DNA from: a virus
Strand: one strand, 5' to 3'
Length of the DNA stretch: 64,000 nucleotides
Virus record (IMG/VR): IMGVR_UViG_3300027973_002292
Location: 32,001-96,000 of that record
The translations under genes and the position numbers were made by a program. Below are positions 1 through 64,000 of this stretch, in pieces; positions within the stretch are counted from its first letter, which is position 1, and every line of letters begins with the position of its first letter. The notes under the pieces are model-generated. The model saw only the letters and a list, made by a program, of their open reading frames with translations. It had not been told where the DNA came from and made no database searches.

Positions 1-1293
1 GATTTGAGTAACAATAATAATAATGGATTATTTGGCAATGGAACTGTGGCAAATATGCCAGATTATGATTTTTATAACAAAGGAGCTTTTAAATTTAATG
101 GAACTTCCGATTTTGTTAAAGTAGGACCGAACTCTTCATTACAAGTAAATAATGTAACAATAGCGGCTTTTTTTAAAACAGTAAATAATGGTCAAGGTGT
201 TCAATTTATAGCTGGATATGGCGACACTGGAATTGCTGGATATTGGCTAGGAACTAGTGGCGGCCCGATAAGATTTTCTATAGGTGGCGGATCAGGAAAT
301 TATTTACAACAAAGTTCTGGCGTCACTCCGAATAATGATCAAATTTATTATGTAGTAGGAACTTATGACGGCGCAAATCAAAGAGTTTATGTGGATGGAG
401 TTTTGCAATATTCAGCGACTACAGTCACTGGTAATATATCTTATGCTGGCTTAACAGATGGATTTTTATTGGGTCAAGTGCAAGGATTTTCTGCTGCTAG
501 ATATTTAACGGGTAACATTTATAATGTTTCTGTTTATAGTCGAGCTTTATCTCAAGCTGAAATAAGTCAAAATTACGAAGCTCTAAAGTCAAAATTTGCA
601 AATACAATTGTACAACAAGGATTAGTATTAAATCTTGATGCTGGTAATCCATATGGTTATGCAGGAGCAGGTACGGTTTGGTATGATGTTAGCGGAAATG
701 CAATAGATGCATCTGCTACTGGAAATATTAATTATAGTAAGTTATATAATGGAGTATTTTCAGTTTATCCATCAGTTAATAGTTACTTTGCCACATCAAC
801 AGTGTCTGCTTTAAATTTAGGATCATCTTCTTTTTCAATAGAAGCTTGGGTTTATTTTGATGCTTCAGTTGCGTCAGATGACGTATATAGAGGAGTAATG
901 AGTTTGGGTACAAATTCAAGTAATTACGTTTACATATCAAAATGGAGATCTGGTTTATATTCTGGTTTGTATGTTCAATATATTGCTGCGGGTGGCACAG
1001 TAACAGGAGTTTATCAAGCTAATGATTATAATCCAGTTTCAAGATGGACACACGTTGTTGCGACAAAATCTTCAAATGTTTTATATTTTTATGTTAATGG
1101 AGTTTTATATTCAACTGCAAGTAATTTAAATACGACATTTACAGGTAATAGTTATGTTCTTATTGCTAATGCTCATGCAGGAGTAGGAACTTTAAATGGT
1201 TACGTTGGGGAATCAAGAGTTTATAACACTTCATTATCTGCCGCTCAAGTTTTACAAAATTACAATGCTACAAAAGGAAGATTTGGATTATAA
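1..1293 (+). CDS. LamG/concanavalin-A-like repeat virion protein (5'-truncated by window edge)
   Basis: The frame is open from base 1 (D-L-S-N-N-N), so TTG at 4 is probably not the start. Two LamG-like units show F-N-G, YYVVGTYDG/WTHVVAT, YVDG/YVNG and YSRALSQAEISQNY/YNTSLSAAQVLQNY, joined by IVQQGLVLNLDAGN..WYDVSGN. Confidence 0.8.
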   Translation, partial: DLSNNNNNGLFGNGTVANMPDYDFYNKGAFKFNGTSDFVKVGPNSSLQVNNVTIAAFFKTVNNGQGVQFIAGYGDTGIAGYWLGTSGGPIRFSIGGGSGNYLQQSSGVTPNNDQIYYVVGTYDGANQRVYVDGVLQYSATTVTGNISYAGLTDGFLLGQVQGFSAARYLTGNIYNVSVYSRALSQAEISQNYEALKSKFANTIVQQGLVLNLDAGNPYGYAGAGTVWYDVSGNAIDASATGNINYSKLYNGVFSVYPSVNSYFATSTVSALNLGSSSFSIEAWVYFDASVASDDVYRGVMSLGTNSSNYVYISKWRSGLYSGLYVQYIAAGGTVTGVYQANDYNPVSRWTHVVATKSSNVLYFYVNGVLYSTASNLNTTFTGNSYVLIANAHAGVGTLNGYVGESRVYNTSLSAAQVLQNYNATKGRFGL

Positions 1294-1313
1294 CGCTCAA
1301 ATCATTTTAAACA

Positions 1314-1319
1314 GTGTAA
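1314..1319 (+). promoter_or_regulatory. GTGTAA motif, putative phage late promoter element
   Basis: AGTGTAAT lies in the intergenic gap 24 nt before ATG 1344; the same motif precedes several other structural genes. Confidence 0.5.
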
Positions 1320-1343
1320 TAAATTTCATATAATAACAAAACT

Positions 1344-2225
1344 ATGAGCGAAGACATGCAACTAAAGTGGAAAGTAACAGCAATGGACTGCTACCCTGAG
1401 TTCAGCGGCGCAACCGATTATGTGTTTAACGTCCACTGGGACTGCTTGTCTTATTATAACGGCGTAAGCGGCGGGCCATACTATGGTAGAGTTTATAGCG
1501 TAACTAGCATTCCAGCCGCTCCTGGGCCAGCCACGCCTTACCTTGACTTGCAGGAAAATCAAGTGTTAGATTGGGTTTATTCGGTTTTTCAATCTGGAGA
1601 TAAAGAAAGATTTGAAAACTCATCAATTCAACAAATAGTTAACCAAATTGCTCCTCCAGTAGTAACTCCTCCAGCTCCTTGGCCCGCAGATATATTTCCA
1701 GTTATTGCCCCGTCCATTACAATACAGCCTCAATCTGGCATTTCTTTATGGTCTGGGCAGAATATCTATGTGTCATTAATGGCTGCCGGCCAACCTCTAA
1801 ATTATCAATGGAGAAAAGATTCTGAAAATCTATCAGGAGTGAATGGAGACGGATTACAAATTTTAAACATACAACTAGATCAAGCTGGGCTCTATGATGT
1901 TGTAGTATCGAACTCTTTGGGGTCAGTTACAAGTTCTGGGTGCCAAATTTCTGTCGCTCCTCCAGTTGTTCCAGTGATAGTAGATCAACCAGCGGGAGGA
2001 GAAGCCGTTACTGGATCTTCATTTATATTTAATGTAATAGCGACGGGATATCCGACTCCATCTTATCAATGGATGTTTAATAGTTCAGAGATTTCTGGAG
2101 CTGTATGGGCAGGATATGATTTACCGAATTTGCAAGAGAATCAAGCCGGAGATTATACGGTTAAAGTATCTAATGCTGCTGGAGAAGTTTTGAGTAATGT
2201 TGCTCATTTGAATGTTGTAATTTGA
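1344..2225 (+). CDS. Virion-associated protein: phage N-terminal domain plus two Ig-like (I-set type) domains
   Basis: Two repeats of P-x-I-x-x-Q-P ... G-x-P-x-x-Y-Q-W ... AG-x-Y-x-V-x-V-S-N-x-x-G-x-V-x-S follow a Pro-rich linker. Confidence 0.75.
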   Translation: MSEDMQLKWKVTAMDCYPEFSGATDYVFNVHWDCLSYYNGVSGGPYYGRVYSVTSIPAAPGPATPYLDLQENQVLDWVYSVFQSGDKERFENSSIQQIVNQIAPPVVTPPAPWPADIFPVIAPSITIQPQSGISLWSGQNIYVSLMAAGQPLNYQWRKDSENLSGVNGDGLQILNIQLDQAGLYDVVVSNSLGSVTSSGCQISVAPPVVPVIVDQPAGGEAVTGSSFIFNVIATGYPTPSYQWMFNSSEISGAVWAGYDLPNLQENQAGDYTVKVSNAAGEVLSNVAHLNVVI

Positions 2226-2253
2226 ACTTAATAAGAGATTATCTCTGGATAGA

Positions 2254-2259
2254 GTGTAA
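2254..2259 (+). promoter_or_regulatory. GTGTAA motif, putative late promoter element
   Basis: AGTGTAAT; the GTGTAA core ends 8 nt before ATG 2268. Confidence 0.5.
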
Positions 2260-2267
2260 TAAAAAGC

Positions 2268-2711
2268 ATGGCTTCTTTACTGACATCAGCCCAGAAAACA
2301 ATATTTAAAAAAGGATTGAATGATTTATTCGATACCTTTAAGCAAGATATTGTAATTTATAAAGACGCTCAGATAGAAATCGTAGATGTTAACAAGCCAA
2401 GAATGTATGGCTACAATGAAAGAGTTGACATTTCTAATATCAATTTTGTGCCAGTGACTGGAGTATTTTCAGCACTGGTTAATTTCAATGTTAATCAGAA
2501 ACAAGCTTACTTGGACGAAGTGGGAAACGTAGTTCCTAAAGGAGACACTTCAATAAAAGTAAAAAGTGACGCTTATGATTTTATAGAAAACGATAGCAAC
2601 ACTTTGAATGTAGGCATTAACGACACTCTATATAAAATAATATCATCAGAATCTTTTAGAAGATATATCACTCCAGACTACTATACTTATTATTTAGAAA
2701 GGGTAAGGTAA
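2268..2711 (+). CDS. Putative head closure / head-tail joining protein
   Basis: 147-aa beta-rich protein ending in Y-x-Y-Y-L-E-R, located upstream of the tail genes. The call rests on size and synteny. Confidence 0.4.
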   Translation: MASLLTSAQKTIFKKGLNDLFDTFKQDIVIYKDAQIEIVDVNKPRMYGYNERVDISNINFVPVTGVFSALVNFNVNQKQAYLDEVGNVVPKGDTSIKVKSDAYDFIENDSNTLNVGINDTLYKIISSESFRRYITPDYYTYYLERVR

Positions 2712-3364
2712 TGACCTTTACTAACATCAAAGTAAATGGAGATTTAATATCTGACGCTTTGGAGAATAAATTTATCCAAAAACAAATAGAAAACTTAATC
2801 AAAAACAATTTTGAGTCTCAAAAAATCGAAATGATTCAAGGCTTTTTAAAAGACAAAATTTCTCAAGAGATTGCGAGTCCAGATTTAGGAAACATATCGG
2901 GAACTCTTGGAGGTTATGGAGATTTATTTGGTTTTATTGGCTTTTTCGAAGGCTCTTCTCCTATCGAAGAGGTTTCTAAAATATTATTTAGTACAACACA
3001 ATTAAAATCTATAAGAATAGAAAGGATATTTAATAGAGACGCAAAAGGCAGATTCACGACTGGGCGAACATATAGAAATATAAATATATCATTTTCTGTT
3101 CCTGACCTTGATGATTTTGACGAAACTTCTCGAAGCGTTGTTAGAGATTACTCAGGAAGAAACTGGATTAAAGGAGTAGAGAAAGGCATCTCTGGATTTA
3201 ATAGATACGCAAATTATCCAAGAGGCGAATCTCGTAGAGGCGTAGAATTAGATGGCGTTATAAAAAACCCATCAGTATCTAGGCCTAGACTTTCTAATTA
3301 CAAACCAAGAGGATACGTGACTCCTTTAATAAAAGAATTCATTAAAAAAATTAGCGGAATATGA
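2711..3364 (+). CDS. Putative neck / tail completion protein
   Basis: Basic 217-aa protein coupled to both neighbours (TAATG and ATGA overlaps), between the closure-like and terminator-like genes. Contains RDAKGRF. Confidence 0.35.
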   Translation: MTFTNIKVNGDLISDALENKFIQKQIENLIKNNFESQKIEMIQGFLKDKISQEIASPDLGNISGTLGGYGDLFGFIGFFEGSSPIEEVSKILFSTTQLKSIRIERIFNRDAKGRFTTGRTYRNINISFSVPDLDDFDETSRSVVRDYSGRNWIKGVEKGISGFNRYANYPRGESRRGVELDGVIKNPSVSRPRLSNYKPRGYVTPLIKEFIKKISGI

Positions 3365-4218
3365 AAGCCAATTATCAAAATACTTTAACCAGCAGCTTCC
3401 TTTTGTATATAGATCACGAAGTCACAAAAAGAGGCGAGGCTTATACTAATTTGTCTTCTTACTTTTATCCAGTAACTGGAGTGTATAGAAATTACTACAC
3501 ATACGCTGCGCCATATAAACAATTGGTAAGCGACTCTTCTGTAAATGGGCCGACTAAATGTTCTGGGGTATATTTGAATGGCAATTTTATAACTCCTGGC
3601 CAAAGCGGGCTAGTTGCTATAAATCACTACGATGGTCAAGTGATTTTTAATGTTAATAGAAACTCTTCTGTAATAAGCGGAAATTATGCTATAAAAGATT
3701 ACAACGTTTACCTAACAGATAAAACCGAAGACAGAATTCTATTCTATACTAAAATAGAAAACAAGAATAGAAAACCTCAAACGGTAAGAGGATTGCAGGT
3801 TAACGAAATAACTTACCCGGCTATCTTTTTAACAATGATCAATTCTAAGAATGATCCATTTGCTTTCGGGGGAGTAGATATGACTAGTTCTTATTTTAGA
3901 GCTATTGTTATGTCTGATTCTCAATTTTCTTTAGACGCAGCTTGCGGCATATTAAGAGACTCTTCTCATAATTTTTTCAGACTAATTGATAACAATGATC
4001 TAAAAATGAACGCAATGAGTTCCTATACTGGAACTGCTTATAATTATACCGGAATAGCAACCGGAGCGCCAGTGTATATATCTGATGTTAGCGTCTCAAG
4101 AGTAGCGGTTAATAAATCTGCTGATTTTGTAGACTTGAATCCAGATGTCTTTTCAGCTTTTGTTGATTTTGATTTAGAGTCAGTAAGAAATCCTCACACA
4201 GACGGCGTTGCGTCTTAA
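3361..4218 (+). CDS. Putative tail terminator protein
   Basis: Immediately precedes the tail tube gene. Its C-terminal half (YPAIFL...FAFGG...FRAIVMSDSQFSLD) resembles terminator-type proteins. Confidence 0.45.
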   Translation: MKANYQNTLTSSFLLYIDHEVTKRGEAYTNLSSYFYPVTGVYRNYYTYAAPYKQLVSDSSVNGPTKCSGVYLNGNFITPGQSGLVAINHYDGQVIFNVNRNSSVISGNYAIKDYNVYLTDKTEDRILFYTKIENKNRKPQTVRGLQVNEITYPAIFLTMINSKNDPFAFGGVDMTSSYFRAIVMSDSQFSLDAACGILRDSSHNFFRLIDNNDLKMNAMSSYTGTAYNYTGIATGAPVYISDVSVSRVAVNKSADFVDLNPDVFSAFVDFDLESVRNPHTDGVAS

Positions 4219-4253
4219 AATTATAAAAAATAATTCCAAAGTCAAATTTCTGA

Positions 4254-4259
4254 GTGTAA
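4254..4259 (+). promoter_or_regulatory. GTGTAA motif, putative late promoter element of the tail tube gene
   Basis: AGTGTAAA lies 30 nt before ATG 4290, followed by an AAGGAA RBS-like sequence. Confidence 0.5.
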
Positions 4260-4289
4260 AACTAAGTTAGAACTATATAAGGAACATAT

Positions 4290-5426
4290 ATGCCAAGAAA
4301 TAGAGTAATTTACCAAAGCGACGCTGTATATTCAGCACCAACAGGAGAAGCTACGCTCTCTGCGGCAAATCACAGCCTCAGAAGAGTCCAGAGTTGTAAC
4401 TACAACTTTAGCATTCAACGTCAAGATATTAATCAATTTGGAGAGCTAGCGGCTATTGATAGGTTGATTATTCAAGAGCCTACGGTAGCGGTTGATTTAT
4501 CTTATTACTTTGAGCCAACAGGGTTCAATGAAAGGCATTTAGGTCTAAGAACCAATGCTGTCACAGGCGTGTCTAGCATTGCAGATCACATGCTAGATTT
4601 CATTATAGCTAGCGGAGCTGATTATAATCAAAAAAATATATTTATTATGACTAGTGACGCTGGTATCGATGCCAACGATACTACGGCAATGGCAGTTACA
4701 TCGAACTACGATGGTATCATTGGTATTGGTAACGCATTCTTAACTTCTTGGTCTCTAGAAGCTGCTGTAGGAGGAATCCCAACAGTAACTTGCGCTCTAG
4801 AAGGGCAAAATATAGTATTTACTGGCGGAATTTCAACTTTAGTAGCTCCAAATCCATCTATCGTAAATGGAACTGATCCTGGCACAACAGTCACTTTACC
4901 AGCTGGAGCTGGATCGTTTGATGCGACAGCAGAAGTTGCGGCAATAAGACCCGGTGACGTTACATTGTTTTTAGGCACTACTGATACAGACGACAAGCCA
5001 ATGGTTGGTCTATCTGAGGCTGATTTGAAGATTCAAAGTGCTAGCGTATCATTAACAATCAATCGCGAACCAATCAGAAAACTTGGAAATACATTCGCAT
5101 TTGCAAGAGAAATAACATTCCCAATTAACTGCACAATGTCTGTAAATGCAGTAGTTGGTGACTTAGCCAATAATAGATTATTTAGTCTTGTTAATAGAGC
5201 TTGCGACGATGGTACTAAATATACAGCAATGCTAACTCTAAACGGTTACAAAGGTTCTACTTGCACAGCAAATTTTGCTCAGATTATTCTAAAGGGAGCT
5301 AAGTTAGATTCTCAAAATATAACCTCTTCTATAGGACCAAATAAGACTGTCACCTTTGAGCTCTCTGCTCAAATCGGCAAAAACTCTGGATTGCACTTCA
5401 GATCTTCGCAAACGAATAATCCATAA
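4290..5426 (+). CDS. Major tail tube protein
   Basis: Two internally similar halves (RVQSCNYNFSIQRQDINQFG / KIQSASVSLTINREPIRKLG) and beta-rich composition. It has an RBS, is followed by a strong terminator and lies upstream of chaperone-like genes and the TMP. Confidence 0.7.
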   Translation: MPRNRVIYQSDAVYSAPTGEATLSAANHSLRRVQSCNYNFSIQRQDINQFGELAAIDRLIIQEPTVAVDLSYYFEPTGFNERHLGLRTNAVTGVSSIADHMLDFIIASGADYNQKNIFIMTSDAGIDANDTTAMAVTSNYDGIIGIGNAFLTSWSLEAAVGGIPTVTCALEGQNIVFTGGISTLVAPNPSIVNGTDPGTTVTLPAGAGSFDATAEVAAIRPGDVTLFLGTTDTDDKPMVGLSEADLKIQSASVSLTINREPIRKLGNTFAFAREITFPINCTMSVNAVVGDLANNRLFSLVNRACDDGTKYTAMLTLNGYKGSTCTANFAQIILKGAKLDSQNITSSIGPNKTVTFELSAQIGKNSGLHFRSSQTNNP

Positions 5427-5443
5427 TTTTAAATTAATGAAAC

Positions 5444-5474
5444 AAACCCTCGCCTTAACTGGCGGGGGTTTTTT
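5444..5474 (+). terminator. Rho-independent terminator
   Basis: Stem AAACCCTCGCC (5444-5454), loop TTAACT, stem GGCGGGGGTTT (5461-5471, one G-U pair), then a T run; 17 nt after the tail tube stop. Confidence 0.85.
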
Positions 5475-5517
5475 ATTTTATATTTATTACTATTATTCTT
5501 TTATAATAGATAGGAAT

Positions 5518-5799
5518 ATGGATAATTTAAAACTAAAAGAGTATGTAAAGTTCCAAATTGATCGGGGCGTTATTTCTCTATACAAAAAATACTTTGAAAT
5601 GGTTGAAGATTTACACAAAGAACATTTGCTTCTTTTGGAAAAAGTTAAAGACAAAACGTCTGAAGACTTTGTAAAAAACATTGATTATTTTGATACTGAT
5701 AAATATAATTATATACGCAAAAAGATTTTGGACGCTGGCAACGACACAATAAGAACAATTGATGCCAATCTTAAGTCTGTAAACGTAACTTTAAAATAA
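5518..5799 (+). CDS. Hypothetical protein, 93 aa
   Basis: ATG 5518 is preceded by TAGGAA and by TATAAT (5502-5507). The longer 5356 start crosses the terminator and is unlikely. Confidence 0.7.
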   Translation: MDNLKLKEYVKFQIDRGVISLYKKYFEMVEDLHKEHLLLLEKVKDKTSEDFVKNIDYFDTDKYNYIRKKILDAGNDTIRTIDANLKSVNVTLK

Positions 5800-5801
5800 A
5801 T

Positions 5802-6515
5802 ATGAAAGAAAAATGGCTCCACGTTTTTACATTAGATAAAACGCAAAAGGTAAAAGAAACGATTGTTGAAAAAGACGAATCTGGAAACGAAGTGCAGATT
5901 ACTAAAGAAGTAGAGAAGAAAGTCCCTCAACGTTTTTGTATCTTAAAGCCTACCAGAAAGATACAAGATGATTCTTCTATTTTTTATTCTGTTAAGGTCT
6001 CTGAGGCTATTAAACTAGGATTAATAACTAAAGCATTTTTGCTGAGGAAATTTCAAAAGGATGGAGTTCTAGCTTCAGATGACGAGAAGAAGGAATATAC
6101 GAATAATTATTCTAGAGCTATAATGATAGAGGTAGACGCTGAAAAGATTAAGAATGACTCTAGCCTTTCAGATGCTGAGAAGGATCTTAAGATTGCTAAT
6201 ATTAATGATGACTATAAGTCTTTGAGACAAAAGCTTTTTGATTACGAAAGCGTTCAAAATTCTTTATTTGATAATACGGCAGAAAAGAGAGCTGCGGATT
6301 TGCTCAATCTTTGGTTTGTACTAAACTTGCTATATTCAGGAGACGAAGGTTCCGAAACTTGCCTTTTCGGAGATGGAACTTTTGACCAAAGAATGGAAAG
6401 GTTGAATCAAATTGAAGACTCTGAAGATCAATTCTTAACTGGAGTTGTTGAAAAGGGAGCCTTCTTGATTGGCCAATTGAATTCAGGCGTTAGCAAGGAA
6501 GACCTTGTAACCTAA
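5802..6515 (+). CDS. Putative tail assembly chaperone
   Basis: Charged helical protein between the tail tube and TMP genes; the call rests on synteny only. Confidence 0.45.
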   Translation: MKEKWLHVFTLDKTQKVKETIVEKDESGNEVQITKEVEKKVPQRFCILKPTRKIQDDSSIFYSVKVSEAIKLGLITKAFLLRKFQKDGVLASDDEKKEYTNNYSRAIMIEVDAEKIKNDSSLSDAEKDLKIANINDDYKSLRQKLFDYESVQNSLFDNTAEKRAADLLNLWFVLNLLYSGDEGSETCLFGDGTFDQRMERLNQIEDSEDQFLTGVVEKGAFLIGQLNSGVSKEDLVT

Positions 6516-6520
6516 TAGAT

Positions 6521-7513
6521 GTGACAGACACTTATACAAAAATAAATTTACTAAAAAGTTTATACGGAGAAATTTGCTTGGGCTTTTCTGAGTTTGAACA
6601 TTCAGGAAAGCCTATTTTTATTAGACATTTCACAGAGATAGAAAATGGAATGCTCAATAAGAAAAGAGAAGCATTTCTCAAGGAGGCTGTCGAGAAAGGT
6701 TTAGATCAAAAAGAAGACAAGCTAATTTTCTTAATGCGGGAAAATATTTGGGATAGAGAAAATGAAATACGAATAGAATCTCTAAAAAAACAAATATCAG
6801 ACACTAACTTAATCCTTCAGAATTTGATAGTAAAGAAGCAAATTAATGAAACTAAAAGTAGAATAAAATTGCTAGAAACCGAAGCCTCAGAATTAGAAAA
6901 AGAAAAATCTTATCTTTTAGGTTTTTGTGCTGAAGATTATGCGGAAAAGTTATTTAATGAGCTGTTTATATTTCAAGCTTTCTTTAAAAACGAAGATCTT
7001 AAAGAGAGGTATTTTACAAAAGAAGAATTCGAAGAGTTAGATGAAATAGAACTTACAGATCTTGTGAGGTCTCTAAATTTATTTTATCAAAAATTTTCAC
7101 TTAAAGAAATCAAAAGAGTAGCTGCTTGTTCGTTTTTAATGAGCTTATTTCATTTATGTAATGATAACGCTTATTACTTTTACGGTAAGTATATTAAAGA
7201 CTTAACTGTCTTTCAAGCTAATTTATTTTCTCAATGCAAGTACTTTAAATCATTAATACAAAACAAAGCTCAAGCTAACCCTCCCGAAGATGTTTCCGAA
7301 GATCCTGATAAGATGATTGATTGGTACGAAATGGTGATAAATTCTGACATTGGAAAGGCTGACGATAACGTTTTAGGAGTTGGCCATATTGGAGCTTCTA
7401 CAGAAGAATTGCAAAAGATGGCGGGCGGAGGAGCTTCCACATTGTCAGAAATAGCTAAAAAGAAAGGAAATAAGCTTACTAGAGAAGATTTTATTAAAAT
7501 GCATGGAATATAG
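6521..7513 (+). CDS. Putative tail assembly chaperone (second)
   Basis: GTG start, coiled-coil segment and PPEDVSEDPDKMIDW motif; directly precedes the TMP. Confidence 0.45.
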   Translation: MTDTYTKINLLKSLYGEICLGFSEFEHSGKPIFIRHFTEIENGMLNKKREAFLKEAVEKGLDQKEDKLIFLMRENIWDRENEIRIESLKKQISDTNLILQNLIVKKQINETKSRIKLLETEASELEKEKSYLLGFCAEDYAEKLFNELFIFQAFFKNEDLKERYFTKEEFEELDEIELTDLVRSLNLFYQKFSLKEIKRVAACSFLMSLFHLCNDNAYYFYGKYIKDLTVFQANLFSQCKYFKSLIQNKAQANPPEDVSEDPDKMIDWYEMVINSDIGKADDNVLGVGHIGASTEELQKMAGGGASTLSEIAKKKGNKLTREDFIKMHGI

Positions 7514-7518
7514 TGTAA
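7513..7518 (+). promoter_or_regulatory. GTGTAA motif, putative late promoter element of the TMP gene
   Basis: TAGTGTAATAAATA overlaps the upstream stop, 23 nt before ATG 7542; an AAGGAA RBS follows. Confidence 0.5.
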
Positions 7519-7541
7519 TAAATAAAGGTTAAAGGAAAAAT

Positions 7542-10500
7542 ATGTCTACTACAATTACAGCGGGACTTAGAGTTGATACGTCTGCGGCTTACAAAGATAT
7601 TGATCTTTTTAAGTCAAGAATAAATAAAAGCTTCAGTCAACCACTAGGAAGAATTAGTGGTGACGCAGCAGAGTTTTCTAAATCACTGCAAGCAGCCGCT
7701 GCCCGCGTAACAGCATTCGGGGCTACTACTGGAAGCATTTATTTAGTTACTAAAGCTATCTCAGAAACAGCAAGAGCCACAATAGAAGTAAATAAACAGT
7801 TAACAGAACTAAATACTTTCTTAGGAGAGTCTGAGTCTAGTCTTCAGAACTTTAGCAAAACTTTATTTTCAATCGCTAGAAATACAGGCTCAACTTTTTC
7901 TGACGCTACAGAAGCTGCTAAAGAGTTCGCCAGACAAGGCTTGTCAACTGAAGAGACATTAACCAGAACTAACGATGCGCTTGTCTTATCTAGAATTTCT
8001 GGTTTAAATTATGCTCAATCGGTAAACAGTATAACGACTGCTCTTAACGGTTTTAGTAAAGAAGCTTTAACTAGCACAGATATCATAAATAAGCTAATTG
8101 CTGTTGACACAAGATTTGCAGTTAGCTCTAAAGACCTAAGCGAAGCTCTAACCCGCGTAGGAAGTGCTGCTGAAGAAGCCGGCTTGTCTTCTGATCAATT
8201 GGTTGCTACAATTACTACTGCCCAACAAATCACTGGTCGTGGCGGTGCTGTAATCGGTAACGCTTTAAAAACAATCTTTACAAGAGTAAGAAGACCAGAA
8301 ATATTAGATCAGCTTAAGCAAATCGGAGTAGTCGTTACTGATCAAAATGGATCTCTGCTTAATGCTATTGATATTCTTAAGAACTATACGAATGTAACAA
8401 AAAATCTAAGCCAAGCTGAAAAATCAAGAACAGCAGAGCTTCTTGGCGGTGTTTATCAGATTAACCAATTACAATCAGTCATTAGAGACTTGGGAAGCGC
8501 CAACAGTATTTATGCAAGCTCTCTTAAGATTTCTATAGGAGCTACAGATGAGGCTATTAAGAAAAATTCCGAATTAAATAAAAGCTATGCTGCGCTAATT
8601 AATGACACTGCAAATTTAGCAACGCAAGTTGGGTCGGATATAGGTAAAAGCTTGTTTGGGCCAATTATTTCTGGCGGGGCTGGTGTTACAAAAGCAATAT
8701 TAGAATTTCTTTCTCCAGAGAGCATTGCTCCTCAAATTGGTAAAGCTGGGCAAGAAATTGGAAAAAATTTATCTAGAGAAATTGGTAAGGGAGTTCTAGA
8801 CACGCTTGGTAATGCATTGGTTTTCGTTGGAGCGCCAGTTGCGGCTGTAGTTGCTGGGTCTATAGGTAAAAGGCTGCTTTCGTTTTTAGGCGCATCAGTA
8901 AAAACGCAAATAAAAGGCATCACAGATCCATTAGGGAGAGTCGTTACGGGAGGCTCTTTCAGCGGAGATAAAGAAAGAGAGCAATTAAATTTAATAAATC
9001 AAATTTCAGATGTTGTAAAGAAAAATAATTTTATTGGTGAAGCTACCGTTAAGGGAGTCTATAATGAAGGCAAAGCTAGAAGAGAGGTTTTAAAAGAAAT
9101 TTTAGCACAAAATTCTCTACTAGAAAGACAAGCAAATTTAGCCCAAACAATTTTTAATACAATAAGTAAAATAAAGCCCACTGTTACAACTATAGGGCAA
9201 GTAAATTCTTTTGGATTAAATCAAGTTAACCCAAGGAGAAATGCTAAAGGAAGATTTGTTGCTTCTGGATATATTCCAAATTTTTCAATGGGATTAGCAG
9301 AACAAGAAGAGTCTGCTGCAAAAGGGTTCGGAGCCAAAAATCCTAAGGCTCGATTAATCAGAGCTACAATCAAAGGTAAAACTGGCCCAGTAATGATTAA
9401 CGACGAAGAGGATGTGGTTCCTAATTTCGCTGGCACAGGAGAAACAGCAATCATTCCTAGATACAGAAACGTTAAAGACATCCCCAGAATGGCTAAGGGA
9501 TATGTTCCTAATTTTAGTAACGCATCAGGAAGTTTTGGAACTGTTTCTAAGATTAATGAAAGCCAAGTTAGAAAAGAGTTTTTTTCTGGAGCAGGACAAT
9601 CAGGAGCAGGAGAAATAGCTAATGAATTTTTGGCTTCTAGAAAATTATCTGAGCAGATTCAAGCAAGCAGAGAGCTTGGTTATCAGGGCATGCGTGGAGG
9701 ATATATAGGAAAACTTTTTGAGGCTCCTCATACATATGGCACATTAGAAGACTCTATTAGATCTGGATCTATAGTCAAAGGCTTAGCTCCGGGAAAAACC
9801 GCCAAAGATATCGGAGATAATCTAGATAAATATACAGGAGAGTATAAAAATTATTATGAATTAGTAACAAATTTGGGAAGACTATCTGCTAAACAAATCA
9901 ACTCTGGAAAAGCAATGGAGGCCAGAGATTTAGCTAATTTTGGAAATTTAATGCTTAATAAAAAAGCAGAAGATCTTATTACTAAAATAGTTTCCAGAAA
10001 AGGGAGCGATAGACTTGTAGGGAAAATGAATAGTTCTTGGCAATCTACTAGTAGAGTAGCAGAAGGATTAGCTAGACAAGGAGCAAGAATTAGTATAGTT
10101 GATCCAGGTATTTTTGGAGGCTTAGGCGAAAAGAGAAAAAAAGAATTAGCAAAACTTGGCTATCAAGATAATTATCGTGAAATGACTGGGGCAAATGCTG
10201 CTGGTTATATTCCTAATTTTGCTAAAAAAGATAAATATAAATTCCCAAATATTTCTTCTAATAAGATGGAAGCAAATATTGGCAAAAATTTTGAAAAACT
10301 AACCCCTGAGAATCAAAGATATTTCGCAAGAGCTTACGAAGATTACAACAATTTAATTAAAGTTTTTTCTAAGGCTTCTGGAACTTCTCCAGAAAAGTTT
10401 GCTAATGTAATGTCTGCCCTTTCTCCTGCTAACCCATTAGAGAGAAACGCATTAGACGCTTTAAGATATAACTTGTTCTACCAAAAGAAACTCTCAACAG

Positions 10501-13500
10501 CAGCTTCTCCAATTTTCATAGACGAAAGAGAAATAGGGTCGGTAAAGGCTCAAACATATGGAGCAAACAGAACTAAAGCTGCAAATTTACTTGTTGGTTT
10601 AGAAAAGCTTACAGGAAATAAGAGAAAATCGTTCGTAAACAACATGTTAGATCCATTTCAAAGCACGGATGTTACAGTTGACTACAGAGCTCAAGGCGAC
10701 GCATTGAATAAACAATTTAATGTAAAAAATGCCCCTTCTATGAATAGGGAGCAATATGATAAAGTTTCCCAAGCGTTCAGAAACGTTGGATCTAAAGCAG
10801 GCGTTAGTGGTTTGGGGGTTCAAGCAGCGACTTGGATTGGTGGAAGAATGGGTTCTAAAGCTGCAAGAGGACAAGATTTCAATAGAGGAATTTTAAAATT
10901 TTTCTATGATAATCCAGATAAGATTAGTTTAGAGAATCTTGAGTTTTTGCTTTCTGTTCCAGGAAAAGGAAAGGCTAGAAAGGATTTCTTTAAAAACGCT
11001 TCAGCGATGGGTGTTTCTAAATTGGGATCTGATAGTCTTATTTCAATTCCAAGGGTAGGCGGGTATGTTCCTAATTTTGCAGGGTTTAATTTATCTACTA
11101 TAAGATTCTTGACTAAAGCTAGTGCTAAAATGTCTGGTTCAGTTCTTTCGCCTAAAACGTTAATAAAATTTGCTACTGGAAAAGGAAAAGTGGAGGATCT
11201 TGTAAATCCATTCTTAGATTTCTTAAAAAAACCTGCTGATCTTATTAATAGCCCTCAAGATTTAGAGGATGCAAAATCTGTTATAAATCTTATATTTAAA
11301 AATAATCAAGCTAGAGAAATGGCAGCTAGCAGGCTAGCTCCAATTATTAATGAGTCAAGTTTTAGTGTTAAATCTCAAGAAGAAGCGGTTTCTACAGGAA
11401 TACAATACCCCGACGGCGGAAGAGGCTATAGAGACTATAGAGATTTTTTACGTTATAAATTATTGGGCGGCCAAAAAGAATACGAAGAGTATGTAGGCAA
11501 CGAGTATGGCCCAAAAGCTTTAATTAAAAATAAAGATGGAAGTTATAGATTCAATCCGAAATCTACACAAGGACAATTAGAGTTGTCTGATGTTAGACAA
11601 GCAGCTAAAGTTTTATTTTCTACTCCAGAACAAATTGCTGAATCGAGAGCATTAATGGTTGGCAGGGATGTCCAAAAACAGTATAAAGCAAGAAAATTAG
11701 GACCAGAAGATAATGTTCCTGGACCTAACCCATTTTTAGGCTATACATATAAATTAGGAAGATTTATTGGTAACGTAGGAAAGAAAAGAAAAGCTGTAAA
11801 ATACACAGATAGATGGGATGTAGAATTACACCAAGGAGAAAGAGATGTGATGGAGAATTTTTTAAAAAACACATCTGAAATTTCAGATTTAGAGACAAGA
11901 AAACAAGTCGCCAATTATTATATAGATAGAGACTTAAGCGATAGTAGTTACGCTGGAGATATAAATAGTTTAATAGTGAAAGAATTATTATCTTCTATTC
12001 CTGGAGCAAACCCAATACTTTTAAAAGGCGCAGCTAGAGCTCCAAAAGGAGAGAGCATTTTCGCAAAAGGCTATATTCCTAATTTCTCTGGCTTATCTGA
12101 TTCAATAAGCAGAGAGAAATCTATGACTGGTCTTCCGGTTTCTCAAATCATGGCTCATTTTGATAAGAGCGGAAATCCAATAGCAGTAACAAACAAAAAA
12201 GATGAGCCTAATGGTCTCAAAGATGTAGTCCCAAATTTTGCACCGAGAGTAAAGGTTCCAAAAACTCCAAGAGGTAAAAAAGGAACAACTGCGGCTCAAG
12301 TTTCTGATTTATTTAGTTCTTTTTTTGGTGAGTCAATTGGAATAGGGCTTTTTCAATCTTTATCAAGCACATTAGCTGACAGAGAAGTCTTGTCTGAAGA
12401 TGTTAATACAGCAACGCAAATTGGTGCGCCTGCTCTCCTGGCGATTTTGCAGGGCATGAGAGGCTTAAAAGCTTCTAAAGGTCAAAAGCTGGGAGCAAGA
12501 GCTGCAGCGTTAGGCGTACCAGTAGCTTTAGGGGGAGCGCAAGCAGCCATGGGGTTTTATGCTTCCAGATCTGTTGGCGAAGATCTCCAAAGAAGAAAAC
12601 TTGAAAAAGAATCAGACAAAGCAGCAAAAGAGTTTAAAGACTTAACAGAAGGAACTCAAGAACTTGCAGATACTCTGTCCAAATTAAATGAATCTTTTAA
12701 AGACGCCTCATCGTCTCCAGAGCAATTATTTAATTTAAGTAAAAGAGCCTCTGAGTTAACAAAAAACGTAACTAAAAATAATCCTGCACTAGCAGCGGCA
12801 ATTTCTTCAGAGCCTAATGTAGAAAAGAAAATTAATTTAATAGAAGATGCTCGCAGAAAAGCCTCTCAACAACAAGCGGTAAAACAAGAAATCATACAAT
12901 TCGAAGGGTCTAAAACAAAATCTCCAGAAGATTTAATTAATTTATTTTCTAAAGAAATTTCTTTGGCTAATGATAAATTATTGCAATTAAACAGCAAAGA
13001 TTTAGTGCCTGCAAATTTTGATAAAATTCTTTCTGATGCTGATTTAGTGCCTTTAAAAACTTTCTTTGACCTTCAAAAAGAAGAGATAAAAAACAAATTA
13101 ATCCCATCATTTTTAGAGGCTGTAAAATTAGAAATAGAATACAATAAAATAAGTAAAGAAAGCATTAAACAAATAAAAGTTTTAAAAAGCGAAGAGATCA
13201 AAGCTAGCAAAGAGATAGAGGGAAAAAAAGTAAGAAGACAAGCCGGTTTAGAAGCTTTAAAATCGGGAGCTGAAGAGCTGAAGCCTTTTGCCGGTCAATT
13301 CGGGGCTAGAGCAGCTATTTCATTCGAGTCAGATCTTCAAAAAACAAAAGAGTCTATTTCAGCAATTACATCTTTCAGAACTCAAATAAACACAAAGCTA
13401 ATAGACAAAGACTTAAAACTTCCAACTAATGTTACTGATAAATTGCAAGGAATTCAAACTCCTGGGCAAGACGCTGGGGCTGTATTAGCAGAATTATCTA

Positions 13501-16500
13501 AGACTCCTGGTTTAAATGAAAAACAAATAGAAGCTCTAGAAGAATTAATTACTACTAATGAAACCCAATCTAGAGAGCTTAAAAAGATTTCCGACATTTC
13601 AGAAATAAATAAAAATGCTCAGCTTAGGGTTTTAAGTATTCAAGAAAAGTTAACCTATGGCGGCGGCATAAAAACCAGCATAGACTCTAGATCAAGAATC
13701 GATTCTATCAATGCTCCAATAAAGGGCCTTCTAGAAAGCAGACTAGGAGCAACTCTTGGTTCCGAAAGATCTCAAACTTCTGGAATGGTTAATGTAGTTA
13801 AATCTATTAAAGACTTATATCCTGGTCTTATAGAAAATTCTAAAGCTCTTGGGTCTGTAAGAGATAGGTTAACTAATCTTAGAGCTAATGACTTGAGAAA
13901 AGATCTTTTTAGGAACGCTTCTTTATTAGAATCCGCTGGCGGATATGGAGATATTCCTGGAATGCTAAGGGCTAAAGGGCTTGATTCTGAAGGATTGAAA
14001 ACTTTAGCAGCTACTCAAGCCGAAGCGGAGCTATCTGGAGGGAACTCTCCTCAAGAAACTACTAGATACTTAGCGGATGTAATTAAAGCCGCTACTGCTG
14101 ATTTAAATCTAACAATACAAGAAGGCCAACAAATTAAGGCTTTGCAAGAAAAGACTGCTGCTCCAGTAGCAGAAATAAATAAAGAAACTGAAGTCGCTAG
14201 ACAAAAATTTTTAACTTCGCTTACAGATTCTGTAAAAAAAGCTTTTGGAGAAAAAATAGACGTCCAAACTGTAAACATATCTAATGCTAGTGTCAATATA
14301 ACTCCGTCTTCGACATCTCAATCTGGAGAATCTTCTGGCGCAGCCCAAGCTAGGGCTTCCATGGCCACTATGGCATCTGGAGCGTCTGGTCCCAGAAGCA
14401 AAGGGTTTATTCCTTCTTTCTATAACCCCTTAAGAGAGGCGGTCCAAAGAGAAAGCCAATATGTTCCATTTAGTTCAATAAGAATTAACAAGAGCAATAA
14501 ATTAATAAATCAAAATAACCCACTAGGTTTAGGCGTGACTAATACAATTGATGAGCCAAATGGTTTAGCAAGTATTGGTTTAGCTTCAAAGGGATATGTT
14601 CCTAATTTTGCTTCTAAATCTAAAATTTTAGATAAAGTTCTAACAGATAAAAGTTTGTATGGGCCTAAAATATCTAAACAAGCTCAAGGATTGGCTAAGA
14701 AAGGTGAATTATGGGGTCTTGATTACGCAGCTTCTAATCCAAAGAAGGGAGATTACGTTCTATATAAAATAAAACCAGATGGCTCTTTAGGAGAAAGAGG
14801 TATGCCAAATAAAGGCGATACCGTTTTGAGCCACGTTGCAGCAAGCAAGTTCTTAGGAGGAGTAAAAGATCTCCTTCCTATATCTAAATTAGCTGAACCT
14901 CCAAAGAGTCAAGAAGCTTCGTTGGCTGGCGGAACTATTTTACCAACTTCAAGCATAGATAAGATAATCAGAGATGTTAAAAAGAAAGGCGGATCAGCTA
15001 CAGATCTTCAAAAAGCTGTAGAAACATTTGCTAAACAAAATTTATCTACATCTAATTTCTTAATTAAAACTGGAGTAGGCGATTTGTCAATCCAAAGCAA
15101 AGGAGTTTTCGGAATCAATTCAAAGCCACTAGATTCTTCAGCTTATGGAACAATTTTAAATGATTATGGAAGAGGAAAAGGTAAAAGTTCAGATTTCTTT
15201 ATTCAAGAAAAAGCTCAACTTTCTGATCAACATAATGAGTCAAGAGTACATGTAGCTATTGATGGGAAAGGCAACGTTAAACTTGTAAGGAATGGAACTA
15301 TAGACAAATCAACAGGAGGGAACCTTGCTAAAGGGTCTTATAGAAGAGCTGCGGAAAGAGCCGCTTTGCAAGCTGCCGAAGCATTCGTTAAAGCTAATCC
15401 AAAATTGGCAAAAAATCAATTTTTAGGTTTAGATGTAGGAGCGGTCGCAGCTACAGAAGGTAAGAGACTTGGGTTAACAACAAAACCTTTTAGCGAGTTG
15501 GGCCAAAAATTTAATCCAATTGTTTTTGAAATAAACCCAACAAGCAGAAGAGGAAGTCAAGGCGGATCTGGATTCGTTTCCGCTGAAAACCCTTTTTCAA
15601 AAGCAAGCCCATCTGTTTTTAATTCTATTTTATCAAGACTTGGAGTTAAATCAAATAATAAATTAGTCCAATCTAACGTTTTAGAAGCCTTATCTAAGGG
15701 AGTAATGGGAAATGATACATTATTAGGATCTGTAAAAAATAAAATTGCAGATACAAATATTCCATTTCCAAGCTCATTTTTTGGAAAAGTCAAAGGAGCT
15801 TTTTCAAGCAGTTCTTCTAAAGTTAAGTCTTTGTTCCAGAATGCTGGAGCTAAAATTTCAAATCTTGGCAATTCAGTTTTTGGTTCAGTTGGCTCTAAGT
15901 TTTCTGGTGTAACCGACAAAATTGGAGCTGGGTTATCTGGTCTCACTGGAAGAGTTAAAGGAGGCTTAGGGGGCATGGCGGCTGGGTTATCTGGTCTCAC
16001 TGGAAGAGTTAAAGGAGGCTTAGGGGGCATGGCGGCTGGGTTATCTGGTTCCTCTGGAAGAGTTAAAGGAGGTCTTTCTGGAGTTTTGACTGGATTAGGA
16101 TTTTTGGGCAATGTGCAGCAAATAGGGGAAAATAGGGAAGCTGATAGAAATTTAGAGGAGTATCTTTCAAAAGCAGCTGCTACATCCATTATACCCGCTG
16201 CGGCACTTGGTCTTACAGACTTTCTTGCGGGGGGGAAACTTTCGGCTAAGCATGAGGTTATTAAGGGTAAGATAGGTAAGGTAGCATCGAAAGGTTTACA
16301 AGCCGCTTCAGCTTTTAGCACCGCTGCCGAATCAGCAACAGAGTTTAGAGAAGGAAATTTCGGATTAGGGGCAGTAAAAGGAGCCGAAGCGGCAGCTTAT
16401 GCTGCTTCGCTGTTCGAAGGGGTAGGCAAAACGTTACCTAAGGGAAAAGGCCTTTTAGGCTCGCTTGGTAATGTTACTCCAAAAGCTTTATCTCAAGTAG

Positions 16501-17951
16501 GCGGAAAAGCATACGGAATAGGCTCTGCTTTGGGCTTAGGCGCAGAGATAGCTAAAGCTAAGGATAACGCTATAGCTGAAGACTATTCTGACATACTATT
16601 TGGCAAAAAAGAAGAGGATATAGATCCTGAGACTGGAGAAGTGACCAAGGGAAGATCTATACTAGGTGCAGGATTCGATGTTTATGGAACCGCTATGGGT
16701 GCTATAGCTGGCGGACCAGTTGGTCAAGGAGTAGCTGCATTTAAGATAGGCTATAGAGCCGGAAATGTAATAGAAAATCAAGCTGGCCTTGGAGAAAAAC
16801 TCGGCAAAATATATGAAGATAAAATCAATAAAGAAAGAGGTGGAGAAATAGCCATTAGAGAAGCTAGATTAAAAGCAAAGAAAGAGCTCTTTAAAGACGC
16901 AAAAGATCTTGAAATCAGGATAGCTAAAATAGAAGAGCAGGGCAAAAAAGGCGTAGAAGAAGAGAGAATTAAAGGAGCAAAAGGTCTTGCTGAAGTTTAT
17001 AAGGGATCTCAAGCCGATAAAGAGAAAAACGACAAAGAAAAAACAGCCCCTTTGAGAAAAGGAATTATAGAAGGTATTGTAAAAAATCAAGAGGCTAATG
17101 GCTTATTCACCTCAAGAGACAAGGCCAATTACTTGATGAGCCAAGAAGCTATCTATGGAAAATTTAAGCCCGAAGAATTTGCAGACAAGGAACTCTACAA
17201 GTCTTACGAAGCTTATTCTAAAGAAAGAGAAACTACTCAAGCAAGAGAGCAAAAATTTAATTCTGCAGTAATGAATCCAGAAATGGCTGGATCTCAAACC
17301 TATAAAATTGATCAATTTAGAGCCGAATCAGAAAGACAATCTGCTATGTTAGCTTCTGCGCCAAAAGACGCTTTAGAAGAAGCTATGAGAAGGGGAGTCT
17401 CTGTTGAGCAGGTAATAGAAGAGAGAAAAAAGATTAATAAATCTAGAGGCTTTATTCCTAACTTCTCTAACGCTTACAATAGAGAAAAATTAGACATCCT
17501 TAGAAATCCAGATTACTCTGGCTATAGAAACGCTGTTCCTCAGCCATCTAAATACTATAAAAATATAGTAAAAAACAGCGCAGAGATTGAAGTCCCGGCA
17601 GCTGAGGTTTATAACAGAATGGGATATTTTGGAGCAACCCCAAAGAACCCTTCCGAGCAATACGCTATTCTCAATCCAGCTCAGCAATCTAAATTGGGAT
17701 ACGCTTCAGGCGGATTCGTGCCAAACTTTGCTGCTGAACAATTTGCTGGCGCTGTTAGTGACGCTATGCAAAAAGCGCTATCTCCATTAATAGACAAGGT
17801 CGGAACTTCAGTTAGTAACTCTAATGTTATTAATGTAAGCGATCAAAGATCTTATCAAACTGGCTCCGATAGAATTACTGGTATAATGGAATTCTTATAT
17901 TCTCAATTCCCTAAGGAAATGGGAAGACAAATGGGCCCTAAACTAGTATAA
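7542..17951 (+). CDS. Tape measure protein (TP901-type core) with motif-delimited inserted enzyme-like domains, 3469 aa
   Basis: N-terminal TMP core (FARQG...ALVLSRISG...ITTALNGF...INKLIAVD..FAVSSKDLSEAL..VGSAA...GAVIGNALKTIFTR), Ala/Gly-rich hydrophobic segments and coiled coils. It follows the tube and chaperones and contains 11 PNF-type repeats. Confidence 0.9.
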   Translation: MSTTITAGLRVDTSAAYKDIDLFKSRINKSFSQPLGRISGDAAEFSKSLQAAAARVTAFGATTGSIYLVTKAISETARATIEVNKQLTELNTFLGESESSLQNFSKTLFSIARNTGSTFSDATEAAKEFARQGLSTEETLTRTNDALVLSRISGLNYAQSVNSITTALNGFSKEALTSTDIINKLIAVDTRFAVSSKDLSEALTRVGSAAEEAGLSSDQLVATITTAQQITGRGGAVIGNALKTIFTRVRRPEILDQLKQIGVVVTDQNGSLLNAIDILKNYTNVTKNLSQAEKSRTAELLGGVYQINQLQSVIRDLGSANSIYASSLKISIGATDEAIKKNSELNKSYAALINDTANLATQVGSDIGKSLFGPIISGGAGVTKAILEFLSPESIAPQIGKAGQEIGKNLSREIGKGVLDTLGNALVFVGAPVAAVVAGSIGKRLLSFLGASVKTQIKGITDPLGRVVTGGSFSGDKEREQLNLINQISDVVKKNNFIGEATVKGVYNEGKARREVLKEILAQNSLLERQANLAQTIFNTISKIKPTVTTIGQVNSFGLNQVNPRRNAKGRFVASGYIPNFSMGLAEQEESAAKGFGAKNPKARLIRATIKGKTGPVMINDEEDVVPNFAGTGETAIIPRYRNVKDIPRMAKGYVPNFSNASGSFGTVSKINESQVRKEFFSGAGQSGAGEIANEFLASRKLSEQIQASRELGYQGMRGGYIGKLFEAPHTYGTLEDSIRSGSIVKGLAPGKTAKDIGDNLDKYTGEYKNYYELVTNLGRLSAKQINSGKAMEARDLANFGNLMLNKKAEDLITKIVSRKGSDRLVGKMNSSWQSTSRVAEGLARQGARISIVDPGIFGGLGEKRKKELAKLGYQDNYREMTGANAAGYIPNFAKKDKYKFPNISSNKMEANIGKNFEKLTPENQRYFARAYEDYNNLIKVFSKASGTSPEKFANVMSALSPANPLERNALDALRYNLFYQKKLSTAASPIFIDEREIGSVKAQTYGANRTKAANLLVGLEKLTGNKRKSFVNNMLDPFQSTDVTVDYRAQGDALNKQFNVKNAPSMNREQYDKVSQAFRNVGSKAGVSGLGVQAATWIGGRMGSKAARGQDFNRGILKFFYDNPDKISLENLEFLLSVPGKGKARKDFFKNASAMGVSKLGSDSLISIPRVGGYVPNFAGFNLSTIRFLTKASAKMSGSVLSPKTLIKFATGKGKVEDLVNPFLDFLKKPADLINSPQDLEDAKSVINLIFKNNQAREMAASRLAPIINESSFSVKSQEEAVSTGIQYPDGGRGYRDYRDFLRYKLLGGQKEYEEYVGNEYGPKALIKNKDGSYRFNPKSTQGQLELSDVRQAAKVLFSTPEQIAESRALMVGRDVQKQYKARKLGPEDNVPGPNPFLGYTYKLGRFIGNVGKKRKAVKYTDRWDVELHQGERDVMENFLKNTSEISDLETRKQVANYYIDRDLSDSSYAGDINSLIVKELLSSIPGANPILLKGAARAPKGESIFAKGYIPNFSGLSDSISREKSMTGLPVSQIMAHFDKSGNPIAVTNKKDEPNGLKDVVPNFAPRVKVPKTPRGKKGTTAAQVSDLFSSFFGESIGIGLFQSLSSTLADREVLSEDVNTATQIGAPALLAILQGMRGLKASKGQKLGARAAALGVPVALGGAQAAMGFYASRSVGEDLQRRKLEKESDKAAKEFKDLTEGTQELADTLSKLNESFKDASSSPEQLFNLSKRASELTKNVTKNNPALAAAISSEPNVEKKINLIEDARRKASQQQAVKQEIIQFEGSKTKSPEDLINLFSKEISLANDKLLQLNSKDLVPANFDKILSDADLVPLKTFFDLQKEEIKNKLIPSFLEAVKLEIEYNKISKESIKQIKVLKSEEIKASKEIEGKKVRRQAGLEALKSGAEELKPFAGQFGARAAISFESDLQKTKESISAITSFRTQINTKLIDKDLKLPTNVTDKLQGIQTPGQDAGAVLAELSKTPGLNEKQIEALEELITTNETQSRELKKISDISEINKNAQLRVLSIQEKLTYGGGIKTSIDSRSRIDSINAPIKGLLESRLGATLGSERSQTSGMVNVVKSIKDLYPGLIENSKALGSVRDRLTNLRANDLRKDLFRNASLLESAGGYGDIPGMLRAKGLDSEGLKTLAATQAEAELSGGNSPQETTRYLADVIKAATADLNLTIQEGQQIKALQEKTAAPVAEINKETEVARQKFLTSLTDSVKKAFGEKIDVQTVNISNASVNITPSSTSQSGESSGAAQARASMATMASGASGPRSKGFIPSFYNPLREAVQRESQYVPFSSIRINKSNKLINQNNPLGLGVTNTIDEPNGLASIGLASKGYVPNFASKSKILDKVLTDKSLYGPKISKQAQGLAKKGELWGLDYAASNPKKGDYVLYKIKPDGSLGERGMPNKGDTVLSHVAASKFLGGVKDLLPISKLAEPPKSQEASLAGGTILPTSSIDKIIRDVKKKGGSATDLQKAVETFAKQNLSTSNFLIKTGVGDLSIQSKGVFGINSKPLDSSAYGTILNDYGRGKGKSSDFFIQEKAQLSDQHNESRVHVAIDGKGNVKLVRNGTIDKSTGGNLAKGSYRRAAERAALQAAEAFVKANPKLAKNQFLGLDVGAVAATEGKRLGLTTKPFSELGQKFNPIVFEINPTSRRGSQGGSGFVSAENPFSKASPSVFNSILSRLGVKSNNKLVQSNVLEALSKGVMGNDTLLGSVKNKIADTNIPFPSSFFGKVKGAFSSSSSKVKSLFQNAGAKISNLGNSVFGSVGSKFSGVTDKIGAGLSGLTGRVKGGLGGMAAGLSGLTGRVKGGLGGMAAGLSGSSGRVKGGLSGVLTGLGFLGNVQQIGENREADRNLEEYLSKAAATSIIPAAALGLTDFLAGGKLSAKHEVIKGKIGKVASKGLQAASAFSTAAESATEFREGNFGLGAVKGAEAAAYAASLFEGVGKTLPKGKGLLGSLGNVTPKALSQVGGKAYGIGSALGLGAEIAKAKDNAIAEDYSDILFGKKEEDIDPETGEVTKGRSILGAGFDVYGTAMGAIAGGPVGQGVAAFKIGYRAGNVIENQAGLGEKLGKIYEDKINKERGGEIAIREARLKAKKELFKDAKDLEIRIAKIEEQGKKGVEEERIKGAKGLAEVYKGSQADKEKNDKEKTAPLRKGIIEGIVKNQEANGLFTSRDKANYLMSQEAIYGKFKPEEFADKELYKSYEAYSKERETTQAREQKFNSAVMNPEMAGSQTYKIDQFRAESERQSAMLASAPKDALEEAMRRGVSVEQVIEERKKINKSRGFIPNFSNAYNREKLDILRNPDYSGYRNAVPQPSKYYKNIVKNSAEIEVPAAEVYNRMGYFGATPKNPSEQYAILNPAQQSKLGYASGGFVPNFAAEQFAGAVSDAMQKALSPLIDKVGTSVSNSNVINVSDQRSYQTGSDRITGIMEFLYSQFPKEMGRQMGPKLV
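9261..17729 (+). repeat. Dispersed peptide repeat xxG[YF][IV]P[NS]F (9 full copies plus 2 DVVPNF copies) in the TMP
   Basis: Copies start at 9261, 9411 (DVVPNF), 9492, 10197, 11055, 12063, 12222 (DVVPNF), 14397, 14586, 17442 and 17706. Synonymous codons differ, so conservation is at the protein level. Confidence 0.9.
15927..16073 (+). repeat. 54-bp tandem repeat (18 aa, AGLSGLTGRVKGGLGGMA): two identical copies plus a partial diverged third
   Basis: GCTGGGTTATCTGGTCTCACTGGAAGAGTTAAAGGAGGCTTAGGGGGCATGGCG at 15927 and 15981, with a partial copy from 16035. Confidence 0.95.
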
Positions 17952-17958
17952 TATATAT

Positions 17959-19824
17959 ATGGCTTTTACATCAGAAACAGTCTTAAAGTTTGGTTCAACA
18001 GCAATTGAGTTTGCTGTAGTTACTCTTCTGAATTATAGCCTAGAGAATGAGAAAGCTGGCGCTTTTAACTATAGAAGAAAAGAGAACATTAGTGTTACTG
18101 GTTATTTTTCTAATAGAGAATCTTCTGTTCCTGTATCTGAACATTTTAGGCAAATAAAATTACTTCTAGAAAACGCTACTGACTTTATTGATTTAAAGCT
18201 TAATGACCTGTCTTATGGTAAAGTAAGATTTTTAAATTTTACTTTTCCAACCTCTGTAAACTTTGATGAGAACGCTGTAAGATTCAGTAAATTCACAATA
18301 ACAATGGAGGTTTTCAAAGACGATTCTTCAGGAGATTTCGCTTCGAATAATTTGCCTAGTGCTGTTGGCTCTTTAATTTCTTCATGGTATAAGGTCAAAT
18401 CCTTTACAGAAAGTTTTAGTTTTACTCTGCAAGAGGATGGTAACTTCTTGGCTTCTCACTCTTTGTCTTTCGGGATAGATAATATAGATAAGCAATCTCC
18501 AGAAGAAGTAACAAAACTTGCAAACACAATAGCAAATAAATTTTTTGCTCAAGGCTTAGACTCTTTATCTAGTATACGTTCTTTATATAGTTCTACTAAT
18601 TTTCAAGTATCTAATACTGACTACGGATCTTCGTTAGTAAATCAAACAAACGACATCATAAACTATCAATATAGTTATGGAAAAAACTACACAGTATTTT
18701 CAGACAATTCATCTACCACAACTGAAACTTTAACAAACGACATCTCTTACATGCAAGATGGCGTAATTCAAATAATAGAAAGAGGAAGAATAAAAGGAAA
18801 AGGAGACACAAGAGAAGCAGCAAGGCAAAACGCTTTAACTAAATTAGAGTCAAATTTATCAACAGCATATACAAGATGCAATGGTTATTTTACATCTTAT
18901 TTTTCCACTTACTATTTAAAATTTGCTGCTAATGTTCCTAAAATATATCCTACCGAAACTCTAAAAACAAATCCAATATCAATAAATAAAGACTTGGGTG
19001 GAGTAGAAACTGAGGTTGGTTACGATATTACTTTTACAACCAGTGGAACTTACTCTAGCCCAACTAGAATTCATTCTTATTCAATTGCGCTAGTAAAGAA
19101 TCCTAGAGGTATAGTAGAAGCAAATATAGAAGGATCGGTAAAATACTATACCAATAAAAATCAAAATTTTAATAAGATTTCTGATTTCAAAACTAATATC
19201 ATAGACTCTCCAAGTTTATCTGACATAAGCGTTATAAGTCCATATTATAAAAAACTAATGGACTCATCGAGCAACTATGCTGGTTCAAGAATAAGTTTAC
19301 AAATTCAATATTTAAAATTTGGCGTAGAGATACAATACAACAAATTATTTTCCGATTCGCCAACAATTCAGCCTGCTGGAGGTTTAGTTAGCGAGCTAAA
19401 TGTAAGTGAAAGTATGAATTTGCCAGTTAACAGATTTTCTACAGTAAACGTTCCAAATTTCAAAGAAATAATTTATCAAACAAGACAGTTATCCGAAGGG
19501 AATAAAAATATATCTATAGGAATGAAAATCAACAGAGATGTTTTATTCTCTGGGTCTGCGCCGGCATCTAACCAAGATCCTGCTGTCGTGTTTTCAAAAA
19601 TAAAAACACTAATGACTACAAGTATGCTAAACAAAACTTCGGGTTATTTATTTGGCTCGTCTCCAATAGCTGTTAATATTTTTGCTAAAATTTTTCAAAA
19701 CACAAAATATAACAGAGGAGAGTTAACTTATTTCTTAGAAAATTTTAAATTAGCTTTTGATAGTTCTTATACTTTAACAGCAGATTTATCGTTTAAGTTC
19801 TTAGCTGAAAAGGAAAAGATCTAA
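17959..19824 (+). CDS. Putative distal tail / tail-tip protein
   Basis: First gene after the TMP; Ser/Thr/Tyr-rich beta protein with internally repeated motifs. Confidence 0.45.
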   Translation: MAFTSETVLKFGSTAIEFAVVTLLNYSLENEKAGAFNYRRKENISVTGYFSNRESSVPVSEHFRQIKLLLENATDFIDLKLNDLSYGKVRFLNFTFPTSVNFDENAVRFSKFTITMEVFKDDSSGDFASNNLPSAVGSLISSWYKVKSFTESFSFTLQEDGNFLASHSLSFGIDNIDKQSPEEVTKLANTIANKFFAQGLDSLSSIRSLYSSTNFQVSNTDYGSSLVNQTNDIINYQYSYGKNYTVFSDNSSTTTETLTNDISYMQDGVIQIIERGRIKGKGDTREAARQNALTKLESNLSTAYTRCNGYFTSYFSTYYLKFAANVPKIYPTETLKTNPISINKDLGGVETEVGYDITFTTSGTYSSPTRIHSYSIALVKNPRGIVEANIEGSVKYYTNKNQNFNKISDFKTNIIDSPSLSDISVISPYYKKLMDSSSNYAGSRISLQIQYLKFGVEIQYNKLFSDSPTIQPAGGLVSELNVSESMNLPVNRFSTVNVPNFKEIIYQTRQLSEGNKNISIGMKINRDVLFSGSAPASNQDPAVVFSKIKTLMTTSMLNKTSGYLFGSSPIAVNIFAKIFQNTKYNRGELTYFLENFKLAFDSSYTLTADLSFKFLAEKEKI

Positions 19825-19825
19825 T

Positions 19826-21661
19826 ATGTCAGATATTAAAATTACATATAATGGAAATAGAATTCCTGCAAATGGAACTGGGCCAACTCCTTATATATCA
19901 CTAAATGATGACGTCTCTACTTTTGGAGACAGATGGGGATTAAGTAATAGGATAACTTTAAATGGATTAATAACTGGATGTGAGTATGGTAATTTATATA
20001 GTGGTCAGACTGGATTGGTTGGTCTTTTTGCCAATTCTTACAAGACTTTAGAAGTGTTAGAGAGCGATGACGATCAAAATGCTTACTCTACAGTTTACTC
20101 ATTCTCTGGGTGTTCTGTAGACAACATATCTTTTTCTGAAGCTCCGTATCTAAATGTTATTAGCTACTCAGTAGAGCTAACCTCTTATCCTTCTGGGCTT
20201 ACGGGTTATTTTTCTGGAAACTATGGCGTTTTAGATCCTAGAGATGAAATAAACATTTCTGAAGGAGACGATGGGTTTGGCACCATCAACAGAACAATTT
20301 CAGCAAGAGGTTTCGTTACAAATTCCGTAGATACAGCAGTGAATAATGCTAAAAATTATGTAGCTGGCAGAACCGGAACAACTTCAATTTTACAAGCTTC
20401 TCAAATTTCTGGATTTCAAAATTCTGGAAGTTTTACTCCAGTCTTAGTTCAAGTAGCTGAAAATTTAGATAGACTTTCGCTGACTTATTCGGTAGATCAA
20501 ACCTATCGATTTAAAATGATCTCTGGCGACTCAGAGGCTAGCAATAATTATTCATTTAATAATTATTATTTGACAACATACTCTACAAACCTGTCTTCAG
20601 GAGCAGGCGACGATTTCGTGACAGCAACGATTCAAGGAGAGATTAAGGCCGGCGTAACAGGTTCTACAGGAGACGCTTTAGTTTCAGAGTTGATAACTCA
20701 ACTTTCAGGACTAAATCCATACTTAATTGTTTGTGGTAAATATGGTTCTCCAAACTCTTTTGATTTCTGCAAAGACCCAATTACCTTCTCAGTAACTCAA
20801 GATCTGAAAGCTAGGAAAATAAACTTCAACGCTTCTTACGATAATCTAGATTTATACGGGCCATCAAATAATAAATACGTTTTTTCTGGTTGTTATTTAG
20901 ACGCCACTATAAGTCACGCAATAGATGAGTTGACAAAAACAACTATAATTCAAGTCAGGGGAGATATAAAAGCAAGAGGATCAACTTCTAATAGATATTA
21001 TAATACTTTGGAATACTTAGGCGTCTTAATGAAAGAAGGCTCTAGCGCAAGTCAACCTAGAATCTATGATTTTGCCAATGATTACTATACAGCTTATATC
21101 GGAACAGCTTCTCCAGTTTTTGCTTTGAATACTAAGCCAGTAAATATATCAGTAAATAGTAATTCTATATTAGGTACTATTTCTTTAGATATAACTTATG
21201 ATAATAAAGACAGATTCTCTGGATTAACAGCATCAGACTATAATATATCTTATGAGCCATATAATACAATTTTTTCTTACGCTTCTTCCTGTAATGATTC
21301 TATTAAACATTTAGCTGTTGATATGAATGTGAAAAAAAGAGAAAAGGTTAGCGTAAGTCTAAAAATAGCTGGATCAGGAAAATCTGAATACACTTTAGTG
21401 AATGACGCAAAAGCTTTGATTGAACCAGAAACGGCTGGTAGTTTTTATAATAGTTTTCCAAAAGTTTTGTCTGTAGGCAATTCGGTACAAGAAGAAGCCT
21501 CGGCTTTAAATGTTGAAAACTCTAGCTCAAAAACTCCTATCACTACAAATCAATATGGCGCAGAAATATCAATAAATAAAACTTACTCTTACGAATTATT
21601 AGAGTCAGAAAAAAGCACAAGAAGAATTGTAAAATCAGCGGGCAATTTAGGAAACATATGA
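19826..21661 (+). CDS. Putative tail-tip protein, probable distant paralog of the upstream gene
   Basis: Similar length (611 vs 621 aa) and shared G-x-[IV]-K motifs; TAATATG junction. Confidence 0.45.
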   Translation: MSDIKITYNGNRIPANGTGPTPYISLNDDVSTFGDRWGLSNRITLNGLITGCEYGNLYSGQTGLVGLFANSYKTLEVLESDDDQNAYSTVYSFSGCSVDNISFSEAPYLNVISYSVELTSYPSGLTGYFSGNYGVLDPRDEINISEGDDGFGTINRTISARGFVTNSVDTAVNNAKNYVAGRTGTTSILQASQISGFQNSGSFTPVLVQVAENLDRLSLTYSVDQTYRFKMISGDSEASNNYSFNNYYLTTYSTNLSSGAGDDFVTATIQGEIKAGVTGSTGDALVSELITQLSGLNPYLIVCGKYGSPNSFDFCKDPITFSVTQDLKARKINFNASYDNLDLYGPSNNKYVFSGCYLDATISHAIDELTKTTIIQVRGDIKARGSTSNRYYNTLEYLGVLMKEGSSASQPRIYDFANDYYTAYIGTASPVFALNTKPVNISVNSNSILGTISLDITYDNKDRFSGLTASDYNISYEPYNTIFSYASSCNDSIKHLAVDMNVKKREKVSVSLKIAGSGKSEYTLVNDAKALIEPETAGSFYNSFPKVLSVGNSVQEEASALNVENSSSKTPITTNQYGAEISINKTYSYELLESEKSTRRIVKSAGNLGNI

Positions 21662-23448
21662 ATTCATCTGTAAAATCTGGATTTTTAAATGAAATTTTCT
21701 TACCAGAAGAAAATCTAATAATCGATTATGACTTTAGAACTCCAGTATCTAATGTTAATTATCTGCAATTGAATTTAGCTTCAGGAGCGGTAGCTTATCT
21801 AACTTATAACTTACAAAATCAAACAGGAGAACAATACGCTTCATCTAAAATTATAGATACAGGGCATCCTGCATTAAGTTATTCTGATGCTGGAAATATA
21901 CCATTGAGTTTAGTGAGTGGATATTTTAATGGAAGCTCTAAGTATCAAATACTTGGAAATATAGCTAGTGAAGACTGGACAGCTTATATAGCTTTCAAGC
22001 ATTTAGATACAGGAATTTATAACGAGAGCAAAGTTTTGTGGTCAAGTAAACCTACGGATTCTTCCTTATCTGGATTTGCATTTGGAATTAATGGTTGCAA
22101 TCGTTTGTTTCTAGAATACAACGTTGCGGTAAATGATAAAAGAATTTTCACTTTTAATAAAGAGTTAGATAATAAAAATGTAGCATCAATATCTAAAATT
22201 GATTCTAATGTTTATATTGGTTTACATCAGTATGGGGATTTGAATTCTTTTTCTACCGAAGAGAAGTTTATTTTTTCTGGATACAATCCTTCTTATAGTT
22301 ATTATTTAGGAGGGCTAGGAACATCTGGACAGTCTTATAGGAATTTTAGCGGATACATTGACCAGTTCATGTTTATGGATAGGGGTTTAGATTTCCCAGA
22401 AAGAAATACTTTTTCAGAAGCTTTTTATTGTTCAGGGTATTTTACCGGACAATACCAATCGTTAGTAACTTCATTTAATGCGGTCACTGGAGCTGAGTAT
22501 CAAAATATTATCATAGGAACAGGAATCACTGGTTACCAAGAATATTTGAAAGGATACCAAATAATAAATGGGCAAAATGTAGCAATTTACAGCTATTCTG
22601 GTTTAACTGGATTAGTTTATGAGGAAAAACTCGTTGAATTAACAGGATCCGTCTCTGGAGATTCTGAACTTCAAACTTTTACAGTGGGAAGTGGTTTGCC
22701 TGACTATCAATATATATTTTCATTCACTAATTCTAAAATATTATCTTTTAACAACTTCGATAATTCATATAAAGAAATATACTCATATTCTGGTAAAAAT
22801 ACAGATGATATCAATTTAAACTCAGCGTTTATAGCTGGTAACAATAGATTTTCAATACTATCTACTGGGAGCGGAGAGACTGTTAACCTTTATCTGAATG
22901 GATTAGCAGAGCCATTAGTTAATGCTTTGTCTGATTCGTATACTGGGGATTTTGTATTGTCTGGAAATTATGTAGATTCTCAAGGGTTTTACGATAAAGA
23001 CGATGTCGTGACCTACGATATAATAAAAGGATCTGGAAATATTACTGGAATAAGTTCTATTCAAGAAGCTAATGGGTTTGTAGTTTTGCCATTGTCTTTC
23101 GTGAGTAACAGAGACGTTTATTTAAATGGAGTGAAAATGATATCAGGCATAGACTACTATTCTACTGCAACTGGAGTAATTTTGAATCCAAGCGGATTTT
23201 CTGCTGGTGATGTGTTAATTCTCCCAAGACATGAATCTAATTTAACTAGATACACTGGATACACGGATAATAACTTTGACACGCAGCTAAGATTGTTTGA
23301 CGAACAGGTTTGGATAAATGGACTTAGACAAGTTAAATACGCAGATTACGAAAAGGTGCCAGACTTCAGTCTTAAATATTCATCATTTTCATTGGAGCCT
23401 TACACAGAGACTATTTATAATAATGACACGGGCTTTTTTAACGTGTAA
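21658..23448 (+). CDS. Virion protein with LamG-like domain
   Basis: GYFNGSS...FAFGINGCNRLFLEY...YYLGG...NFSGYIDQFMF. The C-terminal part has repeated [LV]Y[LI]NG / VWING motifs. Confidence 0.55.
   Translation: MNSSVKSGFLNEIFLPEENLIIDYDFRTPVSNVNYLQLNLASGAVAYLTYNLQNQTGEQYASSKIIDTGHPALSYSDAGNIPLSLVSGYFNGSSKYQILGNIASEDWTAYIAFKHLDTGIYNESKVLWSSKPTDSSLSGFAFGINGCNRLFLEYNVAVNDKRIFTFNKELDNKNVASISKIDSNVYIGLHQYGDLNSFSTEEKFIFSGYNPSYSYYLGGLGTSGQSYRNFSGYIDQFMFMDRGLDFPERNTFSEAFYCSGYFTGQYQSLVTSFNAVTGAEYQNIIIGTGITGYQEYLKGYQIINGQNVAIYSYSGLTGLVYEEKLVELTGSVSGDSELQTFTVGSGLPDYQYIFSFTNSKILSFNNFDNSYKEIYSYSGKNTDDINLNSAFIAGNNRFSILSTGSGETVNLYLNGLAEPLVNALSDSYTGDFVLSGNYVDSQGFYDKDDVVTYDIIKGSGNITGISSIQEANGFVVLPLSFVSNRDVYLNGVKMISGIDYYSTATGVILNPSGFSAGDVLILPRHESNLTRYTGYTDNNFDTQLRLFDEQVWINGLRQVKYADYEKVPDFSLKYSSFSLEPYTETIYNNDTGFFNV
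23443..23448 (+). promoter_or_regulatory. GTGTAA motif overlapping a stop codon, putative late promoter element
   Basis: CGTGTAAT; the core ends 15 nt before ATG 23464. It doubles as Val-stop, so the evidence is weaker. Confidence 0.35.
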
Positions 23449-23463
23449 TTACTAATAAGGTTT

Positions 23464-26400
23464 ATGGGAGAAGTCAAAAAAAATAGCTCGATAAATATAA
23501 CTAGAAGAATTGGTTCAAGCGTAGAAAATCTTTCGAACAAATTATTCAATGGTTATATTTATAATATGTCACTAGATGTCGGCTACAATGGGGCCGCGAC
23601 AGTATTGACTTTGAACTTAGCTCTAAATAGAACCATTAACCAAGTAAAACTAAATAAAGACGTAATATCTGACAGAAAAAAAGATATTAAAAGAGTTAAA
23701 TCTCTAGTCGCTACTCAAAAAACAGTTCCGTTAAATTACGTTGGCAACACAGGGAATTCTGGAGCAGGAACATATATAGGAGCTCAAAATCAAATAGCGC
23801 AAATTTCAGACAAGGATTTCAATATTGATCCAAATTACATTGGTACAACATGTTCTTATGATATCGCTATCTACGATCCTCTTGGAAATCCAACTTATAA
23901 TTTTAGAAATTTTAAGATAGTTACTTTTTCAATTAGCAAAAAGAATGATCAGAAAATTCTTACTTTAGTACTTAAGGATAATTCTTTCGTTTTAGATAAG
24001 GTTTTTGTTGGGCTATTGGGGCAAGAAATAGCTATTGATTATAGATCAGAAACTGACGCGTTAGTAAGTGGTATTACAATATCTTGCCCACAAATAGGAA
24101 CAACATGCAAAGCTGGCACTGTAACTCTTAATAATTTGAGGCAGAGTTTGCATTTTTCAAATAACAATTTCAAAAATAATTTTTATAATCAATTAGGAAT
24201 AGGAAAAGATAAAAACTATTCTAATATTAATATTTCTGCTGGAGATGTGGTGTCGACCGATAAGGCTAATTACGTTATTATATCATCTAAAGACGCGAAT
24301 AAAAGCATATACAAAGGCTATGGAGCGGTAATTATTCTTGGAGAAGAGGAGTTTAAGGATGCGCCTTGCGCAGCCGCAGAAGTTTCTTATTCGTTTGACA
24401 CTTTCTTAAAAGCGATAAAAAAATTAGGAATAACAATAACTGAAAATGATAGACCAGCGAATGCTCCGCTTACAGTTGATTATAGTTCAATAAAAGATAA
24501 ATCTGCTGGTAAATTAAAGAAGTCTTTTCATGGCACTCTAAGACAAGTATTAAATCAATGGTGCGAAGAATTTGGATACTCTTACTGTATTGATTTCACC
24601 AAGTCTTCAAGCGATGCTTTTGTTATTAAAGGTATTGATCTATCTTCCAGCTTAGGAAAAGAGACTGTTCTTTCTACTAAATTAGCGCTAGAAGATCTAG
24701 AATCAAGCGCGTCGAATTCTACATTTGTTGTAAAATCAGAAGATTTTTCTTATGATTTATCCCAACAAAAATTAAAGATTTACTCTTCTTATTACTTTAA
24801 AGACGCAAAAGAAAAAACAATAACTCACCAAAATGATTTGGGAAATAAAGCTTTCAGAAGCATTAGTTTGTTAACTGAATTCCCTCAGCTATTTGGAAGC
24901 GGAATGACGGGAAAAAAAGAGTATGGAGCTGGGTCTACTAGAGTTAGAGATTTTTCTGGAGCTTATAGAAGTTATGAGGAGGTTCTTACGTCTGCTATCC
25001 TTGGAAAACACTCCCCAAGACTAAGGGAAATATATAATTACAGCATTGGAGCTTATCAAGCTTTGGGATTTGTTCCTTTTTATGGAGACTCATCTTCTTC
25101 TAGAGTCCAGTTGCCAGCAGATAAAACATTAATATTCTCAGAAGCAATTTCTCACGTTTTAGAATATCAAAGTCAAAATTTATTTCATGAAGACGGCTCG
25201 CCTTGCTACGATATGGGTTTAGGATTTTATAATGAAGAGCTTTCAAGAACAGTATTGGAACTAGAGTCTTTTATCGCTGATTTCGTAGGAAGATATTATT
25301 GGACTGATTTAATATCAGTGCTAGATGGAGAATATGGAAATGAAAATTACTATGCTAAATACGAAGTGTCTTCTTCGGCTCCAGTGCAGAAAGTCTTAGC
25401 CGGACAGTTATATAATTTAGATGTTTTCAAAAAAGCTAGATATTTAATTCAATCTATAGCGGCCGTTTTCTCCACAGGAACGACTCAATACTTCAACGCT
25501 TACAATTCTTTAAACGAAGCCGCTGTTAATATAAATAATATATGCGATCAAGCTCAGAAAGCTTACGCTCAATTGCAAGGAAACTCTTTGGCTTTGAAAA
25601 AATTCAGATTCTTCTACGAAAGAAGTACTGCGTCTTATGGTGTATACCAAGAATTTATTAATGACATTCAAAACTTAAAGGTTTCAATAGCTGGCAATAC
25701 AACTGCAGCACCAGAGCAGATTGATTTAGCGCAAGTTTACTCTCCTACTTTTAAAGAGATGTCTCCAGTGTCTCTTGGGTTATTGCAAGCAGCTTTACCA
25801 ATTGACATATCTAACGTAGCATTAGGATCATTTAAATTTGGTGTTTTGATTGGAGTTGTTTCGTACAGACAAATTTTTAATTTCACGCCTCAAACAAATA
25901 AACCTAATCAAATAGAAATACAAAACAGCATTTACTCAAGATGCGCAGAGCTTCTTAAAATTAATACCTCTGGTCGTCCTAGTACTGTAGCTAAAAATAA
26001 AAAATCATGCAGTAAAACTTTACTTTATGAAACTTGCGTCAAGCCTTGCGATCAAGCGTCCACAGACATGGGCATAGATGATACTGTAAACTTTGTTTCT
26101 GGCCCAAATCCATATAGTTGCTTTAGAGTAAGAATAGATAGATATAATACTAAATTCTTGGATAATTTTGTTTTGGGACAATTATTCAGACCCGTGTCTA
26201 GTAATGGGTCTTTAAGCTTAGAGGCAATGGTTGATAATCAAGCTTCGGTTTTAGTATCTAGCGTAAGAAAAGCTGGAAACACGCCTTATACGGAATTTAA
26301 AACATCAAATCAATACGAAAGTATAACTGCGCCATCTACTGAGACTTACCAAATAAGACTGATAAGCACTACAACTTCTGAGAGTTTTATGCCTTTTAAA

Positions 26401-26934
26401 AATTATATTTTAGGAGGAGTAGAAAATCCCGACGATTTATTAAAAATTCTAAATAACGAAAATTTTTCATTAGATTTAAATGTAAATAATATTACCCCGA
26501 ATGTTAGAGAGCTTTTTGGAGATGAAACAAATCCATCATTTATTAACGCTCCGGTTGATCTAACAAGAGTCGCAGACTATCCTGTTTTTATTCAATATCA
26601 GGGATACAATGGAGATAATCCTACTTATGAGTTTTCTACTTTTTATAAATACCATAACGCATTAAAGACTTACTACGATTCTGCTTCAATATCGCTTTCA
26701 GAGCCTAGCGTGAAATTTTCAGCAGACATTTTTTGCAGTGAAATATCTTCTGGGCTTAGAAATTTGCTTACGGTTGATAACGGATTAACAAAATTAAATA
26801 TAAATTTAGCAGAAAATGGTTTAAATATCAATTGCTCTTTCGATAGCTCTCCAGCTTCATTAGTGAATCTGGAAACGTTAATAAATAAAAATAAGCCAAA
26901 CATTAAACTTTTAAATACAAATTATTTCCAATGA
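23464..26934 (+). CDS. Putative baseplate hub / Tal-like tail-tip protein, 1156 aa
   Basis: Hub-like motif FHGTLRQVLNQWCEEFGYSYCID and C-terminal strand GLTKLNINLAENGLNINCSF; consistent position in the tail module. Confidence 0.45.
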   Translation: MGEVKKNSSINITRRIGSSVENLSNKLFNGYIYNMSLDVGYNGAATVLTLNLALNRTINQVKLNKDVISDRKKDIKRVKSLVATQKTVPLNYVGNTGNSGAGTYIGAQNQIAQISDKDFNIDPNYIGTTCSYDIAIYDPLGNPTYNFRNFKIVTFSISKKNDQKILTLVLKDNSFVLDKVFVGLLGQEIAIDYRSETDALVSGITISCPQIGTTCKAGTVTLNNLRQSLHFSNNNFKNNFYNQLGIGKDKNYSNINISAGDVVSTDKANYVIISSKDANKSIYKGYGAVIILGEEEFKDAPCAAAEVSYSFDTFLKAIKKLGITITENDRPANAPLTVDYSSIKDKSAGKLKKSFHGTLRQVLNQWCEEFGYSYCIDFTKSSSDAFVIKGIDLSSSLGKETVLSTKLALEDLESSASNSTFVVKSEDFSYDLSQQKLKIYSSYYFKDAKEKTITHQNDLGNKAFRSISLLTEFPQLFGSGMTGKKEYGAGSTRVRDFSGAYRSYEEVLTSAILGKHSPRLREIYNYSIGAYQALGFVPFYGDSSSSRVQLPADKTLIFSEAISHVLEYQSQNLFHEDGSPCYDMGLGFYNEELSRTVLELESFIADFVGRYYWTDLISVLDGEYGNENYYAKYEVSSSAPVQKVLAGQLYNLDVFKKARYLIQSIAAVFSTGTTQYFNAYNSLNEAAVNINNICDQAQKAYAQLQGNSLALKKFRFFYERSTASYGVYQEFINDIQNLKVSIAGNTTAAPEQIDLAQVYSPTFKEMSPVSLGLLQAALPIDISNVALGSFKFGVLIGVVSYRQIFNFTPQTNKPNQIEIQNSIYSRCAELLKINTSGRPSTVAKNKKSCSKTLLYETCVKPCDQASTDMGIDDTVNFVSGPNPYSCFRVRIDRYNTKFLDNFVLGQLFRPVSSNGSLSLEAMVDNQASVLVSSVRKAGNTPYTEFKTSNQYESITAPSTETYQIRLISTTTSESFMPFKNYILGGVENPDDLLKILNNENFSLDLNVNNITPNVRELFGDETNPSFINAPVDLTRVADYPVFIQYQGYNGDNPTYEFSTFYKYHNALKTYYDSASISLSEPSVKFSADIFCSEISSGLRNLLTVDNGLTKLNINLAENGLNINCSFDSSPASLVNLETLINKNKPNIKLLNTNYFQ

Positions 26935-28334
26935 TAATTTCTGGACTTAAATATAGAAGCTTAGTTAGAGATAATGCGTTTTCAGCAGCGTTTGATTTGT
27001 CTTTCTCTAATGTTGCAGGAACAGCTCAAGTAGGTTTCAGCGGTCAAAATAAAACGTATAAATTTTCATTCATAAGCGGAAAAGTTTTAGATGACCAGGG
27101 AAGATATTTCTATTCATACACTCCGAATCAATTGTTTTCTTTAAGCACCAATTTTTCTGGGGTAGCTTACGATTACGCTGTAAACAACCAAATTGTTACA
27201 TACTCTGGATCAAAGCAGAATTTTTATGTTGATAATTTTTACGTCAATACTACCGGTGTTAATTTAGAAACATCAATAACCATAAACGCTGATAAGCCAA
27301 GTTTAACGCTTTATTACCCAGATTCTTTTATAACTGGTCAGTTTATCACTGGTTATTTAGTAACAGATTCTCTAAGTGGAATTAAATTATTCACTGGTTC
27401 TTTTGATGATTTATCTTCTTTTTCTTTCGAGAGTCTGCCCACTGGATATGTAACTTCAGTTTCTAGCGGTCAAGTGATAATAAAACAAAAAGATCCCTTT
27501 GTGGGAAAATTAATTTCAGCTTTTAATTTGGATACTAATGCTGGAGCTTATTCTCAAGATATTACAGTTACTGCTGCGGAAAAACCGTTTTTAAATTATG
27601 TTTTTAATTTTAATAGCTCTTCTCCAGATCCGAATTCTTCTAATGATTGGGTTTCTTCTTTAAGTGCTCAAGGGGTTGAAACTGGAATATTGAAAACTGC
27701 CGAAGCGGAATTCGTTTATTCCTACGCAACAAATTATACAAATTTACAGCCAACATCCTTGCCGTTAGTTATTTCTTTGTCTTACGTTTCTGGGACTACT
27801 GGATATTACGGATTAGTTACTGATGTTTCTATGGTCAGTGGAGGCAATGGTTACTTAAGCTCTCCAACAGTAATTTTTAGCGGAGGAGGAGCGTCTGTTG
27901 CTGCGTCTGGGCAAGCTGTGCTAGGTGAAACAAGAAGCAATTTCGATCAGGTTAATTCTATTTTAATGTCTTATGATGGTTTAGGATACACATCGGCTCC
28001 TAAAGTATTGTTTTCTGGAGGCTCAGGCATCATAAATAATGCTTATCCATCAATAGCTTCTGGAAATGCAAATGTGGTTCAATATACAAAATCTTTTACA
28101 GGATGCTTTAATCTCTACACTGGAATCAATGGAGACTATAAAGAGTTCAGATCTCAAAACTATACTTCTCCAAGCGGATACGCTAGGTCTACTTCTTTTA
28201 TTTATTTCGATAGTCCAATTAATATAAAAGTTGAATATAAAACAACTTACGATAACAATCCTCTAGTGGCTAAACTGTCTGTTAGTGGAGTAGATGGAAA
28301 TATAACAGAAACATTGATAACAGGAATAAAATAA
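26931..28334 (+). CDS. Virion structural protein with G-x-GY-x-S-x-P-x-V-x-FSGG repeats
   Basis: GGNGYLSSPTVIFSGGG and DGLGYTSAPKVLFSGGSG, a repeat type common in phage baseplate and structural proteins. Confidence 0.55.
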   Translation: MIISGLKYRSLVRDNAFSAAFDLSFSNVAGTAQVGFSGQNKTYKFSFISGKVLDDQGRYFYSYTPNQLFSLSTNFSGVAYDYAVNNQIVTYSGSKQNFYVDNFYVNTTGVNLETSITINADKPSLTLYYPDSFITGQFITGYLVTDSLSGIKLFTGSFDDLSSFSFESLPTGYVTSVSSGQVIIKQKDPFVGKLISAFNLDTNAGAYSQDITVTAAEKPFLNYVFNFNSSSPDPNSSNDWVSSLSAQGVETGILKTAEAEFVYSYATNYTNLQPTSLPLVISLSYVSGTTGYYGLVTDVSMVSGGNGYLSSPTVIFSGGGASVAASGQAVLGETRSNFDQVNSILMSYDGLGYTSAPKVLFSGGSGIINNAYPSIASGNANVVQYTKSFTGCFNLYTGINGDYKEFRSQNYTSPSGYARSTSFIYFDSPINIKVEYKTTYDNNPLVAKLSVSGVDGNITETLITGIK

Positions 28335-28867
28335 TGCAATCAAGAACTTTAAAAACATCAACGCTAACGACATCTTTTTTAGATCTTTATATTTTTAATT
28401 ATAATGGTGATCAAACAGCTTTTGGGTTTAATTCTTTGCCGGCCACTAATCTTATGTTGCGTCAAAAAATTGCTAAATTCGTACCAACTGCCGCGACTGT
28501 TTTCGCTTCTGATTTTATTAATTATACCGAGGGCAAAATACTATGCGTCAATACTCAAACCTTAATGAATAAAGATGTATTTAAAACTTTTAACTCCGTA
28601 TCTAATACTTTGAAATTTACATTAGTGTTAATGCCAGAAGAATTTATTAACTCTAAGCCTAATCAGCTGACGTCTCCATATGTTTATGGAGAAAAGATAA
28701 GAGTAATTGGATGTTTCGAAGCAGTAAAAGAAACAACAACTGTTGCTGGTACAACTCAGACTAAGTTGTCTAGAAATAAAATTTATATCTATAGAGATTC
28801 TAATCTCAAAGGAAGAAGCAAGGGCGGCCAATCTCAATCTGGAACTGGAGTAGGAGTGTGGAGTTAA
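28334..28867 (+). CDS. Hypothetical structural protein
   Basis: 177-aa ORF coupled by a TAATG overlap, in the tail module. Confidence 0.6.
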   Translation: MQSRTLKTSTLTTSFLDLYIFNYNGDQTAFGFNSLPATNLMLRQKIAKFVPTAATVFASDFINYTEGKILCVNTQTLMNKDVFKTFNSVSNTLKFTLVLMPEEFINSKPNQLTSPYVYGEKIRVIGCFEAVKETTTVAGTTQTKLSRNKIYIYRDSNLKGRSKGGQSQSGTGVGVWS

Positions 28868-28868
28868 A

Positions 28869-31800
28869 ATGGTTAAAATTTCTAAAGCTTCTAAAGTTGC
28901 TAAAGATAGCAAAACGCTTCATACCCAGCACAATGCATTGGCGGAAGCTTTCAATTCAAGAATATTATCTGGACTAGGCGACTGTGCTTGGAGAATTTTT
29001 TATTACGCTTTCTCTACTTTTAGAGGAGTAAGAAACCCTGATGGAGACGCTTATCCGGCTCAAGACGAATGGTTTAAATTTTACGCTTATTTAGAACCCA
29101 AAGCAATGATTGGTAAGTTTGGTTGGCCCGAAGCTCCAGCAGGAGAAGCTCAGGGCGCTAATGTCGCAAATCCATTCATGGCTTGGATTTTTGGCAACAA
29201 TACTAGAGTAAAGAAAATAGATGGAACTAGTGATAATACTAAGGATAGAATTCACGGCCTTTGGTCTGAACCGATTAGATTGGGAGGGCTAGAGGCTCAG
29301 CCTCCGAGACCGGGAGTAACTGAAGGTCCAATATATAGAGCTAGCGGACACTCAAGATTAAGTCAGGTCTGGTTCGATTCAGAGATTCAAAGGGGTTGCT
29401 GTGCTTATATACCAAATTATATATATACTCTTCCTAATGGTCAAAGAGCTCAAAAAGTAGTTCAGCTTTTATCTTTAGGAATCGCTGGAGCAGCAAGAAG
29501 ACACTTAAAATACGTAATGGAAACTGTTTCGATGGGAAGATATGCTCCAAGTTATGTTCCGGATGTGAGAGGCAAAGGGGGGATATTTAGGAAAAAGAAC
29601 GCAGTAAAAGATCAAATAGACCAAGCTATGTTTTATTATTTGTCTTTTTTTAGAGGCACTGAAGATCAAAGAGCAGATCATAATAAAATATCTCCTAATG
29701 TTGCGGACAATGGTTTTAATTTTGAAACATTTTTTTCTCGTCAATTTTTGCTAGCTCCTAATTATTCTGAACCTAAATACGAATTAGATCAAAGCGGAAA
29801 AATTAAGAAAGATCAATTTGGTAATGGAATAGTAAAATACGATAGTATTGGATACCCAGAACTTTTCCCTCAAAGCCCAAGTTTTTACTGGAGTGTGCCG
29901 GTAACAAATGCTATTGATAATACTTTTGTACCCTGTTCGTCTTCTGTAGATCAAAAATTTAAACAGTTAGACAGTTATTCTTTCACAAGTTCTTCTGGTC
30001 CATTTTTTGATACTAATCCTCCAAATTCTTTTAATAAATTTTGTTTGGCATCTTTATTCATACAAACTTCAGATATAGCATCGACAACAGACTCTGGGTC
30101 TTCAGCCTTGTTAAGGGGTTTATCTATAGATGTTTATTTAAATGAAAAATTCTATGTTGGAATCCCAATCGGATCAGAGTCTATATACCCAGTCAACAAA
30201 AGAACAGGAGCGGTTAATAATCGAATAACAGGAGTGGTAAATCAATATCAGATATATCAATTTAATAAAATTTATTATTTTGAATATCCGGTAAAAGGAA
30301 AAGTAAGCTTTAAAGTAAGAAGCACTACAGACAATGGGGTCTTGAACGTTGGAAAAAAAATAGTTGATGGTTCAACTTTTACTTTAAATAATTTTTCAAT
30401 TTTCTTGAAGTTCGCTCACGTTTTTGAAATGAAACCAACCGTTGCTGACGCTTATACTCTAATGAGAGTCACTACTACAGAAGAGCAAGGAGCAGATGCT
30501 GGGCAAATGGATCCAGTAGGACATTTCAATGGAGAGTCATGCAAGACTGTTTTTGCTAATTATTATAAATTTGGAGTAGGATATACGTTGAGACAAAATG
30601 CGTCTTTATTCCAAAACGAGGCTTATGTTAGCGCAAATCCAGTTTACGAGTCTGCTAGAAAATTTATATCTAGTAATGTAAAAATGGCCGATAGAGTCAC
30701 TTTAGTTGATTATGAGGTTGATGCAGGAGGTAAATCGGTTTTATATTTTTTGAGATTTGCTTACGGAATGAAAAACTCAGGAGTAGATATTTTTAGAGGG
30801 CTTGGCCCTTCTATTACTCCGGTTGGTAATAGAAACATTCGTGGTTCAAAAACAGAAGTATTTATTCCAATAGTCAAAGGAAAGAAGTATATTGTTTTAG
30901 ATTCTTCTTCCGCTAGAGATGGCTATGTGCTGTATAGGATTGATGAAGCTAGGGTTGAAAAATATCGCCACTCTGAAACTTTTATAGGTGGAGATTATTA
31001 TTATATTTCTAAGCACTCTAATGATACAGTTGGCCTTTACGAAATAGAAGGAATCACATCTTCAAATTTAATAAATAAAACCCCAAAGATAAAAATCAAA
31101 CCTGATGATAAAAATCTTCAATATTCAAATGGTAACGTAAGTAATGAGTGGACAATGTTCATGTCTTATAACCTTTATCACTGGTCAAATAGCTCAGCTT
31201 GGAAGCCTGCTATGTATGGTGATATAATGGGAGCATTAAATGGGAGATGCTTAACCGCAAGCGATACTTTAGAATATAATAGAGGCACATCTAAAAATGT
31301 AAAAAAACATCTAGCAAATGTAACTTGGAAACCATACGATATTCCATTAGTAGTAGAGGCCCCAACTGGATACAACTATATAGAAGGAGCTAATACAGAC
31401 TTATCTAAATCTGGCTCTTCAGATCCAAATTACGCTTTAAGTTTTGCTTCTAGCTGTCCAGTTTACAAGTCTCCATATTATTTAGAATCAGCAGTTAGAG
31501 TTAATCCATTTGATCCTAATTGCGAAGTCATAAAAGTGACTCTGAATACTCGTCTTACTCCATCTAAGGTTAATGGTGCTACTGCTCAATTCAAAGGAAA
31601 AGTAAGTGAAAATTTAGCAGATTTTGTCAATAAAGCTAATGCGTTCGAATTTAGAACTGACGAGTCCGCTGTTATCGATTACGTTTTGCACACAATATCT
31701 AACAGATCGTGTCCCAGAGGTATTCCTGGAGATGTCTCTTTAGACAATAGACAATTTTGGACTAAACAAAGACCTTTCGGATGCTGCTATCCAAGATTCT

Positions 31801-32096
31801 ATTTTGTTAAATTAATACCTAAAGTATCTGCAGATACAGTAATGTATTCAGATCACTATACTCAGATGGAGTATTATCTTAGAGCAATGTGTAATGGATT
31901 TGTGAACAACAGCACAGAGATAGCTCCTCAAGAAATTCAAAAAATAATTTCAGAAAATGAAACAGGTATTGATTATGTTGGGGGTTATGACTCTGCGGTT
32001 GGGGATTATTTATTTGAAGACCTCATGAGAAAATCTTATGATATTTCGACTAGTAATTACATACCAATACCGCCAAGTTCTAGTACGAAACAATAA
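28869..32096 (+). CDS. Large hypothetical virion protein, 1075 aa
   Basis: Long ORF in the structural operon, Trp/Cys-containing. N-terminal QHNALAEAFNSRI segment; no confident family. Confidence 0.6.
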   Translation: MVKISKASKVAKDSKTLHTQHNALAEAFNSRILSGLGDCAWRIFYYAFSTFRGVRNPDGDAYPAQDEWFKFYAYLEPKAMIGKFGWPEAPAGEAQGANVANPFMAWIFGNNTRVKKIDGTSDNTKDRIHGLWSEPIRLGGLEAQPPRPGVTEGPIYRASGHSRLSQVWFDSEIQRGCCAYIPNYIYTLPNGQRAQKVVQLLSLGIAGAARRHLKYVMETVSMGRYAPSYVPDVRGKGGIFRKKNAVKDQIDQAMFYYLSFFRGTEDQRADHNKISPNVADNGFNFETFFSRQFLLAPNYSEPKYELDQSGKIKKDQFGNGIVKYDSIGYPELFPQSPSFYWSVPVTNAIDNTFVPCSSSVDQKFKQLDSYSFTSSSGPFFDTNPPNSFNKFCLASLFIQTSDIASTTDSGSSALLRGLSIDVYLNEKFYVGIPIGSESIYPVNKRTGAVNNRITGVVNQYQIYQFNKIYYFEYPVKGKVSFKVRSTTDNGVLNVGKKIVDGSTFTLNNFSIFLKFAHVFEMKPTVADAYTLMRVTTTEEQGADAGQMDPVGHFNGESCKTVFANYYKFGVGYTLRQNASLFQNEAYVSANPVYESARKFISSNVKMADRVTLVDYEVDAGGKSVLYFLRFAYGMKNSGVDIFRGLGPSITPVGNRNIRGSKTEVFIPIVKGKKYIVLDSSSARDGYVLYRIDEARVEKYRHSETFIGGDYYYISKHSNDTVGLYEIEGITSSNLINKTPKIKIKPDDKNLQYSNGNVSNEWTMFMSYNLYHWSNSSAWKPAMYGDIMGALNGRCLTASDTLEYNRGTSKNVKKHLANVTWKPYDIPLVVEAPTGYNYIEGANTDLSKSGSSDPNYALSFASSCPVYKSPYYLESAVRVNPFDPNCEVIKVTLNTRLTPSKVNGATAQFKGKVSENLADFVNKANAFEFRTDESAVIDYVLHTISNRSCPRGIPGDVSLDNRQFWTKQRPFGCCYPRFYFVKLIPKVSADTVMYSDHYTQMEYYLRAMCNGFVNNSTEIAPQEIQKIISENETGIDYVGGYDSAVGDYLFEDLMRKSYDISTSNYIPIPPSSSTKQ

Positions 32097-32097
32097 T

Positions 32098-35000
32098 ATG
32101 AGCGCATTAACCGAAAATAAACAATTCCTTAGCGGAGTTTTGGCTGGTGAAACTTTAGATTTTGACAAGGATGTTTTCGGGCTTTGGGTTAGTGTTTTTG
32201 AAAATGTTAATCACAGTGTTAATGGGTATTCATATCCTAAGCCAATAGTACAAGATTTTACAGCGTTAGACTACGCGGTAGTAAATAAAAAATTATCAAC
32301 ATTCAATTACGATGGTGAATATTCTGATGTAAAGTTTTTTATCACTTCTGGAAAAAAAGGATTTGAAGATTTTACAGAAATTGTTTCTGATATAACTGAC
32401 ACATTTGTTACTGGCTACAAGCCTTTAGTAATTATGCCAGATATGGATTTTGTTGGCAAAGTCTATAGAAAATACGAAATCACAGGATTAGTAAAGTCTT
32501 TGTATGGTAATGGTCAAATTCTAACCGTCTCTGGAGAAGACTGGACGGCAACCAATATATCAGTTCAAGCTAACGGGACCGATTTGGAATACGGTTACTA
32601 CGATCAACAATATTCGGGATACTCAAATGAGGTAACGGCTAGATACAAGTTTCTTTACGACAATCCAAATAATTCTATTGAACAAAATATTTCCACATTT
32701 GAGATGCCAACTCAAGTTGAAAATGGAGCAGATATAAGATACAGAATATCAAGGAAAAGCGATCCGCTTGGATCTTATTTTTCTCCTATCACAACTGCAG
32801 ATGGTAAAATAACAATAGATTATTCTATATATAAAGATGAAGTATCTGGATTTGCGGATTCTTTGGTTAACTATAATTTTAAGCAAACAGCAAAATTTGT
32901 ATTTCCTCAAAGAGTATTTCAAAACTTAGAGCAAGGTCAGTCTGTTATTAGACCAATAAACGATTCTTCAATAACTGGCGTTCAGTTGTCTAGAATAGTT
33001 GATAAGAATGATTTAGATTATTTTAGTTTTAAACTATTAACAACTGGAAATTATTCTGAAATATACAAAGTATCTTTTAATTTAGATAGATTTTCTTCTA
33101 TAGTGAAGCAAGATGTTCAAGGCTATGTTTTAACTGGAATTCAAATAGAAGACGGATCACCAAAAACAGTTATTGATATAGCAATAAATTCAGGAGTTTA
33201 CCCGAGAGTAATTCAATCTACAAAATATAATTCTGATGAGCTGTTAAATCTAGTAAATTCAGATGAGCTAATATACAATGAGGAAAAGGCTCAAGAAAAC
33301 GCTGCTAATATTGATTATGGTGATGAAGATAAGTTTGCGCTTAATTTAAGGCAAGACGTAGAAAATAGACAAAAAATTATAAATAGCCTTCTTACAGATG
33401 ATCCTTTGGCTGGGCTAGAAGACTCAACAGACACTACCATCTCAAGAAGAACCGTAGACGATTTGGAGATAGAAGACTTAAACTCTGAAAATGAAAACAT
33501 TATATTACAGAAATTTATTCTGCCCATTTTCCCTTTACCAAAGGAAGCCGTTGATAAGGATTATTTTTCTAATTATATAAACTCTGGAGAAGAGTATGTA
33601 GCTAACCCATTGGTTTCTTATAATTTAAATACTAATTATCTTTTCTATGGAAATCAATATGGTCAATTAGGATACTACATAGAAGAAACTGAGAACGGAA
33701 CAACAAGAACAGTAATAAATTCAACTTGCAATGGTGTATTTATAAAAGAAACGGGAGTTTGCATTGGAGATTCTGCTACTTTCGCTAACATGCCGTATGT
33801 TGATGAGGTTTATCTTTTAAATGGCCAAGCTACAAATATTCCTAGTAACGGAATAATATCAAAACAAAACTTTATTGATAATGATACTTGGTCTTCTGCT
33901 ATTAATTATTATTATAATAAAAATTATTTATTGTCATGCGCTATCTTCCCGACAGATTCTGAAGAAGGGCGGCAGACTGCTTTAAAGAACGCTTTAAGCA
34001 CAGCTTTGGGAAGAGTTGGCGTTGGGATGGGAGAGTTCGCTGTGGCCGGCAAAGATGAAGACGCTTTAATTTATGTCGAGAGAGAAATTTACGTTGAAAG
34101 TTACGACTCCGATCAGATCGGTTTATTTAATAATGTTATCAATCCGATAGTTGGGGTAACTGGAGATTTTGAATTACAAACAGAGGGCAAAGAAAAACTT
34201 TACGCGGTTCAAACTTTTGATACCAGTTTTGCGGCAAGCAGTAAGATGTCTAGGTATTTCTTTAATGCAAAAGATTATCAAGAGAATGTTGTTTTTAATT
34301 CTTTTTATCCTTGCAAAGATAATGCTGGAAATCAAATATTAAGTTACGCAACTGGAGAAAATTATGGGACAGTTTATTCTAAAGACATCTCTTTAGATCA
34401 GTCTCAAATCTATAGGTTAGAGTATGTAACTGGAGACGCTTTTACTTATCAAAAACTCTCCTCATACTCCGCTTGGAATGGATTAAATAATGCAAGCATT
34501 ACTATAACTAATCAAGATGAAAAAAACTATGGCTACCATTTGTATGGATATAATTCTGCGACTGATGAGCTTACGTTTACAAAAGCAAATGTGAAAAGCG
34601 CCGACACGGCAAGCGTTGGTCAAACGAATGCCGTAGTTTTAAAATTTAATAAAAAAGGATTTGGTCAAAAAACTTACGTTAAACAAGACAACGTTAATGC
34701 TTTCCGAGCGATAGATAGCACCGTAGTTAATTCTAGCTTTGAAATGGTAGATCAAGCTAAAGTCTTTTTTAATTTACAAAAATACGATTACGAAGCAAAA
34801 ATTACGACAAGCGATGACAATGAATCTATTCCTTGGTATACAAATAAACAAAATCCAATAAATGACGATAACTATGGTCAAGACGATGCTTTTGGATTAG
34901 TTATACCTAGATTTTTTCAAGACTCTTCAGAAGAAGCTAAGGCTTTAGCGGAGAGTTTAATGTTTTTTCCTAATGGCCCTTCTACTTCAAAAAATTACGA

Positions 35001-38000
35001 AGGGGTGCCAATTGATTCTAGTAGTATTAATTCTTTTGCAGATGGAGCTTTGAATAATACTTTAAAAATAAAAGAAGCTAACTCTTCTTTTGTATTGGAG
35101 AATGACTTTGTTTTAAACTTTACTAATAGTGGAAAGCTTACTAAAGAAGAAGGCTTAAAAGACGTAAAAGATTTCTCTTTATCCAGAAGACTTAAGATAA
35201 CAAAAATAAAATACAATTTTTATGTTAAGGATTTGATTTTAATTGGTGACGCTGGCTTCCCTTACTCTATTGAATTAAATACCGGATGGGAATATAAATT
35301 ACAATACAGATTAAAGAACGGCGAATGGAAAGAAATGGAAACAGTTTCTGAATTAGGAAATAAAAAAATTCAAGCTATCTCATCATTTTTAGATCCATAT
35401 TTTTATAAATTAGAAGACTTATCTACCCCAAATTATTTGTCGATGGTTGGGTTTGTTTCTAACATCAGCAGATTTTTGGACGATAACGATTACGAGTTTA
35501 GAATATTCAAATACCAGAAGCTCATATCTCCATCCGAATCTATCGACATTTATCGCAAAACAAATTTCTTGCCGATTCAAGTTAATTTAACATGGGATAG
35601 TCAATCTCAATACTACAACATATATCAAGTAGATTACGATGGCAATTCTAAATTAATAGGAACTGAAATAAATAGCAAAACTACAAGTTATGTTATTCCA
35701 AGCGTAAAGCAAGAAGCTTTCAATAAGGGATTAAAAAATTATCCAGTAAATGGAGTTGGTTATTATAATATTATCGCTTCTGGAGCCTTGCCTCTCACAA
35801 ACGAAGCGTTAGTTAACGTTTCGGATGTTTTTAATGGGTCTAAAATTGGAAACGAAGATGGCGGTCAGCTTCAAGTTAGTGTTATACAAAATGTAAATTC
35901 CAGCTCAGGATTCAATCCTGTATCTAATGTTACATATTCTCCATTAATAAATTTCAATAATCCAGAAGCTAAGATTGCAGATTTTAGCATCAACTCGAAT
36001 TACAATGGATATTATTTTGTATCAGATAGTAAGAATGCTACAATAACTAATGCTTTTAATAATCTAGAGTTTTACGTGGCAAATACTGGAGTTTCTCAAT
36101 GTGTTTTAACTGATACAAATTCTACTACAACAAATATTCCGTCTAATAATGTAGCTATCGTAGCTGATTATCCAACTAAATCAGTTTCGGCTTTATCTGC
36201 TTTACCGGTTAGTCAGGCCGATTTGCTATCTGGAGAAATTTTATATCTAACTGCTGGAGCTAGTATAAATGCAAGCGACTTCTCTGGTTCTAGCAGCGTG
36301 TCTTTCTCGGCTACTATAATTAATAACTCTAGTTCTTCTATATCAATACAGTATGGGGCGGCAAGCATTTCTATACCAGCCAATAAAACAAATAAACTAA
36401 ATTTTAATAACGGATGGAATGGCTCAACTTACTCTCCAACCATAACATTATCGATACCTTATGACAATGTTCAAACTCAAGCTTCTTACATATCTAGTAA
36501 TGATAGTCTTGTTAATTTGAATTACGAATTGCTTGAGTTGCAAGCGAAAAATTATTCAAATCTTCCAGTTTATAATCTTTCTAACGATAAGTTGTCTGTT
36601 AACGGAGACATAGATTTAGATGGCGATTCTTTTTACTTCGTTAATTGGAACGGCGGAGAGGCTTCTCCTACCGCTCCGACAGCCACAAAGAAAAAATACT
36701 TTGATTATATAAAAATATTTATCAAAGGGGCAGAGACCGAATCTGACAGTCTTTTCGTTTTAAAAGACGATACAGAAATTAATATTTCTAATTTTAGACC
36801 GACCTCCACCACAGCTCAAGATAAAATTTATTTTTTTATTAAAGACAACTCTGTAGAGAGAGCTTTAAATATTAAAATTATCAATGGCGCTGACGAGATC
36901 GTTTTGCCAAGAGGCTCGCAAGATTTTAAATTAACGATTAAGAAAACAAGTCTTGATGGTATTAATTATTCAATTCTTTATCCATCTAATGATTTCTCTA
37001 CTGTAATTACAGACACAAGAGAGCAGATGATCGTCATCAAAACTAATAATACTATTATAGATATTGGTTATATTGAATCAGCTTTGAAGTCTAATGCTTT
37101 TGTTTATTTTGTTAATAAATCTCTTAGCCAAGTTTCGTTTAAAAAGAATTTCGAAAATAAAGACGTTTTCACTTTAGGGGTTGGAAAAGTAGCAAAAGCT
37201 GTGTTACAAAAAGGCAGCGGAAGAGCTCTGATTTCAGAAATAATAAATCCATTAAATCATTTTAGTTTTGCTATAAACCCTGCTACTCATCTAGCTGATC
37301 TATCTGGTATAAATATATTAAATCTTAAATTTTGCGGAACAGAAATCTCTATTCCATCTGTTAGTTCTTTTGTTGGCGAAAACACCTTCTTGCTTTGCAA
37401 GAATAGATTTTTGCAAAATCGAATAGATCAAGTTTCTGTTGCTGGATATGATTTGATTAATGAAAATTTAATAAAAGATAACTCTAGAGTTCTTAGACTA
37501 TATAAGAATAATAACACAGATAAAGTTCCAACTATAGACAGGCTAGAAGTAGACAACACGAATCAAACAAAATTCTTTAAAGAATCGTCTTCTTCATCTA
37601 ACTTATACACTGATAACGACTTGGTAAAGCATGAATTTAATGTGTTTTATATTAAAGACGCAGATTTAGAAGATTTTACGATTTCAGATTTTTACTCAAG
37701 AGAAGATAAGAGATACAGTGGCAAAATATTAACTAGCACTCCTAGAAAATTAACAGTGCATTCTTTTGATGAGATATATCCAAAAAGAACGCTGCCTAAA
37801 AGCATGAGTTTCAATTTTGATTTTGATGCAGGGGACACTCCAGATGGATCGTTGTCGATTAAAGCGCTTCAAATGACTGAAAAGGCAGACTCTATTGTTA
37901 TCAACTCTATTTCAGAAGATAATGGATTAAAAAAACTATCAGAGCTAGAAGCTTCGCATTTGTGCGTAAATTTCGCTTATAGCTCAATATTGGTGCAAAC

Positions 38001-41000
38001 TGAGGCTGTGACTTTATATAAGAATAGAATTCTAGACGACAACCTAACTTTCTTTCCAATATATAATAATTCAGAGTTTTTTATAAGCCCATTTCAAGAA
38101 CAGGCAAGCGTCTATTATCAAAGTGGATCTTCGTATTTTTATGATGTTGTTTTTGCAACTAATGTTAGTCAAATAGTTTTACCTCAGCCGTTCCCCACTG
38201 CTACTAGACCATTTTCTGATTCTAATAAATATATATTTAATAATTTAAGCTCTAAGCCAATAGACATTAAATTAATATCTACAAATTCGATAATTACTAC
38301 TTTAAATCCAAATTCTAAAATTACGATTTCAATAAGCGCAGGGGCTTGGTTTGTTGCGGCTTACAGTAGTTCAACAGATGGCTCATTAGAAAATCCAAAT
38401 CAGCCGCTCCAAATAGTTTTTCAAAATCAAAATTTAGAAATAGATGCGTACCATCCTTTCAAAAACCTTTGGGGCGGTGATGGTTATTCTAAAGGATCGT
38501 CTGAAATAGTTTCCTTCATCTTGAGCGCATTTTTACCAGATGCTGATGGAGTAGAAAAAACTGCTGCTATATTAAATGATTCTAAATCTTATGCTATAGT
38601 AGACTCTTCTGACGACTTAAGTGTTAACGTTAATACAAATGGTGTAACAGCAGGAACCGAGACTATTTTTTGTTTTGGAAGAAGAGGTCCAAAGATAACA
38701 TTAACAGATTCAGATCTTTATGTTTTGAATGATTTTTATTTGTATTTTTCATGCAGCGCTGCTAACAAAGTAGAATTTATAACTTTAGGACAAATTTGGG
38801 GTCAAAAATTCATAAATTCAAAACCAACCAATCCAATTTATGTAGAAAGAAATAAATTAGATATTGGCTCGTTGTTCGAAGGTCGAGAATCAAGAATAGA
38901 TATATCAAATCTAAAAAATGTTACTATGTTTCCGTTTTATAAAGAAACATCGTCTTTTTATCTTCCAAACTTATCAACGAATATAACTGTAGGCGGTCAA
39001 GTAAGTAGCGTTGGGCTGCTGCTTAGTGGTAAAAAATTTGTATTTATAAATCTTGTAATAAATGACGCAGCGTATCCAAATCAAATATATAACTACTCTA
39101 CATCAACTAACACTAATTTAACATCATTAAATTCTGTAGCTGTGTTTTCTGTAGTTTTAACTGGCAACACTTACGGGTGGGTAAAGGAAACTAATGCAAA
39201 TAACATTCCGGTAGTCCAAGACTGTTATCCGCTTTTGAATAATATAAGTGGAGTTACAGACGAAAATTGCGCTAACATTACAGATGGAAATGAGTTTATA
39301 TATTTATCGAATATGAACGCTTTCGAGATAAATATAAATAGTTTTAAGAAAAAACAATTTCAAAATTTCTATCTTTATAACTCTTGTAGCTATCCAATTA
39401 GATTGATAAAAGATGGATCTGTCCGGGCTAGCTTATCTTCTTCTTTGGGTTATTTAAATAAAGTGTCTTTTGATGGAGCATCATTCAATATAACAAGTTT
39501 ACAATATAATGGAAGCACAGATTTTGTTGAAACTCAATTGCTTCAAATAAAAAATGAAGATCAAATTAAAGAAACAGCAACCTCAACATTTCCGAGTCCA
39601 TCTAAAGACGCTTATTTAAAAATAAACTACTACGTTTCAAATGCATCTAATAAGTATTTTTCATTATTCAAATCTAAATTAGAAGGAGATTCTTACGTTT
39701 GGGATGACATAGATACGTCTGATTTGAAGACAGTAACTGTTTACAACGCGATCTTAGATGTAAAAGATTTAGAAGATTATGATTCTGACTCTAAATTGTT
39801 TGTTTACGGCTCTTCGATAAGAAACGAAAGTAATTATGTTTTTGACGATTACGTTTTGAATGTTAAAAATGTCTCAGAAAGGACATCTTCGTTTTTTATT
39901 TTTAATAATACAATTAGACCTCTCCATATAATTTTAGAGGGAGCGTTTGTTGTTTTGCTTCCAACTAGAATGGTCGAAATATACAAAACAACGTCTGGTA
40001 TAATTTTTAAATACTGCGAGAGCCATCAAAAAGGTAAGTTTTATATTTCTTACAGAAATTCAAATAAAAATTACATTCAAGATAAAAATACAAAATTATT
40101 TATAGATGCAATTAGAGACGTAACTATAAGCTCTGGGGCTTCGTTTGCTGATGATCAACTGCCTGCTAAAGATAAAAATTGTTTGCTGAGTTTAGTTGCG
40201 ACGAATGCTGAAATTTGTTATATTGATAAATATTATATTGTAGGCGAGAGTTTTGGCGGCCAAACTTCTGAGCTGTCTTCTTATTTGTATACTGGTTCTG
40301 TTTATGATCTATTAAATATAGGATACTTTACAGATATAAACGCCAATAAAAAAATAGTAATGCTAAAACCATTTTACAAGATAACAGTGGCTGGGCATTA
40401 TATTTTTTCTAATAGTAATAATTCTATAGACTTAGCTGTAGCATCAGGGGAATCGTTCTTGGTAAATAATACCACTAAAAATATTTTTGTTAATAGATCC
40501 GGTGGAAGCCTTACATTATATAGAAATACAGTTCTTGTTGTAAACTCAAACGCGTACAGATACTTAAAGAAAGCTAAAAGTAGAGACGAGTTCTATTCGG
40601 TGTTTAATCCTAAAACAATTATATCTACTCAAAGAGAAATCAGCCAAGTATTAGATATCAAACAGCAACAAGAGATTTTACCTATTAATAATTTAGATTT
40701 TGTCGAGCAGCTGTCTTATCTGACATTATACTCAAAGGCCGGCCAAGAAGAAACTGTTTACTTAAACTTACAAGACTATTATTATGGTCAAGATATTCCA
40801 TCTGATTGCGCTACCAATATGATAGCTTATGAAATTGGAACAGGGCATGAGACTATCTATAAGTTTTTATTCTTTGACCCAGTTGACAATTACTATACGT
40901 TACCAGGGATCACAGAAGGAGTAGAGTATGTTGTAGATATTAATGAAGGTTTATTTTACAATTTAAGCTTGGGAGAAAATATAGCTAACGCTAACTTTGG

Positions 41001-41826
41001 TTCTGTTAAGTATATGAATAAAAAATACTTTAATGGGCAAACATTTATAGGAGGGAAGTCTTTTTGGTACGAAGTTGATTTCCCGAATTATGTTAGAGTC
41101 TATAAAGTAGTAAGAGAAATTCCTAATGGCTTCAAGGTGTCTTATGAGCCAATAAATGAATTAGGGGTAGCAAACTCTGAAATAATAGAAGGGGAAAATT
41201 TAGATCCATTAGGCAAGTTTAAAGAACTAATCTTTTCTACAATAAGTAATTCATTATCTACTAAACGAGATACTCCAGCAGCCTTATGCTGGATTCCTGA
41301 AAATCAAAACGCATTCTGGTTAGATAAAAATTTTAATAAAGACATTTGGCAGGTAATGTCTGTGGATCCAAATTCTATAATTAAAATAACTCAAACAGAA
41401 AACTCACAAACTAAAGAGCTTTGTTTCGTAAAATGCACTATGAAAAAGAACGGATTAAGATCTCCAGTTTCTAATTATCATTATGATTTTTATTCAGCAT
41501 TGCAATCAAAAACTCAAATGAGTGACACCGGAGAAGTTTCTATGGGATTTGATTATAATTTAACAGCAACTCAAAGAGGAAAATTAAGAGCAAAAATAGC
41601 GGCAGAATATGGAAAACAAGATTTTATTTATTCCGATGGCCCTTTTGAGTTCGGAACTGTTGGGAGAGAGGATTTGTTGCAAACATCTTCAATCACCCCA
41701 AGTCAAGTAAAACAATCTAATTTTGAAGTAACTATTGTTGTGGAAAAAATTAAATCTAAACCAGAAGTATCTATAGAAGATTTTTCTTTTGACCCCACGG
41801 TTCAGCTACTAAACGAAAACATATAA
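32098..41826 (+). CDS. Giant virion protein (about 3242 aa), putative tail fibre/appendage with degenerate beta-rich repeats
   Basis: ATG 32098 follows TAAT, the same junction as in other genes, and is preferred over 32038. Asn/Ser/Tyr-rich with recurring F-x-[FI]-x-N motifs. Confidence 0.65.
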   Translation: MSALTENKQFLSGVLAGETLDFDKDVFGLWVSVFENVNHSVNGYSYPKPIVQDFTALDYAVVNKKLSTFNYDGEYSDVKFFITSGKKGFEDFTEIVSDITDTFVTGYKPLVIMPDMDFVGKVYRKYEITGLVKSLYGNGQILTVSGEDWTATNISVQANGTDLEYGYYDQQYSGYSNEVTARYKFLYDNPNNSIEQNISTFEMPTQVENGADIRYRISRKSDPLGSYFSPITTADGKITIDYSIYKDEVSGFADSLVNYNFKQTAKFVFPQRVFQNLEQGQSVIRPINDSSITGVQLSRIVDKNDLDYFSFKLLTTGNYSEIYKVSFNLDRFSSIVKQDVQGYVLTGIQIEDGSPKTVIDIAINSGVYPRVIQSTKYNSDELLNLVNSDELIYNEEKAQENAANIDYGDEDKFALNLRQDVENRQKIINSLLTDDPLAGLEDSTDTTISRRTVDDLEIEDLNSENENIILQKFILPIFPLPKEAVDKDYFSNYINSGEEYVANPLVSYNLNTNYLFYGNQYGQLGYYIEETENGTTRTVINSTCNGVFIKETGVCIGDSATFANMPYVDEVYLLNGQATNIPSNGIISKQNFIDNDTWSSAINYYYNKNYLLSCAIFPTDSEEGRQTALKNALSTALGRVGVGMGEFAVAGKDEDALIYVEREIYVESYDSDQIGLFNNVINPIVGVTGDFELQTEGKEKLYAVQTFDTSFAASSKMSRYFFNAKDYQENVVFNSFYPCKDNAGNQILSYATGENYGTVYSKDISLDQSQIYRLEYVTGDAFTYQKLSSYSAWNGLNNASITITNQDEKNYGYHLYGYNSATDELTFTKANVKSADTASVGQTNAVVLKFNKKGFGQKTYVKQDNVNAFRAIDSTVVNSSFEMVDQAKVFFNLQKYDYEAKITTSDDNESIPWYTNKQNPINDDNYGQDDAFGLVIPRFFQDSSEEAKALAESLMFFPNGPSTSKNYEGVPIDSSSINSFADGALNNTLKIKEANSSFVLENDFVLNFTNSGKLTKEEGLKDVKDFSLSRRLKITKIKYNFYVKDLILIGDAGFPYSIELNTGWEYKLQYRLKNGEWKEMETVSELGNKKIQAISSFLDPYFYKLEDLSTPNYLSMVGFVSNISRFLDDNDYEFRIFKYQKLISPSESIDIYRKTNFLPIQVNLTWDSQSQYYNIYQVDYDGNSKLIGTEINSKTTSYVIPSVKQEAFNKGLKNYPVNGVGYYNIIASGALPLTNEALVNVSDVFNGSKIGNEDGGQLQVSVIQNVNSSSGFNPVSNVTYSPLINFNNPEAKIADFSINSNYNGYYFVSDSKNATITNAFNNLEFYVANTGVSQCVLTDTNSTTTNIPSNNVAIVADYPTKSVSALSALPVSQADLLSGEILYLTAGASINASDFSGSSSVSFSATIINNSSSSISIQYGAASISIPANKTNKLNFNNGWNGSTYSPTITLSIPYDNVQTQASYISSNDSLVNLNYELLELQAKNYSNLPVYNLSNDKLSVNGDIDLDGDSFYFVNWNGGEASPTAPTATKKKYFDYIKIFIKGAETESDSLFVLKDDTEINISNFRPTSTTAQDKIYFFIKDNSVERALNIKIINGADEIVLPRGSQDFKLTIKKTSLDGINYSILYPSNDFSTVITDTREQMIVIKTNNTIIDIGYIESALKSNAFVYFVNKSLSQVSFKKNFENKDVFTLGVGKVAKAVLQKGSGRALISEIINPLNHFSFAINPATHLADLSGINILNLKFCGTEISIPSVSSFVGENTFLLCKNRFLQNRIDQVSVAGYDLINENLIKDNSRVLRLYKNNNTDKVPTIDRLEVDNTNQTKFFKESSSSSNLYTDNDLVKHEFNVFYIKDADLEDFTISDFYSREDKRYSGKILTSTPRKLTVHSFDEIYPKRTLPKSMSFNFDFDAGDTPDGSLSIKALQMTEKADSIVINSISEDNGLKKLSELEASHLCVNFAYSSILVQTEAVTLYKNRILDDNLTFFPIYNNSEFFISPFQEQASVYYQSGSSYFYDVVFATNVSQIVLPQPFPTATRPFSDSNKYIFNNLSSKPIDIKLISTNSIITTLNPNSKITISISAGAWFVAAYSSSTDGSLENPNQPLQIVFQNQNLEIDAYHPFKNLWGGDGYSKGSSEIVSFILSAFLPDADGVEKTAAILNDSKSYAIVDSSDDLSVNVNTNGVTAGTETIFCFGRRGPKITLTDSDLYVLNDFYLYFSCSAANKVEFITLGQIWGQKFINSKPTNPIYVERNKLDIGSLFEGRESRIDISNLKNVTMFPFYKETSSFYLPNLSTNITVGGQVSSVGLLLSGKKFVFINLVINDAAYPNQIYNYSTSTNTNLTSLNSVAVFSVVLTGNTYGWVKETNANNIPVVQDCYPLLNNISGVTDENCANITDGNEFIYLSNMNAFEININSFKKKQFQNFYLYNSCSYPIRLIKDGSVRASLSSSLGYLNKVSFDGASFNITSLQYNGSTDFVETQLLQIKNEDQIKETATSTFPSPSKDAYLKINYYVSNASNKYFSLFKSKLEGDSYVWDDIDTSDLKTVTVYNAILDVKDLEDYDSDSKLFVYGSSIRNESNYVFDDYVLNVKNVSERTSSFFIFNNTIRPLHIILEGAFVVLLPTRMVEIYKTTSGIIFKYCESHQKGKFYISYRNSNKNYIQDKNTKLFIDAIRDVTISSGASFADDQLPAKDKNCLLSLVATNAEICYIDKYYIVGESFGGQTSELSSYLYTGSVYDLLNIGYFTDINANKKIVMLKPFYKITVAGHYIFSNSNNSIDLAVASGESFLVNNTTKNIFVNRSGGSLTLYRNTVLVVNSNAYRYLKKAKSRDEFYSVFNPKTIISTQREISQVLDIKQQQEILPINNLDFVEQLSYLTLYSKAGQEETVYLNLQDYYYGQDIPSDCATNMIAYEIGTGHETIYKFLFFDPVDNYYTLPGITEGVEYVVDINEGLFYNLSLGENIANANFGSVKYMNKKYFNGQTFIGGKSFWYEVDFPNYVRVYKVVREIPNGFKVSYEPINELGVANSEIIEGENLDPLGKFKELIFSTISNSLSTKRDTPAALCWIPENQNAFWLDKNFNKDIWQVMSVDPNSIIKITQTENSQTKELCFVKCTMKKNGLRSPVSNYHYDFYSALQSKTQMSDTGEVSMGFDYNLTATQRGKLRAKIAAEYGKQDFIYSDGPFEFGTVGREDLLQTSSITPSQVKQSNFEVTIVVEKIKSKPEVSIEDFSFDPTVQLLNENI

Positions 41827-41827
41827 T

Positions 41828-44542
41828 ATGAGCAGTAAATTATTTTTTGTTAATATCTTCGATGGAATAAATTCTTTAAGCGTGACCCCAATCGCCGAGA
41901 GGAATACTAATATAGACCTTGAAATAAAAACAGCTTATATTAAAGACATATACAACACAGACGAGTTCAATTCAACCAACATGTTGAATAATAGTGATAT
42001 TAAAAACTTTTACTATAATATCATTTTGGAGTCTTTAAATTTAAATAGTGAGGCTCAAACAAATCAAGCTTTTAAAAATAATTTACGGCAATTAAAATCA
42101 GATTTCAAAGACCTTTATATATTATCTAGATATAGAAATTCTAGTAAAAAAAGTTGCGTTTCTATATCAAGCACTGGGGTTATAAATACGAGTGATTTGA
42201 TAGGAAACTTTAAAATTTATAATGTAGGAAAAGAGTCTTTAGACACCATAACGTTTGGTGTAGATGGTTCAAATACGTTTTCAGACGACAGGGCTAATAG
42301 TGTTTACGCAGAAGTAAGAGAGTATGATGGTATTTTTATTTCTAAATCATTCATTCAGTTAACTGACGTAACAAGAGAGGCTTATCCTTGGGACTATGAT
42401 GGGTCTAGTTATTCTGATATTAGTGAAAAAATATTAACTAGTTTTTATAAATGTAAGGTTTATGTTTATATAGTCAAGAATTTTGACTTCTCTATAAATC
42501 AATATTATTACTCAACTTACATTTTAATTCTAAGGAACGTTTCTAATGAGAGTCAATACGCTCAAGATTTTACTTCTGCAATATCATCATTTGCGACAGC
42601 GTCTTCGCTTCAGTTAAACAAGATCTTTTATCCATTTTCAGTTATCGTAGATAGCGAGACAATAGAAAAGGGTCAGCTTGTCGATGGAAACCTGTCTAAT
42701 TTATCTTTTGATTTTCCAAGTATATGTTTAGGAACTAATGGAAAAATTAATACTGATACAAGCTCAGATACTTTAGCTTTAGATACAATGGCTTGCGATC
42801 TTGGCGGAAATATAATGATTCAGTATTCTGGAGGGCCAGTAATCAAGCTTAGAGACGACCAGTTGTGTTCTGGAAATATTAATGTTGCGTTCGTTAGAGT
42901 GGACAACATGAATTCAAATGAGGTTTTTTTATATAAGGATTTACCTAATTTAACAAACTTTTTGAATGTTTATGCTTTTAATTTTTCTTATGTTAAATAC
43001 ATAAAAGAAGACGGAACTACAGAAGTTCTAGTTGGCTCTGCGTCAATTAAGACGTCTACTAATAGATATGTAAATCAAACACTAAAGACTTCGAATTATT
43101 TTGCTTACAATTTCGACTCTTCTTATGGGAGTCAATCGTTTACTTTCTCTTATAAATTTGAAGCAGATAACGCTGCTAATATAACAAACTATTTAATAGA
43201 TTTTAGGCCATCAATTAGAGTTCCTGTTGTTAGATTAAATCTTTTAGATGATGATAAGGTCCAAGTGGTTTCTGATTACGCGACTTCTTTGATATACTAT
43301 TTTGAAGGGGAGAATCCCGCCACTCAATCAATAACAGATTCTGCTAATGGAGTAAATCAAATATCTACTATTTCTACAGTAGGAAAATATGGAACGCTGC
43401 GTGTTGAAGTTAGGAATTTTTTTTATGATTTAGATACTGAAGAGTCTGGTCTTTTTGCTGCATCATCTTCTATAGACGTAAAGAAAAATATTACTATAGA
43501 TAGCTTGCAATTTAGATTGTATAGAGGAATAGCTGCGTCAGTTTTTTATGACTCTAACGGTGAAGCATTAAATGAAATTTCTGGAAATAATTTTTCTCAA
43601 GGAGATTCTTTAAGTTATTATTACTATAGAGCCTCAACAACAACCACTGATTTTAGATTTAGGCTTAATTATACTTTTAGCGACACTTTATATATTAGAG
43701 TAGGATCTTACGATGCGGTAGAGTTGGTTTCTTCAGATTTTTATATATTAACTATAGATGAACTGTATGCTGCGTTAGACGAGAAAGGAAAAACGAATGT
43801 AACAATAGTTTTAAAAGACGGAACAGAGTTTATATTTCCATTCTATTTTAAAACGACTTATACAACAACACCAACTGTTTCGAGCGTAACAATAGGTTCG
43901 GTTGTATTTTCTGATGCTTCGTCAGCTTCAGTCACTTTTTCATATTCATACTCTCAAGCAGAGCAAATACTTTATGAAATAATAAATCAAAGTGGAAAGG
44001 TTATAGATTCTCTGTCTACTAAAACTGATTACTCTACAAGCGCAGAGAGCAAAACAATAACCGTTGATTATTTAACTGTATCTGAAGCATCGTCAATAAC
44101 TATAAGAGTCACGGCAAGTAGCTTATCGGCTTCTTCTGGCGTGGAAACTATTATGAAAGCTACGCTTACAAGCTCTTCGTACACTTTTCCATTAAGACTA
44201 AACAATGATGATCCTGCTGTTGTTAAGTTTTATAACGATCTAGCTCTTACGACTCTTGCGGAAAAATTAAAAAAAGGTCAAAAAATTTACGCTAAGTTAC
44301 AATTAAAAAATACAGGTGGATCTGTAATCAATCCTGCGGATTACTATAAATACATACAAGTTGATCCCAATTCTTTGACTTTTGAAATAGCTGGATTTTC
44401 AGATATAAATACTCTAGCAAATGGTGTAACATTCTCTAGGGTGAATAGTCACGTTTATTCTCTCATCGTTTCGGCAGATACAGATTTTTCAGAAAATGAA
44501 ATAACTGTAAATGTAAACTATATACCTCTATATCAAATTTAA
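41828..44542 (+). CDS. Hypothetical virion protein, 904 aa, with C-terminal beta-sandwich-like segments
   Basis: Long ORF with a TAATATG junction and a Ser/Thr-rich beta-strand pattern. Confidence 0.55.
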   Translation: MSSKLFFVNIFDGINSLSVTPIAERNTNIDLEIKTAYIKDIYNTDEFNSTNMLNNSDIKNFYYNIILESLNLNSEAQTNQAFKNNLRQLKSDFKDLYILSRYRNSSKKSCVSISSTGVINTSDLIGNFKIYNVGKESLDTITFGVDGSNTFSDDRANSVYAEVREYDGIFISKSFIQLTDVTREAYPWDYDGSSYSDISEKILTSFYKCKVYVYIVKNFDFSINQYYYSTYILILRNVSNESQYAQDFTSAISSFATASSLQLNKIFYPFSVIVDSETIEKGQLVDGNLSNLSFDFPSICLGTNGKINTDTSSDTLALDTMACDLGGNIMIQYSGGPVIKLRDDQLCSGNINVAFVRVDNMNSNEVFLYKDLPNLTNFLNVYAFNFSYVKYIKEDGTTEVLVGSASIKTSTNRYVNQTLKTSNYFAYNFDSSYGSQSFTFSYKFEADNAANITNYLIDFRPSIRVPVVRLNLLDDDKVQVVSDYATSLIYYFEGENPATQSITDSANGVNQISTISTVGKYGTLRVEVRNFFYDLDTEESGLFAASSSIDVKKNITIDSLQFRLYRGIAASVFYDSNGEALNEISGNNFSQGDSLSYYYYRASTTTTDFRFRLNYTFSDTLYIRVGSYDAVELVSSDFYILTIDELYAALDEKGKTNVTIVLKDGTEFIFPFYFKTTYTTTPTVSSVTIGSVVFSDASSASVTFSYSYSQAEQILYEIINQSGKVIDSLSTKTDYSTSAESKTITVDYLTVSEASSITIRVTASSLSASSGVETIMKATLTSSSYTFPLRLNNDDPAVVKFYNDLALTTLAEKLKKGQKIYAKLQLKNTGGSVINPADYYKYIQVDPNSLTFEIAGFSDINTLANGVTFSRVNSHVYSLIVSADTDFSENEITVNVNYIPLYQI

Positions 44543-44544
44543 TT

Positions 44545-47500
44545 ATGCCAATAGCCCAAGGAACAATTCCTATATCTCAAGATGGCAGCGATCAGGGATC
44601 AACTTCTGATCCTATAGTTAAATTGCTTTTAAATGTAGACCTTAGCGAGGCTTCTGCTTTAAGTGAGATTATGGTTTATTGGGAGGTAAAAAATGCTATT
44701 AAAATTGAACTAATAGTCCAAAAGGTACAAAAAAATCTAACTTATGAAAAATACGATGATATAGGTTCACCTTCTGTTTACAATGTTACTGAATTATCTG
44801 AGTCGGGATATAAAGTAGTCTTAGATAGAGTGTATTCTACAAAAATTTCAATTAGTGCTACAAATTCAATAGGAACTGAAACAACTTGCGCTCCTCAAAT
44901 AATATACAATTCCAAAAGTAATAGCCCAAAAGTTGGCGCTATTTATAATTCAGCATCTGGATTTTCTATAGAAAGAGAAGCCAACACTTTTAATGTTGTA
45001 AAAGGAAAAATTACTTTAGATAAGGTCGAAAATTTTGACATTAAGCTTGTAACTTCTATTCAGCTTTTATATAAAAACGAAATAGCTTCTAGCTGGACGC
45101 CAATAACTTTAGATAGAGGATCAGCGTCAGTAAATGAAATTATAGATAACAATAAAGATGTTTCTGGATACTCTATTGTTTTTAACAAGATCAAAATTAA
45201 TGTTCCATCTATAGGGTCTGTTATTTTCTTTTTAGTTAAAACTACAGCTACTGGACTTGGGGATTATTTTAGCAAAGAGACGTTTTTATTTTTTGATTCG
45301 TTAGATTTGGAAAACTCTGCAAATCCAAGCAGCACTGTTCCAGATTTAACAATAAATCAAAAACAACCAGCAGCTTTGAGGTATGAAGTAAAATTAAAAA
45401 TATCAGAAACTTACAAACAATCAGAAAACTCAACCTATGTCAAAGGCTCAGAATCCGGAGTTTACGAGAATTCTTTTTTACATTTATTTTCAGATTTTGA
45501 AAAATTCAAAGGAAAAACTTCTTCTCAGGAAGCTATTGCGAATCTTTTTGCCAATGGAGAATACTTCACTGGATTTTATTACGAAGCCACTTCAAAGAAT
45601 TCTACTTCTAATAACTATAGAGGGTTGGTTTATCCAGCTTGCGTATCGGAAATATTACCGTGTATAAATATAACTAAAGACCAGTCTGGATTGAATGCTA
45701 GTGTTACTTTATTTTGGAAGATAATAGAAGATTTTTATGATTATAGTTTTTTAAATGATGAAATTAGGATTGCAACTACTGATCTACAAGTTTCAGTGCA
45801 ATACTATGATGGGTCAGCATATCAAACTATTTTAGCAGCTACGCCTTTAAAAATAGGCAATAAGAATAACTATAATATTGATGAAGATAAATTTGTTTTA
45901 ACACTTACAAGAAGTTCAATCAATCCGGCTTACTTGTCTCTATTTGATAAAATTTCTAATTTAGATAATAAAAATGCAAATCTTAAAATTAAAATAGAAA
46001 AACACAACGTCACTTGCTATTCTCCTTTTAGATCGGTTGATTATTCTTTTAATAATTTGCTGCTTCCTCCTAGATGGAGTTATCTTGTTTATGATGAGTT
46101 TATAAGATCAAGTTCAAGAGATTATTCAACTAATACAATTTCTTTTAATTTAGAAGATTACGCGTTAAGAGGAATTAGATTGCCAGATAGGGGATTCAGG
46201 GAATTTGATAAAATAGAAGGAATGAGTTATTTGGATGTTGATAATCAAGGAGGCTCGGCAATAGTAACTCAAACTGTAAAAGTTTTATATAAATTAACAT
46301 CAGAAACAAAAGCTTTTTACACAGACCCAATTAGAGAAGGAACAATAACTTATATTGATTTGCCGGTTAAGCCAGATGAGGTGTTTTTAATTGCTCCAAA
46401 AGTTCAGCTTCCAAACCCAAACATAGACTCAAATGGTAAGCTTGCAAAGGCGGAAGTTGTATTGAATGAGTATGGGAAAATATCTGGACTTAAAATAATA
46501 GATCCTGGTTATGGATATTCAATGTTTAAAACTGAAAACGATAAAAGAATTCAAGTTTTTAGCGATTTAAATCCAATAGTAAAATCTTCTTATAAAATTT
46601 TATCAACAAAAAGAACTGAGATTCCTGAATTTTTAAAACCAGTTAATAATTCTTTTAGCAGGCTAAAGGCTTCTTTATACGGAGGAAAACCACTAAGTCA
46701 AGTGGGCTCAAATAATGCGGTGCTAGACGATCAAGAGGCTAAGATACTGCAAGATTATTTAACAAGAAATAATATACAGCAGCAGAACGCAGCAGAACAA
46801 ACAAATGAAAATTCTGGATCGGCTTCAACATATATAAATACAAATTTGAACCCAGAAGACGAAACGTCTATCCTTAAGTTAGATCCGTTTTGGTATCAAA
46901 TCTCTAAACTATATGTCGACAAACACAATAATCCGTCAGAAAATGTTTCAATATACAATGAAGATACTGATGCCGCTGCTACAGAAATAGAAGACTCTAG
47001 TGTTTCAAGCTCTGTAAACAGCTCGTCGTCAGCAATAGAAGGCTCAGATGCTACAGTATTAAATGAAAATTTCACATCTACTGTAAAGGACGGTCAAACG
47101 TTCTCTTTAAGCAATCTAGACATTTATACAGATGCGAGCCCTGCAGTCTCAATATACGACACTGCCGCAGCGCCTCCTAGCTTAACTCTGCTCCCTCTTG
47201 AGTCGAGAGCGGATGGAGCACCAGCATACGGAGCTCTTCCAAATATGCTGCCAAGAGCTAATAGCTTTTTCAATAGATTAGTTGATGCAATAAACAATCT
47301 TAATGAAGTAAGGTTAATCCTTCCTATGGTTTGGTCTATTGATTCTCAAACACGGTCTTCTGACTATTATTTACAAGATACTGAAGAAGACAAAAATAAG
47401 ATTATTAATTTTAGTACAAGTGGATTTAAAAGCACCACTACTGGAAATTACAGTTATTATTTACCAGTGAATTCTGCTATTGGCGCTTCGGCCATAAGAT

Positions 47501-48030
47501 CAGTTGGAAGATCTTACTTGAAAACACAAGATTTGCCTCAAGGAATAACTACTGGTCCGGGGGTTTATATTAAATCAAGTGAATATGCAAGTTCTATTAG
47601 CTTTACTCCAATGATCCATCCTTGGATGGAAAAAGCTTTGCAAAGCTATTTTATAAGGGGTATCAATAAAAAATTCTTAGCTATAGAAACGAAGAGGATC
47701 TACTCCTGCTCTTCTTACGAGCCGTACCAAGAAAATGGAGTAGGGTTCATTTCTTGCAATGGAGTGTTTGGGGTTGGGGACACTTATCCAAGATCTATAC
47801 CTGCGAATACAAATGTTCCGGTAGACGTATCAAGCGAAACAAGAAATTTCAAATTCTTTTCGTATGGTACAGTATCGGAATCTCCGAGCGGAACAGCGTC
47901 AGCATTAGCTTTGCCAAATGGAATAAGAAACGGATATCAAGTTTTCTGCTCTGAAACTTGTGGAACTTTTACTAATACAACATTAGATTTTAAATATTCT
48001 CACTTATATCCTAGTACAATTAAAATATGA
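44545..48030 (+). CDS. Hypothetical virion protein, 1161 aa
   Basis: Contains APKVQL...AKAEVVLNEYGKISGLKIIDPGYGY (same repeat family as 26931-28334) and an acidic Ser-rich linker. Confidence 0.55.
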   Translation: MPIAQGTIPISQDGSDQGSTSDPIVKLLLNVDLSEASALSEIMVYWEVKNAIKIELIVQKVQKNLTYEKYDDIGSPSVYNVTELSESGYKVVLDRVYSTKISISATNSIGTETTCAPQIIYNSKSNSPKVGAIYNSASGFSIEREANTFNVVKGKITLDKVENFDIKLVTSIQLLYKNEIASSWTPITLDRGSASVNEIIDNNKDVSGYSIVFNKIKINVPSIGSVIFFLVKTTATGLGDYFSKETFLFFDSLDLENSANPSSTVPDLTINQKQPAALRYEVKLKISETYKQSENSTYVKGSESGVYENSFLHLFSDFEKFKGKTSSQEAIANLFANGEYFTGFYYEATSKNSTSNNYRGLVYPACVSEILPCINITKDQSGLNASVTLFWKIIEDFYDYSFLNDEIRIATTDLQVSVQYYDGSAYQTILAATPLKIGNKNNYNIDEDKFVLTLTRSSINPAYLSLFDKISNLDNKNANLKIKIEKHNVTCYSPFRSVDYSFNNLLLPPRWSYLVYDEFIRSSSRDYSTNTISFNLEDYALRGIRLPDRGFREFDKIEGMSYLDVDNQGGSAIVTQTVKVLYKLTSETKAFYTDPIREGTITYIDLPVKPDEVFLIAPKVQLPNPNIDSNGKLAKAEVVLNEYGKISGLKIIDPGYGYSMFKTENDKRIQVFSDLNPIVKSSYKILSTKRTEIPEFLKPVNNSFSRLKASLYGGKPLSQVGSNNAVLDDQEAKILQDYLTRNNIQQQNAAEQTNENSGSASTYINTNLNPEDETSILKLDPFWYQISKLYVDKHNNPSENVSIYNEDTDAAATEIEDSSVSSSVNSSSSAIEGSDATVLNENFTSTVKDGQTFSLSNLDIYTDASPAVSIYDTAAAPPSLTLLPLESRADGAPAYGALPNMLPRANSFFNRLVDAINNLNEVRLILPMVWSIDSQTRSSDYYLQDTEEDKNKIINFSTSGFKSTTTGNYSYYLPVNSAIGASAIRSVGRSYLKTQDLPQGITTGPGVYIKSSEYASSISFTPMIHPWMEKALQSYFIRGINKKFLAIETKRIYSCSSYEPYQENGVGFISCNGVFGVGDTYPRSIPANTNVPVDVSSETRNFKFFSYGTVSESPSGTASALALPNGIRNGYQVFCSETCGTFTNTTLDFKYSHLYPSTIKI

Positions 48031-48296
48031 ATCAAAATGATCTTTCATTTTCTAATTTAATGAAGGAAGGATTAAAAATTAGAAATAGCTTAGTCTCTTC
48101 GTCTAAAAAAGCAGCTTCAGCAATAATAAACAATGAAAAAATAACCTCTGATCCGAACAGTGCGGAAAAGAGGTTGTCGATTTGCAATAAATGCCCGAAA
48201 CTTTGCAAGCAAAGCGGCAGATGCGAGCTGTGTGGGTGCTTTGTTACTATTAAAGTAAAGCTAGATTTTGAAAGCTGCCCATCAGGAAAATGGTGA
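48027..48296 (+). CDS. Small Cys-rich putative metal-binding protein (DUF6171-like)
   Basis: RLSICNKC...RCELCGCF...K...SCPSGKW; ATGA overlap with the upstream gene. Confidence 0.7.
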   Translation: MNQNDLSFSNLMKEGLKIRNSLVSSSKKAASAIINNEKITSDPNSAEKRLSICNKCPKLCKQSGRCELCGCFVTIKVKLDFESCPSGKW

Positions 48297-49001
48297 TTAC
48301 TTTGCGGGAGTCTTTTTAATCCTGTCAATAAGTTCAAAAATCTTAGGCTTTGGAATCTCGGCTAAAGAAGTCATTTCATCGGCCTTGTCAATCTTATCCT
48401 TGACGAGGCGACGTTTTACATCGTCAAACGAGATGCCTTTCTCCTTCATTAAGCTCGCTAAAGCAGCAGTGGGAGACAGCGGATTTTCAACACCAAGGTC
48501 TTCTGGCAAAGATTTAGCGCCAATCTCTTCTTGACTAACAATGTTGATTTTCAAGAAGTTGCGAACGCATCTTACAAAAGCTCTGTTTTCCGCTATCGCA
48601 GCCAAATAATTGCGCGCAAAGCTTTGGGTGTTGTCTGGCGTTGCGTCTGCAAGAGATTGGAAAGACACCGCTTCGTTTGAAGTCTCGTAATTTCCTATCC
48701 AGTTTATATAACAACTTGCGATAACGTAATTTGGACCAGCCTCTGGCACATCGTAAGAAACGCATGTGAATCCTCTGATTTGAGCAAGCTCTTTTATGCC
48801 GCCGAGGAGAATCAGCAAATCTTTGTCTTCTAACTTTGTGATATCTGTTTCTTGGGTGCGCTGCTTATTTGGCACAAGAAACTCTGGGCGAATCATCTTA
48901 CGCCAATTAACATAACCGTCTTCATTAAAGACGTATGGAATAGGAGGGTTTTCTAGAAGACCAAACGTATTCCTTGAAAGGATTTTTGGAGGAGTACTCA
49001 T
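48297..49001 (-). CDS. Putative Rad52/Sak-like ssDNA annealing protein
   Basis: LLGGIKELAQIRGF...SLADA...AIAENRAFVRCVRNFL resembles the AET/SxAxxRA helix of Rad52-like recombinases; has its own promoter. Confidence 0.45.
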   Translation of the reverse strand: MSTPPKILSRNTFGLLENPPIPYVFNEDGYVNWRKMIRPEFLVPNKQRTQETDITKLEDKDLLILLGGIKELAQIRGFTCVSYDVPEAGPNYVIASCYINWIGNYETSNEAVSFQSLADATPDNTQSFARNYLAAIAENRAFVRCVRNFLKINIVSQEEIGAKSLPEDLGVENPLSPTAALASLMKEKGISFDDVKRRLVKDKIDKADEMTSLAEIPKPKIFELIDRIKKTPAK

Positions 49002-49008
49002 CGTGTGC

Positions 49009-49037
49009 AGTATGCATCAGAATCGCTCTTTGGTCAA
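49009..49037 (-). promoter_or_regulatory. Sigma70-type promoter, leaderless spacing
   Basis: TTGACC-N17-CATACT-N7-ATG(49001). Confidence 0.7.
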
Positions 49038-50177
49038 GAAATAAAATCCATCAGCTTCTTCTCGAAAAGAATCGTCTAGCTGCTCTGGCAAACTAAAGTC
49101 TGTATTTCTGATATCTTTTGAAGCTATATCGTGTTTTAAATGCCATCTACTTGCGTAAGTTTTACCAGATTTAATTATTATTTTATTTGTTTTGTAGTAG
49201 ACTTTAGACTTATCTAGACCGTCTAGAAAACTCAAGTTCAGCAAATTAAGTCTATTGATTTTTTTATAATGAAGATATTTGATTTTTTCTTGGCTCAAGT
49301 CTTCAGAGCTGAGATTAGTAATCAAATCATAATTAATATTTAAACTGTCTAAAGTAGCCAAAAATGAAGAGTCAGAATCTTTTTCGACCTTAAAAAAGAG
49401 TTTTTTTATTCTCTTCTTCATTGATAGAAGGATGTCTTTATTGATAGATCTATTGGTAACAATAGAGCAAGAAGAGTTCTTTAGTTGGCCATATAAATTT
49501 TCTTCAGAGAAAAACTTATCCATTCTAACTATTATCTCGTTATTGATTTGGGTCTGAGGTATTTTAAAATTGCAATCAGGAATAAGATCTATTGAAGGGA
49601 TAGCAAATACTTTACCAATACAAATAGTGTTATCAAAATTAAATTCTGAGCCGGGAAACATTCTCTTCAATATAAACGCCGCCACTTCTTCTGGCCTAAT
49701 ATTATTGATATAGTTTCCTAATGGATTTAAGAAACCTTTTCTTGGTTTTTCAGAATGAATGATTTGATCTTCTGAAGCTAGGCAATTATCTATAGAGTAA
49801 TCGTATTTTAATAGACACTGATCTACTCCATACTCGGAGCAAATTAAAGAATAAAGCTTTGAGCTTCCGCAAAAAAATTTAGCTCGTTTTAATAAATAAG
49901 TTTTTTCATTTAAAGATACTGTTTTGTCTATTACAATATGATCGAATTGGAATTTTTTATCTTCTATGAATTGAATTATTTTGATATTTTTCGCCTCCAT
50001 AAATGGAGTTATCAATTGAATAGTTCTATTCCAAAAAACATAATTAGAATTTTCATCTTCATTCTGAGTGTTTAGAATAATATAATCTGAAAAGCCAAGC
50101 GGAAAAAACTTGTCGTAGATGTACGCTTTTTCAGGAGTTATGCCTGTTGTAGCTGAGAAGGATTTTAATAAATTCAT
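49017..50177 (-). CDS. Degenerate GT9-like C-terminal domain plus unknown domain
   Basis: YIILNT...NYVFWNRTIQLI...SLNEKTYLLKRAKFFCGSS...NNIRPEEV follows the pattern of the second domain of heptosyltransferase-like GT9 enzymes. Confidence 0.5.
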   Translation of the reverse strand: MNLLKSFSATTGITPEKAYIYDKFFPLGFSDYIILNTQNEDENSNYVFWNRTIQLITPFMEAKNIKIIQFIEDKKFQFDHIVIDKTVSLNEKTYLLKRAKFFCGSSKLYSLICSEYGVDQCLLKYDYSIDNCLASEDQIIHSEKPRKGFLNPLGNYINNIRPEEVAAFILKRMFPGSEFNFDNTICIGKVFAIPSIDLIPDCNFKIPQTQINNEIIVRMDKFFSEENLYGQLKNSSCSIVTNRSINKDILLSMKKRIKKLFFKVEKDSDSSFLATLDSLNINYDLITNLSSEDLSQEKIKYLHYKKINRLNLLNLSFLDGLDKSKVYYKTNKIIIKSGKTYASRWHLKHDIASKDIRNTDFSLPEQLDDSFREEADGFYFLTKERF

Positions 50178-52039
50178 TTGAGAAAAACTGAATGATTATT
50201 ATTAAGGGAAAAATCGTCTAGAGAATAACATTCATAGAAATTATCCTTTAAAAATTCAAGATTTCTAAACTCTTTACCCTGAACTAAGATATCAGATACA
50301 TCACTGTTACCCAAGAAGATTTCTGAGGCGTCTTTATTTGTGAATACAAAAATTAGCTTATTTGAATATTTGTTTTTAATTCCTCTTATAATTTTAGTTG
50401 CTAAGAATACGTTTTCTTTAGCGGAATTTATAACTACTAATATTCTGTCATCTTTTTTGGATTCTCCGAAAATATCTTCAAAAGTCGTAGGCTTGAATTT
50501 TGACAACTCTTGCTTTGCCGTAGTTCTAAAGAAAGATATAATTGTTTGTTTAGACATGCCGTTTTCTAGCTTATTGACCCAATGTAATAAGCCTTCGTCA
50601 TCATGGCTAGTTTTTCTGCCTAAAATTTTATCGTAAAGAGCTTTTAGCCATAGCACCTTGTCTTGAATGTCTGGAATTTCGGCGTCTGGATTTACTGTTG
50701 GGGGTGGAGGCGGCTCATCTTTGTACTCAGCAAACGGGGCAGAGTCAATGAATTTCTCAATTTTACCACCAATGCTTTCTGTAGAAAAATTATCTATTGC
50801 CCATTTTCTTGCTAGCCTTCCAATTTTATCCCTCTGGTCTAAAGGCATATCGTAAACTATCTGTAGTTTTTCAGATATTGATTGAGGGTTAGTAGAGGCT
50901 TTGATAAATTCTGTGCCGAACTCTCTATACTCGCTCCAATCTAACGCATACGAATGAGCTTCTGGGCAGCACATTTCAGCGCCACAGCTATAATTAGTAA
51001 CTAAAGTAATTAATCCTGCCAGTTTAGCTTCTTGAATAGGAATTTCTTGGCCACCACTTGTGAATGGATGACAATAAACATCCATACAATTGTAGATTTC
51101 ATTTAATTGTTTTTCATTTACGCCATAAGAAACTCCAGTAGTGACGCTAGAACTATTAGTTTTGCAATAAGAGCAATTTAATTCAGGCCCAGCGAAATTT
51201 TTTATTTCATATCCTCTGCAAGCTTTGCAAACATAAGTGGTAAGAATATCAGAATTGTCTACTTCAGATTCTTTGCAGAGTTTTAAAATATTCCATCCCT
51301 CTTGCCAATGAGTGTGCAAGAGCAGTTTGGCTTTTATTTTTGGATTCTTGTCTTTAAAGATTTTAAATCCCTGAAGCAAATTAGGAACAGATTTTCTTAG
51401 TTGATTTCTAAATACAAATCCGATAATAAACTCATCATTAGATATGTTATTTTTTTGCCTTAAAGATTCTTTTTCCTCTGGTGGCAATGGTTTAAAATCT
51501 GAAACCTCAATGCATCCATGAACTGTTTTTACATGAGTATGCCCAAGCTCATGCATTCCTTTCTCCGCGAAATTAGACCATACCCAATAATTTTTGACAT
51601 TTGGAGCTTCTTTAACTGCTGATGGCAATAAAGGTAATGAATCAAGAGTGGTCCAAATAGCTGAAGTTATATTATTAAACCAAGGCTTAGAAATTACAAA
51701 ATCTACTCCCCAAAAATCTTGAGCAGTGATATAAACATCTGGTTTTTCTTCTTTAATTACCTTGTCTACTTCATAAGCTCCATAAGCGTAAAGGCGAGTT
51801 TTATCTGGAGAGCTATTGCAATCAATTTGTTCTTGGCCAGATACAGGAACAACGCCAAGGCTTTTCCAAGGAGTTCTTTCTAATTCCGGATGAGCTTTTG
51901 ATATCCCGCCAGCGATAGATACAATATCATATTTTCCAGTATTGAACAAATAAGAAAGAATGGCCTTGGTATTTCTACCAAAGCCAGTCTTAGACAATGC
52001 AAAGTCGCTGTGAAATACTAATTTCTTTTTTCTCACCAT
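50174..52039 (-). CDS. GT4-type (GT-B) glycosyltransferase with Zn-ribbon insert, DUF4214-like helical domain and GT9-like N-domain at the C-terminus
   Basis: KTGFGR, FIIGFVFRNQLRK and LNEIYNCMDVYCHPFTSGGQEIPIQEAKLAG; CKAC..CSYC; WLKALYDKILGR..DDEGLLHW; RILVVI...IKNKY. Confidence 0.75.
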   Translation of the reverse strand: MVRKKKLVFHSDFALSKTGFGRNTKAILSYLFNTGKYDIVSIAGGISKAHPELERTPWKSLGVVPVSGQEQIDCNSSPDKTRLYAYGAYEVDKVIKEEKPDVYITAQDFWGVDFVISKPWFNNITSAIWTTLDSLPLLPSAVKEAPNVKNYWVWSNFAEKGMHELGHTHVKTVHGCIEVSDFKPLPPEEKESLRQKNNISNDEFIIGFVFRNQLRKSVPNLLQGFKIFKDKNPKIKAKLLLHTHWQEGWNILKLCKESEVDNSDILTTYVCKACRGYEIKNFAGPELNCSYCKTNSSSVTTGVSYGVNEKQLNEIYNCMDVYCHPFTSGGQEIPIQEAKLAGLITLVTNYSCGAEMCCPEAHSYALDWSEYREFGTEFIKASTNPQSISEKLQIVYDMPLDQRDKIGRLARKWAIDNFSTESIGGKIEKFIDSAPFAEYKDEPPPPPTVNPDAEIPDIQDKVLWLKALYDKILGRKTSHDDEGLLHWVNKLENGMSKQTIISFFRTTAKQELSKFKPTTFEDIFGESKKDDRILVVINSAKENVFLATKIIRGIKNKYSNKLIFVFTNKDASEIFLGNSDVSDILVQGKEFRNLEFLKDNFYECYSLDDFSLNNNHSVFLK

Positions 52040-52608
52040 AGATCTTCATCCGACGATTCCTGCTTAGGAGCCTCCTCCTTTTTGGGGGTGGCTGCTTGAG
52101 GAATAGCGGCTGATCTATTATCTTGATCAAGCGAAGCCTTTTCAAAACTTTTCGCAAGAGCAAAGCAGAAGAATGACTCAAGGCGAGTACCTTCTCCGAA
52201 AGTGAATCCTATCAAGAAAGAAGTCTTGTCTTGAGCGTTTTCCTTACTCTCCTTAGACACTGAGAAAGAATATCCTACTTGAGCCGTCTTACTTGGATCA
52301 TCCTTAGTTGGGCGGACATAAGGTGAGAACTTGATTCTAGTTACTTGCTTAGCGGAGTCGTGAAACGCAGAGATCTCTCCATTGCGACGAACAGCAGAGA
52401 TAATATCAGCAGCTTCCGTAAGGCTAAGCTTTATCGAGCACGAAGCCTTTGGGTTTTGAGAGTTGCCAGCGAAAGATCCACGCTTTGCCTGCTCGTCCCA
52501 ACTAGCTTGTTTGATCATATTTACGAAAATACAGTCGTCCTTTGCAGAATATTTGAAGGAGCAACCACAGCCGGTGTTCTTGGAATTTGGTTTGTAGAAT
52601 TGAAGCAT
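52033..52608 (-). CDS. Putative single-stranded DNA-binding protein (Whirly/PC4-like)
   Basis: FYKP..K..G, IKLSLTEAADII and a second FTFGEG..L half, with an acidic tail ESSDEDLW; lies directly downstream of the polymerase. Confidence 0.5.
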   Translation of the reverse strand: MLQFYKPNSKNTGCGCSFKYSAKDDCIFVNMIKQASWDEQAKRGSFAGNSQNPKASCSIKLSLTEAADIISAVRRNGEISAFHDSAKQVTRIKFSPYVRPTKDDPSKTAQVGYSFSVSKESKENAQDKTSFLIGFTFGEGTRLESFFCFALAKSFEKASLDQDNRSAAIPQAATPKKEEAPKQESSDEDLW

Positions 52609-52615
52609 ACGTTAT

Positions 52616-52644
52616 ATGATTGACTCTTTACTCTTGATTGTCAA
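52616..52644 (-). promoter_or_regulatory. Sigma70-type promoter, leaderless spacing
   Basis: TTGACA-N17-AATCAT-N7-ATG(52608); the -10 box is imperfect. Confidence 0.55.
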
Positions 52645-55195
52645 GATTTTTTTCTTTTAATTCGGATAGCTTTGTGTAAATTTTTAAGGTCTGAATCCCA
52701 ATGGTGTCGCCAAAAAGGCAGTCTTTCTTTTTTACACCTTTAACGATAACGATATCGTCTTTTTCAGGTAGTCTATCGCTGTTTGATGACTTATTGAAAT
52801 CAATCTTATCGTTGAAAGTCAAAACTGGAATGGTTCCAAATTCGTCAGAAACTATCATTTTAAATACTTTGGTTTTCTTCTCATTTTTAGATGTCCATTC
52901 AGAAGCATCGTCAACTTTGCCAACTATGTAAACCATCTGGTTTTCAGAAGAATCCATAGCTTGAGCAGTGGATATTAGATTTGGCATCTTTAAAGAAAAG
53001 ATAGCATTCAAAGACTTGTCGTAACTATAGCCAAGTAATTTGTTTTCATAATACCAATTAGCAAAACTTTCCGATTTATTATTTTGCTGATATATCTTTA
53101 AATAAGGATCGTATTTCTTTTTGATCGTTTCTAGACGAGTCTCTTTAATGAGAAGCTTGCTGTTCTCGTTCTTTGTCTCTGACAGTTTTTTGATAGTCTT
53201 GAGAAGATCGTAGTCTTGGTCTGGGCCGTGCTCCATGCTTAAGACTTTCTCTTTGTCCGTAAGAAGGTTCCAAAGCTGAGCTTCAAGAACAACTCGGCTT
53301 CTGGAAGAAGAAAAGCCATCTAAAGCTCCAGCTTGAATCAAAGCAGATAAAACGCCAATAGAAACTCCAACTTCCTTTGCTGCCTGAAACACTTCGAATT
53401 TATTAGATTGATCTGATTTGAAATTTTTCAGTTTGTGCATTGTCTTTTCAGAGATGCCTTTAATAGAAGATAATCCAAATCTAATATCATTTCCTTGAAT
53501 AGAAAAATCAGTATCAGATTTTAATATATGAGGTCCAAGTAAAGTTATTCCAAAGTGCCGAAGCTCTTTCTGGATCTTAGATATTTCTTCTAGAGGAGCC
53601 GGTTCATGCTTTGTCATCTCTAACAAAGCTAAGAAAAAATGCTGAGGATACTTAAATTTAAGATAAACAGTACAAGCCGCCAGAGCTGCATAGCTCATGG
53701 AGTGCGATTTATTAAACGAATAATTGGCTGAATTTTCAAGAATGCGCCAAAGGATATCTCCGATTTCTGGGGCTAGATTGTTTTCTTTAATTTTTTCAGA
53801 GATCTTTTCTTGCCATTTTTTGACTTCTTCCACCTTCTTTTTGCCAACGATTCGGCGTAACACTTCTGCTTCATCAAGAGTAAATCCAATCTTATTGGAC
53901 ATTTTCATCAACTGCTCCTGATACAATGCTACGCCGCCACTACCGCTTAGTACGGAATCAAAGAACTCATGGATACCTTCGTATTGATTGTTAGTTGTGA
54001 AATTAGCGTATTGATCTACGAACTCCAAAGCTCCGGGCCGAGCAAGAGCTAGAACGCCGCTTAGTTCTTCAAGGTTCCTTGGCTTTACTTTTTTGCAAAC
54101 TTTGAAGTTGGTCTCTGCTTCAATTTGAAAACATCCATGAGGAGTTTTAAAGTCTTGAAGCTGTTGATAAATAAATGGATCGTTAAAATTAAGGTCATCG
54201 ACTTTAATCCCAACTAGATTGCAAACGCGATCAACAATAGACACGCTTCTCAATCCAAGAAGATCTAATTTGACATTAGATATAGAAGCCCAATTCATGT
54301 CGTAGCTAGAGACCTGTTCTTTGTCTGAGGTAAGTTCAGTAGGGCAGCTTTGTTCTATCGGATAGTATGAAAGCATCATTCCAGAGGCATGAACGCTCTT
54401 ATTCTTGATTAGGCTTCTAAGTTTTAAAGCAGTTTTGTAAGATCTTGGATTATCGTCGCACCATTTCTTGAGTTGCTCAACCTCGCTATAAGCCTGTTTA
54501 AGATCCATAACTTGACCGAAAGTCTTTGGAATCAAAGAGCTAACTTCATTCATTTCGGTCTCTGGCTTCTCGTCAATGATCTTTCCGCACTCTTTAATAA
54601 GCAATTTACCGCTTAGAGTTGTTAGGGTTAAAATCTTAGAGGTTCTGCCAGCAAATAACTGCTCCAAGAATTTAATCACCTTTGGGCGATTATAATAGCA
54701 TATATCTATATCCACGTCGCACATCAGGGATCCATCAAGATATGTAATGCCATCTACTACTTGCTTCTTGGCTCGGATCTTAGAAATGAAACGCTCAAAG
54801 AATAGTTCATATTTAATCGGATCTACCTTGGTGACCCCCAACAAATAAAGAATAAGACTACCAGCAGCAGAACCGCGCCCAAGGCCGAGAGGTATGGAAT
54901 TTTCGTTACAGTAGTTAATAACAGTCCAAACCAGAAGAATATAGTCAAGAAATCCAAGTTCTTTAATGGTCTCAAGTTCATATTTTACTCTCTCTGAATA
55001 TTTAGGAAAATCTTCTTTGGCTATATTTAGCTTTTTAAAATTAGACCTACATACTTGCATCAAGAAATCATAATTGGAAGATTCCTCTTTAAGGCCATAC
55101 TGCTTCTTAAGGCGGCTCTCAATATTGAATTCGGGAAGCCTTACGCCATACAATGGCAGCTTCATATTTGAAAATTGCGAATCGAAGTCTTTCAT
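52628..55195 (-). CDS. dnaE: DNA polymerase III alpha-like (family C) catalytic core lacking the PHP domain
   Basis: GLGRGSAAGSLILYLLGVT..DPIKYELFFERF, CDVDID, SVHASG, KLDLLGL, CFQIE, LYQEQLM, YSFNKSHS, IRFGLSSIKG and a C-terminal OB fold. Confidence 0.95.
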   Translation of the reverse strand: MKDFDSQFSNMKLPLYGVRLPEFNIESRLKKQYGLKEESSNYDFLMQVCRSNFKKLNIAKEDFPKYSERVKYELETIKELGFLDYILLVWTVINYCNENSIPLGLGRGSAAGSLILYLLGVTKVDPIKYELFFERFISKIRAKKQVVDGITYLDGSLMCDVDIDICYYNRPKVIKFLEQLFAGRTSKILTLTTLSGKLLIKECGKIIDEKPETEMNEVSSLIPKTFGQVMDLKQAYSEVEQLKKWCDDNPRSYKTALKLRSLIKNKSVHASGMMLSYYPIEQSCPTELTSDKEQVSSYDMNWASISNVKLDLLGLRSVSIVDRVCNLVGIKVDDLNFNDPFIYQQLQDFKTPHGCFQIEAETNFKVCKKVKPRNLEELSGVLALARPGALEFVDQYANFTTNNQYEGIHEFFDSVLSGSGGVALYQEQLMKMSNKIGFTLDEAEVLRRIVGKKKVEEVKKWQEKISEKIKENNLAPEIGDILWRILENSANYSFNKSHSMSYAALAACTVYLKFKYPQHFFLALLEMTKHEPAPLEEISKIQKELRHFGITLLGPHILKSDTDFSIQGNDIRFGLSSIKGISEKTMHKLKNFKSDQSNKFEVFQAAKEVGVSIGVLSALIQAGALDGFSSSRSRVVLEAQLWNLLTDKEKVLSMEHGPDQDYDLLKTIKKLSETKNENSKLLIKETRLETIKKKYDPYLKIYQQNNKSESFANWYYENKLLGYSYDKSLNAIFSLKMPNLISTAQAMDSSENQMVYIVGKVDDASEWTSKNEKKTKVFKMIVSDEFGTIPVLTFNDKIDFNKSSNSDRLPEKDDIVIVKGVKKKDCLFGDTIGIQTLKIYTKLSELKEKNLDNQE

Positions 55196-55830
55196 ATTTC
55201 TGCTTGAAATTTAATTTTGTTCCAAACCTTGAGGTTAAGATCCAAATCTACGATAGCATTATGCAGATTTTCGTAATCGTGATCTATAGTGTAGTCTTTA
55301 CCAAGAGCAGTGAGGTTGGTTTTAATTCCTTTTCGGTAAGTGTGCAAAAGCTTATATTGATATTCAATCAAAGATTCTTTTGGCATTTTTGGAATTCCAT
55401 ACTTGATTCCTTTAGCCAAGCAGTTGGTGTCTATAAATTTATTTACTAGATGTTTAATGTTTCTATTTTTAAGAAGATACATTTCCTTGATCAGATAAAC
55501 GTCGAATCCAAGAATATTATGACCAACAATATAGTCGCTACGATCAAGCCAATCACTAATAGTACCAAAAACATCATCAAATTTCTTGCCAGTTGTTCTA
55601 ATGAGTTCTTCTGGGTATCTTGTGATTCGTCTTGCATCTTCAGATATTTTAAGATTAGTATCCCATTTAATCAATAAATCTCGCTCATCTATTTTCTTGC
55701 CACCGATAGTATACAACATAGCTACCTGCCAAGGAAGATTTTGACAAAAATTTAAGCAAAGATTTAAAGTCTCGCAGTCTATAAAGACTATTTTTTTAGT
55801 CTTATCAAACCTCAATAGTTCATTTTCCAT
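55192..55830 (-). CDS. DEDDh 3'-5' exonuclease (DnaQ/epsilon-like)
   Basis: ExoI FIDCET, ExoII VGHNILGFD, ExoIII LHNAIVD. Confidence 0.9.
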   Translation of the reverse strand: MENELLRFDKTKKIVFIDCETLNLCLNFCQNLPWQVAMLYTIGGKKIDERDLLIKWDTNLKISEDARRITRYPEELIRTTGKKFDDVFGTISDWLDRSDYIVGHNILGFDVYLIKEMYLLKNRNIKHLVNKFIDTNCLAKGIKYGIPKMPKESLIEYQYKLLHTYRKGIKTNLTALGKDYTIDHDYENLHNAIVDLDLNLKVWNKIKFQAEI

Positions 55831-56587
55831 ATTTTTCCTTGAATGATTCGGCGCTGAATTCGTTTGAAGAGCAGTGATCTAAATTAGGTTTATTTAAAGT
55901 TGTTCTTTCCGAGATGCATCGGAAGGTAAGGTAAGCCAAGAAATCTTCTTTGTTCTCATAATAGATAGACTGCGATCTGACCGCCGGAAGTCCATTCGAG
56001 GTGATTTCTTTAACTTTAGATTTAAGAATTTCATCAAATGGTAAATTGTTATCCTCTACAAAATAAGTAGGAGTGCAAAAACTAAAATCAGGAACGCATA
56101 TGCTATAAGTTAAATTATTCTTAAAAACATAAGAATCGTAGAATGGGACACAAAGCGATAAATTGCTCTTTTTCCATAGCCTACTTAAGTTCTTGCAATC
56201 TATTCTTGGGTAGTAATAAAAACCATTAATGCTTGCAAAAGTGGATATTTTAATTAGATCGTAATATCCGTCATTGTTAGTTATAAAAATTATAACCTTA
56301 TGCTCTTTATCTCTTGACTCGGCTGTCTTGTTATCTATATCATCGCATACAGTTAAACGAAGACCGAATCTTAAATTCAATTTAGCATCTTCGCAAGATT
56401 TGTAAGCTTCTAGAAAGCCAGAAATAGAATCGTCTACTAGGTATAAGTTTTCTAGATTTAACTTTTTTGCTATATCTATTATCGAACTCGGCTCGTCAAG
56501 CTCGCTTGAGCCAGCCTTGGCAAGCGTTAGGATAGACTTGCCAAGACTATAATGGGATTTGAAAAGCGGCACAGCCGAATACTCCAT
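55820..56587 (-). CDS. Stand-alone PHP domain of DnaE
   Basis: PLFKSHYSLGKSIL, LYLVDDSISGF, LRFGLRL, NNDGYYDLIKIST and FYYYPRID align with the N-terminus of Pol III alpha. Confidence 0.85.
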   Translation of the reverse strand: MEYSAVPLFKSHYSLGKSILTLAKAGSSELDEPSSIIDIAKKLNLENLYLVDDSISGFLEAYKSCEDAKLNLRFGLRLTVCDDIDNKTAESRDKEHKVIIFITNNDGYYDLIKISTFASINGFYYYPRIDCKNLSRLWKKSNLSLCVPFYDSYVFKNNLTYSICVPDFSFCTPTYFVEDNNLPFDEILKSKVKEITSNGLPAVRSQSIYYENKEDFLAYLTFRCISERTTLNKPNLDHCSSNEFSAESFKEKYGK

Positions 56588-56592
56588 GCGTC

Positions 56593-56620
56593 AGCATGGT
56601 CGCTCCGAACAGGAAGTCAA
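56593..56620 (-). promoter_or_regulatory. Sigma70-type promoter, leaderless spacing
   Basis: TTGACT-N16-CATGCT-N5-ATG(56587). Confidence 0.6.
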
Positions 56621-57571
56621 TCAAAAAGTTGGGTCGACTTTTCTCCAGTAAGGGCAGCCTTTATATTCTGTTTTATTAATGAGAGATACCTTTGGGTCAT
56701 TTAAAAGGTCTTCTCTTTTAAGCGAAGAACGAATAAATTTATCATTAACATCTGTTCCTACGTAATAGGAAGCAGCAAGTCTGGATGGGCAAATCCATTT
56801 GCCTTGGACATCGCTTCCGCACATCCATTTTTTACTTGGAGAATTAGCGGCTAGATTTCCAACAGATTTCTTTTCGTCAAATTCAGTAATATATCCAGCA
56901 ACATAAGATAAATACTCTTTAAATCCATTCAATTGCTCTTCAGTGGGCTTGGGGGCCTCTTGAATAGGTTGCTTTTTAAACTTTAAAAATATAAAGATAA
57001 CATCAGGAATGTGTCCTTTAGTCTTAAAGACAGCCAAAGAATACATTAAATTTTGAAGATTAAAATCAATCTCTTGTTTAGAGAATTTTCCCTTGCTGGA
57101 TTTGTAGTCGTAAATCTTATAATTATCGCCATCAAATTTGGCAAGCTTATCTATAAAGCCATTGATGATGTAATTATCTTCCTCTAGTTTAAACTCAGAC
57201 TCAGCTTCGACTAGAAGCGCTCCTTGGCAAAAGAAATCGCTTTGCAAGCCGGTCTGAATCATGTTGTAAATTAAATCTAGATTTTCTTCATCATTGACTT
57301 TTAGTTTTTTAGCGTTCTTTAAGATGAGTTTGTGGATTGCTGGGTTTTTTATTACTCCAGCTTTTCCTGAGCATAGGTCTTCAAAATACTTTTTATGCCT
57401 ATCGGTAAGAAGAAGCTCAAAAATTAAATGACAGATAGTACCTCTAGAGGCTCCAGAATTAGAAATATCAGGATACTTAAGTATGTATTTAGAGTAGTAT
57501 AGCCAACTGCAGCTTTCAATAGTCTTAATTTTGCTTGCGCTAAGCTTTACTTTTTCTTTTATGGTGCTCAT
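56621..57571 (-). CDS. PD-(D/E)XK nuclease, RecB/AddB/Cas4-like
   Basis: LSASKI...C, RGTICH, E, GFIDKL, IYDYKS, Q..MY and C-terminal cysteines. Start is probably ATG 57571, overlapping the primase stop. Confidence 0.85.
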   Translation of the reverse strand: MSTIKEKVKLSASKIKTIESCSWLYYSKYILKYPDISNSGASRGTICHLIFELLLTDRHKKYFEDLCSGKAGVIKNPAIHKLILKNAKKLKVNDEENLDLIYNMIQTGLQSDFFCQGALLVEAESEFKLEEDNYIINGFIDKLAKFDGDNYKIYDYKSSKGKFSKQEIDFNLQNLMYSLAVFKTKGHIPDVIFIFLKFKKQPIQEAPKPTEEQLNGFKEYLSYVAGYITEFDEKKSVGNLAANSPSKKWMCGSDVQGKWICPSRLAASYYVGTDVNDKFIRSSLKREDLLNDPKVSLINKTEYKGCPYWRKVDPTF

Positions 57572-58500
57572 ATTGTTTTGTGCCACTCCTGAATCTTACT
57601 CTTATCAAATAAATTTAAATCTCCAAAGTCTTTAGCTTCGGTTGGGAGGTTAATGGAGATTTGATTACGATCAAAGTAATTGAGGAGTTTGTTTTTTACC
57701 GATACTGCTGCTTCGTTGCCTGCCCCATTATTGTCAGAATCGTTGTTGAAAGCAATAATTATTTTGTCAGGATTTAGGGCTATTAAACTATAGATTATCT
57801 TAGGAGATATATTGAGGCCAAATGTAACGATGGAATTATTTATGCCATTCTCTCTAAGAGCCAGCATGTCGCCAATGCTTTCTAATAGAATAACTTTTTT
57901 GCATTTTTTGATATCTTCGAGATTAACTTTGAGAGGGTAAACCCATTCTTTCTTATCTCCAATATGTTTCCATTTTGGGCGACCTTCTAAAGAAAATGGA
58001 GCGATATCTCTTCCGGAAAACCCTATGATATTATCTTTATTGTCAAAAACTGGAAAGGTATATCTATTATACATCTTGCCGGTAGAAGCAACTCCACCAT
58101 TAAATTGAGATAAAGTAGAAGAAGAGATCCCTCTGTTATTCCAATACTCATCGTTCTTGCTGAGTTTAAGAAGCAAAGACTTTTCAAAATATTGAATTTG
58201 CTTTGTTATAGCTCTAGGCTTTTCAATTTCTTCATTATTTATTGAAATCCCTTTAGAGTCTATCCATTGCTTAGCTTCTTCTATAGACTTTAACTTTAAA
58301 GTAAGTCGAATCAGCTCTTCTAAAGAGCCGCTTTTGTTCTCTTTAAAGTCTACCCATTGTCCGGAGTTCTTCCATATTCTTAGTACGCTATCGTTATCGG
58401 AATCTCTATAGAGAGGTTTAGTTCTAAATTCTCTACCATTGTCCGTTAATACGTATCCTATGTCTTGAAGAATCCTTCTAACAGATTCGCAGTCGTTCAT
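57568..58500 (-). CDS. DnaG-like primase (TOPRIM)
   Basis: YWNNRGIS, NRYTFPV, IIGFSGR, PKWKH, ILLESIGDMLAL, IIIAFNND, KDFGDL. Confidence 0.85.
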   Translation of the reverse strand: MNDCESVRRILQDIGYVLTDNGREFRTKPLYRDSDNDSVLRIWKNSGQWVDFKENKSGSLEELIRLTLKLKSIEEAKQWIDSKGISINNEEIEKPRAITKQIQYFEKSLLLKLSKNDEYWNNRGISSSTLSQFNGGVASTGKMYNRYTFPVFDNKDNIIGFSGRDIAPFSLEGRPKWKHIGDKKEWVYPLKVNLEDIKKCKKVILLESIGDMLALRENGINNSIVTFGLNISPKIIYSLIALNPDKIIIAFNNDSDNNGAGNEAAVSVKNKLLNYFDRNQISINLPTEAKDFGDLNLFDKSKIQEWHKTI

Positions 58501-59960
58501 AAAATTTCACCATCTCCTGAATCGTCTAACTCGGGCCTCAAAGCTCTAGCCGAAACAATGTCTTCTAGAGTTCCCTTCTCTTGCACATTGAAGTTTTGAA
58601 TGTCAAAGCTTACATAATTTGCGGCGTATTTTATTTTCTTACCTTCTTTAATTCTTACCAAGTCGTGATGACCAGCAGAGTCTTTTCCTTGAAATCTTGT
58701 TGCGAGAGGAATAAGTTTATGAGAACCGAATTCTTCACCGTCACTAGCTATCTCTTCAACAGTTTTCCGGCGAAAGATGCCAACGAACGAAGCGAACCAT
58801 TGCAAGCGATCAGATTGAGAAATCGCACTGCTATCATCGACTCCATTTTCTGCGCTACGATTTAACTGACAAGCTGTTAGAATGGGAATATTAAGCTCAG
58901 AGCAAAGCTCCTTCAAAGAATTGACCTTGTCTCCAATTAGTTGGTACTCTTGTTTGTTTTTGTCTGATTCTCCAGTTAACTTAATGTAATCGTAAATAAC
59001 AACACACGGATTGCCTCGACCTACTTTTGAAAAGTACCATCTTTTAATAATAGAAACAACTTCATGAATTGGTTTTCCAGAGACTTGAATATGATCTACT
59101 TGATTTTGAATCTTTAAGATTTCGCTCTTGTTTTCTTGGAAGAGTTTATATAAGTTTGGGCTCTTTTTCCAATTGCCAGTTTCTAGATACCAGACTGGAA
59201 TTTGAGTTATAGAAGAAGCTATTCGGAACTTCATGTCTAAAGTAGACATTTCCGTATCTAAAACAAGAGCTTTGCAACCAGGATTAATTGAGGTTGTCTT
59301 GATTGCCAAATCGTTTAAGATTGTAGACTTACCGTGCTTGGGGCGACTAACCCAAGCATATAGATTTCCGGGTCTTATGCCGCCGTACAATCTATTAAAA
59401 TTGGGATACGGGGTTTCTAATCCGGTTTCCTTAATTGGGTTATTGCCTCGCTCTTCAATTATTTCAATTGTATTTGAGGTGATGTCTTCGGGCTTGTTGC
59501 TATTGTGAGTGTATGGCGATATGTTTTTATTATAAATCTGATCGCTTTCACTAATGATCTCTTCAAGATCTTTGTCTGCGCAAGAGTGGGCGAATTTTTT
59601 TATTTCTTCCCCAGTCTCTTCGATTTCTCTTCTTACTCTAAACTTAAGAAGTTCTTTAGCAGAATCTATTAAGCCGCTTTTAGTAGTTGGTATAAGACAA
59701 ATACTATTAACATAATTAAATATATCAACAGATTGATCTTTAAATGTGATGCCTAGATTTTTGGCTTTTTGAGCTATTAGAACTTTATCAATAGTTTCGC
59801 CCTTGTTGTAGGTATCCTTATATACGCAAAAAATAGTATAATGAACATCATTGACGAAATCGTTTTCGGTAATGAAACTTTCTATATCTGCGAAAGCGTC
59901 TTGGTGCTTTATTAACGCAGACAGTAGATACTTTTCTAGTTGTAAAGAGTAAATTGACAT
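58497..59960 (-). CDS. dnaB: Replicative DnaB-like helicase
   Basis: GGIRPGNL, Walker A SRPKHGKST, LDTEM, IYDYIKL, ACQLNR. Confidence 0.92.
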   Translation of the reverse strand: MSIYSLQLEKYLLSALIKHQDAFADIESFITENDFVNDVHYTIFCVYKDTYNKGETIDKVLIAQKAKNLGITFKDQSVDIFNYVNSICLIPTTKSGLIDSAKELLKFRVRREIEETGEEIKKFAHSCADKDLEEIISESDQIYNKNISPYTHNSNKPEDITSNTIEIIEERGNNPIKETGLETPYPNFNRLYGGIRPGNLYAWVSRPKHGKSTILNDLAIKTTSINPGCKALVLDTEMSTLDMKFRIASSITQIPVWYLETGNWKKSPNLYKLFQENKSEILKIQNQVDHIQVSGKPIHEVVSIIKRWYFSKVGRGNPCVVIYDYIKLTGESDKNKQEYQLIGDKVNSLKELCSELNIPILTACQLNRSAENGVDDSSAISQSDRLQWFASFVGIFRRKTVEEIASDGEEFGSHKLIPLATRFQGKDSAGHHDLVRIKEGKKIKYAANYVSFDIQNFNVQEKGTLEDIVSARALRPELDDSGDGEIL

Positions 59961-60376
59961 TAGAGGCTTATGTTATGCTTTTCTTTAAAGAAGTTTTCGG
60001 TTAGAGAGTCTACTTCGTCGTGATATACTTCAATCAAAATAAATTTATTTAAAACCAACCAATTTTCTTTTGCGACATCTCTTTTGATAGATTTTAAATA
60101 ATTCAATCTTGAATCATTATGAAAAAATTTATTGTAAGAGGAATGCTGTGGACCGTGAACTTCCACAGCTATCTTGCGCGTTGCGTTGATTATGTCAACT
60201 TTTAATCGAGAGCCGAAGACGGGAAACTCTTCGTAGACTATATGGTTTTTCCAATAATCCTTTAGGAATTGCTTGGTTTTAAATTGTATTTTAGAGCGAG
60301 AATTAGCTTCCCAATCAATTAAGTATTCGGAAACATTCTTGCTTACAACTTTACCATATACATTAAAAAGCTTCAT
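59960..60376 (-). CDS. Vsr/DUF559-like endonuclease
   Basis: EEFPV...LKVDI...IAVEVHGPQH...FFH...RDVAKENW. Confidence 0.75.
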   Translation of the reverse strand: MKLFNVYGKVVSKNVSEYLIDWEANSRSKIQFKTKQFLKDYWKNHIVYEEFPVFGSRLKVDIINATRKIAVEVHGPQHSSYNKFFHNDSRLNYLKSIKRDVAKENWLVLNKFILIEVYHDEVDSLTENFFKEKHNISL

Positions 60377-61485
60377 CTCTTCAAAACGCTAATGAACTTA
60401 TCAAACAAATACTTAGTAATATCGGGATGTTCTTCTAAGAAGTTCTTTAGATTTGCCTCTCCTTGGTGCTGCTTGGGAAGATCAAGATTATTATCAGCAA
60501 GCTCCTTAACTAGATCGTCGGTTATGGTTATCCAAGCTCCTTTAGCGTGAGCAAATTCCCAAGCTAGAAGCTGGTCAACAATTTCATACTCAATCCAAAC
60601 GCTTGAGCCATTTGTTCTGCCGTATTTAATTGGGTATCGGACTTCTCTTCCGGACTTCTCGTTTGGAGTCTTTTTAAATATAATCTTGCACCAATGGCCT
60701 ACTGGATTGCCCTCGCCCTTAGTTCCAGCATAAATAGAATCTTTATTCCATCGCTGTTGGAACTCTAAAATCCAATCTGAGTAATGCAAAGCAGCGTTTC
60801 CGCCGCTGGCGTTAGTAACCTTTGGGTCGCCCTTTTCGTAAGGATTGATCTTGATGGAAGATCTTACTTGAGAAATAAGGAAGCAGATGTGACCTCTTGA
60901 AGAAAAAGCCGCTGCCATCTTTCTGAGTAGATCAGAAGTAAGCAAAGCTGCTCCAGCAGTTTTATTAGCTTCAGTGGCTGATTTGGCCAAATCATTTCTT
61001 GGAACCAGAGCGTCTAAGCTATCAATCATGAAGAAATAAATATTTCCATCATCATTGTTTTTAATAAGCTCTCGCATTGTATCAGTAACGAACTCGTAAT
61101 CATTAGTGGGAATTACTCGCCACTTGTTGGGATCTGTGTTCACCCCAGATCGATTAATCATGCTTTCGCTAAGTCGCCCTTCTGATTTAATGTAAATAAT
61201 ACAGCCTTTTTCAGGGTGTAGAATCTGGAAGTTACGAGCAAAACACAAAGCGTTGCTTGTTTTTCCTCCTTCCGTAATGCCTGATGATCGAATTATTCCA
61301 GGATGAATTCCTCCTCCCATTTCGATATCTAGAGTTAAACTTCCGCTGCTTACAACATAATCAATATTGTTATCATAAGCATAATGGTGATCTTTATTAG
61401 ATTTTAATATGTTATCCAGAACCCTGAGTTTGTCGTTTGACTGTGGCTCTTCTGATTCTACGATTTCTTTCTTTTGTCTTGCCAT
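60373..61485 (-). CDS. recA: RecA/UvsX-like recombinase
   Basis: SSGSLTLDIEMGGG, Walker A GITEGGKTS, MIDSLDAL, FLISQVR, SGGNAALHYS, KGAW. Confidence 0.9.
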   Translation of the reverse strand: MARQKKEIVESEEPQSNDKLRVLDNILKSNKDHHYAYDNNIDYVVSSGSLTLDIEMGGGIHPGIIRSSGITEGGKTSNALCFARNFQILHPEKGCIIYIKSEGRLSESMINRSGVNTDPNKWRVIPTNDYEFVTDTMRELIKNNDDGNIYFFMIDSLDALVPRNDLAKSATEANKTAGAALLTSDLLRKMAAAFSSRGHICFLISQVRSSIKINPYEKGDPKVTNASGGNAALHYSDWILEFQQRWNKDSIYAGTKGEGNPVGHWCKIIFKKTPNEKSGREVRYPIKYGRTNGSSVWIEYEIVDQLLAWEFAHAKGAWITITDDLVKELADNNLDLPKQHQGEANLKNFLEEHPDITKYLFDKFISVLKR

Positions 61486-61486
61486 A

Positions 61487-61843
61487 TTATTTATTGAATA
61501 AATTTAAAAACTCTTTGAGAGATTTTGGTTTTTTTACAACTTTCGTGGGAGGGGCTACTGGTTTATCTTCTAGTTCAATCTTCTGTTTTTCAAAAGAAAG
61601 AGACTGATATTTCCTGATATTATTAAGAAACTCTTTTCCATTGTCTCCAAGAAACCAAGTAAGAGAGATAAGCTTAGTTCTGCCTTTGAGGCTCATCAAG
61701 AAATCAAAATCATATTGTTTAATTAATTTGCTAGCAACGCGCATTTCATTTGGCCAATTGCATTTACTTGGCTCGTTTAAAAAAGCCATAATTAATAATT
61801 GGTGATTACTTAATTTTCTAGGTTTTCTTAGACCTGGAGGCAC
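61487..61843 (-). CDS. Hypothetical basic protein, 118 aa
   Basis: GTG start directly behind a sigma70-type promoter; TAATATG junction to recA. Confidence 0.7.
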   Translation of the reverse strand: MPPGLRKPRKLSNHQLLIMAFLNEPSKCNWPNEMRVASKLIKQYDFDFLMSLKGRTKLISLTWFLGDNGKEFLNNIRKYQSLSFEKQKIELEDKPVAPPTKVVKKPKSLKEFLNLFNK

Positions 61844-61848
61844 CTCCC

Positions 61849-61877
61849 AGTATGGACGGGCTTCAGGCTCCAGTCAA
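61849..61877 (-). promoter_or_regulatory. Sigma70-type promoter, leaderless spacing
   Basis: TTGACT-N17-CATACT-N5-GTG(61843). Confidence 0.7.
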
Positions 61878-62924
61878 GAGCTGAATGTCGTTTTTGACCA
61901 TTTTTTCGACGAGAGCGTTAAACGAGATTTTTGGCGACCATTTAAGCTCTTCTCTCGCTGGCTCAGAATTTCCGAGGAGAAGCTCAACTTCTGCCGGTCT
62001 ATAAAATTTAGGATTTATTTTAATTAAAACAGACGAGGTGGGTTCGTTTTTCAAAGCGTATTCGGTCGTGACACTGTACTCTTCAGACAATCCTTGCCCG
62101 TGCCAAGCCCCTTCAATTCCGGCAATCTTAAATGCCTTCTCAATAAACTCTCTAATAGAATGAGTCTCGTCGCTAGAAAGAACGTAGTCTTTCGGCTTTT
62201 CTTGATTTAGCATTTTCCATACGCCATCAACAAAGTCTTCAGAATCAGACCAGTCCCTTTTAGAATCTACATTACCTAATTCAATTGGGTTGAATACTTG
62301 ATTGTTGTCTATAGCTTTTTTAATCCTTGCCGCGCCTTTGGTGATTTTGCGAGTTACAAATTCTTCGCCTCTCTTTGTGCCTTCATGATTAAATAAAATA
62401 CCATGAACAGCGTATAAACGATAAGACTCTCTATAGACCTTAACAATGTGTCTAGCTGAAGCTTTTGATGCGCCATATGGACTTCTTGGTTTTATTGGGT
62501 GTTTTATGTCTTGAGGAAAATATTCAACATCTCCGAATTCTTCGCTAGATCCAGCAGAGTAGAATCTGCAATTTGGCTTTAGTTTTCTTATAGCCTCTAA
62601 GCACCGCAGGACTCCATTAGAGTTAACCTCAAATGTTTGCAGAGGCATTTCCCAGCTACAGCCAACAAAGCTTTGCGCTCCAAAATTAATAAAATAATCT
62701 GGTTGAATTTCTTTAACTAAAGAGTCAATTGACACGCTATCAGACAAATCTCCATACACAAATTTAAATCTTTCATTAGTGGAGAAGGAATTGCAATTAA
62801 TAAAATTTGGATTAGAGCTTCTGCGCATCATGCCATAAATAAAATAATCAGTGTTCTTTAGCAAATATTCAGCCATGTTAGCTCCGTCCTGCCCAAGAAT
62901 GCCAGTGATTAGAATGTTTTTCAT
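61863..62924 (-). CDS. gmd: GDP-mannose 4,6-dehydratase
   Basis: ITGILGQDG, GDLSD, NFGAQSFV, AGSSEEFG, PRSPYGASK, GILFNHE, FVTRKIT, LGNVDSKRDW, FYRPAEVELL. Start is probably ATG 62924. Confidence 0.95.
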   Translation of the reverse strand: MKNILITGILGQDGANMAEYLLKNTDYFIYGMMRRSSNPNFINCNSFSTNERFKFVYGDLSDSVSIDSLVKEIQPDYFINFGAQSFVGCSWEMPLQTFEVNSNGVLRCLEAIRKLKPNCRFYSAGSSEEFGDVEYFPQDIKHPIKPRSPYGASKASARHIVKVYRESYRLYAVHGILFNHEGTKRGEEFVTRKITKGAARIKKAIDNNQVFNPIELGNVDSKRDWSDSEDFVDGVWKMLNQEKPKDYVLSSDETHSIREFIEKAFKIAGIEGAWHGQGLSEEYSVTTEYALKNEPTSSVLIKINPKFYRPAEVELLLGNSEPAREELKWSPKISFNALVEKMVKNDIQLLTGA

Positions 62925-62935
62925 ACTAATTATAA

Positions 62936-63844
62936 TCAAGCGGAATAAATGTAACTAGAATATTTAGAGATGTTGTCAATAAGCCATCTTGGATGAGTCT
63001 TTGAAGATATCTCTACTATCTGAGTATTGTAATCAGAAAGGACTCTTTTCTCGGCTTCTAGCGGAGTCTTAATATCAAAGTAAGAAACTTCATGGCCGCC
63101 ATCTCTTGAGTGAGCCCAGCTTTTGTATTTTTTCAAAGTTTTTTCTCCTTTTGTGTCATCTAAGAATGTGAAGTGCCATCCAGCGTCTTCTATTGGGTAA
63201 TGAGTGCTGAGAGAGTAGTATCTGAGTTCTGTGTGTTTGATTTTATTTAAATTAGAAAATAAAGTCATGCATGCAACAGCGGTTTTTTTGCTATACAAAT
63301 TTAATTTATAGACATACATATCTAAATCAAATCCAAATATAGGAGCGTAATCATAAGAAGTAGTTATATGTTTTTTTGCAAAATGACAGTAAAGATTGTA
63401 TTTTTTGTTATCTGAAAAAGTTTCCTCAGCCTCAGAGAAGGCGTGTTCGTTTAATATTTCATCTGCGCAAGTAAAAAGAACAATATCAGAATCTTTTGGT
63501 TTTTGCTCAACTAAGACTGCTGTTAAATATTCCGCTTGAAGATTGTCTCTCATCCAATCGTTCAAAACTAGAGATGGCTGTTTTTGAATCGTTTTGTATA
63601 TTTTTTTAGAAATTATATCTGGATAAATATCGTACAAATCAACAAAAGAATCGAATGATCTGTATATTATTTTTTCAGAATACTTTTTAAATCTTTCGTG
63701 ATCGAAGAGTAGATCTTTTTTTACTCCGGTGTGAGTTTCTCCTGCTTCGACGATAATAAATTTATCTACGAAATTCCAATGCTGGTTTAATTTAATTTCA
63801 AGAAGATCGTTCTCTTGAAAAAACATTGATGCTTCAAATATCAT
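62936..63844 (-). CDS. GT17-like glycosyltransferase (beta-1,4-GlcNAc transferase family)
   Basis: FFQENDLLEIKL...VDKFIIVEA..THTG..K, W.RDNLQ, DIVLFTCADEI, DAGWHFTF. Confidence 0.8.
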   Translation of the reverse strand: MIFEASMFFQENDLLEIKLNQHWNFVDKFIIVEAGETHTGVKKDLLFDHERFKKYSEKIIYRSFDSFVDLYDIYPDIISKKIYKTIQKQPSLVLNDWMRDNLQAEYLTAVLVEQKPKDSDIVLFTCADEILNEHAFSEAEETFSDNKKYNLYCHFAKKHITTSYDYAPIFGFDLDMYVYKLNLYSKKTAVACMTLFSNLNKIKHTELRYYSLSTHYPIEDAGWHFTFLDDTKGEKTLKKYKSWAHSRDGGHEVSYFDIKTPLEAEKRVLSDYNTQIVEISSKTHPRWLIDNISKYSSYIYSA

Positions 63845-63846
63845 AA

Positions 63847-63999
63847 TTACACCTCATCTAATCCAACCCACTCAGGAGGAAACCATTTGTGGTTTAAAAG
63901 ATTTGATCCAGCGTGGTTGGGTTCTAAAAAATAATTTGGACAAATAATTTTTTTGTTTATATTTTTATTTAAAAATGAAGCCCAAAAACTAAAAGAACT
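63847..63999 (-). CDS. C-terminal end of a GT11 alpha-1,2-fucosyltransferase-like protein (truncated by window edge; not in the ORF track)
   Basis: Manual translation gives SSFSFWASFLNKNINKKIICPNYF...WFPPEWVGLDEV*, matching the GT11 signature NSSFSWWAAxL...K.II.P...P..W. Confidence 0.75.
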   Translation of the reverse strand, partial: SSFSFWASFLNKNINKKIICPNYFLEPNHAGSNLLNHKWFPPEWVGLDEV

Positions 64000-64000
64000 A

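Follow-up and report, generated by a model that had tools for sequence, protein, structure and literature searches.

The tape measure protein (TMP) analysed here is best explained as a conserved scaffold that offers two slots to exchangeable cassettes, each cassette apparently fenced by a nine-residue peptide; an N-terminal domain, a C-terminal piece and two long ruler stretches make up the scaffold. This arrangement, together with the reading that the cassettes are enzyme cargo and that the peptide has a dual role, is in our judgement probable. In hundreds of related phages the module boundaries coincide with the peptide; cassettes come and go, change order and pass between scaffolds with an identity of only 30-50%.

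The window is the whole stretch of 64,000 nucleotides that was analysed, and the full record from which it is taken comprises 127,648 bases. The source is an uncultured freshwater phage. Feature coordinates are collected in Table 1.

Table 1. Features of the tape measure gene and its upstream flank (window coordinates)
Feature	Position	Strand	Basis
Two genes, 237 and 330 aa, just upstream of TMP	5802..7513	+	conserved jointly with the TMP family
TMP gene, 3469 aa	7542..17951	+	ORF; PF10145; PHROG tape measure families
Conserved N-terminal scaffold, aa 1-575	7542..9266	+	cluster 'N' in 44/48 TMPs
Motif copy 1, GYIPNF, aa 576-581	9267..9284	+	regex
Two short modules, 48 and 29 aa, ending DVVPNF (9411-9428) and GYVPNF (9498-9515)	9285..9515	+	regex; alignment of 27 relatives
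Cassette D, small protein-kinase-like domain	9516..10202	+	invariant residues, AF2, VIA
Motif GYIPNF, aa 888-893	10203..10220	+	regex
Cassette E, DUF7178	10221..11060	+	PF23802
Motif GYVPNF, aa 1174-1179	11061..11078	+	regex
Cassette F, conserved YxDxWDVxLH	11079..12068	+	11 members
Motif GYIPNF (12069-12086), 51-aa short module, DVVPNF (12222-12239)	12069..12239	+	regex, clustering
First long scaffold stretch 'CC1', aa 1567-2287	12240..14402	+	cluster in 37/48 TMPs
Motif GFIPSF, 63-aa short module, motif GYVPNF (14592-14609)	14403..14609	+	regex
ATP-grasp-like cassette, fold at about aa 2439-2725	14610..15716	+	AF2, Foldseek, VIA
Second long scaffold stretch	15717..17447	+	clustering, hydrophobicity scan
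Motif GFIPNF, 88-aa module, motif GFVPNF	17448..17729	+	regex, clustering
C-terminal 73 aa beyond last motif	17730..17948	+	cluster 'Cterm' in 24 TMPs

The tape measure protein and its repeated peptide

The protein matches PF10145 (PhageMin_Tail) in Pfam over aa 113-301 (E 1.4e-28; 100.6 bits against a cut-off of 33.2), and 13 of the 14 PHROG families that it matches are annotated as tape measure protein (best E 1.2e-49). On these family matches it is a TP901-type TMP, in agreement with the identity given in a preliminary description of this DNA. A hydrophobicity scan places one hydrophobic stretch inside the N-terminal scaffold (aa 417-451) and another in the second long scaffold stretch (aa 2878-2896), which also carries a Gly-rich tandem repeat (15927-16072); the 'CC1' stretch is taken to be the putative ruler.

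A regular-expression search finds nine copies of G[YF][IV]P[NS]F in the TMP, with the Gly at aa 576, 653, 888, 1174, 1510, 2288, 2351, 3303 and 3391, and two of DVVPNF, with the Asp at aa 624 and 1561. The preliminary description had located the same copies, counting from two residues earlier. The six-residue pattern is absent from all 2000 residue shuffles of the protein, and the looser pattern [IV]P[NS]F has 12 occurrences, where the shuffles average 0.08. Among the 266 ORFs of at least 50 aa in the record, the class pattern is found 11 times in the TMP and once in each of two other ORFs (AYIPNY, NFVPNL). The motif is real and specific to the TMP; a literature search found no published description of it.

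Across relatives the consensus covers nine residues, [AS]xG[FY][IV]PNF[AS]. In 482 distinct copies the Gly and the Pro never change (100%), the Asn is retained in 95% and the Phe in 90%, and Ala or Ser comes after an aromatic residue in 81%. Motif residues have pLDDT values of 22-59 in both AF2 models, those of the kinase-like and ATP-grasp segments, in line with a place of the peptide in flexible linkers. The codons had been described as varied, which is true of the Gly codon but not of the others, since within the motif CCT is preferred for Pro (67%, as opposed to 33% in the rest of these genes, p 4e-24), as are ATT for Ile (70 against 51) and GTT for Val (63 against 47); these figures come from 223 distinct copies in 76 genes and ignore relatedness among the genes. 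Two motif copies of the TMP gene have an exact run of 21 nt in common.

The distances earlier given for three of the inter-motif segments, 227, 278 and 328 aa, are exact. The fourth, of about 330 aa, has a motif on its N-terminal side but no closing motif, the next copy lying at aa 3303. Besides these long segments there are short modules, of which the 63-aa one is found in 54 of 78 IMG/VR TMPs. Motif-like copies may be just 17-29 aa apart, degenerate copies occur inside small conserved modules, and in 24 TMPs a copy lies 73-115 aa before the C-terminus.

Exchange of cassettes at the peptide

All 47 homologs found carry at least three copies of the class pattern, and 151 of 162 complete unique relatives have at least two motif copies. 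The 304 inter-motif segments of 100-600 aa fall into 92 families, most without a Pfam match; when ten further cassette families from relatives were compared with Pfam, nine gave no match and one a weak cytidylyltransferase-like match (E 0.011).

The preliminary description made its proposal depend on two expectations, that motif positions in homologs would follow domain boundaries and that cargo would vary on a conserved scaffold, and both agree with what is seen. Comparison of 48 unsegmented TMPs by BLAST gives 8216 internal endpoints, of which 45.4% are no further than 10 aa from a motif; for random positions the share is 4.7%. The cassette order is D-E-F in this TMP, D'-F-E in P0003 and D-E-c196 in P0005. 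Identities differ from module to module: between P0004 and P0001 (this TMP) they are 96% for cassette E and 97% for F, against 30% for CC1, 39% for CC2 and 34% for Cterm, and between P0007 and P0001 they are 89% for D and 90% for E, against 52% for N and 32% for CC1. Scaffold identity among the TMPs falls to about 25%, and close relatives with scaffolds 75-96% identical differ by whole cassettes.

Breakpoints fall in the motif codons. Contigs from other lake studies stop or start matching the gene at 9515, 10206, 11068, 12085/12086 and 14611, each position falling in motif codons or no more than 2 nt from them; a contig of run X4 begins to match at 10206 and contigs of runs X7 and X15 at 11068, and in one X4 contig 14611 and 15982 are linked by 1586 other letters. 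Stretches without cover were left out of this comparison, including 9688-10071 in run X4. Joints with sides shorter than 30 letters (9468-10203 and 10225-11058 in X7, 9287-10203 in X15, 9636-12637 in X3 and 8287-10196 in X4) were also left out, because repeated motif codons can create them.

The relatives are binned with hosts of several phyla, the nearest with Flavobacteriales. A blastn search with 7.5 kb of the TMP gene gave no match in 50,697 phage records, and tblastn with the two short motif-bearing modules gave none in phage records at E <= 1. With aa 1-1570 as the tblastn query, cultured phages match the N domain only, up to query position 475 among the matches listed. No cultured phage in the searched collection offers a test system for this TMP.

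The cassettes

Cassette D is probably a kinase-like domain at the level of the predicted fold, its predicted catalytic residues intact. Residues G19, G22, K34, E51, D152, N158/N162 and D210 do not vary among 12 sequences with 22-68% identity to the query, and we read these columns as, in order, a GxxG loop, the β3 Lys, the helix-C Glu, the catalytic D..N and the Asp of DxG. The AF2 model (pLDDT 78.6, pTM 0.79) has its best VIA scores with Rv3197 (Z 8.0 and 7.9) and Bud32 (Z 7.7), and 50/50 and 49/50 rows in two comparisons are kinase-fold proteins. The kinase likeness put forward earlier is supported by the invariant catalytic residues and, at a middling Z of at most 8.0 (rmsd 3.3, 132 residues aligned), by the fold comparison. 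Foldseek gives no match at E <= 0.001, Pfam no match and no kinase family at E <= 10, and a sequence search of the PDB with the cassette alone nothing usable; a profile search of the PDB returns weak kinase rows (E 0.007-0.13). Eight relatives were found among 1.84 billion representatives, and a search for related loci with cassette D alone gave 43 pattern matches, none of them confirmed. Distant kinase-like cassettes are flanked by the motif variants GLVPNF, GLIPSY and GFVPNL.

The segment previously described as an ATP-grasp ligase likewise holds as an ATP-grasp domain at the level of the predicted fold, and its predicted catalytic residues too are intact. Its AF2 model is of moderate quality (pLDDT 61 overall, 60-92 in the core), and all 24 Foldseek matches at E <= 0.001 are ATP-grasp proteins (best E 4.3e-5, probability 1.00). 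In VIA, against 48,161 chains, it scores Z 9.9 with DcsG (rmsd 4.7, 195 aligned), 9.6 with BacD and 8.8 with LysX/ArgX, with ATP-grasp-type rows throughout. No ATP-grasp Pfam family is matched at E <= 10 by the segment or by five aligned members, and sequence and profile searches of the PDB give no match. Its presence in only about 19 of 47 relatives implies that it is a cassette, in the second slot. In a joint model the short module beside the domain has a pLDDT of 22-66; one idea is that the domain could make a graspetide-like cross-link on the short modules.

Cassette E matches PF23802 (E 7.7e-21; 75.3 bits against a cut-off of 27) and, in the Atlas, clusters of viral proteins that stand alone and are 239-350 aa long (score 0.96). 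The HhH glycosylase likeness put forward earlier is at most a candidate reading of this cassette, for which a sequence search of the PDB gives no match. Cassette F had been called an unknown domain, and this description stands, there being no match in Pfam, none in the PDB by sequence or profile, and no lead in the Atlas (best score 0.80). A further activity is indicated in relative P0018, where ART-PolyVal, the polyvalent-protein kind of ADP-ribosyltransferase, is matched at aa 877-1037 (E 6.7e-25), between motifs at 849 and 1049. Taken as a whole, the preliminary description holds in part: for the motif array, the TMP, the kinase-like and ATP-grasp domains and the variable cargo, but not for an ATP-grasp segment closed by a motif.

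Neighbouring genes

The two genes just upstream of the TMP gene recur on the + strand in 146 and 156 of 185 loci when a cover of at least 75% is required. Neither has a Pfam or PHROG match, and judged purely by position they are probably the tail assembly chaperones. One upstream ORF matches tail protein PHROGs, and the nine ORFs downstream of the TMP have no Pfam match. PHROG and Pfam searches of 39 neighbouring proteins recognise a terminase, Laminin_G_3 proteins, a Peptidase_S74 tail-fibre chaperone and tail or Ig-like families, with no candidate protease among them, and S78, ClpP and MPTase-PolyVal were not found in the record, whose completeness is about 84%. The earlier statement that no responsible protease is identifiable in the window agrees with these searches.

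Discussion

Why should a tape measure protein carry such domains? TMPs are expelled ahead of the DNA, and the enzymes suggested by the cassettes need ATP or NAD, implying that the cassettes may be cargo that reaches the host cytoplasm. The phage tail probably takes ready-made enzymes into the host, where they would act before phage genes are expressed, like the TMP-fused RNA polymerase of phage P23-45. A tail tube should have no room for folded domains of 230-430 aa, so the cassettes would either travel unfolded or sit elsewhere.

The fencing peptide could serve such a system at two levels. At the protein level it would be a handle, read by one conserved partner at every boundary; at the DNA level its biased codons would give 12-21 nt of microhomology, providing a joint for cassette exchange. 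We tentatively suggest that the handle is an uncut grip, whose docking partner would be a tail chaperone or the tube, small modules within the TMP itself, or a host chaperone. A broader proposal, which we consider unlikely, is that the handle is universal, so that any domain placed between two copies would be threaded through the tail unfolded and would reach the cytoplasm, by pulling or by release, ahead of the DNA. The mechanism would be a conserved cut, or a ratchet-like grip by a host-conserved chaperone, at each handle, and lake phages would trade ready-made enzymes as plug-in cargo by way of the peptide's codons.

Is the peptide cut rather than gripped? The TMP would then be a polyprotein, with each copy cleaved, inside the tail or the host, to release free enzymes, and cleavage at the last copy would remove the C-terminal 73 aa. 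Nine conserved residues in disordered linkers at every domain boundary are consistent with a protease site, as is the frequent aromatic-Ala/Ser step, and the copies near the C-terminus of 24 TMPs recall phage lambda gpH, for which C-terminal trimming is known. However, no protease was found in the record or among the conserved neighbours, the hosts of several phyla with which the relatives are binned argue against one host protease, and cutting at closely spaced and degenerate copies would yield useless peptides. The ruler, moreover, must remain whole during tail assembly, which also speaks against a cut. Since copies lie so close together, and also inside small modules, a grip fits better than a cut, although neither is proven, and we regard cleavage as doubtful. 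Two particular sites, a Prp-type F|A site as in Firmicutes and a signal-peptidase-like A-x-G site, were considered and rejected, the first because the closest relatives fall in bins with Flavobacteriales and other virion proteins lack the motif, the second because no hydrophobic region precedes the motif. Mimicry of a clamp-binding peptide or SSB tail was rejected too, as the pattern does not fit.

That the cassettes are delivered to the cytoplasm at all could be questioned, since they might instead act in the virion or at the envelope, in wall or membrane penetration or receptor work, or simply be stuffer that sets tail length. Known TMP accessory domains are mostly wall hydrolases (as in PMC1796659), and 92 families that mostly lack a Pfam match leave functions open. 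Kinase-like, ATP-grasp and ADP-ribosyltransferase domains, on the other hand, need cytoplasmic ATP or NAD, no wall-hydrolase family was matched in this TMP or in the three relatives scanned, and whole-cassette differences between close relatives would alter tail length erratically if every residue counted. We therefore consider a role outside the cytoplasm, or one as stuffer, improbable. It is very improbable that the peptide has no role as protein and is merely a translated recombination joint, a linker for module shuffling: the motif's codon bias, its exact shared runs of up to 21 nt and the breakpoints in its codons would suit such a joint, but its residues are kept while the Gly codon varies freely and scaffolds diverge to about 25% identity, implying selection on the peptide.

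In our verdict the TMP array belongs with polyvalent or TMP-fused enzyme cargo, as a variant of it. Modular toxins of the MARTX kind also comprise arrays of exchangeable effector domains between conserved parts, but they are secreted and have their own cysteine protease domain, whereas no protease domain is recognised in this TMP. Polyvalent proteins are giant proteins of phages and conjugative elements whose unrelated effector-type domains are believed to accompany the DNA into the host (Iyer, Burroughs, Anand, de Souza, Aravind 2017, PMC5512222). The TMP resembles them in joining several unrelated effector-type domains (kinase-like, DUF7178, F and ATP-grasp) in one giant chain, and their marker ART-PolyVal occupies a cassette slot in P0018, although Pfam finds no PolyVal marker domain in this TMP. 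It differs in that the carrier is a tape measure protein (the word 'tape' never appears in PMC5512222), in that one fixed peptide fences the domains, and in that this record lacks the MPTase peptidase which the authors propose as the processing enzyme.

The 5002-aa TMP gp96 of Thermus phage P23-45 offers a second parallel, a cytoplasmic enzyme fused into a TMP; its N-terminal part is a virion RNA polymerase that is reported to transcribe pre-early genes and hypothesised to work at the TMP pore (PMC10770324). As described there, gp96 differs in having one fixed enzyme rather than an array that varies, with no mention of a fencing peptide. The mycobacteriophage TM4 TMP likewise embeds an accessory functional module, a wall-hydrolase motif (PMC1796659), but modules of this type, as presented there, are single small motifs that act on peptidoglycan outside the cytoplasm and are not fenced cassettes. 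The Sle1-type TMP-related effectors of actinobacterial contractile injection systems (CIS) share a TMP-like platform on which a swappable functional domain differs between relatives (PMC13277306); theirs, however, is one C-terminal domain, carried as cellular CIS cargo, and the abstract reports no repeated junction peptide.

If the cassettes are delivered, hundreds of aquatic phages bring varied pre-made enzymes into their hosts before any phage gene is read. The 92 cassette families, most without a known family, would then be a large unexplored pool of host-takeover and anti-defence activities, and a short portable peptide that marks tail cargo would be a tool for loading chosen proteins into phage tails. 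The single example of P23-45 would widen into a general modular system with its own exchange joint.

Motif-delimited organisation of the tape measure protein

The source record (127,648 bases, linear, about 84% complete) encodes a tape measure protein (TMP) whose N-terminus carries a PhageMin_Tail domain (PF10145, residues 113-301, E 1.4e-28) and whose first 1000 residues are matched by 13 PHROG tape measure families. Hydrophobic stretches lie at residues 417-451, 1654-1672 and 2878-2896. A pattern scan returns exactly the motif count given in the preliminary description, nine copies of G[YF][IV]P[NS]F and two of the degenerate form DVVPNF, compared with none in 2000 shuffles, and within the whole record the motif is restricted to the TMP gene.

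Features of the TMP gene and its surroundings (window coordinates unless marked; L191 denotes that locus's own numbering)
Feature	Position	Strand	Description
Upstream acidic protein	5802-6515	+	237 aa, no known family
Upstream acidic protein	6521-7513	+	330 aa, no known family; directly upstream of TMP
TMP gene	7542..17951	+	ORF, 3469 aa
Short module	9285-9515		between paired motifs
Cassette D	TMP aa 659-887	+	kinase-like: conserved residues, AlphaFold model
Cassette F	11079-12068	+	11 relatives, conserved YxDxWDVxLH
Short module	12087-12239		between paired motifs
Short module	14421-14609		between paired motifs
ORF inside TMP gene	15557-16321	-	254 aa; overlaps Gly-rich repeat; probably not a gene
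Tandem repeat	15927-16072		second scaffold stretch; 54-nt unit, 2.7 copies, 96% matches; codes 18-aa Gly-rich unit
Nine large ORFs	17959-48030		downstream of TMP; 467-3262 aa
Largest of these	32038-41826		3262 aa
Peptidase_S74 protein	L191:3987-8633		1549 aa; C-terminal intramolecular chaperone domain, E 6e-15
Laminin_G_3 protein	L191:8722-9972		lectin-like; after 1549-aa protein
Laminin_G_3 protein	L191:9979-11208		lectin-like

Residues 560-1570 of the TMP, used in a word-indexed search, retrieved 47 giant TMPs ranging from 1974 to 6026 residues, all 47 with at least three copies of the motif class. Relatives number at least 515 in IMG/VR, at least 420 in JGI metagenomes and 22 in GTDB genomes; the closest share bins with genomes of Crocinitomicaceae and Flavobacterium, which is weak evidence on the host. 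Two or more copies occur in 151 of 162 complete, non-identical TMPs, with a mode of four, and in the common small form the N domain is followed by a module of 82 aa, a single cassette (about 270 aa), a module of 73 aa and a long C-terminal part. The 482 distinct copies define an extended motif, [AS]-x-G-[FY]-[IV]-P-N-F-[AS], with Gly and Pro at 100%, Asn at 95% and Phe at 90%, flanked by Ala or Ser at -2 (89%) and +6 (81%). The short modules, which have no Pfam match, show RE(K/S) soon after one motif and NxxDEPNGL ahead of the next; a 63-aa type is present in 54 of 78 IMG/VR TMPs.

Exchange of cassettes between scaffolds

When 48 proteins were split at the motif and the fragments clustered, a conserved scaffold separated from discrete families of narrow length (for example 431, 290, 242, 196, 171 and 103 aa), and both the set of cassettes and their sequence along the chain vary. 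Since splitting might itself impose a modular picture, uncut proteins were compared by BLAST, using all alignments. Of 8216 internal alignment ends, 45.4% fall within 10 aa of a motif, compared with 4.7% of random positions (median distances 15 and 165 aa), so that motif positions do track module boundaries in homologues. A broader sample yields 304 segments of 100-600 aa between motifs; these form 92 families, 22 of them with at least three members.

Horizontal movement is seen in identities to the window TMP that contrast strongly module by module. Cassettes E and F of relative P0004 are 96% and 97% identical, respectively, whereas its ruler stretches and C-terminus are only 30-39% identical. 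Likewise, P0007 is 89-90% identical in D and E, but 52% in the N domain and 32% in ruler stretch CC1; in P0009 and P0018, cassette E reaches 90-91% and the N domain 55% and 41%, respectively. Conversely, the scaffolds of P0003, P0005, P0006 and P0023 match that of the window TMP at 75-96% identity, yet their cassette sets differ, giving the variable cargo on a conserved scaffold that had been anticipated.

Breaks at or next to motif copies are also seen in contigs from water samples. The cassette region turns up in 20 listed sequencing runs, spread over 15 studies that sampled freshwater, lakes and drinking water; the source sample may account for two of the 20. Contigs from four runs of four studies were compared with the window, as evidence of presence and junctions but not of absence. 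In run X4, a contig of 7977 letters fits 7000-9515 with 20 differences, up to the final base of a motif copy, and continues with 707 non-fitting letters; a second begins to match at 10206, within the next copy. A third joins 14611 to 15982 through 1586 different letters; as 14611 lies 2 bases past a motif copy, the ATP-grasp cassette is replaced there. The right end of this block falls within the Gly-rich tandem repeat. In runs X7 and X15 the match starts at 11068, within a motif copy, and the X15 pieces stop at 12085/12086, the end of another; X15 differs from cassette F at 2 of 810 letters and from cassette E at 6%. The region of one related TMP that corresponds to the Gly-rich repeat has a Gly-zipper Pfam match.

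Nature of the cassettes

Cassette D has no Pfam match and no PDB sequence match, and only eight relatives were found among 1.84 billion representatives. Seven newly found relatives have 385-5338 residues, and in five (four of 2613-5338 aa, one of 385 aa) the D-like stretch lies between motif variants. An alignment of 12 sequences has GxxG, a Lys, a Glu, D..N and the Asp of DxG invariant, which we read as the kinase catalytic set, and its profile weakly matches protein kinases in the PDB (E 0.007-0.13, 10 of 16 rows). The AlphaFold model (pLDDT 78.6, pTM 0.79) gives structural matches to kinase-fold rows only: there is no Foldseek match at E <= 0.001, and in VIA structure comparison the Z scores are 8.0 for Rv3197 and 7.7 for Bud32, while 50/50 and 49/50 rows are kinase-fold. 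We therefore call the predicted domain kinase-like, outside any curated kinase family, and at that level the initial kinase reading holds.

The ATP-grasp reading of the segment after the motif at residue 2351 is likewise borne out on a predicted model, although with lower confidence (pLDDT 61, core 60-92) than for D. All 24 Foldseek matches at E <= 0.001 are ATP-grasp enzymes, including PurK, tubulin tyrosine ligase, biotin carboxylase, PsnB and Ddl, and VIA gives Z 9.9-8.0 over 14 rows. This segment is present in only about 19 of the 47 relatives, the remainder retaining just the preceding short module, and is thus a second-slot cassette.

Cassette E is DUF7178, a family that viruses also encode as a separate protein of 239-350 aa, and P0018 has ART-PolyVal (E 6.7e-25) within a 200-aa slot. 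Cassette F has no match in Pfam, PDB or Atlas; its relatives (29-58% identical) conserve FLxYKLLGGQK, FxGxxxxxGxFxG and YxDxWDVxLH, which may serve an undescribed domain in catalysis or binding.

Role of the peptide and possible delivery of the cassettes

All four modelled motif copies fall in low-confidence stretches of the two models (pLDDT 22-59), implying that they sit in linkers. Selection acts on the peptide at the protein level: no copy departs from Gly or Pro, although the codon used for Gly changes and scaffolds diverge. The codons, said to be varied, are so for Gly but biased for Pro (CCT 67%, compared with 33% elsewhere; p 4e-24, a test inflated by gene kinship), and motif copies share exact nucleotide runs of up to 21 nt. 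The codon bias, with that reservation, and the breakpoints fit a role for the motif as a recombination joint.

Is the peptide cut, or is it held? Degenerate copies (DVVPNF, AIIPNY, IPxY) lie inside small conserved modules, spaced as closely as 17-29 aa, and on our reading this would favour a repeated grip over a cut. Family searches found no protease in the record or scanned neighbours, in agreement with the preliminary description for the window. The two acidic upstream proteins accompany this TMP family (146 and 156 of 185 loci), rank among the group's most conserved genes and are the obvious candidates as partners. The nine downstream ORFs have no Pfam match at E <= 0.01, and six of seven scanned have none in PHROG. 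The Peptidase_S74 and Laminin_G_3 proteins (record bases 23987-31208, upstream of the tail genes) are probable fibres.

Among described kinds, the nearest are polyvalent proteins, gp96 of phage P23-45, TMPs bearing wall-hydrolase motifs and effectors of the Sle1 type. In the polyvalent-protein paper (PMC5512222) the word "tape" does not occur, whereas the carrier in the window is a TMP. We found no description of fenced cassettes in the literature searched, which lay largely outside the subscription journals.

TMPs leave the tail before the DNA, the cassette enzymes would require ATP or NAD, and the window TMP has the three hydrophobic stretches given above. In Thermus phage P23-45 the N-terminal portion of the TMP includes a functional virion RNA polymerase (PMC10770324). 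From these points together, we infer that the cassette enzymes may be delivered to the host.

Follow-up and report, generated by a model that had tools for sequence, protein, structure and literature searches.

Can a phage tape measure protein (TMP) carry a protein kinase and, if so, what would that kinase do at the moment of infection? The question is raised by one segment of the window, the whole 64,000-nucleotide stretch of viral DNA analyzed here, for which the original prediction had proposed a kinase-like domain inside the TMP.

The tape measure protein and its junction motifs

The features that place the segment within its protein are as follows.

7542..17951, + strand: giant TMP open reading frame (ORF) of 3469 aa, a single open frame that houses the kinase-like domain
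7542..9269, + strand: N-terminal core of the TMP, aa 1-576, common to giant TMP relatives
9498..9515, + strand: GYVPNF (aa 653-658), the junction motif on the upstream side; the ORF has 11 such motifs in frame
9516..10196, + strand: minimal protein-kinase-like domain of 227 aa, aa 659-885, predicted from the family HMM, AF2, VIA and the family profile against the PDB
10203..10220, + strand: downstream junction motif GYIPNF, aa 888-893, an in-frame motif copy
10248..10838, + strand: adjoining DUF7178 cassette, aa 903-1099 (PF23802, E 2.6e-19)

The ORF matched PF10145 PhageMin_Tail at aa 113-301 (Pfam, E 1.4e-28) and TIGR01760 tape_meas_TP901 at aa 68-371 (NCBIfam, E 6.1e-34), as well as 13 PHROGs families annotated as tail length tape measure protein. 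Its N-terminal part was 25-28% identical to TMPs annotated in Bacillus siphophages. As expected of a TP901-type TMP, the ORF is very long, belongs to a tail gene block and has the PF10145/TIGR01760 core close to its N-terminus. The core at aa 1-576 was present in all 10 of the other full-length giant TMPs examined (E <=1e-160) and also in four IMG/VR loci, L002-L005. Pfam gave no match in the nine ORFs downstream of the TMP, the three ORFs upstream or a second giant ORF. The nearest phage DnaE matches were about 30% identical and came from unrelated hosts and, thus, did not point to a host.

Segment 9516-10196 (+) translates to 227 aa free of stops within the 3469-aa ORF, and a segment position plus 658 gives the position in the TMP. 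The envelope of the family HMM for the kinase-like domain covers aa 658-873; the final ~12 aa of aa 659-885 are linker. The motif [YFLVM][IV]PN[FY] was found in 10 in-frame copies in the TMP ORF, or 11 if P[NS]F is allowed, and in 2 copies elsewhere when all six frames of the whole 64 kb were scanned. The kinase-like domain precisely fills a single slot, with a G[YFL][IV]PNF motif on either side. Together, the PF10145/TIGR01760 core and the motif scan bear out the claim that the domain lies inside a TMP and between two copies of a recurring motif.

The limits of the slot were seen most clearly in comparison with the TMP of L002, which is collinear with the window TMP at aa 1-659 (66.6% identity) and again at aa 886-1183 (86%). 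The first identity block stops one residue past GYVPNF, and identity starts again at aa 886, just before GYIPNF. Between the same two motifs, L002 carries an unrelated module of 162 aa in place of the kinase-like domain. The adjoining DUF7178 cassette is 86% identical between the two TMPs although the neighboring kinase slot differs. By eye, DUF7178 had also seemed common to P0004, P0006 and P0012; this idea was dropped, as Jackhmmer found DUF7178 only in P0003. The kinase module was absent from the covered parts of all four related IMG/VR TMPs, two of whose ORFs end at a contig edge. One relative with two kinase modules also carries ART-PolyVal and another carries GNAT domains; the record from which the window comes has no ART-PolyVal (PF18760). 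The TMP is polyvalent, with modules joined by A/S-x-G-[YFL]-[IV]-P-N-F-A motifs, and the kinase-like domain is one exchangeable cassette.

Fold and catalytic residues of the domain

The listed motifs, namely SGSFGTV, VRK, EIANEF, APHTYG (segment positions 70-75), the catalytic loop and IVDPG, were all found by translation and in the order originally described. The parts assigned to them and to the rest of the domain are given below.

9525..9545, + strand: Gly-rich loop SGSFGTV, aa 662-668 (segment 4-10), on model strands 1-2, aligned with GSGAYGEV of the CDPK 3lij
9573..9575, + strand: Lys678 (K20, in VRK), equivalent of the strand-3 "VAIK" Lys, invariant in 18/18 copies, on model strand E17-22
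9624..9626, + strand: Glu695 (E37, in EIANEF), helix-C Glu equivalent, invariant in 18/18 copies, in model helix H31-53
9927..9947, + strand: catalytic-loop equivalent DLANFGN, Asp796-Asn802 (D138-N144), Asp and Asn invariant in 18/18 copies
9960..10076, + strand: three-helix insert of ~39 residues in the model, aa 807-845, between the strand-7 and strand-8 equivalents
10101..10103, + strand: Asp854 (D196 of IVDPG), DFG Asp equivalent, invariant in 18/18 copies, right after model strand E192-194

SGSFGTV begins 4 aa past GYVPNF, and D196 lies 34 aa ahead of GYIPNF, in agreement with a Gly-rich loop directly after one motif and an IVDPG just before the next. The catalytic loop, ARDLANFGNLML in the window copy, contains D138 and N144 at a spacing of D-x5-N and is, as predicted, one residue longer than the canonical D-x4-N. 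It sits between model helix H109-130 and strand E145-147, and the family profile aligns it with HRDLKPEN of CDPKs. The same profile places K20 on the AIK Lys of 3lij and 3dxn.

The family to which the window copy belongs is rare, with 18 copies in 13 proteins that are mostly giant TMPs. A phmmer search of 1.84 billion representatives gave eight matches, seven of which were kept, namely an ortholog, five giant TMPs that share the module and a 385-aa protein that shares it too. Four further TMPs with the module were found by a region search, and some relatives have 2-3 kinase-like copies in tandem. P0009 (1051 aa, E 1.3e-4) was left out of all counts, since its match is a 29-residue stretch of an unrelated repeat protein. 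The 385-aa protein, P0005, is likely a fragment, its start matching an internal part of P0006 by eye. Profile A1 found only P0011 among proteins of 399-2000 aa, a piece with 97% identity from a contig of 3650 bp, and profile A2 found only P0016 among proteins of 104-398 aa, on a 2472-bp contig. P0011 and P0016 are probably fragments and, therefore, provide no evidence for free-standing kinase-like genes.

Across these copies, the Lys, Glu, Asp, Asn and Asp (K20, E37, D138, N144 and D196) are invariant (18/18). G5 and G8 of the Gly-rich loop are invariant in family alignment A1, and a full GxGxxG is found in 14/18 copies; the window copy reads ASGSFG, with the first Gly replaced by Ala and the second and third kept. 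The catalytic Asp and Asn are spaced as D-x4-N in 11/18 copies, as D-x5-N in three (the window's clade) and as D-x6-N in four. A His follows the catalytic Asp in 14 of the 18 copies and is absent from the window copy. The DFG equivalent is DPG or DAG. In the last N-lobe strand, (R)IGKEV, Lys K88 is invariant and has a Gln beside it in one copy of 18, and the Glu in "DLEK" is present in some copies only. The Gly-rich loop begins 5-14 aa past a junction motif in all 18 copies, and in 16 of them 8-40 aa separate the DFG-like Asp from the junction motif that comes next. Of all family members, the window copy departs most from the canonical pattern. It could be weaker or inactive because of the Ala in its Gly-rich loop, the missing loop His and the catalytic loop that is one residue longer.

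Could the motifs be scattered chance matches in a low-complexity TMP linker with no kinase fold? Searches with the single 227-aa segment would allow this. Pfam gave only BNYVV_TGB3 (E 0.068), PHROGs and NCBIfam gave no families, phmmer against the PDB gave three matches at E>=0.18 with no kinase among them, and tblastn and megablast gave no match in 50,697 phage records. In ESM Atlas, recognition was 1414, below the level of evidence, and reached only clusters without names. No Pfam kinase model matched the segment or any of the eight family members scanned: Pkinase (PF00069/PF07714) gave nothing at E<=1, RIO1 and Bud32-type models gave no match, and the best kinase-family match was ABC1 (PF03109) at E 0.092 in one of the eight members, with none for the window copy. 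An IMG/VR pattern scan with the segment yielded 43 pattern matches and no confirmed one, and a scan with the 3-sequence alignment A3 yielded 204 pattern matches in genome contigs and 174 in viral contigs but no confirmed relative; such scans rest on two short patterns and are, therefore, weak evidence of absence.

Profile searches, in contrast, returned mainly kinases. In PDB sequences, profile A1 found 35 matches at E<=10, of which 30 were protein kinases, including all of the top 23. The best, CDPK 3lij (E 1.3e-4), was in register at the Gly-rich loop, the AIK Lys and HRDLKPEN. Profile A2 gave 88 matches at E<=1 (best E 2.7e-3), with kinases making up most of the 60 listed. With the window's own clade left out, a family HMM made from 15 copies that other proteins carry scored the segment at 96.1 bits (E 1.3e-28), whereas the best of 1000 shuffles of the segment reached 6.1 bits.

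Structure prediction gave the same answer for two independent AF2 models, one of the window copy (pLDDT 80.3, pTM 0.78) and one of a relative, the P0007 module (pLDDT 88.5). Secondary structure followed the canonical order, with a five-strand N-lobe and helix C, hinge, helical C-lobe core, catalytic loop and metal-binding strand-loop. The catalytic residues fall in canonical order on these elements, as expected of protein-kinase-like folds: GxGxxG, strand-3 Lys with helix-C Glu, and catalytic Asp/Asn with a DFG-type Asp. When the window model was compared with 48,161 chains by VIA, all of the 50 matches listed had a kinase fold and 198 chains had a Z of at least 5. The best match in the whole-PDB search was BRAF (Z 8.8, 135 aligned, rmsd 4.0) and, in a second look, MSMEG_1954 (Z 9.6), followed by BRAF (9.1) and PRPK (8.1); since Z values of 8.8-9.6 are in the middling range, the case for the fold rests on all matches being kinases and not on the score. 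The P0007 module matched Rv3197 best (Z 10.9), then Rio1 (9.9), OspG (8.8) and NleH1 (8.5), with 61 chains at a Z of at least 8 and, again, 50 kinase folds among the 50 matches listed.

AF2 and VIA returned a kinase fold, but Foldseek with the window model found nothing at E<=1e-3 (best 6.6e-3, TM-scores <=0.39), with OspG 4bvu_A at rank 2. With the P0007 module, Foldseek gave 11 matches at E<=1e-3, of which TNNI3K was best (E 9.8e-5, probability 1.00), and CRAF, MEK1 and Abl were the others in the top ranks. A BFVD fold search found nothing at E<=1e-3; its best match, at 1.8e-3, was a Ser/Thr kinase of Bacillus phage 268TH004, and viral kinases were the majority of the named matches.

Chance resemblance is refuted as far as computation can do so by the profile, conservation, VIA and shuffle results, and we consider it highly improbable. 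Judged from sequence profiles and predicted models, the protein-kinase-like fold of aa 659-885 can be regarded as settled.

The models also suggest how the fold was reduced. Predicted helices H149-160, H164-173 and H175-187 form the insert in the window copy, and the same three are seen in the relative's model. In the window copy, 52 residues separate Asn802 from Asp854, compared to ~13 residues from the catalytic-loop Asn to the DFG Asp in canonical kinases. In both models, the BRAF alignments stop 6 residues past the Asp854 equivalent, at chain residue 600; the DFG Asp of BRAF is residue 594. These alignment ranges and the placement of the five catalytic residues on the canonical elements would fit their convergence on one site. 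An activation segment and an alpha-F to alpha-I subdomain were not seen, and the models end after one short helix. Because the domain stops directly after the DFG-like Asp, it has no C-terminal subdomain. The cassette keeps the N-lobe (Gly-rich loop, Lys678 and helix-C Glu695) and the catalytic core of the C-lobe (Asp796, Asn802 and Asp854), with Asp854 of DPG as the predicted metal-binding residue. The three inserted helices probably pack where the alpha-F to alpha-I subdomain would sit. The absence of the whole C-terminal kinase subdomain and the ~39-residue helical insert are both features that the original prediction had not described.

Candidate functions of the cassette

We propose that aa 659-885 form a minimal protein-kinase-like phosphotransferase cassette of the TMP that would be delivered to phosphorylate a host target. 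We infer the catalysis, delivery, substrate and benefit, and give the proposal an even chance of being right. The TMP would exit the tail before the DNA. A folded 25-kDa domain is too large for the lumen of a siphophage tail, which counts against the proposal. Unfolded, or once cut out at the junction motifs, the cassette would reach the cytoplasm of the host. There, it would refold, bind ATP-Mg and phosphorylate its target. The likeliest target would be a host protein, and the gain could be takeover of the host or a blunted defense. The virion-delivered kinase originally suggested, possibly directed against host defense, is plausible because of the cassette architecture and the effector-type domains (ART-PolyVal and GNAT) in relatives.

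Another possible explanation is that the same fold is an active enzyme with a non-protein substrate. Candidates would be small molecules, nucleotide signals, the ends of RNA or DNA, and precursors of the host's envelope or lipids. The loop reads D-L-H-x-G-N in 11/18 copies, which is the type found in ABC1/UbiB and APH/choline kinases, that is, in small-molecule and atypical kinases. The top structures include MSMEG_1954 and Rv3197, both ABC1-like, as well as ADCK3 and APH(2'') enzymes; the RNA kinase Ark1 matched at Z 7.4 and 9.1, and the C-lobe with which protein kinases bind their substrates is missing. However, the helical substrate subdomain of APH-type enzymes is missing too, and the sequence profile matched eukaryotic-type Ser/Thr and Tyr protein kinases only. 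Foldseek of the better model also put protein kinases such as TNNI3K first, and OspG and NleH1, minimal effector kinases that act on or with proteins, matched equally well. We regard a non-protein substrate as unlikely.

Rather than being a host-directed effector, the cassette could also serve tail structure or assembly as a pseudokinase, an ATPase or a module that binds nucleotides. It might contribute to TMP folding, tail-chaperone docking or TMP exit and might be trimmed before the virion matures. Bud32/PRPK and RIO, the closest minimal kinases, matched at Z 7.4-9.9, and these are chiefly ATPases or switches in assemblies. The degenerate Gly-rich loop and missing loop His of the window copy would fit such a role, as would the fact that a folded domain cannot pass through the tail lumen. 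Against it, the module is dispensable for this type of TMP, as none was found in the covered parts of the four related IMG/VR TMPs, and L002 fills the same slot with another module. Because of this absence and the swap in L002, the module appears to be accessory cargo and not a structural part. The retention of all five catalytic residues in every copy and the tandem copies in some relatives, beside ART and GNAT effector-type domains, also argue against a role in the tail, to which we assign a low probability.

For the preferred reading of a delivered phosphotransferase, a broader version can be drawn, which we put forward tentatively and consider somewhat doubtful. The G[YFL][IV]PNF motifs may mark a hitherto undescribed effector-delivery platform, in which the TMP of a clade of large phages is a set of exchangeable cassettes that would be threaded through the tail before the DNA and come apart at the motifs. 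The cassettes would include the kinase, ART, GNAT, DUF7178, a methyltransferase-like module and others, and they could be set free by a protease or could cleave themselves in an Asn-dependent manner. The minimal kinase would then phosphorylate a target in host defense or takeover within seconds of adsorption, before phage gene expression, and the loss of its C-lobe could let it unfold and refold fast. A motif-bounded cassette swap would also give a simple rule to find more cargo in giant TMPs. Among open-access papers and bioRxiv, we came across no description of a kinase domain within a TMP, and the junction-motif strings were not found in a TMP context.

Comparison with known kinases and virion-borne enzymes

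The cassette is probably a variant of the truncated kinases known from polyvalent proteins of phages and plasmids. Those kinases lost the C-terminal subdomain, have an insert between a conserved His and Asp and, like the kinase of T7, were proposed to act on proteins (Iyer et al. 2017, PMC5512222). No Pfam model of this kinase clade matched the segment or the eight family members scanned. They resemble the cassette in having a core of the Ser/Thr/Tyr-kinase superfamily with the ATP-binding and phosphotransfer residues intact and the whole C-terminal subdomain lost, and in belonging to very large multi-domain, virion-associated phage proteins with ART and GNAT that are predicted to be injected effectors (PMC5512222). 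The insert described there may have a counterpart in the ~39-aa three-helix insert that separates the catalytic loop of the cassette from its DPG Asp, in a family with the His in 14 of 18 copies but not in the window copy. The residues highlighted there, a Gln within the final N-lobe strand and a Glu ahead of strand 2 (PMC5512222), may differ from those of this family, which has the invariant K88 in that final strand. The article mentions tape measure proteins 0 times and does not describe a PNF junction motif (PMC5512222).

OspG of Shigella and NleH1 of E. coli are, like the cassette, kinase folds (160-170 residues) without the substrate-binding C-lobe, and both are type III secreted through a narrow conduit into the target cell. 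The relative's model aligned with 133/169 residues of OspG 4q5h_A and 127/160 of NleH1 4lrj_A, at the Z values given above. Unlike the cassette, these two have no three-helix insert before the DFG strand, and there is no detectable sequence relation. They are also bacterial, free-standing and act in eukaryotic cells, whereas the cassette lies within a structural protein.

Bud32/PRPK and RIO share with the cassette a small kinase fold and a truncated C-lobe (Z 7.4-8.1 for the window model and 8.6-9.9 for the relative) but keep the helices after DFG; in cells, they have housekeeping functions as ATPases or kinases in KEOPS and in the assembly of ribosomes. The ABC1/UbiB proteins MSMEG_1954, Rv3197 and ADCK3 gave the top VIA scores, which reached Z 9.6 with the window model and 10.9 with that of the relative. 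They differ in having 390-400 residues with additional N- and C-terminal helical parts, and the likeness is structural only, as PF03109 does not assign the domain to this family. The domain is among the smallest kinase cores with all catalytic residues, with an internal three-helix insert in place of the C-lobe, and bears on how little fold catalysis needs.

Early in infection, the T7 kinase gp0.7 phosphorylates proteins of the host. The analogy is functional: gp0.7 is made from the incoming genome and is free-standing, not part of a virion protein. TMPs with embedded enzyme motifs are known from mycobacteriophage TM4 and from T5 (pb2), where they act during genome entry. Those modules act on peptidoglycan, outside the cytoplasm, whereas a kinase requires ATP and, therefore, would have to act in the cytoplasm. 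Enzymes that are made beforehand, carried in the capsid and enter with the DNA include T4 Alt, the N4 virion RNA polymerase and the P1 Dar proteins, and such enzymes act ahead of the host response. If the preferred reading is true, a kinase built into the TMP would add the tail lumen as a route for cytoplasmic effectors.

The host protein and its junction motifs

The segment under study (window 9516-10196, plus strand) was translated into 227 stop-free residues, aa 659-885 of the giant tape measure protein (TMP) in the window. The TMP N-terminus has a TP901-type tape measure core (PF10145, aa 113-301, E 1.4e-28), and TIGR01760 matched aa 68-371 (E 6.1e-34). Thirteen PHROGs annotated as tail length tape measure protein also matched the TMP, as did tape measure genes of Bacillus siphophages by tblastn at 25-28% identity.

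Features of the window TMP and its segment; motifs inside the segment are numbered by segment residue and were read from the translation.
7542..17951, plus strand: TMP open reading frame, single frame, 3469 aa, contains the segment
nt 9270, 9414, 9501, 10206, 11064, 12072, 12225, 14406, 14595, 17451 and 17715 (starts), plus strand: eleven in-frame junction motifs, G/D-[YFV]-[IV]-P-[NS]-F, in 7542-17951
Residues 4-10, plus strand: Gly loop SGSFGTV
K20, plus strand: VRK lysine
E37, plus strand: EIANEF
Residues 70-75, plus strand: APHTYG
D138...N144, plus strand: catalytic loop ARDLANFGNLML, D-x5-N
D196, plus strand: IVDPG

The junction motif has the consensus A/S-x-G-[FLY]-[IV]-P-N-F-A and was found 81 times in 11 giant TMPs. 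Within the window, there were 10-11 occurrences in the TMP frame compared to two loose matches in all other frames. The eleven copies divide the TMP into modules, and comparison with related TMPs shows that the motif marks the module junctions. The motif may be a cleavage site, a docking site or a recombination joint. A full-text search of open-access papers and bioRxiv found no paper with these motif strings in a TMP context, only one unrelated proteomics match.

The record around the window is 127,648 bp long with 34.6% G+C, and the window's structural genes had almost no matches in Pfam or PHROG. The tail block has a further giant ORF (32038-41826, plus strand; 3262 aa), with no Pfam match and no PNF motif. 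The replication block lies on the minus strand. At 52628-56587, separate genes encode an 855-aa DnaE-type polymerase with NTPase, finger and HhH domains and a PHP domain protein of 255 aa; an ORF of 212 aa lies between the two. A PD-(D/E)XK nuclease, primase, DnaB and RecA come next. A 621-aa protein with Glycos_transf_1 (E 1.2e-8) and DUF4214 (E 1.7e-5) matches adjoins the replication genes (50174-52039, minus strand).

A conserved family with a shortened domain

The original prediction named a series of kinase motifs, all of which were found in the segment translation in the order claimed. It also placed the kinase-like stretch inside the TMP, and indeed the segment starts directly after GYVPNF (aa 653-658) and stops just short of GYIPNF (aa 888-893). 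The catalytic loop of the window copy was one residue longer than the canonical D-x4-N, as described.

Single-sequence searches with the segment were blank in Pfam, PHROGs, NCBIfam, PDB sequences, phage tblastn, an IMG/VR pattern scan and the ESM Atlas. With phmmer against 1.84 billion representatives, eight matches were obtained at E<=1e-3. One was an ortholog (P0003) with 90% identity over the segment, and six had a module 25-31% identical to it. Five of these six are giant proteins, all TMPs by homology of the N-terminal core, and the other is a protein of 385 aa (P0005). P0009 was dropped from the family, being a repeat protein whose match spans 29 residues. A region search from one relative added four more giant TMPs, and an HMM scan counted 18 module copies in 13 proteins, with at most three per protein. 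The segment scored 96.1 bits (E 1.3e-28) against an HMM of the 15 copies outside the window clade, compared to 6.1 bits for the best of 1000 segment shuffles and, therefore, genuinely belongs to a conserved domain family.

Five residues did not vary across the 18 copies in the HMM alignment: the catalytic-loop Asp and Asn, the Lys that follows the Gly loop, and the acidic residues of I-x-x-E-[FY] (Glu) and [IV]-D-[PA]-G (Asp). GxGxxG was complete in 14 copies, and the first Gly is replaced by Ala or Thr in the window clade. The spacing of the loop was D-x4-N in 11 copies and D-x6-N in four; the three window-clade copies have D-x5-N. A His follows the catalytic Asp in 14 of 18 copies and is absent from the window copy, which, without this His and the first Gly and with its longer loop, departs most from the canonical pattern within the family.

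The Gly loop begins 5-14 residues past the preceding junction motif in every copy. At the other end, the domain ends immediately beyond the DFG-like Asp, and the next motif follows 8-40 residues on in 16 of 18 copies (34 in the window). Since the junction motifs are so close, neither an activation segment nor an alpha-F to alpha-I subdomain could fit. Canonical kinases have about 13 residues from the catalytic-loop Asn to the DFG Asp. Here, 52 residues lie between them, about 39 of which form three helices in the AF2 models, and these inserted helices probably supply the C-lobe core.

Comparison with known folds

An 8-sequence family profile gave 35 matches in the PDB at E<=10; 30 were protein kinases, including all of the top 23. 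In the best match, the CDPK 3lij (E 1.3e-4), the family Gly loop aligned on GSGAYGEV, the Lys on the AIK lysine and the Asp...Asn on HRDLKPEN. A 12-sequence profile gave 88 matches at E<=1 (best E 2.7e-3), and kinases made up most of the 60 listed. No Pfam kinase model matched, the nearest being ABC1 (E 0.092, in one of eight members).

The AF2 model of the segment (pLDDT 80.3, pTM 0.78) begins with three strands, comprising the Gly loop and K20 in strand 3, followed by a long helix with E37, two strands and a hinge. After the hinge are two helices, the D138-N144 loop, a short strand, the three helices, a strand and D196. These predicted elements are in canonical kinase order. The best Foldseek matches were Bud32 (6.6e-3), OspG, Ark1, MSMEG_1954, Rv3197 and PRPK, with none at E<=1e-3. 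In a fold search independent of Foldseek (VIA) against 48,161 chains, all 50 matches listed were kinase folds. VIA found 198 chains at Z>=5, although a Z below about 8 may reflect a common arrangement. BRAF was the best match in the first pass (Z 8.8, 135 aligned, rmsd 4.0); a second look gave Z 9.6 for MSMEG_1954, 9.1 for BRAF and 8.1 for PRPK.

The module of the relative P0007, modeled from 12 sequences (pLDDT 88.5), gave clearer figures than the window copy. Foldseek found 11 matches at E<=1e-3 (best TNNI3K, 9.8e-5, probability 1.00). With VIA, 61 chains reached Z>=8, and the 50 listed were again all kinase-fold, including Rv3197 (Z 10.9), BRAF (10.0), Rio1 (9.9), Ark1 (9.1), OspG (8.8) and NleH1 (8.5). 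BRAF alignments end six residues past the DFG-like Asp in both models. These alignment ranges, and the placement of the five catalytic residues on canonical elements, support their convergence in the predicted structures.

The argument for a kinase fold rests on the unanimity of the VIA matches and their agreement with the sequence profile. With conservation also in agreement, the claim of a protein-kinase-like fold was borne out, and we consider a chance resemblance highly improbable. In P0012, a relative in which the module is already present three times, another stretch that looks kinase-like but differs from the module was seen by eye at about aa 1530-1730 (LGKGSS...DDLHSKN...ILDYGF), with no Pfam match.

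Cassette exchange, proposed function and relation to published kinases

The ortholog P0003 lacks a different module of the window TMP (aa 1180-1510, 331 aa, 11079-12071). Its two flanking motifs are merged into one, and the downstream sequence abuts the preceding motif directly. This module is kept in P0011, a 97%-identical fragment, and a piece of it (module aa ~204-268) recurs twice in P0006. To avoid bias from relatives found through the kinase itself, TMP loci were fetched via the N-terminal core. The kinase module was absent from all four, two of whose ORFs end at the contig end. In the closest locus, L002, the TMP aligns collinearly with that of the window (66.6% identity over aa 1-659, 86% over aa 886-1183) and has an unrelated 162-residue module between the same two motifs instead of the kinase. 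The sole lead for this module was Pfam Methyltransf_12 (E 0.082), and a PDB sequence search gave no match.

Modules at and beside the kinase slot.
L002 8870-9364, TMP aa 654-815 of L002: module in the kinase slot (P0020), has a DIGGGKYD stretch
Window 10248-10838, plus strand, TMP aa 903-1099: DUF7178 cassette (PF23802 E 2.6e-19; phrog_3842), adjoins the kinase, 86% identical in L002

By these comparisons, the kinase-like cassette is accessory cargo that can be exchanged. Other carriers of the module have an ART-PolyVal domain (P0006; PF18760, precomputed Pfam entry with its family name confirmed) or two GNAT-like modules (P0014) between the same motifs. Several HExxH-containing modules were seen by eye in P0010, P0012, P0013 and P0015. 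An element of about 50 aa (...RE...G.P.SQI......NP.GL.V.N..DEP.GL...) has two copies in the window, at 12087-12224 and 14421-14594 (TMP aa 1516-1561 and 2294-2351). It occurs twice in P0003 and once in 9-10 related TMPs, and is the sole conserved piece apart from the N-terminal core and the kinase.

The window TMP contains a kinase-fold cassette that is conserved, keeps every catalytic residue and lies between junction motifs. An ATPase or pseudokinase with a role in assembly would fit the closest minimal folds, Bud32 and RIO, and the somewhat degenerate window copy, but the dispensability of the module and the cassette swap argue against an assembly role, and we regard this explanation as unlikely. 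TMPs fill the tail lumen and exit ahead of the DNA, and delivery of the cassette is proposed for this reason. It would travel extended, or be processed at the motifs, enter the cytoplasm, refold and phosphorylate a host target using ATP-Mg. Protein is our first choice of substrate since the profile matches are all eukaryotic-type protein kinases and the T7 kinase provides a precedent. A non-protein substrate, favored by the DLHxGN loop type and by the high-ranking ABC1, APH and Ark1 structures, seems doubtful to us. The proposed function, that of a virion-delivered kinase directed at the host, is plausible.

No paper describing a kinase domain within a TMP was found in a full-text search of open-access papers and bioRxiv. 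Iyer et al. 2017 (PMC5512222) describe kinases of phage polyvalent proteins as a monophyletic group in which the C-terminal subdomain is lost and an insert separates a conserved His from an Asp, and they predict that these kinases are injected and modify host proteins. By that description, the TMP family fits in its missing C-terminal subdomain and the company of ART and GNAT domains, and its three-helix insert may correspond to theirs. The Gln that they mention in the last N-lobe strand was not evident in the TMP family. Tape measure proteins are nowhere mentioned in the paper (0 occurrences). The TMP kinase can be likened by description to the C-lobe-less kinases of the polyvalent-protein type, with a new carrier, the TMP, and a new junction motif.
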